In this document: positions 1-64,000 of the stretch, piece after piece
Layout: each line of letters begins with the position of its first letter
Numbering within the stretch: the stretch's first letter is position 1
Origin: Eledone cirrhosa
Lineage: Eukaryota
Assembly: GCA_964016885.1 (NCBI GenBank)
Contig: OZ024740.1
Span: 148,738,001 to 148,802,000 of the forward strand
Direction of reading: 5' to 3'
Length of the DNA: 64,000 nt
Notes under the pieces: generated by a model
Told to the model about the DNA's origin: nothing
Database searches by the model: none
What the model saw: the letters and a program-made list of their open reading frames with translations, nothing else
Position numbers and translations under genes: made by a program

Positions 1-280
1 ATGGAAAAATATCATGTATTAGGTCAATATCTTTGATAGTTTTGAAATTGTAGGTCTTTATAATATCAATTAATTTTACATTTTTTTCCGAACGAGTCTC
101 TCTAAAAGGTTAGCCCCAAATACATGATTTCAAAGTTGTGCTTACCATATTAGAGGGAAAATGGCTGTCTCAAGTTGGTCCGAGAGAGACTCGTTCGGAA
201 GAAATGTAAAATTAATATTATAAAGTCCTACAATTTCAAAACTATCAAAGATATTGACCTAATACTTGATATTTTTCCAT
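1..280. repeat. Inverted repeat (~100-bp arms, ~80-bp spacer) in SLCO intron
   Basis: 1-103 (ATGGAAAAATATCATGTATTAGG...CGAGTCTCTCT) is the near reverse complement of 183-280; may extend left of the window. Confidence 0.85.
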
Positions 281-469
281 CATATAGGCACAGGAGCTAG
301 TATGAATTTTTTCAGGGGGATCTTAGGGGGTGACCTAGGAAACTTTTCTGAAACTGGGTGATTTGATATGGAATAACACTATGTATTAATCTAAAACTCA
401 GGAACACAAAGAACCGGAAAAAAAACATCTAATTGGGTGCCCTAACAATTCCATCAAAACTATACCCTG

Positions 470-615
470 GACTAGTACGTTATTCTATTGGACTTGAAAG
501 AATGAAAAGCAAAGTTTATCTCAGGGAGAATTGAAGTCAGAGTGCAAAAAAAAACAGAATAAATACCGCCAACGTTTCTGCCAATTGCTCTAACGAGTCT
601 GCCAATTTGTCACTT
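470..615 (-). mobile_element. Decayed tRNA-derived SINE copy
   Basis: GAATGAAAAGCAAAGTTTATCTCAGGGAGAATTGAAGTCAGA resembles the intact SINE at 19440-19625. Confidence 0.5.
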
Positions 616-967
616 GATATTATTGTTAATTAGTTACCTGAAACCTGCTTACGGTATATTATCAAACGTGATTTTATTTTAACCAATCTTATATTTTAAA
701 TGGTACAATATCGTAAAATCCCAATAGCACTGGTCAAAATGCTTTGTGGTAGTTAGTCACTCCTTACTTTGTTAGTTCAATTACACCGGATGAGTTTTGT
801 CTTCCTTCTTTCCGGAGACGACGAAATATGTTATCATTTAGTTATCATTGTAATTGACTCAAAATGTGTATCATTGTCCCAATGCTAGAACTCAATATAA
901 TTTACCAAATATATATATTTTCATTAATGAATATGTTTACAAGAAATATTTAATCTTCTATTCACAG

Positions 968-1032
968 ATGCACTCCAGATAATCATCGGTCATTTGCAAT
1001 TGGAATAGCTGCTTTTATTGGACGCTTAATTG
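968..1032 (+). CDS. SLCO: SLCO/OATP organic anion transporter, penultimate coding exon (65 bp)
   Basis: ttcacag|A...TTG|gtaaac; reads (R)CTPDNHRSFAIGIAAFIGRLI(G), matching the OATP 'RC...SFALG...R.LG' segment; splices in phase to 2097. Confidence 0.88.
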
Positions 1033-2096
1033 GTAAACATAGATTTATTTGTAGTTTTCTCATTAAGTACCTACTTAGAAAAAATATAATCTTTCAATTT
1101 ATTGATAATGATTTTTGTAGATAATTTTCAATTTCTACTCTTCTCCCTCAAAAGCACATCAGTTGATATGTTGTGCAGATAAAAACACAGTTGATATGGG
1201 CATTCAACCGGAAAGGTTTATCGTTGAACTCATCTCGAAAGTTTAGGTATAAATCTTATCATTTAATTGTAAATTAGTAGCCTTCTTGCAAGAAAAGGAA
1301 CAAATGAAAATAAGTAAGCCCTTGGTAAACAGTGTCTGCAACTGTTTTCAATTACAGTTGGAACCATTTCAGTTCATTAACATCGCATACATTTAATGTG
1401 ACAGGAAATATAAGGAATCAACATTTCCTTAAAGCATATTCTTCTACATCAAAACCAAGAGATACAAATGATTCATGTGACATTAATTTCGATATCATAT
1501 TAATGAAATCTAAATGTATGCAATTTCTATTCATTAATTTGGTCACGTCGTGTAATTTATTTATAATTAGCCATGATACGATCTACACTATATCAATGTG
1601 GAACGCTCTCTGGTGTGTAAAACTGAAAGTGAAAGCCGCCTCATTGTTGTTCCAGCGGACAGAATAGAGGAAGTGTTACCCCATTGGATAGCGTGGAAGG
1701 GAGTACTGTTGCGTGTCACCAGCTCCACCATAACAGCAATGAGTAGGGGCTGGTTTGTAGTTTAAGAACTTCAGAAATCTCCATCAACGGTAAACCTATC
1801 GGGAAGCATCAGGTACCTCAACAGCTTGTGACCTTCAGCTTGATTATCAATTAATCTAGAAGGATTCAAAAACGCTAATAATTTTTTAATATCCACCAAA
1901 CGACATTAAAATCACAATATATTTTAAAAGAAAAAAGGAAAAAAATTGTTATAAGTTAAATCTGTTTAACTTATAACATATTTGCTTTATCTAGTAAGTA
2001 TCATTAATGCATCCTACTTCCAATTTTTAAAATTCACTTAGACTTTCTCGTATATGTCCCTTTTTCATTCCAAAATTCATAATAATTTTTTTTCAG

Positions 2097-2389
2097 GCAC
2101 ATTACCAGGTCCATTATTATTTGGATTCGGCATTGACAAAGCTTGTAAAGTGTGGAAAAGTCTTTGTTCTGAAACTGGAACTTTTTGTTGGATTTACGAA
2201 AAAGAATTATTAGCTAGCGTTTTCTTCACAATTGTTGTCGTTGTCCGTTCAGTTTCTATTCTCTTTCTTGTAATTGCCAAATGCGTTTATAGCCCACCTG
2301 AACCAGTTGATAAAACAAACACCAAAGATAGAATAAATGACAATACTATCGAAGAAAACTATGCTACACAATCTCGAGATTCCGGTTAG
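2097..2389 (+). CDS. SLCO: SLCO/OATP organic anion transporter, terminal coding exon
   Basis: Poly-pyrimidine tttcag acceptor; GTLPGPLLFGFGIDKACKVW..C...G.FCWIYE matches the OATP C-terminal signature (PGP..FG..ID..C..W...C...CW.Y), followed by a hydrophobic TM segment and TAG stop; exact paralog not assignable. Confidence 0.9.
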
Positions 2390-2493
2390 CCTTCTGTATT
2401 AACTATAAATGTAATGTACCTCATTATGTGCTGTAATCATTTTCAACTCATAACATGTTTTATATAAAGTTTGTTTATGTTCTTTGTTATTTC

Positions 2494-2499
2494 AATAAA
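2494..2499 (+). promoter_or_regulatory. Candidate polyadenylation signal of the SLCO gene
   Basis: AATAAA ~105 nt after the stop, in a U-rich context. Confidence 0.55.
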
Positions 2500-2899
2500 A
2501 TATTTTATTTTAAAATTCCATTTTCTCAATTATCTTGTTTTCTGATATAGTCTCTTTACCATATTTACTTTTTTTTAAATATCAATTTCTCATATTAGCA
2601 TAACGTCTTAAGTTTATCTGATTTATTTTTACTTTCTACATTTGTTTACACTGACGAAGCGATAGTTTAAAACCCAATTAAAACCCAATTTTAGACAGTG
2701 TCCATAATAAACATACGCACTGGCTATCTATCTGTGTGTAAACACGGATTAAATATCAAATGTTTCTATATCTGAATCACTGTTGAATTAAACATTACTC
2801 GCAAGACAGGAAAGGTCAACGTCTATTTTCTTCAATATTTAGTCTCATAACAGGGAAGGTTGTCCTCACTTTCAGATCTAGACCTTTCTAAAACAGCAT

Positions 2900-3557
2900 T
2901 GACAGATGCGAACAACTCTTGGTGGTCGAAAATGGGGGCGAAAATACGCGTTCCGGAAGTTCGCGCTGATGACTACATCTTATTTATCATCCTTAGGCGA
3001 GACAGCAAGTGCAATCTCACGCCAACACTCTTTTACCATTGAGGATTGTAGGTTATCCTCGTCGATTCCAGTGTCTCTTGCTATAGTATCTAGTAACTGA
3101 GTTTTATTATAGAAGGGATCTTCCACTTACTGTATATCTGATTAAGCATGGGATGGGTCTGACAAGGTATATTTTTAGTCTTTCTCAGAAGAATAGCATA
3201 ACATGCAACTAAATGGCTATGTAGAGGAGAGTACAAGGTTCAAGTCTCAGAACCATAGAGAAGGAAAGGTTCTATTGCTGTTCTAAACACGCTGATTTTA
3301 AGATTGTTTGATATATTGGATTTCCAAATTTTATCTAGCATATGAAATGCATTCCTTTTCTGAATTCATTACAGAAGAGTCAAGGTACTTGTTTTAAGGG
3401 TTTCCTCTTTATTTTGTTTGTGTTAGTATCAGTTTCTATTGAAATAAACTCGGTTTGTAGTCATTGCTGTAGAGTCCAACATAAGCAGCAGCTGACTCTA
3501 GACCATGACGGAGCGATTGGGAATTTTCTATTATTTCCAATGGCCTAAGATCGTTCT
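2900..3557 (-). mobile_element. Decayed RTE-clade LINE, RT C-terminal fragment
   Basis: Minus strand reads LESAAAYVGL and KISVFRTAIEPFLLYGSET*TL...CYAILLRK..N...HP, typical RTE post-RT motifs, with stops. Confidence 0.6.
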
Positions 3558-3586
3558 CCAAACACACACACACACACACACACACA

Positions 3587-3642
<56 letters not shown>

Positions 3643-4015
3643 TGATGGACTGGCCAGGTTGGCAGGTTCCCAATGGCAAGTGGGTCCCAGGGAGCCCACG
3701 GTAATCATTGCAAGAACCCACAGTACCATCATAGGGCCCACTGTAGTATTTTTGGGGCCAATGCGTTGTTTTCAAAAAATACCTGAAATCCGAGAGAAAG
3801 AATAAAATAAAAAATAAAAAACTAAAACAATTAAGCAAAGCATTTCGTCGACCAATTCCCCAGGGAATTACTAGAAACCAAAATATACAATAGTGTAAAC
3901 AGCTGGAACCAGTGGTTGTACATTCTACTAAATCTAAAGTTGAGTGTATTCATTCATGCATGCAAACATGCACATATAGACACAGACACATAAGCATATA
4001 TATATATATATATAT

Positions 4016-4215
4016 ATAGGAACCAGTAAAACCCCGACGGCTGAGCTCAAGCCGTTTCGACGGCTAATTCTGGACACGGTCCAGAATTAGCCTTCGAAAC
4101 GGCTTGAGCTCAGCCGTCGGGGTCTTACTGGTTCCTATTACCCACTCTACTACCCTAAAGTATTGAGTACTTTGGTGCGTTATGGTCCACCTGGTTCCTT
4201 ACCACATTTCCTTCG

Positions 4216-4218
<3 letters not shown>
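4016..4218 (+). mobile_element. Fold-back + tail insertion, family A (PLE-terminus-like) in (TA)n
   Basis: 60-bp arms 4016-4075/4079-4138, tail 4139-4218, (TA)n on both sides; homologous to 9481-9750, 42974-43203, 50948-51128. Confidence 0.85.
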
Positions 4219-4255
<37 letters not shown>

Positions 4256-4274
4256 TTACACACGAACTACTGAC

Positions 4275-4319
4275 CAAATAATATTTGTTATCAATGGGTT
4301 AAAGACATCTGTCAAATCA

Positions 4320-4366
<47 letters not shown>

Positions 4367-4438
4367 CGTGTGTACACCACCTTCACCACTAATTGATTTG
4401 ACAGATGTCTTTAACCCATTGATAACAAATATTATTTG
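4275..4438. repeat. 47-bp inverted repeat centred on (TA)n(TG)n
   Basis: CAAATAATATTTGTTATCAATGGG...TCAAATCAAT at 4275-4321 and its reverse complement at 4392-4438. Confidence 0.85.
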
Positions 4439-4844
4439 AACCCTACTCCTGACCAGGATCGAACATCAGACAAGGATCCCCACCGGCTATGATTCCTCCA
4501 ACTAGGCCAGCGAGACACCGACAAAAGTATAATGAAAATTGATAATTATAACCTACTTCCAAAATCAAAGTTAAAAAGATGTGCTGTCGTTCATGGCTTT
4601 CCTAGAGCTATTAGTAATATTTAAGGTCGACTTCTGGTCATTATTGAAAGTCTCTGGATTTCGCAAAATACATAATATTTCTTATTGAAGAAGGTAAGAT
4701 ATTTTTCCGCAAAAATTTGATTGCTCTGTTTTGTTTACACTTATGTATTTTCCGAAAATGTTATTTATTCATTATAACAATTAAATGATAGCATTCTATA
4801 TGTAGGTGGGCCCCTTCATCTGCATATCTTCATATATATGGGAT

Positions 4845-5013
4845 AATTGCTGGCCTTGTGCCAAAAGTAGAAACAATTATTACTATATATATATAGTAAT
4901 AATTATATATATATAATAATTATATATATATATAGTAATAATTATTTCTACTTTTGGCACAAGGCCAGAAATTAACCCACTGTATTACTGGTACTTTATT
5001 TTATCGACCCCGT
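4845..5013 (-). mobile_element. SINE 3' fragment with inverted duplication of its tail around (TA)n
   Basis: GGCCTTGTGCCAAAAGTAGAAACAATT at ~4852 mirrored at 4940-4973, continuing into the SINE body TACTGGTACTTTATTTTATCGACCCCG. Confidence 0.8.
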
Positions 5014-5039
5014 TGAAAATTATCTAGTATATATTCATA

Positions 5040-6210
5040 AATAACGATTTGCTTTATAATAATATGGACTTTGCCTATTAATCCGCATGGTGAGAAAATT
5101 GGGTGCTACGTTCTGGCCTCCCCACAGCCCCGGCGGACAGGATAGAGAAGGCGTTTCGCCGGATGATGGCAAAGGAGATGCGCTGGAAGAGCCATTCCAA
5201 CTCGTGAGGATCACACCTGCGGCTGGCTAGCTCAGCGCCTATAGTGGTGAATAGGGAGGTAGCCCTAGGGAAAAGGACACCAGAAGTCCCCACTGCCAAG
5301 GGCACGACCGCGAACCTGTCGGAGAGCGACCGGTACTTGGAGAGTTTGGCCTCTTCAGCCCGACGTGCAGCAGTACTAGGGTTAGTCACAGACTGCACCA
5401 GGTTGCGGCTGGAGAAAGTGTCGCTGGAAGTGACATCCCACACGAGGGGTTTGCCACCGCGGAACGAGAAGATGATCATATCATCTGGCCTTTTGCCACC
5501 CCCATGATCCAGTCCCACCGGCTCGAGCTGGGAGGCGAATCCTGCAGCGTCCAAGCCATGCTTAATGACCTCGTTGAGGCCAGCACTGAGGCGACAGGAA
5601 AGCGAGTGGAGTCCGAAAGAGTCCACGGTGGATCCACAGCGACATTTATGTGGTTCACAGATCCGAAGTCCAAGCCTCAAGGCAACGCCGATGCGCAGGC
5701 TATCGTTATCCAGCTGCGTGCCAGTGGAGAAGGAGGGCAAGGCATGGAGCCAGGCACCACTGTGGGGTTTGGAGGCCGTGTGAAAACAGGCAAGGCGGTG
5801 CTGGTCGAGCTGGCGCGTGAGCCTGTCTGAGGCCAAGCTGCACTGGATGACATCCCATACGCTTTAGGGGGACTTGACGTCAGCAGGGGGAGAAGGAGGA
5901 GGGATGTCTACCGTGGTGAGTCCTTTCCTGTCCCACGTCTCACAGGCGACCTAACGTTGCCTGAACACAGAGGGTTCTATTGTGTTTTGGAGAACCCTGC
6001 TGAAGAGGACGCCACATGAGGTTAACAATGAAAGAAACGCCGCCAAAGCCGGCGAGATCGGGGACCGGAGGCCAAGGTCGCCAAATCTGACAGGTAAAGT
6101 GGCCTGTTGCCATCCAATATCATCAAACCTGACGTTGCATATCTCCTCAGCTGCCGCTTGGATACAAGGAATGGGAGGATTTGAGGGGCACCAAGAAGGA
6201 AGGGGAAGCC
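5040..6210 (-). mobile_element. CRE-clade non-LTR retrotransposon 3' part (zinc knuckle + restriction-like endonuclease)
   Basis: ORF 5078-5836: GAWLHALP, LRLG, CRCG...H...C, KRPD, LVWDVT, K..KY, QRIS.AI.R.NA; upstream WQQATLPVRFGDLGLR. Confidence 0.85.
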
Positions 6211-6214
6211 GAAA

Positions 6215-9200
6215 TATAACTTCGGAATGGGTGGTTCCCTACAATATGAAATTATTAAAACTGTTCAACTGCCACCTAAACGTAGAGATGTTCTCTTCCG
6301 TGAAATCGATCAAATACATTATCAAATATACCATGAAGGGCAGTGATCAGGCAATGTTTAGAGTAAACAAGGAAGACGAGATAATACAGTATTTAACAGG
6401 AATATATATCGGTCCTTCAGAAGCTGTTGCCTTGGTACTTGGATTTCCAATTCATGAGAGAGAACTGGCCGTAGATCGCATTCAAGTTCATCTACCTGAG
6501 GAAAATCAAATCTTTCGGGTCAATGCTGTTGTTAAAGTAAACAATAACATGGCTAAGCCGACTCTGACTGAGTTCATGGATCTTTTCGATCGCGATCCGT
6601 TTGCAAAAACATTGTATTATGCCGATGTCCCAAAGTTTTACACTTGGAATAATAAGAGATGGGAAAGGAGAACTGTGGGGAAAACAGTTGAGCAGTATCC
6701 ATTGATTTTTGAGGCGAACGTTTTGGCACTGTTTCTCCACGAAGTGGTGACCTGTATTATTTAAGACTCCTTCTGCATCACGTCAAAGGGCCAGTATCCT
6801 TCAACTCTTTGAAAATGTGTGATGGAGAACTCCTGCCATTATTCAAAGACGTCTGCAGAGAGAAAGGTTTGCTTCAATCGGATGATCATTGGCAGCAGAC
6901 TCTGGAAGATGCTGAGCGAACAAGGCTTCCCAAAGCCATGAGAGATCTATTCATCGTGCTCCTCACAAATACGGAAATTGACAATTCCAGTGCTTTATGG
7001 GTTCGATTTAAGCATTCGCTGTCTGAGGATTACCTTCAAATAGAAAAAAAGGGCTACCAGAAACTCTAACCTTTTCATTAGCGAGAGACATTATGATCAA
7101 TGTCTTCTGTATTTTGATGACAAACTTAACGACCTGGGCAAAAGTCTTAGTGACTTTAACTTACCAAGGCCAAATAATATTGTTGCTAATCAGGATAGTG
7201 GCAATTTGGAATTATTGCATGAATTGCAATACACCAGAGAAGAGCAGCGACGATTTGTAGAAGAGACGGAGCCTCTATTGAATAGTGAACAAAAACACGT
7301 GTATGACTTCGTTTGTAACAGTTTAGAGACGAACACATCTGCATTGATTTTGATTGACGCTCCAGGTGAAACAGGAAAGACATTCCTGATTAACTTAATT
7401 CTTTCAAAAGTCAGGGGAAACGGTGACGTGGCTATTGATGTTGCTTCATCTGGCATTGCCGCCACACTGATGCCTGGTGGAAGAACAGCGCATTCTAGGT
7501 TCAAAATACCGATAGTAGTGAAAGAAAATGGTCTGTACAACATTGATAAAAACTCAAAGACGGCAAACTTCTTCCAGTATACAAGGCTGATTGTTTGGGA
7601 TGAGTGTCCTATGATTCGGAGGGAAAGCTTCGAAGCTTTTGACCTCACTCTGCGTGACATATGCGACAACAATGAGGCATTCGGTGAAATTTTGACAATT
7701 TGCTGTGGCGATTTCCGTCAGCTTCTTCCGGTAGTGAAAGGGGGAAATGAAGCGGATGTGGAAAACGCCTGCATTAAAAGATTTCAGTTGAAGACAAACA
7801 TGCGATTGGGTGGGGGAGCAGGAGACTATTCACAGTTCCTATTGGATATTGGAGAAGATAAGATAAAAAAAAACTGAAAATGAGGAAATTATTTTGCCAA
7901 AAGAAATGGTTCTCCAAGCAACAACTATGGAAGAATGTATTGATTTCATCTACCCCTCATTCTACAATCCAGCTGAAGTGTTTTCGAATAATTGCATCTT
8001 AGTACCTCTGAATGAAATGATGAAAAGCATCAATTCCACCTGTATCAGACGTTTCCCTGGAACCATAAAAGAGTACCGATCCTATAATTCTGTGAGTGAT
8101 GGTGCAAATGCCACTCATTTCCCGACTGAATTCCTTGATTCAGTTGAACTACCAGGACGGCCACCACATATCCTGGAATTGAAAAAAGGGTCGCCAATAA
8201 TTCTTATGAGAAACTTGAATCCTCCAAGGCTTTGTAATGGAACGCGCATGATTGTGGAAGAACTGCACGACAATCTCATAGTAGCAAGAATCAACACTGT
8301 TGCTTTCAAAAATGAGATCGTTATGATACCTAGAATAAGAATTAATCTATCCGAAGGTGATGATATCCCTTTGCAGCGAGGCCAATTCCCAGTTCAATCG
8401 TGCTTCGCTATGACTATTCATAAAGCACAAGGACAATCTATGGAAAACGTCCTGGTTTATCTGGAACGACCTGTATTCCAACATGGTCAACTGTAGCCCT
8501 TAGCCGCGGAAAACGAAAAGAAAATGTCAGAGTGTTTCTGAAGGATACCCAGTCAACTAAGAATGTTGTCATGAAAAGCATTCTTTTGAACAAACTGTAA
8601 CCGTAAATATGAGAAAATGTTGATTCCGACGTCAGAAAATGAAAGGAAAAGGAAAAACCAAGACAAGTAAGAATAATTTCTTTAAAATTTTTGTAAATAA
8701 AACCAAATTTTCATTACAACTTTTTAAGCAGAAAAATCTTTCAGAACAAACACTCAAGCATCCATAGAGATATAGAAAAAAGAATTTTCAAGTGGAGTGA
8801 TTGGATAGCTATTAGTGAAAAATGATTTGATATTTTCTTTGTGAAAATACTTGTGAATAATAGAGTGAAAAGACAAGTTTCGCGTAAATCGGACCACGGG
8901 TTCACGAGTTACGCGGGTTTTTTCGGGTACCTTTATAAATAACCAAATCAGCGCATAATGGGAAAATTCTTTGAAAGTAAGGTACCATTGAAATGTGAAT
9001 ACAAACGCAGATAGTGGTTGTGAGAGGGAGAGAGCTGGTGGTATTGTTGAATAAAATTATGACAGGTGACTTCAAAGAATTGAATACAACAATACTGTAT
9101 CTAGCTGGAATTTGGTGACTGAATATTAAGTTATATGTATCTTATAACTTGTGTTAGGACAGAATGTATGTGTGTGTGTGCCTGTAACCAGTGCATATAG

Positions 9201-9382
9201 GCCACAGACACCCCCACACACAAACACATATATATATACACGTACATATACACACACACATACACGTGTATATATATTGGCTTTCCAATGTCATTTTAAA
9301 TTATATACATTTTGTGTATATTTTAATTATTTAAAAAATTATTTTTAAGTAATCATGACCCAACGGGTCACGGGTAGTCTAG
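6215..9382 (+). mobile_element. Helitron, 5'-truncated and decayed, with canonical 3' end
   Basis: Rep-Hel coding remnants plus terminal hairpin TGACCC-AAC-GGGTCA (9356-9370) and CTAG (9379-9382) followed by T. Confidence 0.85.
6220..8600 (+). pseudogene. Helitron RepHel (PIF1-family helicase) pseudogene, several frameshifts
   Basis: WVVPYN..LLKLFNCHLNVE..SVKSIKYI.KY..KG.D; DAPGETGKTF; IVWDECPM; GDFRQLLPVV; RNLNPPRLCNGTR; FAMTIHKAQGQS; VFQHGQL across ORFs 5982-6764, 6809-7069, 7206-7877, 7894-8496. Confidence 0.92.
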
Positions 9383-9391
9383 TTATTACTA

Positions 9392-9480
<89 letters not shown>

Positions 9481-9483
<3 letters not shown>

Positions 9484-9750
9484 ACGAAGGAAATGTGGTA
9501 AGGAACCAGATGAACCATAACGCACCAAAGTACTCAATACTTAGGGTAGTAGAGTGGGTAATAGGAACGAGTAGGACACCGACAGCTGAGCTCAAGCCGT
9601 TTCGACGGCTAATTCTGGACGAAATGAACATTTTTATCCTGGTAAATGAATAGCCGAGCTTCTCAGGGGGTAATATTCCATATATAGTAAAAGTGATTGC
9701 CACAAGGATTGGTCAAATGTTTGTTGTTGAGACACATAATTCTATCATGG
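9481..9750 (-). mobile_element. Family A terminal fragment (non-folded, longest copy)
   Basis: Same tail and body as 4016-4218, extending further 5'; flanked by (TA)n/(CA)n. Confidence 0.85.
9576..9671 (-). ncRNA. Type I hammerhead ribozyme-like motif of family A (variant core)
   Basis: ACCCC-CTGAGAA-stem II (CGGCTA/TAGCCG)-GAAA-CGGCT..AGC(C/T)G-TC-GG(G/T)GT; GUC triplet; position 8 is A rather than G in this copy. Confidence 0.65.
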
Positions 9751-9759
9751 CACACACAC

Positions 9760-10062
<303 letters not shown>

Positions 10063-10175
10063 CACACACGCAAAATAAACATATCTATAATACACATACA
10101 CAAGCATATACACATAATCCCATACATCCACACACACACACACGCACACAGACACACACATACACACATACACAT

Positions 10176-10219
<44 letters not shown>

Positions 10220-10591
10220 AAAATGGAGAGCTGCGTGGTTTCACATGGGTTACATATGAATAAAATTAGTCCTTCATCAGTGATCTTCCAACTTTCATTG
10301 GTATTTCATGGCTTTAAAAATCATATACCTCTAGTTGGTGCGAGCAATAACTCAATAAGTTATTGCGACAAGTAAAATAGGGTGAAACGAGCGAGGCATG
10401 TAAACAAACAACGATGGTATGGCAACGGCAAGATAGGAAGAAACAAGTACATGATATTTGTAAGCTTAAGCTTGGTGAATTCATGGACGAGAGATACAGA
10501 CCATCCGACATGGGTGAGATGTGAGCGAGAAAAGGATTTCACACAGGTCAAACAATTATGTTTGTTATACATACATCCATACACACACACG

Positions 10592-10619
<28 letters not shown>

Positions 10620-10627
<8 letters not shown>

Positions 10628-10753
10628 AAAGCAAGTCCATAGAATTATTTGATCGAATAATTCTATGGACTTGCTTTACTTTATAGTATTTTGGTCTGAT
10701 TATTTAATTTATTAATTCTTCATTGAGCCACATCGTGAATGGTTACCAAAACA
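10620..10753 (+). mobile_element. Short fold-back + tail insertion in (TA)n
   Basis: ~30-bp arms (TATAAAGTAAAGCAAGTCCATAGAATTATT and its reverse complement, to 10685) then a ~70-bp tail ending at CATATATAT. Confidence 0.75.
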
Positions 10754-10802
10754 CATATATATCTGTGACTTTGTTCAATTGGCGTATGTATAAATATATA
10801 TA

Positions 10803-10942
10803 TCTATCTATCTAAGGCGGGTAAAATTCCCGAGATCCATGGACGAGTTCTCTCCAGCGGTCTCTGTCCCTCATTATCGCTGCCATGTCCTGCGTCCCCA
10901 ACAGACCAGTGTCTGTCCTTAGGGCATCAACATACGTTAACC
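10803..10942 (-). mobile_element. RTE-clade LINE 3' end
   Basis: LTYVDALRTDTG....MAAIMRDRDRWRELV..SR* followed by a (TAGA)n tail. Confidence 0.7.
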
Positions 10943-10958
10943 TATATATATATGTATG

Positions 10959-11005
<47 letters not shown>

Positions 11006-11092
11006 TTTACGTATCGAGAAAGAGAGAAAAAGGAGGGATAGCTGATACATATAGTTATTTGCCAAGTAGCGTATGGAACACTTGTGATTATT

Positions 11093-11137
11093 TATGCCCT
11101 TGAGAAGCCCAACTGGGCGAAACGTACGTAGGTGATA
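11093..11137 (+). ncRNA. Minimal PLE-type hammerhead motif (U3-A8 core variant) in (TA)n-flanked insert 11002-11191
   Basis: TTGAGAA-GCCC AACT GGGC-GAAAC GTAC GTA; palindromic loop III; AATAAA just downstream; stem I imperfect. Confidence 0.6.
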
Positions 11138-11191
11138 TTTTAAATAAACATGTTTTAACGGTCTATTCTCCGATTTTTTACTTTCCCCACG

Positions 11192-11226
<35 letters not shown>

Positions 11227-11832
11227 ATATGTGTGTGTGTATGGATGTATGTATAACAAACATAATTGTTCGCGGCTTTAAAATTTTCACGCTTGTTTGA
11301 ACAGGAAAATGAATGTTTCAACGCACCCTCTCTTGGTCTCTCTCGTTGCCAGGTTAACAAAATTATCGCATCTACAGAAGTTTGTTAAATAAATTTATAA
11401 TAAACTTTTGCAATCAAACAAGCATACATCACACAATTCAACTGTGTTTAATTGTGCTTCGTGTATTGTCGTACAACTTCGACGAAAGTTATCTAACGAA
11501 AGTTATACTAACTAAATTAGTAACATATCGTCATTGCGTTATTGTGGTCAATATATTTTCTTTCCTATCTGGTCAAGGTAAATCACTTACCTAAGGATTC
11601 ATCTGCATCATCATAATGGACGTTTACTCACTTACTTCCACACCCGTATTCTCTGATCACACTGTATCCGGCACATCAACCTTCTTTCGCCTACATTCTA
11701 CACCACAGTGACCACACGACTAAGCAATCCAAGTGAATACACACATCAGCCGAATCAACATCACAACACACTGCCATCTCAATCCAGCATCCATCTATAA
11801 ATCAAGAAATGATATTATTTACAGTAACAATA

Positions 11833-12017
11833 ATTGTTTCTACTTTTGGCACAAGGCCATCAATTACCCAGTACATTACTGGTACTTTATTTTATCGACC
11901 CCGTAAGGATGAAAGGCAAAGTTAACCTCGGCGAGATTTGAACTCAGATCGTAAAGGGACGTAACTATGCTGGAAAGCATTGCGTCCGACCCTCTACTGA
12001 TACTGCCAATCCACCGA
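11833..12017 (-). mobile_element. tRNA-derived SINE, near full length
   Basis: A box TGGCAGTATCAG, B box GAGTTCAAATC, GCCTTTCATCCTTACGGGGTCGATAAAATAAAGTACC core (Meta-domain-like), (ATT)n tail; a second tail fragment lies at 12036-12108. Confidence 0.85.
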
Positions 12018-12120
12018 TAATAATATGATAATAATAATTGTGTCTACATTAGGCACAAGGCCAGCAAATACACAGTGTATTACTGGTACTTTATTACTGG
12101 TACTTTATGATAATAATAAT

Positions 12121-12888
12121 GATTTCATTTATTGGCCACAGGTGCCGACATGCAGAGGACAATACAAAGACAGGGACAGTGGGATTTACTATAAGCTCGA
12201 GTAAAAGTGCACAATGGCAAGACTAATTTAACAATGAAAATATAGAATAAACTATGCATAAATATAACAAAATACATTCCCCAATAGGGGGGGGGGGGGA
12301 ATGGACGACCCAGGGGTGACTCAGGTACCCCACGAATCCTGAACCACCCGACACTTCTGGGGCACCCGGAGAGGGAAACCCTCTCCTCCTCTAATTAGCC
12401 AACCTGTAGACGCATGGTCAGTGTAGGCTTGCACACACGGGCCATTCTCGCCACATTCATATACCTTTTAGCAAATCTACTAGAGGGCAGCACTTCTCTC
12501 TCCACCTCACCTTCCTTTCCAGGTAAAACTTGAAGAAGTTGACGAGGGATTGGCATAAGAGAAAAGTGTCTGTCTTCAGTCCTTTCAACCTGGTCCACCA
12601 TACAACCCCTTTCGCAACTGTCACCAGGCAGGAAAATTGCCTGCCCTTCCTGCCCAAAGGAAGACGGCGGGTCGATCTATTGGACTCGGCCAATAGCCAG
12701 ATCCGTTCTACACGGTACAACAGCTGTTCGTCTGAACTCCACAAAGCCGTATTGCACAAACATTGTACGAGTGCGTGTAGAACGATTTCGTCGCTCTGCG
12801 CGCATCTCGGGCAGGTCCGTCTGACAGCACTTCCACGCCTGTAGAGTTTATCTCGAACCGTCAGTGACCCCCGGTAGCACTGTCAAGC
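12121..12888 (-). mobile_element. Tx1-clade LINE 3' fragment, second subfamily
   Basis: CYRG.LTVRDKLYR, C..C, VVWWTRLKGLKT; 3' UTR ending CCTGTGGCCAATAAATGAAATC(ATT)n. Confidence 0.85.
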
Positions 12889-12889
12889 G

Positions 12890-13380
12890 GAATGACAACT
12901 ATAATGACGGCAATAATAATAAAAAAAATGGAAACAAATAGAAAGAATGAAGAAAAAGAATGGGAAGGGGAGGGGATAGCAAGAGCTCTGGTGTCGCAGA
13001 AGAGAGGGGAGAAGTAAAGGGGAGGATGATTAGGCCTAGGGCAAGAGGGCAGAGGTGCTGCGCCCCGTGGACGATGGCCTGTGACACCCGCTGCAACAGC
13101 CACCCAACCTCGCGGCGCTCAGTCCTCAGACAGGCCGCCGACGCTCCGATCTTGCGGAGGAGCTCGGCAGTACAGGGTCCAAGTACGCCTGAGGTCTCGA
13201 CGGCGACCGGTGCGAAGATGAAGCGGCCGGACAATCCCCGGTATTTGTTTATTTTACGTTCTTCTGCGAGGCGGGCCGCGATGCAAGGGTTTGTGGCGGA
13301 AGCGACTATGTTGGAAGCGGAGAACGTGTCGCAGAAGGTGTCGTCCCAGATGATGGATCTACCTCCTTCAAAAATGGGAA
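12890..13380 (-). mobile_element. CRE-clade element 3' fragment (RLE domain)
   Basis: ORF 12899-13432: IIWDDT.CDTF, AEERKINKY, FAPVAVETSGVLG, WLLQRVSQAIVHG; homologous to 5078-5836. Confidence 0.82.
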
Positions 13381-14029
13381 GAAAGTGATTAAATTGAACC
13401 GCTATATTCGATTCAAAAATTAAAAAAGACACAAGAAATAGTCTATTTCAATGCCCTCCAGTGTAATATAATTTTAATGAGCTAATCTAAACAACTGGAA
13501 ATAAGTTGGGCCTTCCCAGATGTGTAATTCCTTGAAGGCGAAATGATGCCAAATAAAAGTGAAAGCCTCGTATTCATCTACGAGCATGTATGTTTAATTG
13601 ATTTTCAAACATAATTATTTTAGAAATTATAAAGATAACGATTACATGTTTATTCAGATGTATTTACAGATTTTTTTGTAATATTGCACAAACAAAAAAT
13701 AGAATTTAATGATTAAACTTAATATCTTATTGAATGTAAAAACACAAAAACAAATTCTCCATTCTTAGAGCCTAGCCGATGTTTGCAGATTCGTATATGT
13801 TATCATCTATGATAAAATCAGCTTAACTTTATCATTACATTTACATACACTTAAATAGTAGGTTCCAAATTGTTATGAATTGTAAAATATTATAATATAA
13901 TAATTACAATTAAATAATATTACGCATTTTCATATAATATTATACACGAACACACACACACGCACATATATAAATATATATATATCTATCTATCTCTCTC
14001 TCTATCTATCTCTCTCTCTCTCTCTATAA

Positions 14030-14083
<54 letters not shown>

Positions 14084-14085
14084 AT

Positions 14086-17000
14086 GTACAAAAACAGAGG
14101 ATGTAACAAAAAAAGAAACAATGAAAAATTCCCCAATAGGGGGGAGACTTCCGAGGGCCGTCGTGCTAAAAGCCCATTAAAAAATCCACGATGACCCTGA
14201 CCACCAGGGCAAGTGCCCTCTCCCAGTTTTCCACCTTCAATTTACAGGCACATACTCAGAGTTGGCCTATTCACACGAGTCATTCTTGCCTCTCTCACCC
14301 ATCTTTCAACAAAATGCTGAGAAGAGAGCACTTCCACCTCTACCCTGATTTTCCTTTTTAAATGAAATTTGAAAAAGTTAATCGGGGCATCAACGAAGAG
14401 GTAAGTGCTCGTCTTCAGCCCTTTCAAACGTGTCCACCATACTATCTCTTTCGCCATGGCCCCCAGATAGATAAAAATTGCCTGCCCGTCTCGGCTAAAG
14501 GAGGAGGGCGGAGCAATCCTCACGATGGACTCAGCTGATAGCTGGATCCGTCCTACACGCGACAGAAGGTGTTCGACATAAACCACGAAGTCACCAATGT
14601 TCGGACACGGGACGAGTGCATGCAGGACGCCAAGGTGGAGTTTCCACCGATCACATTACCCGATTGGTCGAGGGCTGTGAGCGCCTGAAGACATTCCAGT
14701 CTCCAGGCGCTCCCTCTCGGTCTTCGCTTGACCCAGGATTGCAGCTCCGTTAAGGAGACGAGCTGGGGAAAGACGCGTCTAGCAAATGGCGACCACACCT
14801 GATCCCTGTCGAGGAATAGGTGGAGATGTTGTAGCCTGAGCACGTGTCTGCGCATCATCGGCCACGGCATGCCCAGCCCTCCACGTAGCAGGTGTTGACA
14901 GCAGATGGACCGCCTGACCATCGGAGCGCGTCCCTTCCACAAAAAGCGAAAGAGCAAACGCTCCAGCGCAGTCAAGCGGGGCTTAGGACAAGGTACGACG
15001 GTCAGGCTGTAGTAGATGACTGACGCGATGTACGCGTTAGCCACCTCCGCTCGACCTTTCAGGGATAGCTTCCTCTCCGCCTATTTCTCGGTGAGAGAAG
15101 CCACCTTGCTCGTCACCTCATTCCAGTTTTTGTCCGTCTGGAGGTCCGGACCGACTCAGACCCCTAGCAATTTAACCGGTCCGTCCGTTCAGCGCCCGAC
15201 GACGCTGTTGGACGGCATGGACCTGCCTCTCCAGGTGCCGAGCTGCAACCCACCGACCTTTCCTGGTTGATCATTGCTCCTGTCACCGCCTCGTATTCTC
15301 TTAGTATAGTGCCGATCGCCTCAATGTGGTTGGCGTTCGACACCACTACGTCCGCATATGCTGACACGGATCTTCCGCATCCTAGTTCGCGCGGGATCCC
15401 CCTCAACGTCTCCAGTTTGTGCAGTAATGGCTCTAGAGTCAATACGTACAAGAGGGACGAGAGGGGACATGCTTGGCGGACCGAGCGCATGATGTTGAAC
15501 GGTTCCGAAAGGTGATCATTCACTCTCACCACAGAGCAGATGTCGCTGTGCATGGCAGCGATCCAGCCTCTGAAGACGGGCCCAAAGCCAGCCGCCCTCA
15601 GGACTGCCGCCAGATAGCGATGGTCGACCCTATCGAAAGCTTTCGACTGATCTAAATTGATCAAGGACCCACCCGTTCCAGGTTCCCTAGCTACCCTCTC
15701 CACGATTTATCGCATGAGGTGGAGGTTGTTGTAGATGGATCTTTCGGGAATGGCGCATGTCTGCGCCTCTCCCACCAGACCACCAACGACAAGCCCCAAC
15801 CTCTTTGCTAGCACCTTGGTCAAAATCTTGAACTCTGTGGTTAGCAGGGTTATGGGCCTGAAATTATCTATGTTATACCCCTTGTTCGGATCCTTTCTCA
15901 GCAACGCCACCGCTCCTCGGCTCACAGAGCTGGGAATTCTCCCGTTCTGTTACCAGTTGCAGTAGACGTCCGCCAAGAGGCCTTCGAACAAGTCTGGCAT
16001 ATGTACGTAACGTTCATAGGGCAGACCATCCAAACCAGGCCATTTACCCCTTGTGAAGCCAGTCATTTCCACCCATATTTCAGTTGTTGCTATCGGCTTT
16101 ATCCGCCTCTGTGGGCGAGAGCCGCGGCAGTCCGTCGCGGTAGATACTAAAGTCCATCCCTCGATCCGGCCCGCCGCTGCCCCTGAGCAGCTGAGCGAAG
16201 TGTTGCTGAAAAGCTTCACACATTTGCCTGGGATCGAGTAGCATGCGCCCGTCGTGGTTCACCAAAGACCGGATCGTGGCTTTGTTGCCACGACGCGCCT
16301 CCGTCACTCGGGCCCATTGAACGGCTTTCGTCCCCTCGTGTCTGAGAGCACGCACCCTGGCTCTGACAACGCAGCCTTCGTGCTTTGCAATGAAGAATAG
16401 GACAAGGATCAATTACGCCGCAAGTACGTCTGTAGCGATGCTTTTTCTAAGCGCTCCGTCTAATTTTCTAACCAGTTCTCCCTCTGCTCTATTTTTCTCT
16501 ATTGCTAAAGCCTTACTAAACTTAATGGACTCTATTCTAATCGCTCTTTCCAGAGCAAACCACCATTTGTTGCTGACGATGGCCCCTGTCAACGCCCGCT
16601 TAACTAGTTCGCTAATCCGGTCTCTGTAGGCCTTGCGCGTTGTTAATGACGCGTTCAGATTCCAGTAGCCGGGTCCTTGTCTATGAAGCCTATCTAAGTC
16701 AACCACACAGATCACGAATTTGTGGTCCGTGTAGCTGACTATCTTGAATTGTGGACAGCCTATGCTAGACCTATCAATTTCCCTACAAAATACTCTATCT
16801 AGATATGATCTGGATGACCCTATACGATTTGTCCAAGTCCACATTGGCACATTCGGGAAATCCAATCGGTACCTGTCAGACAGTTCAAAACGCCCGAGCA
16901 GGTTGTTGAGGCTCTTGCACCGTCCTCCCCTATCCGGTAATCCTACACAGTCCCAGCGTGCATCCAACATCCCGTTCCAGCCGCCCACAAACACTAAAGA

Positions 17001-19385
17001 GCGGGACGTTCCAAGAAAGGTCTCCAGACGACGGAAGAAATCAGGCCGCCGTGTCGGGGCATAGACGCCCACTAGCCTGAAAGTTTGCCCATCTCCGCTG
17101 GTCAAGTCCAGCACCACCAACTTACCTTCTGGGTCCAGGAAGATGGCCCTTATGGCGAGTTCCAAACCACTCCGAAAAAGCACAGCAATTCTCCCCCCGA
17201 TCCAGGACGGCTGGGAGATGCGTATACATCGTAGCCGCCTAAGATCGGTGCGAAGGCCCGTGCTTCGGAGGTTCTGGTCTCGCTGATGGCCACCACATCT
17301 ATGTTTAGTGACCTGAGGTCGTTGAGCAGGTGGCCCTACTTCCATGACGACCCCAAGCCACATGCATTTATGCTGCCTATTCTGAATGAGGTCATGTTAA
17401 AAAGGAGTGGAAAAAGATAGGAAAGACCACTTACTCACTTTTCGTAGGGTGAGGATGGTTTGTCCATCCTTCTCATTGCTTGTGGCCTCCTCCGGAAGGA
17501 TGTCCTTATAAATACTCCTGGAGAGTGTTTGTCGGAAGTCTCCGATGTCTTTGGGAAATTTTTGTTTTAGTGTCATGTACGTTTTCTGTGTGATGCGAGT
17601 GATTTGTATGTGTGGAGGTGGTGTGAATTTTTGGGGTGTTGTGTAGTCTTTATCTGTGATGCTGGAGTGGATGGTGGCATAACTGTCTTATCTTTTTTGT
17701 TTGTTTGTTTATTTGTTTCCCCCTGCATTTTGTTTTTGGAGGGGGAAGGAAGAGGATTTTTTCTTTATTGGGTTCTTTTTCTTTTTTTTTCTGATACAGT
17801 CTCCCACTCCTCGTCGTCACAATCTGTCTCCAGTTGCGATATGTCGGGGGGTGGAAAATCCTCCACAGGCGTTGGTTTTGGTTGTGGCGTGGCGGATGGT
17901 GGAGGCGCTGGTGCTAATTCTAGCATGGTGGGTGGTGGTGGTGTTGGTTTTGCTACTGTTGCTGGGGTTGTTGCTGCTACCGTTGCTTCTGTTGTTGCTG
18001 CTACAGTTGTTGCTGCATTTCTGCTGCTGGTGGTGTTGATGGTTGAGTCACTGGGGTGGGTAAGAGAGGTGGCCTCAACTTTTTAGCCTGAGGGCAGAAA
18101 GCCTTTAGGTGGGTTCCTTCACCACAAACGACACACCTAGGCCTTCTACCCGCGACGATTACGGTGAGGTGGCTGCCGTCGGTGAGGTCTATCACCTCTG
18201 GAATTTCCTCAATGTTTTTTGGTCCGCTTCGATCAGGAGGTCCATCCCAGATCCGGACCAGTTCTCCTGCTTTTCTTTCGTTACTTCAATTATTTTCGAG
18301 TTGGCCTCGATACCGGCGAGGACGGCAGCCATTAGCCGGGGAATTTCGATGGCCGGTGGAACGTGGGTCACCCTGATCTTCACGAGTCTCTGACCACAAT
18401 AGCTTGGGACGAGTGTGAAGTCGTCACTTCTTAACGGTGCCATGGAGTGCTCTCTGGCTTCCTGTGGTGTTCCAAAGAACACGTCCACGGTTCTATATTT
18501 CTGCCCACGTCTGATGTGGGTTTTTTTCGCCCATGTCCCAAAGCTTTTTGTATGTGGGACACGGATACTCGTTCCACTCGGCGTCATTTTGTGTTTATTG
18601 GCCGATATGTCACGGTGCATAGGCGCCGATGCTCCATTTTATTAGATGTTGACCCTGTACCCATCTTTATTTATCATTCTCTTGGCTTCATTTAATTCAT
18701 CCCGGCTTACCTCGATTGTTTCGCTTTTCTTGGCTGCTTTGTCAAATGACACATTTTGTTTTGCTGTGGTGTTGATGTTGTTATTCTCATTGTTGTTGTT
18801 GTTGCTGTTGTTGTTATTGTTATTTTTAGTTGCTGTTATTGTTATTTTTAGTTGAGGTGGTGGTGGTGTCAGTGGTCTTCGGCGTGGAAGAGTCGATTCT
18901 GGGTGAATCCATTTCGATGTCACGAGATAATAATTTTTTTTTCTGTGGTCTCTGTGGTGGTGTTCGTTGTTCTTTTTGACATTGTGGTGGTGAGGGTGGC
19001 GGCTTTAACACCTGCAGTTATTGGTAATGGCGGGAAATCCATGTCTTTATGCGGTAAATCTAAATAATTGAGACTGCTATTAATTATATTTTCAGTGTTG
19101 GCAACCGTGGCAAGGCTTACAATGGTGTTGGTCGTGGTGGGGGAGGGGGATGTTGGTTTGTTAAAAACAGGAAATTTGTCGTCCATGTTTTTTTTTCAAA
19201 GAAATATTTTGTTTGATATTGGGGCTCAAGGCCCCAATATTCTTTGGTGTCCTTTTCAGAAAGCAATATATGTGAACTTATAAACACTTAACAACAAAAA
19301 TTTTCCATAACTGGCAATTTGAAACAACTGAAAACAACAGACCTTTGCGGAGTTCACGATAATACGATTTCTTACATAGGTCGCC
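14086..19385 (-). mobile_element. Tx1-clade LINE, 5'-complete but decayed (frameshifts, internal deletion near 14628)
   Basis: ORF1 pieces with CVVCGEGTHLKAFC knuckle; ORF2 APE/RT pieces (16413-17363, 15164-15925, 14242-15044) highly similar to 21195-27078; 5' end GGCGACC abuts (ATT)n. Confidence 0.93.
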
Positions 19386-19404
19386 AATAATAATAATAAT
19401 AATA

Positions 19405-19439
<35 letters not shown>

Positions 19440-19624
19440 TGTTTCTACTTTAGGCACAAGGCCAGCAATTACCCAGTACATTACTGGTACTTTATTTTAT
19501 CGACCCCGTAAGGATGAAAGGCAAAGTCAACCTCGGCGGGATTTGAACTCAGATTGTAAAGGGACGTAACTATGCTGGAAAGCATGGCGTCCGACCCTCT
19601 ACTGATACTGCCAATCCACTGCCC

Positions 19625-19625
<1 letters not shown>
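19440..19625 (-). mobile_element. tRNA-derived SINE, full length, inserted in (AAT)n
   Basis: A and B boxes, conserved core, GGCCTTGTGCC tail; (AAT)n on both sides (19386-19439, 19626-19688). Confidence 0.9.
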
Positions 19626-19688
<63 letters not shown>

Positions 19689-21141
19689 CAAGCACTCGAC
19701 AATGAGGGAAAGGATAAGGAAGGAATGTTACCGCAGAGTAAGAGCAATCTTAAGAACGGAATTGAATGCAAGGAATAGGATCGATGCCATAAACACGCTT
19801 GCCATACCAGTAGTAACCTACAGTTACAATGTCATCAACTGGTCAAGCACAGAGATCCGTAGGCTCGATACAAAAATTCGAAAATTATTAACCATGCACA
19901 GAATGCATCACCCTAAAGCAGATATAGATAGAATATATCTCCCTAGGAAAGAAGGAGGACGTGGGATAATCCAGTTAGACATTGCGTTGAAAACTGCAAC
20001 AATTGGATTATCTACATATCTAAGGGAATCACATGATTGGATGATCAAACTCGTTTTGAAACACGAAAGCATCAAAAGATCATATTCCATTACAAAAGAT
20101 GCACAAAGATACAGTAATGGACTACAAATTTCAGAAGTCCCATTTACTGCTGAAATGGAAAACACAGAAAAAGCAAAGCAGGTAAAAGTAACTACAAAGA
20201 AAGAACTGCTACAGAAACTGGCTAAGAAATGGCAAGAAAAGCCTCTGTATGGAAAATACCCAGAGCGAGCTAACAATCCTGATGTTGACAAAACTTTAAC
20301 CCATCAGTCAGTGGTTGGCATCCTCTGGACTGAAATCGGAGACTGAAGGACTGATTATATCAGCACAAGATCAGTGTCTGCCAACAAAAAATTACCAAGC
20401 CAACATAATAAAAAATGGGTGCAGCCCATTATGCCGTGTATGCAACAAACAACCAGAGACCATTGACCATATAATTTCAATGTGCAGTCCTATAGCTCCA
20501 ACCGAATACCTAAACAGGCATGACAGAGCTGCACAATACATACATTGGATAATGTGTAAGCATTTTGACCTGCCCCATCAAAAGAATTGGTGGGAGCATC
20601 AACCACCTCCCATACTTGAAAAAGATCACATCTCAATCTTGTGGAACTTTAGCATCCAAACAGACCGAAAAATAGATGCAAACAGATCTGATATAATATT
20701 GAAAGACTTTCAAAAGAGGGTATGCCTGCTAATTGATATGTCTATCCCAATAGACAAGAATGTATCTATAAAAACATTTGAAAAATTGAGCAAGTATAAG
20801 GACCTGGAGATAGAAATTGGAAAAATGTGGAAATTGAGAAGTAAAACAATACCAGTGGTTGTAGGCGCTCTGGGAATGATATCTAAGGGGTCTAATGATT
20901 ACATATCGCAAATCCCAGGAAACCCGCGTATAGGAGAAATACAAAAGATAGTACTAATGGGAACTGCCCATATACTAAGGAAGATTCTGTCAATATAAGT
21001 ACATCACAAGTCTAAACACTAAAGATGCATGTGTGAATATGTATGTTATTTCTTGAACATGGCGGACCTTGTTGTCTCTTGAGGTCACTGGTTGTGACTT
21101 GGTGATAACTCGTATGAACATAAAGCAAGATAAATGCAACT

Positions 21142-21142
<1 letters not shown>
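19689..21142 (+). mobile_element. R4/Dong-clade retrotransposon, 5'-truncated, in (TAA)n
   Basis: HHPKADIDRIYLPRKEGGRG; ETEGLIISAQDQ; CRVC...ETIDHIISMC; RHD; NRSD; LIDMSIP; KLSKYKDL; IPVVVGALG; frameshift from a CAGT duplication at ~20305-20312; (TAA)n both flanks. Confidence 0.9.
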
Positions 21143-21195
<53 letters not shown>

Positions 21196-21437
21196 TTTTC
21201 TTTATTAACCACAAGGGTTCACATAAAGTAGACATTAAGGACAGTACAGGACAATACAGGACGGTACAAATGGGCATTTCTGCGTGTAAAAAAACAGAGG
21301 TTGAAATAAAATAACAAAGAAAAATTCCCCAATAGGGGGGAGACTTCCAAGGGACATTTGTGGAGAAAGCCCATTAAAAGACCACAGTGGCCCTGACCAC
21401 CAGGGCAAGTGCCCTCTCCCAGTTTTCCACCTTTAAT

Positions 21438-24400
21438 TTACAGACACATACTCAGAGAAGGCCCATTCATTCGGGCCATACTTGCTTCTCTCACCCATCT
21501 TTCAACAAAATGCTGGGAAGAGAGCACTTCCCTCTCTACCCTGATTTTCCTTTTCAAATGAAATTTGAAAAAGTTAATCAGGGCATCACCGAAGAGGTAA
21601 GTGCTCGTCTTCAGCCCTTTCAAACGTGTCCACCATACTATCTCTTTCGCCATGGCCACCAGACAGATAAAAACTGCCTGCCCTTCCAGGCTAAAGGAAG
21701 GGGGCGGGGCAATCCTCACGATGGACTCAGCTGATAGCTGGATCCGTCCTACACGTGACAGCAGGTGTTCGACATAAACCCACAAGTCAGCAATGCTCGG
21801 ACACTGGACGAGTGCGTGCAGGACGGTTTCGTCGCCCTGCGCGCATCTCGGACATGCCCGGCTGACGGCACCTCCATGCCTGTAGAGTTTATCCCGAACT
21901 GGCAAAGCTCCTCGGTAGCACTGCCAGGCCAGGGATTTCTGGAAGTTGTCCATAGGCCCCGGCCCGAAAGTCCTTCCGAAGAGATTGGCTAGTTGATTTT
22001 CGTCGACGCCTAGAGTTTCTCCAAGTACGTCGTCGCTCTTCCCCTCCACTAATCACCTATAGAACGCCAAGGTGGAGTTTCCACCGATCACATTGCCCGA
22101 TTGGTCGAGGGCTGTGAGCGCCTGAAGACATTCCAGTCTCCAAGCGCTCCCTCTCGGTCTTCGCTTGACCCAGGACTGCAGCTCCGTCAAGGAGACGAGC
22201 TGGGGAAAAACGTGTCTTGCAAACGGCGACCACACCTGATCACCGTCGAGGAAGAGGTGGAGATGTCGTAGCCTGAGCGCGTGTCTGCGCATCATCAGCC
22301 ACGGCATGCCCAGCCCTCCACGTAGCGGGTGTTGACAGCAGATGGACCGCCTGACCATCGGAGCGCGTCCCTTCCACAAGAAGCGAAAGAGCAAACGCTC
22401 CAGCGCAGTCAGGCGGGGCTTAGGACAAGGTACGACGGTCAGGCGGTAGTAGATGACGGATGCGATGTACGCATTCGCCACCTCCGCTCGACCTTTCAGG
22501 GATAGCTTCCTCTCGGCCCATTTCTGGGTGAGAGAAGCCACCCTGCTCGTCACCTCGTCCCAGTTTTTGTCCGTCTGGAGGTCTGGACCGAACCAGACCC
22601 CTAGCAATTTAACCGGTCCGTCCGTCCAGCGCCCGACGACGCTGTTGGACGGCATGGACCTGCCTCTCCAGGTGCCGAGCTGCAGGCCCACTGACTTTTC
22701 CTGGTTGATCATTGCTCCTGTCACCGCTTCGTATTCTCTTAGTGTAGTGCCGATCGCCTCGATGTGTTTGGCGTTCGACACCACTACGGTGACATCGTCG
22801 GCATATGCTGACACGGATCTTCCGCATCCTAGTTCGCGCGGGACCCCCCTCAACGTCTCCAGTTTGTGCAGTAATGGCTCGAGAGTCAATACGTACAATA
22901 GGGACGAGAGGGGACATCCTTGGCGGACCGAGCGCATGATGTTGAACGGTTCCGAAAGGTGACCGTTCACTCTCACTACAGAGCAGATGTCTCTGTGCAT
23001 GGCAGCGATCCAGCCTCTGAAGACGGGCCCAAAGCCAGCCGCCCTCAGGACTGCCGCCAGATAGCGATGGTCGACCCTATCGAAGGCTTTCGACTGATCT
23101 AAATTGATCAAAGACCTACCCGTGCCAGGTTCCCTAGCTACCCTCTCTACGATGTATCGTATGAGGTGGAGGTTGTCGTGGATGGATCTGTCGGGAATGG
23201 CGCATGTCTGTGCCTCTCCCACCAGACCACCAACGACAAGCGCCAACCTCTTTGCTAGCACCTTGGCCAAAATCTTGAACTCTGTGTTTAGCAGAGTTAT
23301 GGGCCTAAAATTATCTATGTTATCCCCCTTGTTCGGATCCTTTCTCAGCAGCGCCACCGCTCCTCGGCTCACAGAGCTGGGAATTCTCCCGTTCTGTTGC
23401 CAGTTGCAGTAGACGTCCGCCAAGAGGCCTCCGAACAAGTTTGGCATTTGTACGTAAAGTTCATAGGGCAGACCATCCAAACCAGGCGATTTACCCCTTG
23501 TGCAACTAGTCATTGCATCCCGTACTTCAGCGGTCGTTATCGGCTTTTCGCAACACTCCGCCTCAGTGGCCGAAAGCCGCGGCAGTCCGTCGAGGTAGAC
23601 ACTAAAGTCCATCCCTCGATCCGGCCCGCCACTGCCCCCGAACAGTTGAGCGAAGTGACGCTGAAAAGCTTCACACATTTGCCCGGGATCGAGTAGCATG
23701 CGCCCGTCGTGGTCCACCAAAGACCGGATCGTGGCTTTGTTGCCACGACGCGCCTCCGCCACTCGGGCCCATTGAACGGCTTTCGTCCCCTCGTGTCTGA
23801 GAGCACGCACCCTAGCTCTGACAACGCAGCCTTCGTGCTTTGCATTGAAGAATTGGTCAAGGGCCAATTTCGCCGCAAGCACGTCGGTCGCGATGCCTTT
23901 GCTAAGCGCCTCATCTAATTTTCTAACTAATTCTCCCTCTGCTCTATTTTTCTCTATTGCTAAAGTCTTACTAAACCTAATGGACTCTATTCTAATTGCT
24001 CTTTTCAGAGCAAACCACCACTTGTTGTTGACGATGGCCCCCGTCAACGCCCGCTTAACTAGTTCGCTAATCCGGTCTCTGTAGGCCTTGCGCGCTGGTA
24101 AGGACGCGTTTAGCTTCCAGTAGCCGGGTCCTCGTCTATGAAGCCTATCTAAGTCAAGCACACAGATCACGAATTTGTGGTCCGTGTAGCTGACTATCTT
24201 GAATTGTGGACAGCCTATGCTAGACCTATCTATTTCCCTACAAAATACTCTATCTAGATATGATCTGGATGACCCTATGCGATTTGTCCAAGTCCACATT
24301 GGTACATTCGGGAAATCCATTCGGTACCTGTCAGACAGTTCAAAACGTCTGAGCAGGTTGGTGAAACTCTTGCACCCTCCTTCCCTATCCACTAATCCCA

Positions 24401-24857
24401 CACAATCCCAGCGTGCATCTAAGATCCCGTTCCAGTCGCCCACTAACACTAAAGAGCGGGACGTTCCAAGAAAGGTCTCCAGACGCCGGAAGAAATCAGG
24501 CTGCCCTGCTCCTGTCGGGGCATAGACGGCCACTAGCCTGAAAGCTTGGCCGTCTCCGCTGGTCACGTCCAGCACCACCAACTTACCTTCTGGGTCCAGG
24601 AAGATGGCCCGTATGGCAAGATCCAAACCTCTCCGAAAAAGCACAGCAACTCCTGCCCCCGATCCCGGACGGCTGGGAGATGCGTACACATCGTAGCCGC
24701 CGAAGATCGGTGCGAAAGCCTGTGCTTCGGAGATTCTGGTCTCGCTGATGGCCTCTACATCTATGTTTAGTGACCTGAGGTCGTTGAGCAGGTGGCCCTG
24801 CTTCCATGACGACCCCAAGCCACGCGCATTTATGCTGCCTATTCTGAGTGAGGTCAT
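21438..24857 (-). CDS. Tx1 ORF2: APE endonuclease + reverse transcriptase + C-terminal zinc finger (one in-frame TGA at 22053-22055)
   Basis: SINARG, ISET, VYAP, GDWN, YLDRVF, TDHK (APE); KSPGLDG, FRPITLLN, DQSKAFDRVDH, VRQGCPLS, YADDV (RT); CPRC...ETVLHALVQC; 21438-22049 continues in the same frame. Confidence 0.93.
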
Positions 24858-24891
24858 GTTGAAAAGGAGTGGAAAAGATGGGAAAGACCAC

Positions 24892-26872
24892 TTACCTTAC
24901 TTCTCGTAGGGGAAGGACGGTTTTTCCATCCTTTTCACTGCTTGTGGCCTCCTCAAGAAGGATGTCCTTATAAATCCTCCTGGAGGGTGCTTGTCGGAAG
25001 TCTCCGATGTCTTTGGGGAATTTTTGTTTTAGTGTCATGTACGTTTTCTGTGTGATGCGAGTGATTTGTATGTGTGGAGGTGGTGTGAATTTTGGGGTTG
25101 TTGTGTAGTCTTTTTCTGTGATGCTGGTGTTGTGTTGGATGTAGTGTAATAATTGCTTGTTGTTCAAATTTAATGCTGTGTAGTGTGTATCGTTTTGGTT
25201 GTTTTGTTTTGTTTGCGTTTGTTGTGTTTCGTATTTTGGTGACTTTTGTGGTGTAGGTGATGGTGGTGCTGGGGTTAATGATGGTGATGGTGTTGGTGTT
25301 TGGGTTGATGGGGTTGGTGATGCTGGTGTGGATGGTGGCATATCTGTCCTAACTTTTTTGTTTCTTAATTTATTTGTTTCCCTCTGTATTTTGTTTTTGG
25401 AGGGGGAAGGAAGAGAATTTTTTCTTTTTTGGTTTCTTTTTTTTTTCCGGATATCGTTTCCCACTCCTCGTCGTCACAATCTGTCTCCAGTTGTGATAGG
25501 CCCGGGAGTGGAAAATCCTCCACAGCCGTTAGTTTTGGTTGTGGTGTGGTGGATGGTGTAGGCGCTGGTGCTAGTTCTGAAGCGTTGGGTGGTGGTGGTG
25601 TTGGTTTTGCTGGTGGTGGTAGTGTGTTGGTTTTGCTACTGTTGCTGGGGTTGTTGCTGTTATAGTTGCTTCTGTTGCTGCTGCTACAGTTGTTGCTGGC
25701 ATCTCTGCTACTGGTGGTGTTGATGGTTGTGTCACTGGGGTGGGTAGGAGAGGTGGCCTCAACCTTTTAGCCTGAGGGCAGAAAGCCCTTAGGTGGGTTC
25801 CTTCACCACAAACGACACACCTAGGTCTTCTGCCCTCGACAATTACCGTGAGGTGGCTGCCGTCAGTGAGGTCTATTACCTCTGGGATCTCCTCATTGCT
25901 TTTTTGGTCCGCTTGGATCAGGAGCTCCATCCCAGATCCGGACCAGTTTTCCTGCTTTTCTTTTGCTATTGCTATTATTTTCGTGTTGGCTTCGATGCCG
26001 GCGAGGACAGCCGCTATTAGCCAGGGAATTTCGATGGCCGGTGGAATGTGGGTCACCCTGATCTTTACGAGTCTCTGGCCACAATAGCTTGGGACGAGTG
26101 TGAAGTCGTCACTTTTTAATGGGGCCATGCAGTGTTCTCTAGCCTCCTCTGGTGTTTCAAAGAACACATCCACGGTTCCATACTTTTGCCCACGTCTGAT
26201 GTGGGTTTTTCTTGCCCACACATGTCCCAAAGCTTTTTGGATTTGGGACTCGGATGCCCGTTCCACTCGGCGCGATTTTACATTTATTGTTCTATACGAC
26301 ACGGTGCATAGGCGCCGATGCTCCATTTTATTAGGTGGCGGGGGTGAGGCTGACCCTGTACCCATCTTTCTTTACCATTTGTTTGGCATTTTCTAAATCC
26401 TCCTGAGTTACCGTGAATGCTTCAAACTGTTTTGCTACTATGGCGAAACTGAGGGTCGGTTTTATAATGTCATTGTTGTTGTTGTTGCTATCGTTATTTG
26501 TGTTAATATTAATTTTAGTTTCAGTTGTGGTGGTGGTGACGTCAGTCGTCTTTGGTGCGGAAGAGTCCATTTTGCTTGATTTCATTTCGACATCACGAGT
26601 TAATTTATTTTTTTCTTCTTTTGTTTCTGTTGTGGCGGTGGTGGGGGGATGGTGGTTGTCGCGGTGGTGGTGGTGGTGGAGGCTTTAACACCTGCAGTCA
26701 TTGGTAATGGCGGGAAATGAATGTCTGCCTGAGACAAATTTAAAATATTGCTACTGCTTATATTTTTTTTTGTGTTGGCAAACGTAGTAACATTTACAAT
26801 GGTGGTGTCGGTGTGAGGTGTTAATTTGTGAGGAAGGCTTTCAGCTGCTTGTTGGAGAGGTGAATTAGCCAT
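24892..26872 (-). pseudogene. Tx1 ORF1 (gag-like, CCHC zinc knuckle), frameshifted
   Basis: ATG at 26872; CVVCGEGTHLRAFC (CX2CX4HX4C); Thr/Pro-rich and basic segments split over four ORFs. Confidence 0.85.
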
Positions 26873-27264
26873 TTTCTTCAAAGAAATTTTTGATAATAAT
26901 AAAAGTTTAAATTTTGGGCACAAGGCCCCAATCTTTTTGGGTGTCCTTTTCGGAAAACAATGTATGTGCGCTTATAAACAGTTAGCAATAAAATTTTCCA
27001 TAAATGACAATTTTTAACAAACGGAAATAACAAACCTTTGCGGAGCTCACGATGATACGATTTACTACGTAGGTCGCCAATAATAAAAATAATAATAATA
27101 GGGAAGAAAAACGCACGTTGTGGATATATCGTTATGGAATCGCTCCCGTAAGTTTTTGATTTTTACATAATTAAAACAACTGTGATAGAATAATTCTTAT
27201 TACAAATGAATCATAAGATTACAGTTTTACTCTCAGCAAGCGACAACGCATCACATTATGACAT

Positions 27265-27740
27265 AGGGCCCCAATATTTAATATTTAATTTTGGATCAGA
27301 AATGTTATAGTCAAAGAAGAGGAAAATGGCTACGTGGACAGACAGGCAAATAATTTCACCAGCAACACCACCACCGCGACCATCACCACTACCACACCAA
27401 AAAGATCTAGCCAAGTTACTCCAACTTCTTTTTCTACTTCAACTTCAACACCATCACTACAGTACTACGATCACACCACCACCACCACTGCCTCATTATT
27501 GCTACCGCCGCTATTCTCTCCTACTACCACCTGCTAAGACAGAGGTATCGTAGTATTCCCACTAAGTGAGGAAGGCATCAAAAGACATAATGATTCGATG
27601 ATCCTGTCAAAAATTCAAAAAATCAAAAATCAAAATCAAAACAGCACAGCAGTAACGAAAAGCGTAAAGAAAAGAAAAAAGAAAAGAAAAACAAACAAGC
27701 AAACTAACAAAAAAACTAAGTCAGACATTCAAACATTACA
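27265..27740 (+). mobile_element. Probable decayed Tx1 ORF1-like fragment in opposite orientation
   Basis: GCCCCAATAT as in the Tx1 5' UTR, Thr/Pro runs, and KKRKKKRKTNKQTNKKTKSD similar to ETNKQTNKKDKT in the 14-19 kb copy. Confidence 0.4.
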
Positions 27741-27819
27741 TTACAATGAAACTTATGCTTATTTTTTAAGGTTTTTACCTATTTGTTTGTTTGTTTATTT
27801 ATGTTCGTCTACAGCGTGA

Positions 27820-30800
27820 TAGTGCCACGCTAAAATCACCGGGGATGATCAAATCACTGGGGGTAATGAAATCACCGGTGGTTATGTGACCATACATTCA
27901 CCAATCCTCGATATGAGTGTTTAAATGTCGAACCTAAACAGTTCGAATAACGGTGAAGTGGAGACTGGAATGTCATGTGACAGACTCTCACACAGCAGGT
28001 GCTCCCTGGCCCAGCAACAGGGACCTGGCTGTCATCCAAATACTGCTGGTGTTGGAGGAAGAAGAAGAAGGAAAGGGACCAGAACCAACTGGACGAAAGA
28101 ATTCAATAGAACTGTTATGCAATGTTACCTGAAGAGTAACCCCAAGGAAATAGGCTATAGGAAACGGATGCATAACATCTGGAACGAGATTGGTCTATTT
28201 AAATTAGATGAACAAAAATTGGCCGAGCAGGCTCCGGTAATAAGAACTAATGGGTGGATAAGTGAGCTGGAACTGGAGGAACTCAGCAGAGAGATTAGGT
28301 TGGAAGTGGAGAGGGGAATATGCCAGGCAAACGAGCCAGAGGGAGATGAAGGTGGAGAAGAGGTTGAGAGACCGGAGGAAGCATCCGAAGCAGACAATGA
28401 TCTGAATGCTGAAATAAATAACATCTGGAACAAAGATGCGGCCATTGAGGAAATGAATGCTGACGGGCTAGGACAAGATTTGGTTGATATCCTAAACTTA
28501 GTGGTAGATGAATTGAACAATGATAGCGGGAAACCTATGAACCTAAGATTTGTAGACAGGAAAAAGTTAAAAGAAACAACAGTTAAAGTAAACAAAGTCA
28601 TCCCATACCTTGAGGCGAGGAACCTTCACCAGTGCAACAATATCCTCAAAGCAACAGCAAATGCGGTGAGGAAATTACTTGGCATAAAAGCGAGAGGAAA
28701 CAACAAACAAGAAAGATCAGAACCTTGGTGGAAGAAACGACTGAATGGCCAAATCAGGGAAATGAGAAATGACATTGGAAAGCTTGAGTCCCTACTGAAT
28801 GGGACACTAAAAAACATAGACACTAAAAATAGACTGGAAATAAAGTACAAAACTAGGAGGAAAAAACTAAATATTATCATAGAGGAACTGAAGCAACGCA
28901 TTGTAGCAAAGAGCGCAAATATTAGGCGATACGAGAGCAGAGTCAGTCAGTATAGACAAAACTGCATGTTTGACAACAACCAGAAGATGTTGTTTGGACA
29001 GCTTGAAGGGAAAGAAAGGGGCAACGACTTGATCCCTGAGGCGGAACAAACTAAGACATTCTGGAGAGGAATATGGGAGCAGGGTGTTGAACATAATGAT
29101 CAGGCAGTGTGGATTGAGACAATACAAAAGGAGATTAGTGAACAGGCACACCAACAAACTGATTTGAGTATCACAGTTGAAACTCTTAAGGGGCAGGCTA
29201 GAAAACTAACCAACTAGAAATCACCAGGCGCAGATGGTGTGCAGGGGTATTGGATTAAAAATATAACATCCCTGCACCTGAAACTGACAACCATGTTCAA
29301 TGACTGCTTGATGTCAGGTGAGGTACCAGAGTGGTTGACAAAAGGTACCATAGTTCTGGTAATGAAAGACCGAATCAAGGGTAATGATGTTACATGTCTA
29401 TCCGTAATGCGGAAACTGTTAACAAGCATTGTGTCTGAGGAAATATACCATCACTTCCACATAAACAACTTGTTACCGGACGAATAGAAAGAATGCCGAA
29501 ACAAGTCCCGTGGTACAAAGGACCAGTTACTTATTGATAAGATGGTAATGAGGAATTGCAAGAGGAGACACACTGATCTTGCCATGGGATGGATAGACTA
29601 CAAAAAGGCATTTGACTTGGTGCCTCATTCTTGGATCACCAAAAGCCTAGAGATCTTCAAGGTGGCAGATAACATCAGACAGTTGTTGAGCAAAAGTATG
29701 AAGTCCTGGAAAACAGAGTTAACATCGGCTGGAGAATCCTTGGGAGGCGTGAAGATCAAGAGAGGTATCTTCCAGGGAGATAGTCTGTCCCCTCTGTTGT
29801 TTGTCCTTGCCCTGATGCCCCTGACTATTATACTGCGAAAAGTGAGAAAGGAAAGGGAGAGCTTACCATAATTCACCTCCTCTTCATGGACGAAATGAAG
29901 CCCTTCGGGAAGAGTGAGAAGGAGTTGGATATGCTTGTTGAGACTGGCCGTATTATCAGCAATGATATATGTATGCAATTTGGTATTAGTAAGTGTGGAG
30001 TCATTGTGATGAAGAGGGGTAAATTGAGCAGAAGCAACGGAATCCAGGTACCAACAGGTGAGATGATAAAGGAAATTGACACTGAAGAAGGATACAAATA
30101 TTTAGGTGTTCTGGAGGCAGATGACACCAAGAACAAAAAAATGAAGGAATTGATAAGATCTGAGTACATTAGGAGAGTAAGGAGTGTATTAAAATCACAT
30201 CTAAATAGTAGGAATGTCATAAGTGCAGTGGATTCCCGAGCTGTGTCTATTATTAGGTACAGTACGGGAATTCTGAAATGGAATGTTGCTGAACAAAAAG
30301 AAATGGATAAGAAGACTAGGAAGCTATTGACTATCTACGACATGTTCCACAAGAGGAGTGATGTCGATAGACTCTACTTAAGGAGATCTGAAGATGGAAG
30401 TGGTCTTATCAGCATAGAGGACTGTGTTCAGATGGAGAAAAACAACCTACACAAATACGTGACTGATAGTAGGGAGCCAATGCTCAGAAATGTACTGAAG
30501 GAGAGGACAATAGACCATGGGATGTCCAAGGAGGAAATAACAACAAGGAGAAAGAGCAACCTTCATGAAAATCCCTTCATAGTACCTTCTTTGAGAAAAC
30601 TGAATTCAGAGATCCACAGACATGGAACTGGTTGAAAAGAGGAGACCTTAAAACGACTACAGAAGGAATGTTAATGGCTGCGCAAGAGCAGGCCTTCAAA
30701 ACGAAGTGGGTGAAACACCATATTTACAAGGAGGAGGCTAGCCCACTCTGTAGGATCTGTGGAGAAAGAGAGGAGACTGTGGCTCACATTGTATCCGAGT

Positions 30801-31400
30801 GTAAACACCTAGCCCAGACTCACTATAAAGGCTGGAGACATGATGTGATGGGCAGGGTGATCCACTGGCACCTATGCAAAGTAAACAATTTACCACATTC
30901 TGAGAAGTGGTATGAGCATAAGCCAGAGGCGGTGATAGAAAACGATCAGGTGAAGCTGCTGTGGGATTTTAGGATACAGACGGACAAGAAACTGGAACAC
31001 AATAGACTTGACCTGGTGATTTAGGACAAGGAAAAAAGATCGTGCCTGATTGTGGATGTGGCCTGCCCATTCGATACGAGAGTGAAAGAGAAGGAGAGGG
31101 AGAAAATTAACCGATACCAGGACTTAAAGTGGGAGGTAAAAAGGATTTGGAACTGCCATGAGGTCAAAGTGGTCCCGATTGTCATAGGCGCACTAGGTAC
31201 TATCTCAAAGAGTTTCCAAGGATGGTTTAAGAAAATTGGCCCCGCCCCGCTTTTTGGAACACTTCAAAAGGCATGCTTTGCTGGGAACAGCAAGAACCCT
31301 CCGATACGTCCTGAATATCTGAGGCTGCAGGTAGTGGCTTGATATTCATTTCAACAAACTTTCCAGTTAACTAACACCAATGACTGAAACTCAAAGAAAA
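27820..31400 (+). mobile_element. R4/Dong-clade retrotransposon, near full length, decayed
   Basis: [110 protein letters not shown]; several stops and frameshifts; ends in (AAT)n. Confidence 0.92.
27833..27886 (+). repeat. 18-bp tandem repeat x3 at the Dong 5' end
   Basis: AAATCACCGGGGATGATC / AAATCACTGGGGGTAATG / AAATCACCGGTGGTTATG. Confidence 0.8.
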
Positions 31401-31429
31401 ATAATAATAATAATAATAGTAATAATAAT

Positions 31430-32172
31430 GCTTTCTTTATTAACCACAAGGGTTTACACAAAGTAGACATTAAGGATAGTACAGGACAATACAGGACGGG
31501 CATTTCTGCGTGTAAAAAAACAAAATAACAGAGGATGTAATAAAAGAACAATGAACAATTCCCCAATAGGGGGAAACTTCCGAGGGCCATCGTGGAGAAT
31601 ACCCATTAAAAAAACCCACGGTGACCCTAACCACCAGGCCAAATGTCCTTTTCCAGTTTTCCACCTTGAATTTACAGGCATATACTCAGAGTAGGTACAT
31701 TCACTCGGGCCATTCTTGCTTCCCTCACCCATCTTTCAACAAAATGCTGGGAAGAGAGCACTTCCTTCTCTACCCTGATTTTCCTTTTCAAATGAAATTG
31801 GAAAAAGTTAATCAGGGCATCACTGAAGAGGTAAGTGCTCGTCTTCAGCCCTTTCAAACGTGTCCACCATACTATCTCTTTCGCCATGGCCACCAGACAG
31901 ATAAAAACTGCCTGCCCTTCCCGGCGGGAGGAAGAGGGCGGGGCAATCCTCACGATGGACTCAGCTGATAGTCGGATCCGTTCTACACGCGACAGCAGGT
32001 GTTCGACATAAACCCACAAGTCAGCAATGCTCGGACACTGGACGAGTGTATGCAGGACAGTTTCGTCACCCTGCGCGTATCTCGGACATGCCCGGCTGAC
32101 GGCACCTCCATGCTTGTAGAGTTTATCGCTTACTGGCAAAGCTCCTCGGTAGCACTGCCAGGCCAGGGATTT
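31430..32172 (-). mobile_element. Tx1 3' fragment inserted in the (AAT)n tail of the Dong element
   Basis: ORF 31672-32181 is near-identical to 21438-22049; same 3' UTR. Confidence 0.92.
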
Positions 32173-32329
32173 TAAATCCAAAGAGGGCTCGATAAGGATA
32201 AATATATATCAAATATATAAGAACCCCAGAGCAAATATTTATTAAAATAACACATTACTGAGTTTCAAAAGATCCCGTTAAGGGTGAAAGCAACGATTCT
32301 TTTCTTAAACTTTAATCTGTTATTTTAAT
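32173..32329 (-). mobile_element. Fold-back + tail insertion, family B (partly deleted)
   Basis: Reverse-complement homologue of 45232-45426. Confidence 0.8.
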
Positions 32330-32594
32330 ATATATATATATATATATATTTTGCGAGGTTTTTGATATGAAATCGTGTGTCGAAACAAATATTGTTATAC
32401 TTGGGGAGGGTCATATTTGTGTAATATTGCCAGAATTAATAACAGAACACACTCACTGTTTGGTTGGTTTTCGCTTTTCGCTTCTGTGTCTTTTATATCG
32501 GTAATTTAATTTATTCGGTCCTCAATGTTGCCATTGACTGACCAACGGTCAAAAACACAGATACAATATAGACACAAACACATATATATAGTTT

Positions 32595-32636
32595 ATCAAA
32601 GTTCTTTCGTTGCACATCTGCAACATCGTCAGTGAT
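32595..32636 (-). ncRNA. Minimal hammerhead ribozyme motif in PLE 3' region
   Basis: ATCA-CTGACGA-T-GTTGCA GATG TGCAAC-GAAAG AA CTT-TGAT. Confidence 0.7.
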
Positions 32637-32884
32637 GCTATTGTTTCCTCCCGCTGCGTTGTATTTTCTACGCCATCTTTATTTAGTCTGTTTATATATT
32701 TATTTATTTGTTTATTTTTTTTGTCTTCTTAGCGCATGCGTTTGCGTGTGTGTATAGTGTTTTGTTTGATGTGTTTTCGTGATTGGGTGACTGTGTATTG
32801 GTTAATGTATTCTATCTTTACTAGTGTGCGTTTATATGTGTTTGTTGTTATTGTGCTTGTGTATGTATTTATTTATTTATCTAT

Positions 32885-32912
<28 letters not shown>

Positions 32913-32915
<3 letters not shown>

Positions 32916-33785
32916 TACTTCTCTTAGGTCAGTGTTGTTTGTTTGGGTGTTGTTATTCCATTCATTTTTTCTGTTTAGCCTTGGCCTTCTAAATTCTATT
33001 TCACTGGCCTCTCTGATTTGCCTATCTGCTGGGTCATTTCTATGTTTAGATATTATTCTAATTTCTATGTTGTCTATGTTATCGTCGTGTTGTTGTCTGG
33101 CATGTTCGTATAGTACTGAACCATTTTTTCGTCCTTTTAGTTCCCCCCAGTGTTGGTCTATCCTTTCACCTTTGCTACGAGCTGTCGCACATATGTATGT
33201 TGTTGTCATGTTTCTGCATGTACCCTCTGCATATCTTATGCTATAGACTACGTTTCTAGTTTTACAGTTTATCCGGGGGTTTACCTTACATATAATACAT
33301 TTCCTATTAGTACAGTGGGTTTTCTTAAAAGGGTAGGTTTTGCTGATCAGGGATTTTATGGTGGATCCTGGCTTTTCTACCACCTTAATCTCTAAGTGGG
33401 TCTTTCTCAGGGCCTTTCTACACTGGTTAACTAATTTCCCTCTACGTGTAGCGTCCACAAACATGACACTCTGGTATCTCTGGTTGTCGTACCATGAGGT
33501 GGCTTTCCCTATCTTATGTCTAGCCCTATCTAAGCTATTCCATGATTTGCTCCTGTATAATGGGCAAATTCCTTTCATGTCCAGTTCTATGAGGGTCTTA
33601 TACTTCTCCGTGGCTCCTTCGTATACTCTGATTCTGTCTCTTTGGTTGTAGCCAGAGAACTGCATGCGGTTGATGAAATGTTGGATGTGTCTTTCCATTT
33701 CTGTTGGGTCGCACATGCAGGACACGTTCTTCATCACTCGTACCAAGTCTGCGATCAGAATATTAAACTTAGCACTACTGGACAT
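32913..33785 (-). CDS. PLE RT C-terminus + GIY-YIG endonuclease (5'-truncated, degenerate)
   Basis: SGY, IKVVEKPG, C..C..C linker, CKTRNVVYSI...TYICAT.R...R..QH, H...H, RQIREA..I...RPRLNRKNEW. Confidence 0.85.
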
Positions 33786-33869
33786 TGCTGAGTTTTGAGT
33801 ATCAGGTATTTGGAGGCCATGTGTTTAGCATAGTGTGAGTGGAGAATTTTGGCCCTCTCGTCTACAGTG

Positions 33870-36100
<2,231 letters not shown>

Positions 36101-36278
36101 GCCTCTAGAAACGTAAAAAATGGACAATGGCGCCAGTTGGACTCGAACTTGCAGTTGCGTTATATTGGGTTTCTAGGGGATTATATACATAACTTACGTT
36201 GAAGCTGTTAGCTAACGTGACGCTAATGTACATTTAATAAGTTAGATGAAGTTATCCTTCATCTAACTATATATATAT

Positions 36279-36790
36279 GTCCTGATGGCAATTTCAATGT
36301 TAGCATGTTAGCACCGACAATTTGACAGGTAAAAAAATGTGATTGGAAGGAATGGCTACCCCAACCTAAATAAGAATGGAGAAGACTTATTAGACTTCTG
36401 TTTTAGCAATGGCCTCATTTTATGAACATCTTCTTCAAGTACAGATACACCCATAAATATAGATTGTATACGGGGAATCAGAGACTGAGATCAATAATTG
36501 ATTTTGTTAATCGCTCTGATCTTTTTGATTCTGTGTTGGCTGTTCGTGTTAAGAGAGGAGCGGAGCTGTCAACTGACCACCATCTAATTACCTGCAACTT
36601 GGGACTACCTAAAATAAAAGAAGCCCACAAAACTGGCAAATCCAGCGTGATCAAATAAAGTGGGGAGAATTGGTTAAAAACGAAGTCAGGACTAGGTATG
36701 CAGATACAATTACATCCAAATTCTGGAAACTCCCTGATCAAACTGAAGACGTTAAGACAGAGTGGAAATTGTTCAGCTTCCAGCAGTTTC
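36279..36790 (+). mobile_element. RTE-clade LINE APE-endonuclease fragment
   Basis: VIGRNG.PNLNKNGEDLLDFC..NGL, RSIIDFV, VRVKRGAELSTDHHL. Confidence 0.8.
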
Positions 36791-36967
36791 TGCCTCAGCT
36801 GTTGAATGCTGCAGGCTAAGAGGCTTGTTGTGGCTCCGGGTGACAGGAGGACCTCTATCCTAGAAAGCTTGGCGTGAAAATAAATCCTCCGTCTTGCACT
36901 TGCGGTACTAGCAGGCACGAAACAGTAACAGGCAGTAAAAGCGCCCGAAGTTAAGAGATGGTAGGCT

Positions 36968-37220
36968 TTGGGGTTATATATTACCATATTGGTATTGTGC
37001 AAAATCTAAAAGCACCACCAATACCAGAAGATATGGTTTCATTTCTTGGAGATTCTGCCCAATGCCAGCGAAATATATATATATATGTATATATATTTGC
37101 CAGTCAAATATACACACATATATATTTGGCCGGTAGAATCTCCAAGAAATATAACCATATCTTCTGGTATTGTTACTTGTAGATTTTACCCAATTCCAAT
37201 ATGGTAATATATAACTCCAA
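36968..37220. repeat. Imperfect ~90-bp inverted repeat around a TA-rich core
   Basis: GTTATATATTACCATATTGG...CAATACCAGAAGATATGGTT..ATTTCTTGGAGATTCT mirrored at ~37135-37220. Confidence 0.8.
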
Positions 37221-37349
37221 AGTCTACTTACATAGATACAGATACATCGACAGTCGGTCGACTTTTGCCAAATAGAAGTGAGGAAACAACGTTTCCATTG
37301 TTCTTTCCAATTGCTAATACTATCTATCGGTCGCAACTCCAGGTAGAAG

Positions 37350-37467
37350 TAGCAACGTGAAATAAAGTGTCTTGCCCAAGGACATACACATCGCCCGGTC
37401 CGGGAATCAACTCACAACCTCACGATTGTGAATCCGATTCTCTAACCACTCAGCCATGCGCATTCAC
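37350..37467 (-). mobile_element. tRNA-derived CORE-type SINE 5' fragment
   Basis: TGGCTGAGTGGTTAG A box, degenerate B box GAGTTGATTCC, TGTCCTTGGGCAAGACACTT CORE-like segment. Confidence 0.7.
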
Positions 37468-37566
37468 AATATATATATATATATGTGTGTGTATATATAT
37501 ATATATATACAAACATATATACACACGCGCACATACACACACACGCGTACACACACACACACACAC

Positions 37567-37635
<69 letters not shown>

Positions 37636-37639
<4 letters not shown>

Positions 37640-38443
37640 ATGTAATAAAAAGGGACTACCGTTTCTGGATATCCTTATCATTAAAGAAGGGGAAGATATC
37701 AAAACAGACATATTATACAAACCAACAGACACACACCAATACTTGAAGTTCCGATCAGCACACCCTTCACATACCAAAAGAAACATTCCCTTTAGCATTG
37801 CAAGATGCATCTGCACCATAGTAACACACCCCACACTACAGGAAAAATGATTGTATGAATTAAAAGAGTTCCTTAAAAGACAAGAATATCCGGTGAACCT
37901 CATCAACACAGCCATCTCCAAAGCCCAGAACAGCCCAGTGACAACACTGAGAAAAGCAAACCAACAAAATAAACGGGAAAAACAGTTATTCCTTTTGTCA
38001 TCACTTACAATCCAAGGAACTTCAATACTGTGAAAGCCGTAAAACAATATCTCCCGATTCTCCAGCAGTCCCCCAAAATGAATGCACTCATAAAAGACTC
38101 ACAAATAATATATAGTAGATGCCAAGCGCCCAACCTAAAAAAAAACTGCTTACCAAGGCGAAATTTATGTCTGATAATGAAACAATGCAAGTTAAGAAAT
38201 CCGGGGACCCTCGATGTGGAACTTGTGAATACATTGAAGAGGGTGGGCAAATCTCATTTAAAAACAATCAGTTAATGTAAACATGAATTGCGAAACAAAA
38301 AACATAATGTTTACTGTGCAACCTGCCCACAATGTGAAGAATACTACATAGGTGAAATCGAAACGGATCTACATAATAGAGTTCGTGTACATAAACAAGA
38401 AATTAGAGATCTCTCTGTCAGAAACACCACATGCAGTGAACAC
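37636..38443 (+). mobile_element. PLE RT thumb + GIY-YIG fragment (frameshifted) between (TA)n and (CA)n
   Basis: LPFLDILI....[28 protein letters not shown]; NVYCATCPQCEEYYIGE...[12 protein letters not shown]. Confidence 0.88.
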
Positions 38444-38511
38444 AAACAAACAAACAAACAAACAAACACACACAGAGACACACAGAGACACACAGAGACT
38501 CACAGAGACAT

Positions 38512-38630
<119 letters not shown>

Positions 38631-38820
38631 CGCATACATACAGATATATATATATATTGTATTGGTACTCTGAAATAGTGATATACATATGAATGTACGT
38701 ATTGCATATTTAACAATACTGTAGGTTCTTTTAATAAATAAACATACAATATATTGTTAAATATACAATACGTATATACATATATGTATATATATCTGTG
38801 TGTGTGTGTGATACCTTTTC

Positions 38821-38912
<92 letters not shown>

Positions 38913-39494
38913 TATATATTGATAGATAGATAGAAATAGAGATAGAATAGTTGGACGAAGTGTTATTTCTATTTCGTATATTTTGTATTACGAAAGAATG
39001 GGTCCTCGATATGTAAACATAGACGCAATTAATATATTTTGTTAAAATTGATAAATTTGATAGTTTTCAGCCAGCATTGCCCCTAGCTATGTCTGAAATA
39101 ACACAATATTATTTGCATTTCATTGAATTAATAGTTTATAGTCTTATTTCTTTTACCAAAGCATGTATTCACCCTTATCAGAAAATGTATTCTAAAATAC
39201 AGATCATCACCCACCCAAGAACACATTCGTAAATATCGTAACAGTACCTACTTCCCTGGTTAGGTGTTTCAAAATTTATAGAATGCCTGGGACAATCAAG
39301 GTAAATCCGTATGATTTGAGATATGAGTAGTGTCCCTTTTCGAAGCAGATCGTGAAGTTAATATGAAAAATTATATAACAATATATAACGATGTAAAATG
39401 TGATATGTATGAGCAAGCTAGGTAGGTAATACAAATATTGTGAACATGTATATATATATATATATATTTAAATACGCCTGGTCCGTCAACTTAT

Positions 39495-39555
<61 letters not shown>

Positions 39556-39724
39556 GATATAGATATTCCAGTAGGTACTAAGTACCCACGGAAATATACA
39601 TGGTGTCTATAACAGTTGTTGTTCAATTTGAGATACCAGAATTATAAAAATGAGCGGAACAAGTAAACATTAAACAATCTTTTAAATAAATTAAAATACG
39701 ATTTAAATATTCACCTGTTCTAGT

Positions 39725-39804
39725 GCTGTGAACGACGGTTTCGATTATCAAAAGATTGGAATTTCAGAGAATTTCCAATGGAAAGAATCAGCTCTTCAGA
39801 CAGC
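39725..39804 (-). ncRNA. Hammerhead ribozyme-like motif in (TA)n-bounded insert
   Basis: GCTGT-CTGAAGA-extended stem II (GATT/AATC, TTGGAA/TTCCAA)-GAAA-CCGTCGTTC-ACAGC; one mismatch in stem III. Confidence 0.65.
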
Positions 39805-39829
39805 TATTTCCATACCACAGGGCACAAAA

Positions 39830-39899
<70 letters not shown>

Positions 39900-40562
39900 G
39901 AAAAATCAGTGATGCATCTGAACTCAATTCATTGTGTGTTACAATCGTTTCGCCGGCGGACAGCTCGAGACGGGATCTTTGTGTGGATCTGTCTGATTCT
40001 GGACCCGCAGGTTCGACGGGCACGTCTAATGATTTCGGAGCATATTCTCTCACTGGGCTATCTGACCCTCTGGGCCAGTACCGTCAAAAACTTCATCCTC
40101 TCCCCGCGTCCAGTGATTATATAAATATCTTCTTATATAAATGTTCTTTATAAAGGTGTCTTGGTGAAGGTTCAACAGGTCAAGAATTCAATTGAATTCA
40201 GGATTAAAAATAGAAATTCTTCATTAAAAAAGTCTTCATATATCTAAAAAGAACTTTGGAGGGAGCTGTGTGGTTATTGATAAAGTGAATTTGAAAATAA
40301 AAGGAAAGCACAAGCGGGGGACAATCCCTTCTTCAGTTGTCTGCTGGAGGTTACGAATATTTCAGCGCATTAAAGACAATATGTCTAACTCCAGTGCGTC
40401 AATAACTCGTGGAAGTTATTGGGGAAAGGGGAGAGAGAAAAAATCAAACAGAAGGGATAAAAGGGGGAAAAGAGAGGAACATGTATGTGTATAAATAACT
40501 AGGAGAGAGAGAGAGAGCAGTCAAAAAGAGCTACTTAACATAAGTCCGAGGCTTTTGCTGAC

Positions 40563-40602
<40 letters not shown>

Positions 40603-41433
40603 TTTGTGTGTGTGTGCGTGTGTGTGTGTGTGTAAGTATGCACACGTGCACACATATATACATACACACACACACACATATGTACGTATGAGTTATATCG
40701 AACATTACTAATAATGTTCCATTCGTTTGTAAACAAACGTCCCGATTTGAAGGTGTGTCGTGCCGGTGACCGATCGTCACCTGTTTGTTCAACATTGGCT
40801 TTGAGGAACAATCACACACGCACACACACACAGTAGCATTCCACCATACGAACATACTACACTGCCAATACAGAGGAACAAGGCAACAACACACGCACAC
40901 ACACACACACACTCAAGCGAGACAACAACACACGCACACACACACACAGTAACATTTAACAAACATGCAGAGAATAGACTGACAGCTGGCGCCATCCCAC
41001 TCCCTCATTCGGCCGCTGACCTCTGTACGACCGACCCCATTTCACGCGCACGCGCGCTCTGCCGAATACCTCAGATATTCAAAACAACAAACAGCGAAGG
41101 ACGCGTTCTGCACTTGTCCGACAGACAACCTTTTCCCCCCACCCCGGAAAAAAACCCCAGTTGATGGATGTGAATCCGAAATATATAGGGACTATTAAAT
41201 CTCTCCCAAGGTAACTCTCTCTTGTGTTGTTATTTTTATTTTATCCTTTATACTCTTCCCTTCATTCTACACATCTCATACACACCACGCATCTCAACGT
41301 ACACCCACTTACATCTCTCTCCACCACCGGACCTTGTTACCCGGAGATTTACCCATTTGCATTGTCGAGGCTTCCAAACGACTTAAAGATTAACTTATTG
41401 TTCCACAATGCTTCAAGCAAACTTCAATACTCT

Positions 41434-41500
<67 letters not shown>

Positions 41501-41572
41501 GCACACATACTCATATACAAAAAACGCACGCACATACTCACACACGCACACACACATACATATATATATCTT

Positions 41573-41653
<81 letters not shown>

Positions 41654-42121
41654 GCCACCTACATCCACAACACGTATAAACACCACACACACGTGCGTAC
41701 CACCACATATTTACACACTCAGCCTCCGGAAACCTCTCCCCCCACCCCCTGACCCCTCCCCATCCACACACGCACACACACCGACCTACACCCCACCCAC
41801 ACACAGCTTTTCCTGAACATGCAACCCCGTTCTTCCCTCAACTCTTACTTTCACATACACACACACACGTACACCTACACACACACACACCACCTTCAGC
41901 CCTCCCCGCTCGGACACCCCGCCTCCCTCTCCCCACTCCACCCGCCACCACCCCTACACGCCCCACACCCTTCCACCACTTGTTTTACTTCATGTTTATT
42001 TTTACTTTTATTATGCTTTTATATTTAATCTCATTTGTACCGTTTCCTCTCACTCCCTTTTTTCTATATGTCTCTCCACTACACCCCTACACACGCTTGG
42101 AACTCTCTTCCCACACACTTT

Positions 42122-42153
42122 TCACCTGAAGAAGGGCTTATGCCCGAAACGTC
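42122..42153 (+). ncRNA. Minimal PLE-type hammerhead core
   Basis: CTGAAGA-A-GGGC TTAT GCCC-GAAACGTC ~90 nt before (TA)n; stem I not evident. Confidence 0.5.
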
Positions 42154-42263
42154 GTTCCCCACCACCACCCCACTCTCAAGAGCGTGAAACTGATAAACCT
42201 TTGTTCGTACTGCCTCTCTGTTTTGTTCCCGTTCAATTTTTTACTATATATATATATATATAT

Positions 42264-42582
42264 ATAGTTATGTAATAAACAACATAAGGCAATTATTTCA
42301 TTTACCAGTGGTTTCTTAAAAGCAAAAAAAAAATTGCTTTCAATCATCAGAATGAAAAAATGCTGGCGTATTTATTGACTTTGGTTTTTTAAAATCCAAA
42401 GTCAATCAATACGCCAGGATTTTTTCATTCTGATGATTGAAAGCAAAATTTTTTTTGCTTTTAAGAAACCACTGGTAAATGAAATAATTGCCTTATGTTG
42501 TTTATTACATAACTATTAAGCTCTGTTACCTACATAGAGCACTCTTTTTTCCTGGACTTTTCCGACGGAATTACTTCATTCA
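42264..42582 (+). mobile_element. Fold-back + tail insertion D1 in (TA)n
   Basis: ~120-bp arms spanning 42264-42516, tail 42517-42582. Confidence 0.88.
42423..42484 (+). ncRNA. Complete type I hammerhead ribozyme motif (mirror copy on - strand ~42292-42352)
   Basis: Stem I TTTCATT/AATGAAA; CTGATGA; 12-bp stem II TTGAAAGCAAAA/TTTTGCTTTTAA; GAAA; stem III ACC/GGT; GUA cleavage triplet ending 42477. Confidence 0.82.
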
Positions 42583-42584
42583 CG

Positions 42585-42659
<75 letters not shown>

Positions 42660-42885
42660 GTTAAATAATTCCGAAGGAAAAGCAAAGGAAAAAGGAGTGC
42701 TCTATGTATAGAACAGAGCTGTTTAATTAGAAAGTGAACAACACAAAATATAACTACTCCATTACCAAAGGTTTCTGGATCCCAGACAATATTAATATAC
42801 GTCTGGATCCAGACGTATATTAATATTGTCTGGGATCCAGAAACCTTTGGTAATGGAGTAGTTATATTTTGTGTTGTTCACTTTC

Positions 42886-42891
<6 letters not shown>
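42660..42891 (-). mobile_element. Fold-back + tail insertion D2 (168-bp perfect palindrome 42724-42891)
   Basis: 84-bp arms centred at 42807/42808; contains GAAACCTTTGGTA; tail 42660-42723 homologous to the D1 tail. Confidence 0.88.
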
Positions 42892-42973
<82 letters not shown>

Positions 42974-42976
<3 letters not shown>

Positions 42977-43203
42977 CAAAGGAATTGTGGTAAGGAACCA
43001 GATGGACCATAACGCACCAGAGTACTCAATACTTAGGGTAGTAGAGTGGGAAATAGGAAAAAGTATGACAACAAAGTATGATCCCGACGGCAGAGCTCAA
43101 GCCGTTTCGACGGCTATTTCTGGACTTTGAGGAACAATCAACATGTCCAGAAATACCGACGAAACGGCTTGAGCTCTGCCGTCGGGGTCATACTTTTTCC
43201 TAT
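42974..43203 (-). mobile_element. Fold-back + tail insertion, family A
   Basis: Family A tail on the left, arms fold at TCTGGAC with a 19-nt spacer; (TA)n both sides. Confidence 0.85.
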
Positions 43204-44453
43204 ATATATATATAAATAAAGAGAGAGAGAGGGGGAGATGTATGTGTGTGTGTGCGTTTGTGTGTATGTGTGTGCGTGTTTTGTGTATGTGCATATATAT
43301 ATATATGTGCGTGTGTGTGTGTATGTGTGTATACATAATGATAACTGGGGATCTCTCTAAATAATAGTCGAGAGAGAGAAAAGTCTGGCTATCTTTACAT
43401 TTGTCTACTTCTACACACAACTATACGCGTTATACGAACGAGTGAAAAATTCGTAGTCAGTATTCTCTGCAAGGGCTTATTAAATTTTTTGTTTTATGAC
43501 CTAGGTTAAAATGAAATTATATATGTCACGTTCATATGATATAGCGCCTTATACGAGGTGAATGAAACACAAACTAAACATAAACACACACACACTACGT
43601 CCAGATGACCAATCAAATACTCAACAAATAAATTCATCGTAAACATACTTTAAAAACATACACAATGAAAGTTAAACAAACATCTTCAGTAGCGATGAAA
43701 ACAGTGTTACGATGTGAACACCAGTAATCTGTTTATATATAATATTATAAAGAAGGTAAGAAAACGTTCAATAATTTAATCCTTCAAAGGTTGAAGAGTT
43801 TGATTATACAGAAACAAATAAATATATATGATGACGTTTATATGTATTAAAGAGAAACGTGAATTTTGCGTTTACTTGTGTATATTATGATGATGTACAA
43901 ATTATAAATTATGTTAGATTATTAACTAAGAAACATCTAGCCGTCTCAATTGATTGCGTTCCATTAATCCTTTCAACGTAGTTATATATCAAAAGATTGC
44001 GACAGCGCTTTCACATATCTTTTGTTTGAATTTACAAAAGTTCCATTTAAAGTCATTAGGCGTCAGTTGTTAAACTTCAGTGACTACAACTACATACCTT
44101 TACACCTGAACATAAATGCTCTGCATACAGGGATAGAAGTATAGTAATAACGATGGTACGCAGGTAAGAGAGAAAACCTTTCATATTCAATGTATTTAAT
44201 TTATCTCGTACAACGCTGGGAAGTTTTAGGTATTTAAAGCCGAAAAACATCTGTAAATGCACCTTTCATATACGTGATTATTATCATATGCAATGCAATA
44301 TGTAATATATTAATTTTGAGAAACACATCACCTAAATAACAGAAAAAACGGTATATAAATATCTATATATTTCGTATAGAGAATGATATTTAATATGTTG
44401 TTACTTTTGACAGCACACACAAACACCCACCCACACACACACACACACAAATG

Positions 44454-44535
<82 letters not shown>

Positions 44536-44543
44536 TATATTTG

Positions 44544-44601
<58 letters not shown>

Positions 44602-44605
44602 TTTG

Positions 44606-44643
<38 letters not shown>

Positions 44644-44651
44644 TATATTTG

Positions 44652-44689
<38 letters not shown>

Positions 44690-44691
<2 letters not shown>

Positions 44692-44905
44692 TTTACCCTT
44701 TTACCCTTTTACCTGTCCCATCCATCCGGCTGAGGCCATGCTGGGGTACTGCCCTTGTTGCTACCCATTCTATCTCCAGCCTTTGTTAGCTGGCCATTGG
44801 TGCAAGAGGGAGTTCGTTGCTGCTGCCCTTAGGTTTCCTTCGTACCGTGCTGTGGGCTCATCTGGGATCCTGGATAACAGGGTGTCGAGATGTTTCTTGA
44901 AAACA
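44690..44905 (-). mobile_element. CR1-group LINE 3' end
   Basis: [17 protein letters not shown]...RAAATNS, then 3' UTR CCCCAGCATGGCC and a (GGTAAAA) tandem tail. Confidence 0.72.
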
Positions 44906-45164
44906 ACCATTTGTATATATATATATATATATATATAAATGATTTTTTTTAGCCGTAGTTTTTTTAGCCGTAGTGTCTAGCAACCATCGTTGCTCGTTTG
45001 TTCAACACTGGCAAAGGAACACTGTACTAGTTTCAAGCTTATTATGTATATATATGTACATACTACTGTACGTCTGTATACATATATGTATGTACGTGTA
45101 CATACTTATATTTAAGTAACAGCCGTACTAAGAGTTGGAAATGAAATTTCGTTTCATTTTTTCC

Positions 45165-45231
<67 letters not shown>

Positions 45232-45236
<5 letters not shown>

Positions 45237-45426
45237 AAAATAACAGATTAAAGTTTAAGCAAAGAATCGCTGCTTTCACCCTTAACGGGATCTTCTGAAG
45301 ATCCCGTTAAGGGTGAAAGCAGCGATTCTTTGCTTAAACTTTAATCTGTTATTTTAATAAATATTTGCTCTACGGTTCTTATATATTTGATATATATTTA
45401 TCCTTATCGAGCCCTCTTTGGATTTT
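45232..45426 (+). mobile_element. Fold-back + tail insertion, family B
   Basis: Perfect 64-bp arms 45232-45295/45297-45360; CTGAAGATCCCGTTAAGGGTGAAA at the fold; tail to 45426. Confidence 0.85.
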
Positions 45427-45433
45427 AGTCTTC

Positions 45434-45528
45434 TGACTTTGCCTTTCATCCTTACGGGGTCGATAAAATAAAGTACCAGTAATGAACTGGGTATTTGCTG
45501 GCCTTGTGCCTAAAGTAGAAACAATTAC
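45434..45528 (+). mobile_element. 5'-truncated SINE
   Basis: TGACTTTGCCTTTCATCC...GGCCTTGTGCCTAAAGTAGAAACAATTA. Confidence 0.85.
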
Positions 45529-45592
45529 TATATATATATATATATATATATACAACAAACATTTTTTCGCCCTGTTTACGAATATTAATAAT

Positions 45593-45780
45593 TGTTTCTA
45601 CTTTTGGCACAAGGCCAGCAATTATGCCAGTGCATTACTGGTACTTTATTTTATATACTCCGTAAGGATGAAAGGCAAAGTTAACCTTGGCGGGATTTGA
45701 ACTCAGACCATAAAGGCGCATAACTCTATATTGGAAAGCATAGCGTCCGACCTTCTACCGATACTGCCAATCCTCCGCCC
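45593..45780 (-). mobile_element. Full-length SINE with 18-bp target-site duplication
   Basis: TTTACGAATATTAATAAT at 45575-45592 and 45781-45798; rearranged SINE pieces follow at ~45815-45932 (+). Confidence 0.88.
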
Positions 45781-46073
45781 TTTACGAATATTAATAATGT
45801 TATAATATTATAAGGCTCTTTACTTTCTGAGTTTAAATCCCGCCGAGGTTAACTTTGTCTTTCGGTGGATTGGCAGTATCGGTAGAGGGTCGGACGCCAC
45901 GTTTTGTAGCATAGAGTTACGCCCCTTTACGATAAAGTGAGAATTATATGGTGCTTAGCTTACCTTCTATTGGCAATATTGGTAAGATTGACCATCCCCA
46001 AATATAACAATAACGGTTTCAATATACGATTTCACATCAAGAATCTTACAGAACAAATACATAAAGGGTAATA

Positions 46074-46146
<73 letters not shown>

Positions 46147-46161
46147 AATATATATATATAT

Positions 46162-46518
46162 CCAGGGAGTGTAAGGTGAAGTTACTGTAGGTTCACTCAG
46201 GTGAGCACTCGATGTTTAGGATCATGTCAGTGGCGAGGTGTAGAGCTAGACAGAGTGTAATATAATAATACAAGGACGATTTGTTTTGCCTCATTACGTT
46301 TATTGATTGGTGACGCGAGTTTCGCTATTGTTCAGCTCAATGTTCGATCAGTATCGATCTGGCCCGACTCCGGAATCAAAAGCTCGTCGGACCTCTGCTA
46401 TTGATTCCAGAGTCGGGCCAGATCGATACGGATCGAACCTTGAGCTGATCAATAGAGAAACGCGCGTCACCAATCAATAAACGTAATGAAGGCATAACAA
46501 ATCGTCCTTGTATTATTA
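46162..46518 (-). mobile_element. Fold-back + tail insertion, family C
   Basis: ~115-bp diverged arms 46263-46379/46401-46518 containing GAAACGCGCGTC and AATAAA; tail on the left next to (TA)n. Confidence 0.8.
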
Positions 46519-46538
46519 TTATTATTATTATTATTATT

Positions 46539-46821
46539 GTTCTTTGAGTCTCAGTCATTGATGTTATTTAACTGGAAAGTTTGTTGAAATGAATATCAAG
46601 CTGCTATTCAGGATGTATCGGAGGGTTCTTGCTGTTCCCAGCAAGCATGCCTTTTGAAGTGTTCCAAAAAGCGGGGCTGGACTAATATTCTTTAACCATC
46701 CCTGGAAACTCCTTGAGATAATACCTAGTGCGCCTATGACAATCGGGACCACTTTGACTTCATGGTTGTTCCAAATCCTTTTTACCTCCCACTTTAAGTC
46801 CTGGTATCGGTTAATTTTCTC
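46539..46821 (-). mobile_element. Dong 3' fragment in (TAA)n
   Basis: EKINRYQDLKWEVKRIW...VPIVIGALG near-identical to 31099-31400; microsatellite on both sides. Confidence 0.92.
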
Positions 46822-46855
<34 letters not shown>

Positions 46856-47044
46856 GTGTGTGTGTGTGTGTGTGTGTTTATATATACATACATATATCGC
46901 TTGGGGAAGGCACCAGATGCCTAGTGTAGAGATGTGTCGAAGGAGGCAGCCGCTTTATTGATTAACAGTGGTTCACATTTGTGAATCTCCAGAGTTTCAT
47001 TCAAAGAGATACTTCAAATCACGGGCCCACTACAATCAGTAGGT

Positions 47045-48155
47045 ACTCATGAATGTTGAATCATTCTTATAATTATTTCTGCTGGGCATAATTTGGTACA
47101 CCTCCTCGCAGTACAGCTTACTTCTTTGGTTCCACAACCTATCGTGGTTGCTGTGTTGGTCAATGTTACAGATGGTGGAATATGAGAGCTTAATTGTGTG
47201 TCTATTAAATAGATTGTGGTGCTTATGCGTTTCAGGGAAACACCTATATAATGATTTAACAAATAATTTGACCAGGCTAGTCCTGAGTTCCGTTAAATAT
47301 GAGGGATTTTGCGACTTTATTCTCTTGTATACATACTTTCTATTTGCAGGTTTTAGTGAAGCCTTATCTTATGCCAACGGTTTCTCTGGGGTAGCCTCAC
47401 TCGTAATATGGTCGTTACTACACTCTGGGATGCCAGAGACTCTCTTTACTATGGCCTTAACTATTGATATAAGGTTGTTCGACGTGGCATTAATTTTGGT
47501 TAGATTTTCATTGGGAATATGATAGGGATGGTATATGTCACTAGGCTTAAGTGGTGCCTAAACATTTATCTACATTTCTGTTGGGATGTATTTCTATCCT
47601 AATTCCTAAGTTTCTAAATATAGAGGAAACTTATACATTTAAGTCTCCTCTGCATTCTATCAATCAGACTAGTGCTGTCGTTAATGAGAGTGAAGAGTGT
47701 TTCATCGAGGGTTACATTAGTATGTCTTCTAGCATATATCAGAGTCTTATTTAGTAGCATGGAGGAGATTGAAGTGTAGTATCTTGTAATGTTCAATTCA
47801 ATAAAGGTAGTTTCATTTTTATTCGATAGGTGAGTAAACCAACTAATTACATCAGTTCCTGGCCATATTTGTATTTGGTTCTATTTATCAGTGTGGATAG
47901 AATCCTATCTAGAATGGTTTTTCTAACTCCAGTATCAAACTTAGAAGGGGTTATGGGTCAAACCGGTAGGTCGGAGACAAACTTGTTTTTTATTTCCTTT
48001 ATTTGTAATTCTAGGTTTCCTTGGTTAGTGATAGTCTGCTCTATCTTCAATCCTACGTTTAGTCAATATTTCATTAGCCTTCTCATTAAAAGCCTCAAGC
48101 GTCTCGTTAGAAGTTGTTTTATAGTTCTTTTGGAATTCCCTGAGTATGAGAGTGT
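47045..48155 (-). mobile_element. Highly decayed PLE reverse-transcriptase fragment
   Basis: IEDRA...KPRIT, YY.SI...LLNKTLIYAR, CFPETHKHHNLFNRHTIKLSYS (same class as 35430-36100). Confidence 0.6.
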
Positions 48156-48251
<96 letters not shown>

Positions 48252-48978
48252 ATTCTGTATAAATGGCCTGTTTGTACGCATGTACGAGTACATTTTTTTT
48301 TTGTCTTTTCATTCTGATTATAATTTTAATTATATTCATATCCATTCATATTTAATTAGACAGAAGTTTTTTCTTTTCTCAGTCATCTAAAAGGGCACTT
48401 AGTTATCCATCATACCTCTTTTGATATTGTTGTAGTCGTTAGTGTCACTATTGTTGTTGTTGTTGCTCTCGTTGCTGATAATGTACTATTTTGAACAATG
48501 TCAACTCTTATAACTCCTCACAACAGACATGACTTTGTAGCACACTTATATTTGTGCTATAAAGTTAATCAAAATATGACGGTGACGGATAAATAGCCCC
48601 ACCGACAAAGGGAGTTTACAATTCCCCGGGTAGTGGAATTGGCGACCGTTTCCTTGACCTGTAGCCAATAAAAAAACAACACACAGCATCTGAAAGATGT
48701 GTACTAATGAACTTAAACACCCATAAAGGTTCAATTAACCCACTAATCACTATTAGGGTGGTCGGAGTGATGAGAACCAAGCAAGTGAAATACATCAAAC
48801 AATGATTGAAGTGGGAACGCTTAAAGCGACGTTACAAATACTATAATAATTATTAAGTAATCATAATATTTAATTAGCTGTAAAAAAGACTATATTAATA
48901 TAAATAAATATTGTAATATATCTTTTAATTCTTAAAATATTATTGTCTTTATAACATCTCTTTAACAATTTAAACACT

Positions 48979-49018
<40 letters not shown>

Positions 49019-49024
49019 TATATG

Positions 49025-49061
<37 letters not shown>

Positions 49062-49108
49062 GTGTGTATATATGTATGTATATATATATGTATGTATATA
49101 TATATGTA

Positions 49109-49719
49109 TGTCAGGTCACCAGTTGGTGCTACTGGTAACATGTATCCCAGTACAACCTGTCTCATGGTCGGGTCGTTGGCGACTAAACTAGCAACCCCGC
49201 CAAGGTTTCTTGGTGAGGAGGGTGACTTTGGACATCCTGCAGGACTAAAAACAAAACCTGTCAAAGGGCAAAGGAACTCTTAAGAGTCAATGACCATCCA
49301 AAATCACCGGGAGAGATGACCCCTTAGCCTTTGTCAAGGCAGAATTCTAGGAGAAGGAAAACTCTGATATAACACCTGCAACCCTGATGGTATCCAATGA
49401 TGTTGACTTGTTCTTCTTTTTGGTAAATATCATCTTGGTTAAGAGAGTGGGACTGGCTTTGTGCAGTGCCTTTGCTCACTATAAAAGCTTCACGGCACAG
49501 GCATTGCTTTGTATCTGGAGATCTCTCTGCACTTGTCGTCACATGGTACCATGGGCCCAGCACTATGTGTCAATAATTGTCACAGGTGTAGTGTTTGTAC
49601 CAGAGTTTTCAAGTCGCTGGCTGGACTAAAAAGTCACACTCGTTCAGCGCAACGGTAGGAGTTCTCCTACATGGATATAAAGTAGTGGCCGTACTCGAAA
49701 ACGAGTTGGCAGCCACCAT
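49109..49719 (+). mobile_element. ~610-bp non-autonomous RTE-derived element, family E
   Basis: CTAGGAGAAGGAAAACTCTGA RTE-5'UTR-like motif; 3' CSVCTRVFKSLAGLKSH zinc-finger remnant; ACTCGAAAACGAGT terminal hairpin; three copies in window. Confidence 0.75.
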
Positions 49720-49821
49720 ATATATATATGTATGTATGTATGTATATATATATGTGTATGTACATATATATGTATGTATATATATATGTATGTATATATG
49801 TGCATGCATACATATATATAT

Positions 49822-50415
49822 ATGGTGGCTAGAAGTCGATGTATCCCAGTACAACCTGTCTCATGGTCGGGTCGTTGGCGACTAAACTGGCAACCACACC
49901 AAGGTTTCTTGGTGAGGAGGGTGACTTTGGACATCCTGCAGGACTAAAAACAAAACCTGTCAAAGGGCAAAGGAGCTATTAAGAGTCAATGGCCATCCAA
50001 AATAACCGGGAGAGATGACCCCTTAGCCTTTGTCAAGGCAGAATTCTAGGAGAAGGAAAACTCTGATATAATACCTGCAACCCTGATGGTATCCAATGAT
50101 GTTGACTTGTTCTTCTTTTTGGTAAATATCCTCTTGGTTAAGAGAGTGGGACTGGCTTTGTGCAGTGCCTTTGCTCACTATAAAAGCTTCACGGCACAGG
50201 CATTGCTTTGTATCTGGAGATCTCTCTGCACTTGTCGTCACATGGTACCATGGGCCCAGCACTATGTGTCAATAATTGTCACAGGTGTAGTGTTTGTACC
50301 AGAGTTTTCAAGTCGCTGGCTGGACTAAAAAGTCACTCGTTCAGCGCATCGGTAGGGGTTCTACTACTTGGATATAAAGTAGTGGCCATACTCGAAAACG
50401 AGTTGGCAGCCACCA
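49822..50415 (+). mobile_element. Family E copy, slightly 5'-truncated, with a short inverted 3'-end tag
   Basis: Near-identical to 49109-49719 from 49839; ATGGTGGCT at 49822 is the reverse complement of the 3' end AGCCACCAT. Confidence 0.78.
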
Positions 50416-50634
50416 TATATATGTAAATATGTATGTATATATATATATACACATATATGTATATATGTATGTATATTTATATATACATATAATATATATA
50501 CACATATATGTATATATATATATACACACATATATGTGTATATATATACACACACATATGTATATATGTATGTATATATATATGTATATATGTATGTATA
50601 TATGTATATATGTATGTATATATATATATATATA

Positions 50635-50925
50635 TAGAAAAGATGAATATAAAATGTAAGTGCTTTTTTCTAAAAAACTTGCTATCGAATACTTGCTAAC
50701 ATTATATGATTACGCAAGCAGCGATACATAGGTATTCCGTCTGTTACAGAAACATATGTCAATACCTAATAAATTCCTTTATTTTTAAAAAGCACTTTCA
50801 TTTAATATTCATCTTTTCTACATTTTCTCCGGAATATAATTTATACTCGTTGAGCAAAGCTACACGTACGCTGGTCATCTCTAACGTAACGATATATTAT
50901 CACTACATTATTGAAAACCTGAAAT
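50635..50925 (+). mobile_element. Diverged fold-back + tail insertion in (TA)n
   Basis: Arms 50635-50669/50788-50820; GAAACATATGTC followed by AATAAA; tail to 50925. Confidence 0.65.
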
Positions 50926-50947
50926 TATATATATATATATATATATA

Positions 50948-51123
50948 TAACGAAGGAAATGTGGTAAGGAACCAAGTGGACCATAACACACCAAAGTACT
51001 AAATACTTAGGGTAGTAGAGTGGGTAATAGGAACGAGTAGGACCCCGACGGCTGAGCTCAAGCCGTCTGGACAGAATTAGCCGTCGAAACGGCTTGAGCT
51101 CAGCCGTCGGGGTCCTACTCGTT

Positions 51124-51128
<5 letters not shown>
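50948..51128 (-). mobile_element. Fold-back + tail insertion, family A
   Basis: Family A tail and arms, folding at CTGGAC; (TA)n both sides. Confidence 0.85.
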
Positions 51129-51181
<53 letters not shown>

Positions 51182-51187
51182 TACATA

Positions 51188-51254
<67 letters not shown>

Positions 51255-51267
51255 GTATATATGTATG

Positions 51268-51387
<120 letters not shown>

Positions 51388-51578
51388 TAATTTAATATAT
51401 CAACTAACATAAGCGCACAGATGCACGCCCATGCCAGCAAATACACAGGTTATGTCATAGTACCTAGGTGGTTCAATGCAGGAGAATGCAGAACAATAAT
51501 ATAAAGGACGTAAAATAAGAAAATATTTTTTTAAAAAAATTTTTTCTAAAAAAAATTTTTTTACTTACTTAAATTTTC

Positions 51579-51660
51579 ACTCCAACTAATTAGTTTCTGC
51601 AATGGGATAAAGACAGTTACGTAATCCAACTGTCGAGAATTCATTGCGTCATCAGGGAGT
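51579..51660 (-). ncRNA. Type I hammerhead ribozyme motif, unit 1
   Basis: Reverse complement of 52864-52945. Confidence 0.8.
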
Positions 51661-52147
51661 CTATTCTCAGTTAAGTCTCCAGGCAATGCGCGGACACTGG
51701 CGGCTCATATAAAAATATTAATAATTCGGTAGATCGAACAGCTTGCGAGGACTGGATTCTATGTACCGAAATTCTCACTGCTTCAAGTCAAATGGCCGAT
51801 TCTAAAGAATCAATCACGTGACACAGAGGCTAGTTAGAAGGAATGGGATGGTAAGATGACTGACGCCTACTAACACCCCAAAAAAAAAAAAAATTTTTTT
51901 AGAAGTGGTTTTGACAAGTTTGCTCGACAAATCAGTGATTTGGAGATAAATATAGATAATTTAATATATCAACTAACATAAGCGCACAGATGCACGCCCA
52001 TGCCAGCAAATACACAGGTTATGTCATAGTACCTAGGTGGTTCAATGCAGGAGAATGCAGAACAATAATATAAAGGACGTAAAATAAGAAAATATTTTTT
52101 TAAAAAAATTTTTTCTAAAAAAAATTTTTTTACTTACTTAAATTTTC

Positions 52148-52229
52148 ACTCCAACTAATTAGTTTCTGCAATGGGATAAAGACAGTTACGTAATCCAACT
52201 GTCGAGAATTCATTGCGTCATCAGGGAGT
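52148..52229 (-). ncRNA. Type I hammerhead ribozyme motif, unit 2
   Basis: Identical to unit 1, 569 bp away. Confidence 0.8.
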
Positions 52230-52863
52230 CTATTCTCAGTTAAGTCTCCAGGCAATGCGCGGACACTGGCGGCTCATATAAAAATATTAATAATTCGGTA
52301 GATCGAACAGCTTGCGAGGACTGGATTCTATGTACCGAAATTCTCACTGCTTCAAGTCAAATGGCCGATTCTAAAGAATCAATCACGTGACACAGAGGCT
52401 AGTTAGAAGGAATGGGATGGTAAAAAAATATTTTCTTATTTTACGTCCTTTATATTATTGTTCTGCATTCTCCTGCATTGAACCACCTAGGTACTATGAC
52501 ATAACCTGTGTATTTGCTGGCATGGGCGTGCATCTGTGCGCTTATGTTAGTTGATATATTAAATTATCTATATTTATCTCCAAATCACTGATTTGTCGAG
52601 CAAACTTGTCAAAACCACTTCTAAAAAAATTTTTTTTTTTTTTTGGGGTGTTAGTAGGCGTCAGTCATCTTACCATCCCATTCCTTCTAACTAGCCTCTG
52701 TGTCACGTGATTGATTCTTTAGAATCGGCCATTTGACTTGAAGCAGTGAGAATTTCGGTACATAGAATCCAGTCCTCGCAAGCTGTTCGATCTACCGAAT
52801 TATTAATATTTTTATATGAGCCGCCAGTGTCCGCGCATTGCCTGGAGACTTAACTGAGAATAG

Positions 52864-52945
52864 ACTCCCTGATGACGCAATGAATTCTCAACAGTTGGAT
52901 TACGTAACTGTCTTTATCCCATTGCAGAAACTAATTAGTTGGAGT
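52864..52945 (+). ncRNA. Type I hammerhead ribozyme motif, inverted unit
   Basis: ACTCC-CTGATGA-C GCAATG...(ACAGTT/AACTGT)...CATTGC A-GAAA-CTAATTAG-TT-GGAGT; palindromic stem III; GUU triplet ending 52940. Confidence 0.8.
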
Positions 52946-53017
52946 GAAAATTTAAGTAAGTAAAAAAATTTTTTTTAGAAAAAATTTTTTTAAAAAAATA
53001 TTTTCTTATTTTACGTC

Positions 53018-53097
<80 letters not shown>

Positions 53098-53382
53098 ACA
53101 AGGATCGGTACTAGAGTATTCCGCAGTTCACAGTAATAATAATATTAGCTCAAAGAAGAACAGAGAATTTTCAACTGAGCTGAAATACAAATATATTACA
53201 CAGAGAGAAGTGTGTTACACAATGAGATGTGTGTAAATAATTATTACATGTGAGTTTAATCGTTACTGTATGGAAAACAACACCTACGGGTTAGCTAACC
53301 TGTAGGTGTTGTTTAAACTCACATGTAATAATTCTTTACACACATCTCATTGTTTAACACACTTCTCTGTGTAATATATTTT

Positions 53383-53386
<4 letters not shown>
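53098..53386 (-). mobile_element. Fold-back + tail insertion in (TA)n
   Basis: Arms ~53185-53260/53312-53386 around the palindrome AACAACACCTACGGGTTAGCTAACCTGTAGGTGTTGTT; tail on the left. Confidence 0.8.
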
Positions 53387-53420
<34 letters not shown>

Positions 53421-53541
53421 CTCCGTATAATTTCATGTTTTCTGATATAACATTAACTCTGCAGTAAATATCTTTCTACTTTAACCCTGTTAAATTGGAT
53501 GGATTGCTTCTACAAACTATAAATATTTCTTTGATATTTCC

Positions 53542-53610
53542 AAATGTTATTTGGAAGCGTAGTAACTTCCATTTATAAGTGGAAAGTTACTACGCTTCCA
53601 AATAACATTT
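53542..53610. repeat. ~33-bp hairpin
   Basis: AAATGTTATTTGGAAGCGTAGTAACTT / AAGTTACTACGCTTCCAAATAACATTT. Confidence 0.85.
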
Positions 53611-53867
53611 AAGTACTTTAATACATCTGACACCCTGCTATTTAATTAGGTAAGTGATATATATATTATCTTGAGTGATTTGTATTGATATTGTATCAAT
53701 TATTTTGGATTTTAATTAAATTCTGATGATTCATATGGTTTGTGCTACCTAATAGCAAATTGTTGAATAAAATAATTTGCTGTTGGTAGTATTTTCCTAT
53801 GGGAAGAAACAATTGTCAGTGAGTAAATGTCTTGAACTTTTAATTTTGGTTTATAAGCACATTGTAA

Positions 53868-54006
<139 letters not shown>

Positions 54007-54764
54007 TGAGATTCTACAGGACTAGAACTGTTTCATTCTTTAGAAATCATCAGGAATCATCTATATTAAAACTTTTATACTCTGCTATGTATTGAGTACC
54101 TTACTTACTGTGGTTACCTCCGATTCAACCCGGAAGAACTTACTATATATATACATATATATATATAATTACAATGTATGTATATATATATAAAGCTTTG
54201 GGTTATTAGTATGCCATAAACAATTACCTAGATCGACAAGACCTCGTGGGAATAGTAATAATATAATTTAGTAATGTTACCCTAGATAATCCTATTCTAT
54301 CTAAGATGAGAATTAAACTTTCATACACTTAACATTATAAAACATAGCTAAACAGCACGTTTAAGGCTATGTTGAGGTCAGACGACATTTACACAATAAC
54401 GGCCAAATGCTTGTTTAAAATATACAAAGCCATCTAATCAAATAAAATCTTAGGTATACATACATGCAAATGTATACCTATTTTAAAATTTCTGTGCGCG
54501 CGCGTGCTTCTGGATGTAGACCGGTTCCAAATATTTTAGTATTTTCTGTAAATGTTCTATTTCTCAGACCCCTACAAGGACTTATAATCAAAATTGTATG
54601 CACATTCCTATCATAAAAGATTTGAGGATACGATTTGGAAAAACTTACAAATTTGAATCTTCATTACATGATAAAATGTATTGGGTGTTTTTACATCCTA
54701 ATCTATTACGGTGGACAATAGTGTTTAAATACCTGAATAATAATGTTTCTACTTTTGGCACAAT

Positions 54765-56600
54765 GCTGCTGCTTTGTCCGCGTCGCACGAGGATGTGATA
54801 GTATCCGTTGGATCCTTCTAAGGGAGCAGCAGTGGTGGTGTTGATGGCCTCCGACCCGGCCACCTCAGGGACATTATCCCGCCACACTTTGCTGAGATGG
54901 GAGCACGACTGATCAAACCATTACCGCTCTCACCAAAAGCATAGCGTACGACCCATTGCAGTGGTCAACATCTTTCGGTGATTTGCGGACAAGATAGTCT
55001 GCAGCTGAGAGTGGGAGTGAAGCATGGATGTTAGGCAGCTGCTTATGCGCCAGACACTTCATAGAACACAAGCCGCCTCCGTCATCTCACCTGCTAGTAA
55101 ATCAGGATATGAGTAACACCTTCAACAGCGTTAGGTGGGATAAAGTTTTAAAGACGTGTCTAAGACGTGCTCCTTATTTGCACCGTCTCACATACCTCTC
55201 ATATGCGACACCCAGCACAATCATGACTGCTGACAAAGGGATTAACTACGAAACAAGTGTCCAGAAAGGGGACTCCCTCGACTCGCTCCTTTTCGCACTG
55301 GCTGTTGATGACATCGTCCTCTCAGACTGCTCTCCTTTTAATGCATGGTACTTGGAAGACGCAACGCTTGAAGGCTCGGTTGAATCTGTTGTTGGGGACC
55401 TCTCGTAGGCCGTGCCTGCGACTGGAGATCAACCCGTTAAAGCCCGATGTCGTTGTGAACTACGGGGAAGTCGAATTCGAGGCTGCCGTACTCACCATCG
55501 ACCCAGTCCTGATTGGGATCCCAAAGGATATCGTCTGCATTCTAGGGTCTCCAATCCTCCCAAAAGTGATACATAGGGGCCTGGAGATCCAGCATGCAAA
55601 ACTGACAAGGCGGGTGAGATCAAGCTTCATCGACACACAGTCAACGCTCTTCCTCCTGGGGAACTACTTCGCTCTCCCTAAAATCCTTTTCACGCTACGC
55701 GGTACACCTTTTCACCCACTAGCAAATCGACTCGTCGAAGTCAATGCCACCATCCAACACATCTGCAATGTTTACTTTGACAGCGCCCGCTGTGAGATTC
55801 GTCGTTCCCAGCCACTGATCCTCTCTTGACTTGACACTGCCGGTCTAGCTCGTCTAATTATTCTCCATTCTTATCAATGAAATCCTCTGCAAGACGACAG
55901 GAGCTGGTGTGGCCCGGGAGCAGGACACAACTCTGGCTGATGGGACTGATGAAAGCTTTGCCGATCCCCAGTGTGCCGATGTCTAACGTCACTGGGATGA
56001 TGTCAAATGCAAGGCCACCTTCAGGCTGATTAGTCTTGGACCAACACTGACTCGCCTGCCTACGTTCCGCTTCGTAACTAAACAGTGGCACTCGGCTCAA
56101 TTCCATGCTTTCTTTATTAACCGATAAGTACAGCCACATTGGAGTGGCACATCACCTCGGCCTCCTCTTAACACCGTTGTGGATCAGCGATTTACGACGT
56201 CGGTCTGCATCCGTTATCTTACCGCCTTAGTGCAGACCGGTTCCCCCGCCTTATAGCTCTGAACGACATCATCATCGGGAACCTTGAAACAGCCGCTTTC
56301 TCGTCACAATTAGAGACGGCTGGCCTTGACTGTAGTGATGACAAGCGCCCCGACAGATTGATCCTCTTCGCTTTCGATGAAGCCCCGAGAGGTAGGGTGG
56401 CTGTTGCAGCGTGTGTATTTGGCCATTCTCCGCAGTAACTTTGCCATGCTGTCTGCGGAGCGCAACTGTGATACTGCTGAATTGGGGTACAATGTCTGTC
56501 CACGCCCCTCTCTCTTTCCTTCCGTGCTTGATACTTTCTTTCTTTTTCTTCTTTTCATTTCTTTTTTCCTTCTTTTTGTTCCCTTTAATATTGTGTTTGT
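54765..56600 (+). mobile_element. Decayed CRE-clade retrotransposon (RT + RLE remnants)
   Basis: RPIAV.N; DMSNTFNSVR; VQKGDSLDSLLFAL; AWYLEDATL; LEINP.K; KRPD; WLLQRVYLAILRSN. Confidence 0.8.
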
Positions 56601-57132
56601 CTTTATAAGATACTACTCAATTATTTTTATATAATGTCAATAGTTCTTTATGACATTATGGGATTTCGTATATTTCCATTATTTCATAATAAAGTATTTG
56701 TTGCTGTAGGCAATTTCTTCGTCTTTCACTATTCTCCACCTCTCACCTCATTTATATATTTATCCTTCTGGCCTCATAGCTATCTTTTTCAGAAACTGCC
56801 ATCTCGCTCCTTGTCCAATACTCAAACTATACTTTTTACCTTATAGCCCAGTTCCTTAATAGACACATATAATGACATTGAATAGCCTTGTATGTCATTA
56901 TAATTAATAAGGCTGTTTGAAGAAGTGTATATAATTCAAATGTCGCCAACTAGACAATGATGTTCTACTCTCTTTTCACTCTTTATTCATGTTGTTATTG
57001 TTCCGCTATTAATGTTTTCTATTTTCCTCATTGTTGTTATGATTTTCTGAGGCCTTTTAGGCATACATACATAATACATACATACATAATGCATGCATAG
57101 ATGCATGAATACATACATACATTCATACATAC

Positions 57133-57743
57133 ATGGTGGCTGCCAACTCGTTTTTGAGTACGGCCACTACTTTATATCCATGTAGGAGAACCCCTACCGA
57201 TGCGCTGAACGAGTGTGACTTTTTAGTCCAGCCAGCGACTTGAAAACTCTGGTACAAACACTACACTTGTAACAATTATTGACACATAATGCTGGGCCCA
57301 TGGTACCACGTGATGACAAGTGCAGAAAGATCTCCAGATATAAAGCAATGCCTGTGCCGTGAAGCTTTTATAGTGAGCAAAGGCACTGCTCAAAGCCAGT
57401 CCCACTCTCTTAACCAAGATGTTATTTACCAAAAAGAAGAACAAATCAACATCATTGGATACCATCAGGGTTGCAGGTGTTACATCAGAGTTTTCCTTCT
57501 CCTAGAATTCTGCCTTGACAAAGGCTAAGGGGTCATCTCTCCTGGTGATTTGGGTTGGCCATTGACTCTTAAGAGCTCTTTTGTCCTTTGACAGGTTTTG
57601 TTTTTAGTCCTACAGGATGTCCAAAGTCACCCTCCTCACCAAGAAACCTTGTTGGGGTTGCCAGTTTAGTCGCCAACGACCCGACCATGAGACAGGTTGT
57701 ACTGGGATACATGTTACCAGTAGCACCAACTGGTAACCTGACA
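57133..57743 (-). mobile_element. Family E copy (full length)
   Basis: Reverse complement of 49109-49719 with scattered substitutions; (TATG)n tail. Confidence 0.8.
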
Positions 57744-57816
57744 TGAATATATATATATATACATACATACATATATATCAAGTAAGAATATTTTAGAAAC
57801 AGCGAGTGGGTTTGAA

Positions 57817-58137
57817 ATTATTAGAAATGTATTTTGACTAAAGAAATTATTTAGCCTGATAGTGGGGTTAAGAACCCGCGGAGAAATGGAAAAAGATGAG
57901 TATTGACGTACATGGGAGTCGAACCCACATCTTTGGTTTTCCGGACCACTGTGCTACCATTTACACCAACACATCACCCGTCTTTTTCCATTCAAATTAG
58001 AAGCTATAAACTTAGCGACTGTAATGTCAAGGAAGAATATTTTAGTGTTGGTGAGGGTTCTTAACCCCACTATCAGGCTAAATAATTTCTTTAATTTCTT
58101 TAGTCAAAATACGGCGATAGCTTACATTTCTAATAAT
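57817..58137. repeat. Inverted-repeat element enclosing a tRNA-like sequence
   Basis: Outer arms 57817-57877/58055-58137; inner AATGGAAAAAGA/TCTTTTTCCATT. Confidence 0.75.
57904..57976 (-). other. 73-nt tRNA-like cloverleaf (probable pseudo-tRNA / Pol III promoter)
   Basis: Acceptor TGATGTG/TACGTCA; TGGTGTAAATGGTAGCAC A box; TGGT-CCGGAAA-ACCA arm; GTGGG-TTCGACT-CCCAT T arm; non-canonical C33 and short variable arm. Confidence 0.65.
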
Positions 58138-58448
58138 ATATATATATGTATATATATCAGTTTTTCTGATGCTGGAGATTAAATTTAAGATGTCGACTTC
58201 GAAAGCCGCTCATACCCTGTATATAAAGGTTATGGCCGTCGCTAGGTGGATGCATCGGTTATTTTCACTGCGAGTGATATAGATTTTGTAGCCCTGCTAC
58301 TGCTTTCTTGGCTGTTGCCGTTGCTAATATAGATTTACTAGTACTATATTGATATCACTAGTATTATTATTATTTTCATTAGTTTTTTGTTGCTCTTACT
58401 GTTAGTATTACCGTTATTATTACGCATATATATAGGTGAGTGTTTATG

Positions 58449-58548
<100 letters not shown>

Positions 58549-58557
58549 CACACACAC

Positions 58558-58593
<36 letters not shown>

Positions 58594-61500
58594 AGAGAGA
58601 TAAATATACACACATACATACATATGTGTGTGTATGTGTGTGCATTTGTATATGTGCGTGTGTGTGCGTTTGTGCCTATTACTTTTATTAATTTCTATTC
58701 ATACTTTGCTTGTAGGTGTTAAAGGATAATCACACAAATGAAAGTAATATTGTAGGACACAATATAAACCGTCTAAATCGACCTACACAACTTCGACACC
58801 GTCCATTAGCTTTGTGGGGCCAACAAGATAAGCAAATATTATTCGGGAATATTTTACACGACGGAAACGAAGCAGACGTTACGCGCAATTACATGACAAG
58901 GATAATATCCGAATATAATTTATTGTTAGACGAAAACGAAAGACAGAATATTTGGTGCATAGAGAATAAAAGGTGTGCTAGTAATGATAACCACGTTGAA
59001 CGGTGTGGTGACACAAAGATGAAAATATGTGATAACAAACTCAGTTATAAAAGGAGAAGGTCGCGGGATATGTAATGAATAAATCAACAAAGAAAGGATA
59101 GGTGAAGCTGCGTGCATTACATAATGATAAAATTAATAACAGATACAACTCCGGAGAAAGCCAAAATTTTTATTATATGTAACGGTGTTAAAATGAAAAG
59201 AAATTTATTTCATGTCCCATTCATATATGCAGTTTTAGCTGGCTTTTTACGAGGTTCCATCCCATAGTACATACTATAAAGTCATATTTGATTGCTAATA
59301 CCAGCAGTCGTATTTCTGTAATCTTAATGCATGTCTGTATTGTTTTACTAGTAGATGACTTAATTGTTTAAAATATAGTTTGCTTTATATATATAATTGT
59401 TTCATGTTTGACAAAGTATACTTACTAAAAGTGTATTAGTTATTATTTCAAGTCATACATTTTTGTACAAGAATATGAACTAAATAGAATTGTGAAGATC
59501 CATGCCTTTATGGGAACCATGTGTTTCTTTTTCCTGGGTGCGATAAACATGAGTGAAGAATCTCAGTAACTACTTGTTTACGATAATCTGGAATATACTC
59601 TCCTTTGATGAAAAGGAAAAATAAAATACGTGAGAGTACTAATCTTGTGGATTTGTTGTTGCTGATGCGTAATCCCAAATCAGTCCTCATCCAGAGGAAA
59701 TATAATCCAATGTATTCCAGCTGTAACCATTCTGTCTAATTTTCTGCCTATATAAAGGCCTATGTTATCTAATGAGCATATCATATTTTAAGGTGATACG
59801 ATGCGTTTTAAGAGAGATTTAGCTATGTTTAGCCAGTCAAAAAAATTGCTTTGTAGTTTACATTGGAGCGTAGTCTTCTACAAATTTGTTTAAACTTGCA
59901 AGCTGTTGTAAGAATAGAAAATAAAAGTATTGTTTGATACTATAGCGACTTTGTTTAGAAGAAATTATTTTATAGCTTATATGACAATAAACAATTCAGC
60001 AATTAAAACTTTTGTCGAATGATTTCAGTTGTATTATTTACCGCTGTTCGATCGTTCAAAATATATTTGCCTCTATTTAAATTTGATTGTTTTATATGTA
60101 GGTTTATAGTAATGGATTCCACAGTTGTTTGAGCATCGGATTATATGTTTTGTTTAAATTTGGGCACGTTTCGTTGTGATATTGACCACAATAAATCAAG
60201 TTCAACAATAATATATCTATGTCAAGTCTGTTGGAAATAAATAAAGCTTATATCTTTGTGGTGCACTGCCATCCCATGATCTTCATCCAGTGTCCAAAGG
60301 AATATCTGAGCAGAGTGGAATTGCGGCTCTTTCACTGTTTGTAAAAGCAATAAGTTCATTTAGTCAGAAAGTACATTTTACTCTAATACCTACTCTATGA
60401 ATCTGGGGATAAAATGGCTCGTGATACGAAATCATGCTCTGAGGCTCCGCGGCTCTGATATCTGAAGATCAGACGTAGATACAGTCGTCATCTATCAGCT
60501 ATGTTTTTGCACAATTCCATTTTGATCAAACAGGATCTTGGGTTACATATAGATCAAAATGATATATTTATATCGTCAATTTGTCTTCACCCAAGAAATA
60601 TTCATTGATGTCTATTATCTTCCATCGTATATTAGCCTTGTATTTTATAGCCGTAAAGTGGGAGCTGTTAACTTGATATTCCGGCCGACGTTTATTTCTA
60701 GTATTATGATTAATATACAACAGCCTTGGTTTGGATCAGGCTTTCTGCCGGAGAGTGAATAGAAAAGAGAGTGTTGGAAAATGTAGATCTTTGCTTGTCT
60801 CGATAGTGTATAAATTACTTGGTATAAACAATTGTCACTTTAAATTGTGAGGCTATGCCAAAGGGGACAGTGAACTATGACGGCATAGGATGGGTCACAT
60901 GAACTCATGGTCTGGAACACTCAGATAATTTGAGTTTATTTACAGCTATCCGAAAGTCTCACATCTGTACAAGATTCAATGTGATAAGTTTTCTTCTGTT
61001 TTAAATCTAGTTATTTATAATGTAGGAAGAACATTCTAAGAAATACAAAAGCATTTATTCTAGATTATTGATGTGATTTTGCTGCACTAACGATATTTAG
61101 AATTAAGAATTTGTTTCACACAATTGTGATTTTACACGAAGCCACTTCTTTAACTGAACATAACAATTGTGTTTACTTTTATTAATTTGCTGTATTTACA
61201 TTTGCGTCATATTGATACGAGTGCCATAATACTATGATTCGAGATTGTTACCTCGGTCAAACGAGACGCCATGGAAGTCAACAACTTCGTGGTTAGTGTA
61301 CCCACCTCCTTCAAACGTCTCAAATGCTGCAACTGAGCAACTGAGATATTGTGATCAACATAGAGACGTTGGAGAGGGATGTGGAGGGCTTAAGAATAAA
61401 CTATGAACACATTGAGTGAAAGGAAATATATAATATACTTTGTGTGTTGTTAGAAAAATCAAATGACATTAAGCGACCCCATAGATTGGATAAGACGAAC

Positions 61501-62109
61501 GATAACAAAATGGCATATTTTGGCAACAAATGAGAAAAAACTACAAATATAATTAGAGAGGTTTGAAGTGAATATGTGAATTTCGTTTAAAGCTGCGAGA
61601 AAGATGGAGGTAATGACAGTGGGAGTTCGGCTCTTCCACGTTCGGACCATATCCTTGTGGTTGTGTTCATTATCCATAGCGACAAGTTATTCTGATTACT
61701 TTCCCTTCTCCTCGTTTAGTTCTGAGTAAATCAGTGTTTTATGTACTAGCGAATAAATGGATCTAACGTTTCGCAACAAACCTAATATTATTGTTAATAA
61801 TAAATGCACAGGCGTCAAGCGACTAACAAAGTCCTAAATGTTAAAATATACGTTGTCTTCTTCGACAAAAATAATTCACGTGGTTGGTGTATCTAACATT
61901 TCTAATGTTATTACGTTACGAACATACCCTACATGCCATTTGAGAATGCATCCTCAAATATCATGTCCAAACACAGGAATCATAAAGCGTTTGTAAACAA
62001 TCATCCTCATTTGTAAGCTTCCTTTTCTTTTTTTTTCTTTCTTTTTCTCTTTTTCTTTTTCTCTTTATGTTTTTTTCTTTTTCTCCTTTTCCTTTGTCCA
62101 CTTATTCTT

Positions 62110-63030
62110 AGGGATGTCATGAGGGCAGATCCCACAAGCTCACCTTCTAACGGCTCCTGCTAGAATTAACCATCTCCAATTGATCGGGCTGGATGTCCAA
62201 GTGAGACAAGCCGAGCTCATGTATGTTATCCAACGATCTTGCTCGAGCTCTTCCCTGGGTTTCTTGCCCGTTGGTTTTGCCTGTAAATTCTATCCAGTGA
62301 CTCTTTACTTAGACATTCTGAGCACATGTCTGTAATATCGGAGCTGCGATCTCTCAATTCAGAAAAGTAGCGGCTCTAATTGGAGCCTCACTTCCGAGCT
62401 GTCTCTCTCTCTCTATCGAGTAACGTTACTTCAAAGAATCTTTGGTGGAACCCCATTTCACCATTTGTATTTGTGATCGTATTCTGTCGGTCATTACACA
62501 ACTTTCAAAGTTCTCCCATTTCTTAACTTTGGACATCTTTACTGTCTCTGCTGCAACTTTTGCGCGTGCTTATATTGCAAGTGCAGGGAGGGGTACTTAT
62601 TTCCAAGCCAAGCTTTATAAGCTTATTTCTTTTCTCTGACAGCATCTATAAACTCCCGATTGAATTTACTTTCACCCGCAACATGTAACAACAAAATTAG
62701 AAACTACTTCGCTGAAGAGTCTCCATTCCGTTTAAACGTCCTCAGCTTGCGCATGGAGTTATCTGAATTTGGATGCAATAGTATCCACATACATTGTCCT
62801 CACGCTCTTATTCGCCAGCATTTCCCACTTTGACATGTAGGTCGAGCTAGGCCTGCCCTATTTTTTAGATTTTCATGGTTTAAGTAGTATGAGGTTGCAG
62901 ATGCCTAAACGGTGATCAACTAAAAGCTTTGAGAACTGGCGATGAGCCTGCAACGTGTTCTGGGAGGCATTAGATGGATGCACAATGGCTGTGTATCTGA
63001 GACCCCAAAGAGAGTCCAAAAGGGAGCAAA
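62110..63030 (-). mobile_element. Decayed RTE-clade LINE 3' fragment
   Basis: VMTDRIRSQIQ, LEPLLF.IERSQLRY..HVLRM, AKPTGKKP. Confidence 0.68.
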
Positions 63031-63571
63031 TCTTACGTTAACTCTTGACTTTTATTTTAGATGTCATAAGTAATTTAAATATTTATGTGATTATTTATAA
63101 ACTACTTTCAATGGATATTGATCTAAACTTTTACACTCCTCGCCCCAAAGTCACTATAATTTTTATCAACATTGGCTAGATGGTATTTGCACAATGTTAA
63201 ATATTTTCTGTTGTCAAACAATGAAAAAACATATTGAGTAGTCTCCTCGGGACTTCAAACAAATAAGCGAATTGATATTCTATATTTCAACTGGGTCAAA
63301 AGCATTATGTTAAGCCTTTAAGACCAGATGTTTTTATTTTATTCGTTTTGAATCAATAACATTATATAGTAGACAAATTTGATACCTATCGCGTATGAGA
63401 ATTGTCTCTTCTTGGAAAGATTTTCCCGCAAAACTTGATTCCCCTAATAGATATACTGAAACGCCCTGAATGGTAATCGATGAATATGTAGGCTAACTAT
63501 CACTCTATATTTCTTATTTTCCTTTACTTGGCAACAAAAAAATACATGATGAATCAGAATTTTATTATAAA

Positions 63572-64000
63572 CTAGCAGTGGTACCCGGCGTTGCACCGGA
63601 TAAGGTATTTTGGAACGCGGGCCGCCAACAGACCTAATCGTGGAAAAACTGCATGCCTGGACAATATGTAAAGAAAATAAACCGAATACTCTGATGGCTG
63701 GATAATCTTTAAGATTTTCCTCGATGAAGCAGGAAAAATGCAGGTTTTCACCTAGGAGATCAAGAAAATGATTTTTTTTTAATGTGCATAACATGCCTTG
63801 AAATTTCGGGAAAATGGGCTAGAGGTAACGCCTCAAAAAGCCCTAAAAAGCTGAAAAAATGAAGTTTTTCACCTAATGCGGGCCCTAGGCCAAAAAAAGT
63901 AGGATTTTCTTTGCTCACTGTATGAAGAAGAGACTGACTAATACATAGTTACAATTTCCAGGACAATCGCTTTGACGTAACGCCTCAAAAAAACCTCTAA
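63572..64000 (-). mobile_element. Helitron-type 3' terminus; element runs off the window
   Basis: Minus strand CCGG-TGCAACG-CCGG hairpin, GTACCACTG, CTAG then T; internal GTAACGCCTCAAAAA repeats. Confidence 0.65.

Follow-up and report, generated by a model that had tools for sequence, protein, structure and literature searches.

Results

Retroelements at the locus

The window analyzed here is a 64,000-nt stretch of the Eledone cirrhosa genome (contig OZ024740.1, positions 148,738,001 to 148,802,000 of the forward strand), in which positions 11.8-32.2 kb are occupied by retroelements stacked in (AAT)n pads (Table 1). Four L1/Tx1-like LINEs lie on the minus strand of this stack, two of them near-full-length and two truncated; two Dong/R4-like elements lie on the plus strand (for the one at 19689..21142 the clade name is presumed, following the first-pass annotation), and SINEs are also present. 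The full-length LINE of subfamily a (Tx1a) consists of a leader of about 205 nt, an ORF1 with a CCHC knuckle, and an ORF2 with endonuclease, reverse transcriptase and zinc-finger regions (EN-RT-zf), and it has been damaged by frameshifts and one stop.

Table 1. Retroelements and terminal hairpins in the window
Feature	Coordinates	Strand	Domains or other basis
Full-length Tx1-like LINE, subfamily a	21195..27078	-	Pfam Exo_endo_phos, RVT_1, zf-RVT; ORF1 translation
Tx1a 3' hairpin AACC-CTTGT-GGTT with 12-nt spacer containing AATAAA	21195..21219 (hairpin 21207-21219)	-	
Tx1a leader segment resembling the end of the SINE, with GGGC-CTTGT-GCCC hairpin followed by spacer and ATTATTAT	26891..26932	-	
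Second near-full-length Tx1a-type copy, without 3' tail	14082..19385	-	
Tx1a copy, 5'-truncated, identical 3' hairpin at 31442-31454	31430..32172	-	
Tx1 subfamily b copy, 5'-truncated, decayed; hairpin 12134-12146, closing pair mismatched	12121..12890	-	
SINE, full-length, 185 nt, within (ATT)n array; hairpin 19453-19463	19440..19624	-	
SINE, full-length, with 18-bp target duplication	45593..45780	-	
SINE copy	11835..12014	-	
SINE, 5'-truncated, immediately 3' of the Tx1b copy	12039..12095	-	
SINE, 5'-truncated	45434..45523	+	
Dong/R4-like element, 5'-truncated, opposite polarity, (TAA)n end (comparison element)	19689..21142	+	
Dong/R4-like element, longer, head to head with Tx1a (comparison element)	27100..31399	+	

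Several properties of its proteins make it likely, from sequence comparison, that this LINE lineage belongs to the Tx1 clade of the L1 group. ORF2 contains APE endonuclease, reverse transcriptase and zf-RVT domains (Pfam); its closest relative among solved structures is human L1 ORF2p (E 1e-52, as against 1e-20 for R2), and its sole named sequence match is the 'Transposon TX1 uncharacterized 149 kDa protein' (32%). The translation of ORF1 contains CX2CX4HX4C, i.e., a CCHC zinc knuckle, a feature that separates Tx1 from mammalian L1. In a quick reverse transcriptase tree of 35 rows, built without a named L1 or Tx1 reference and with Dong and L143 dropped, the families of this genome form one clade (100) within a 19-row group (SH-aLRT 90) that includes a U2-adjacent, Keno-like locus, and CR1 and RTE fall outside that group. 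Relatives in metagenomes were distant (22-36% identity); of 80 such relatives, 9 had their 3' flanks inspected, and the tail described below was absent from these, several of which have no clear end. One relative of the protein encoded by the LINE, at 57%, carries an Argonauta name, as would suit an octopod genome.

A conserved hairpin terminates the Tx1 elements

Five subfamilies (a-e) of this one L1/Tx1-like lineage terminate in a C-CYNGT-G hairpin plus AATAAA, with (ATT)n ends in subfamilies a, b and c, (ATCT)n ends in d, and ATCT- or ACTA-like repeats in e. The first-pass annotation had placed and read the subfamily a ends correctly, as AACC-CTTGT-GGTT followed by 12 nt and (ATT)n at 21207-21219 and 31442-31454. 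The last 251 nt of this subfamily are identical in all 40 scored genome copies, and (ATT)n precedes 30 of 30 of its full-length heads; subfamily b copies are 79-100% identical to their nearest reference. Across the 3.0-Gb genome, the pattern TGT-N5-CYTGWG-N3-AATAAA has 23,564 matches, compared with 22 for a reversed control, and within the window CYTGTGSY occurs 25 times where 10.5 occurrences are expected (0/100 shuffles).

When ten copies from the five subfamilies were aligned, 14 of the 30 columns at the 3' end were invariant, versus 12 of 270 in the remainder of the 3' UTR; the tail formed by the hairpin and AATAAA is the sole conserved part of Tx1 3' UTRs. The AATAAA, which is invariant across all Tx1 tails and absent from the SINE, may be retained in the Tx1 spacer as a poly(A) signal.

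The loop and spacing of these ends had been proposed to persist while the stem changes and still pairs, and covariation among 12 rows agrees: 43 of 48 cells are paired, and double changes occur at three of the four stem pairs. The covariation score (0.42) was reached in 0/500 shuffles and all six slid controls scored at most 0.114, with two of the five covariation measures ordinary (34/500 and 61/500 shuffles) and with about one event per pair, among kindred rows, underlying the signal. An exception is the Tx1b copy at 12134-12146, which reads GGCA-CCTGT-GGCC followed by 13 nt, as annotated: it has an A·G mismatch at the loop-closing position and a CCTGT loop, and looks like a decayed member of the GGCC-CTTGT-GGCY subfamily. 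Folded in a 215-nt context, the pairs of the Tx1a 3' hairpin have probabilities of 0.65-0.91, and the three inner pairs of Tx1 tails in context are predicted at 0.47-1.0; the fold stability of six 60-nt tails is no better than that of shuffled sequences (z -1.6 to +0.55).

An abundant SINE with a related tail

Sampling of the genome by random stretches and by pattern searches showed the SINE to be very common, with 104 matches per 600 kb of random sequence and 107,162 occurrences of its exact 34-nt tail, such that it is present in at least 107,162 copies. Its terminal hairpin, GGC-CTTGT-GCC followed by 13 nt, has the loop and closing pair of Tx1, and its second stem pair is inverted relative to Tx1 (C-G to G-C) with pairing retained. 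Folding of the last 45 nt alone gives this hairpin a probability above 0.5 in 93/93 copies, whereas folding of the full length does so in 16/93. Both the hairpin and the spacer annotated at 19453-19463 hold, whereas the (ATT)n tail ascribed to the SINE mostly does not: three or more ATT units are found in just 1 of 48 3'-complete copies, and for most SINEs the ATTAT that follows belongs to the duplicated target rather than to a templated (ATT)n tail.

By eye, the SINE contains an A-box-like TGGCAGTATCGG and a B-box-like GAGTTCAAATCC; ARAGORN and Rfam detected no tRNA there, and an Rfam search with the SINE and the Tx1a leader returned nothing real. As a candidate tRNA-type element that is octopod and very abundant, the SINE may in these general characters resemble the octopus OR1/OR2 SINEs. 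Divergence from the majority sequence ranges from 0.6 to 10.1% in 52 full-length copies, with nearest neighbours up to 99.5% identical. Both the SINE and Tx1 have been recently active, and their ages overlap coarsely.

Comparison of SINE and LINE tails

The stretch common to the SINE and Tx1 is short, about 25-30 nt. The last 30 nt of the SINE matched the tails of Tx1b, c, d and e with p values of 0.0025-0.013, and that of the decayed copy at 12121 with 0.027, in short alignments whose significance depends on anchoring at the element end. The value for the Tx1a tail was 0.058, its score of 20 being no higher than the best score of 59 of 60 shuffled elements; p was 0.80 and 0.96 for CR1, 0.86 for RTE, and 0.74 and 0.26 for Dong.

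A LINE with a better match to the SINE tail had been set beforehand as the finding that would speak against Tx1, and none is present in the 1.74 Mb of loci (of a 3-Gb genome, and in part picked by tail motifs) that form our LINE census. Among 883 ATT-preceding ends there was no other family with a SINE-like tail, nor any other cluster scoring above 19 against that tail. A search for a Tx1 family with the exact SINE stem yielded nine matches, i.e., eight SINEs and one mutated Tx1.

Insertion footprints and targets

Duplications of at least 10 bp situated exactly at the 3' end accompany 38 of 101 SINE ends; they are 10-21 bp long, and the target is Y|ATTAT(T). Scored by copy, duplications occur in 16 of 48 SINEs versus 0% for swapped flanks, and the copy at 45593-45780 has, as annotated, an 18-bp duplication starting ATTATT. 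Where SINEs have inserted into a CR1 3' UTR (loci L224 and L264), the ATTATT was already in the target beforehand.

Comparable footprints surround the LINEs. At short ATT sites, 9 of 23 truncated Tx1b copies have duplications of 8-18 bp at the 5' boundary, six of them 10 bp or longer (control, 3.4%), and ATT-type Tx1 duplications overall span 8-19 bp, those of Tx1a not being resolvable inside pure arrays. In the ATCT families, 5 of 24 copies have duplications of 10-17 bp (control, 7%). According to the accessible part of one survey, L1-type duplications are 7-18 bp and those of RTE-clade LINEs 7-15 bp (PMC6007223).

The SINE and the ATT-type Tx1 elements have the same insertion signature, both in the ATTAT start and in the range of lengths, with the SINE less array-bound. 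Because sister Tx1 families share the hairpin but have (ATCT)n ends, the ATTAT of the SINE points to the ATT branch. An overlap in targets and ages had been expected of true partners: the start and length of duplications and the coarse ages do overlap, and array occupancy differs, since 13,469 SINEs lie before at least four ATT units, compared with 107,162 exact tails (about 12%), versus 2,136 Tx1b copies in ATT arrays and 173 at two-unit sites (over 90% in arrays), as counted with patterns that were not identical for the two elements. The polarity noted at the outset was corroborated, in that SINE and Tx1 share one orientation and Dong has the opposite one, its (TAA)n ends appearing in 20 of 20 genome copies.

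A second likeness in the Tx1a leader

Within the whole 5.9-kb Tx1a element, the top match to the last 30 nt of the SINE is not the 3' end but a segment of the 5' leader (26891-26932), about 45 nt ahead of the ORF1 ATG. Its score of 33 exceeds the maximum of 27 in 60 shuffles (0/60), and the match spans the hairpin, the spacer, and the ATTATTAT behind them; at the level of sequence, the likeness between the SINE tail and this leader is real. A 20-nt pattern for the leader segment occurs 2,308 times in the genome. We rejected the idea that the leader is a separate short element, as it runs into ORF1 in 30/30, 29/30 and 25/25 copies. In the lone exception among 30 leader copies, a SINE has inserted behind the hairpin.

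Leader hairpins are not confined to this copy. The leader of the element at 14082..19385 has one at 19211-19240, with a 10-bp stem and a CTTGA loop (fold z -3.3), and in each of six leader types, all with an ORF1 match, a hairpin rich in GC and with a U-rich loop lies about 30-70 nt ahead of the ATG; four of the six are seemingly homologous in sequence. Two contigs from another organism show 4-5 differences from the leader segment along 35-37 nt, and one of them, if not both, extends into sequence resembling the long form of the SINE.

Discussion

The SINE and the ATT-type Tx1 elements have in common a loop, its closing pair, a spacer of 12-13 nt, their polarity, and duplications of 8-21 bp that begin with ATTAT. 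The tail likeness, the covariation of the stem, the polarity, the length and start of the duplications, and the coarse overlap in age each favor Tx1, and CR1, RTE and Dong fail on such grounds; therefore, Tx1 is likely the partner of the SINE, in support of the original proposal that a Tx1-clade ORF2 mobilizes it. We further think it probable that the SINE is copied by the ORF2 protein of ATT-type Tx1-like LINEs which is predicted to select RNA through the C-CUUGU-G hairpin at its end.

A model of the process, following that for ZfL2 (PMC4176376, accessible portion), would have ORF2p bind the CUUGU loop and its endonuclease make a nick at 5'-Y|ATTAT(T) sites of the AAT strand. The 3' end released there would then pair with the AUUAU at the end of the RNA, such that reverse transcription would be primed 12-13 nt behind the hairpin, and a second nick 8-21 nt away would generate the duplication. 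A likely reason for the looser targeting of the SINE is that its RNA ends in a shorter AUU stretch, for which fewer target repeats would be needed. Because Tx1 tails end in C|ATTATT, which is itself a target, such a process would also explain the head-to-tail stacks.

It is possible to accept Tx1 as the driver and still dispense with the hairpin: If recognition were relaxed, an AUU-rich 3' end would suffice, and the hairpin might be kept for another role, e.g., 3'-end formation beside AATAAA. The rarity with which full-length SINE RNA is predicted to form the hairpin (16/93), the tail hairpins being no more stable than shuffled sequences, and the presence of AATAAA in every Tx1 tail are all consistent with this account. 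However, the SINE retains the loop, closing pair and spacing without AATAAA, and its second pair is flipped yet paired. Moreover, the RNAs of CR1 are also (AUU)n-ended and yet lack Tx1-type duplications, so an AUU end alone seems insufficient, and we consider relaxed recognition unlikely. That same young CR1-clade LINE, a family that the first-pass annotation does not name, might be proposed as the partner, as CR1 is for the CORE and V SINEs of bivalves, and CR1 partners are on record from molluscs in the accessible parts of PMC4824008 and PMC11481361. It shares the polarity of the SINE and has an (ATT)n end preceded by an AGTGC-ACCTGA-GCACT hairpin with CCTGA within the loop; it has at least 2,612 exact tails and many open 945-aa frames; and its ATT runs are short (1-9 units). 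But its tail, with a 6-nt loop and a 15-nt spacer, is unlike that of the SINE, duplications of at least 7 bp at the boundary number 0/25 (three of these being internal breaks and not true ends), boundary-free duplications (3/53) are near the 3.3% control, and the ATT run belongs to the tail and not to a target duplication, opposite to what is seen in the SINE. The mismatch of tails and the absence of long duplications largely refute a CR1-driven SINE, which we regard as extremely improbable.

An unsampled or extinct LINE (CR1/L2, RTE or I/Nimb) could have supplied both tail and enzyme, in which case the likeness to Tx1 would be convergence. The sequence read is just 1.74 Mb of 3 Gb, the 7-15 bp duplications of the RTE clade would be suitable, and GAC-CTTGT-GTC occurs in squid Sepioth-SINEs, within a 3' part to which no origin is assigned (available portion of the PMC5786205 supplement). 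The current activity of the SINE argues otherwise, in that its partner should be active too; in addition, the RTE family that we found ends in (GAT)n, its duplications (3/19) are all of low complexity, and other ATT-ending clusters score at most 19 against the SINE tail. This makes a missing LINE very unlikely. As for Dong/R4, which might move the SINE into shared (AAT)n pads, it does share arrays with the SINE in the window; its tail is unlike that of the SINE, and its opposite polarity refutes it as the driver, leaving a probability close to nil.

How does the pairing that we favor, i.e., Tx1 and the SINE, compare with known systems? Stringent pairs with a 3' stem-loop include UnaSINE/UnaL2, ZfL2-1 and ZfL2-2 (PMC4176376), and bivalve CORE and V SINEs pair with CR1/L2 (PMC4824008), the bivalve partners being listed as CR1, CR1-Zenon, L2 and Nimb (PMC11481361), insofar as these sources are accessible. 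They resemble the present case in having a short terminal hairpin with a conserved loop and a compensated stem, then a simple repeat. They differ in that the partner here is L1/Tx1-like and not L2/CR1/RTE, and that what LINE and SINE have in common here is shorter (about 25-30 nt, with a 3-4 bp stem) and was recognized from sequence. Within the L1 group, ZmSINE2/3 of maize, paired with LINE1-1_ZM, and SINEX-3 of Chlamydomonas, paired with L1-1_CR, have a conserved, compensated 3' hairpin common to LINE and SINE, but those partners are plant and algal L1s with poly(A) ends (PMC3472496, consulted sections). In the same sections, Ohshima's list of 58 tail-sharing pairs contains three of L1 type, all plant or algal, with no Tx1 partner and no cephalopod; stringent RNA recognition by ancestral L1 is treated as an open question and the L1 group as an exception among LINEs (PMC3472496; PMC3747384, likewise in part).

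Tx1 partnerships are rarely described, the crocodilian SINEU/Tx1-Mar pairing being the one that we found. In the accessible text it is assigned through common target and age, the argument being drawn from target preference and from U1/U2 heads present in both elements, with no LINE match reported for the 3' part of SINEU-1 (PMC4494074); the pair described here, by contrast, involves a putatively tRNA-type SINE with a shared 3' motif, and its target is a microsatellite. Microsatellites are also targets of Kibi at (TC)n, Koshi at (TTC)n, crocodilian Tx1 at (TTCC)n/(TTTC)n, and Dong at (TAA)n (PMC4494074, PMC3812793), all but the last being Tx1 elements that, like ours, are of APE type and prefer simple repeats. 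Our elements target (ATT)n and their sisters (ATCT)n, and neither repeat is named for Tx1 in the portions of those papers available to us. The Octopus OR1/OR2 CORE-SINEs are named in PMC4824008 and PMC5804259, and an Octopus vulgaris annotation reports that families of L1-Tx1, Dong, CR1 and RTE are active; the parts seen of these sources give no partner LINE or SINE pairing. A tail-sharing Tx1/SINE pair was not found in the literature searched, and the original OR-SINE descriptions and Repbase could already name the partner.

The likeness of the SINE tail to the Tx1a leader admits several origins: The tail may have been derived from the leader, a SINE fragment may have overwritten the hairpin in the subfamily a leader, or leader and tail may both mimic one ORF2p ligand. 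A broader account, which we hold to be rather doubtful, would have Tx1 as a stringent LINE that kept one C-CYNGU-G hairpin through a switch from ATT to ATCT, with the subfamily a leader as a second copy, such that ORF2p may bind both ends of the RNA, and with the dominant octopod SINE having taken its tail from the leader and not from the 3' end of the LINE. The leader match could reveal a second route to SINE tails.

If the partnership between Tx1 and the SINE is true, it would name the driver of a SINE that numbers at least 107,162 copies. It would also provide a Tx1 lineage from an animal in which a recognition hairpin of 13 nt comes with natural stem variants, two targets and young copies, which would make the question of ancestral L1 stringency testable.

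Leader hairpins and other features of the window

Every type of Tx1 leader, the 5' segment before ORF1, carries a GC-rich hairpin about 30-70 nt upstream of the ORF1 ATG, and in subfamily a this leader hairpin combines a CTTGW loop with flanks that resemble those of the SINE. The hairpins are listed below with further features of the window.

Tx1 leader hairpins and additional features (L numbers denote single loci outside the window)
Feature	Position	Strand
Tx1 leader hairpin	26891-26932	-
Tx1 leader hairpin	19211-19240	-
Tx1 leader hairpins outside the window	L300, L074, L020, L308, L318	
PIF1-like helicase, split over two frames	7044-8496	+
~720-bp unit, three copies, 89-93% identity	49025-50519 and 57055-57778	
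Direct and inverted repeats, 99.4-99.8% identity	51377-53025	
182-aa open frame adjoining a Tx1b copy	12899-13447	-
AT-rich near-palindrome with two SINE ends face to face around it	4841-5013	

The helicase is probably derived from a Helitron, and the direct and inverted repeats reflect either a recent rearrangement or an assembly artefact. The 182-aa frame, for which there was no Pfam match, could represent the terminal part of a further non-LTR element. The last of the ~720-bp units adjoins a tRNA-Ser(GGA) call at 57903-57976 (ARAGORN).

Tx1 relatives, similar motifs and a possible exchange of tails

The same 3' hairpin is present in sister families of Tx1 that occupy (ATCT)n (L151-L180, L052, L061, L065, L133), and one pattern for them yielded 3,477 matches. 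A Tx1 relative from a metagenome (L390, 4999-5079) is directly followed by a piece of U2 snRNA and is Keno-like. Among SINEs, Sepioth-SINE1 and 2A of squid contain GAC-CTTGT-GTC, situated behind an A-run and about 40 nt from the end, within a 3' part of unknown origin (PMC5786205).

At short ATT sites, 8 of 30 Tx1b copies (L455-L484) are only 26-34 nt long and consist of hairpin and spacer alone, which could result from stalling at the hairpin or else from a selection effect; such copies would provide a ready route for tail swaps. In a single copy near position 1500 of L295, a SINE body ends not in its own spacer but in that of Tx1b, which may reflect a tail swap.

A young CR1-clade LINE of the same genome (L201-L260) bears a separate hairpin together with an (ATT)n tail that is templated, and the ATT pads used by Tx1, Dong and the SINE may stem from this family.
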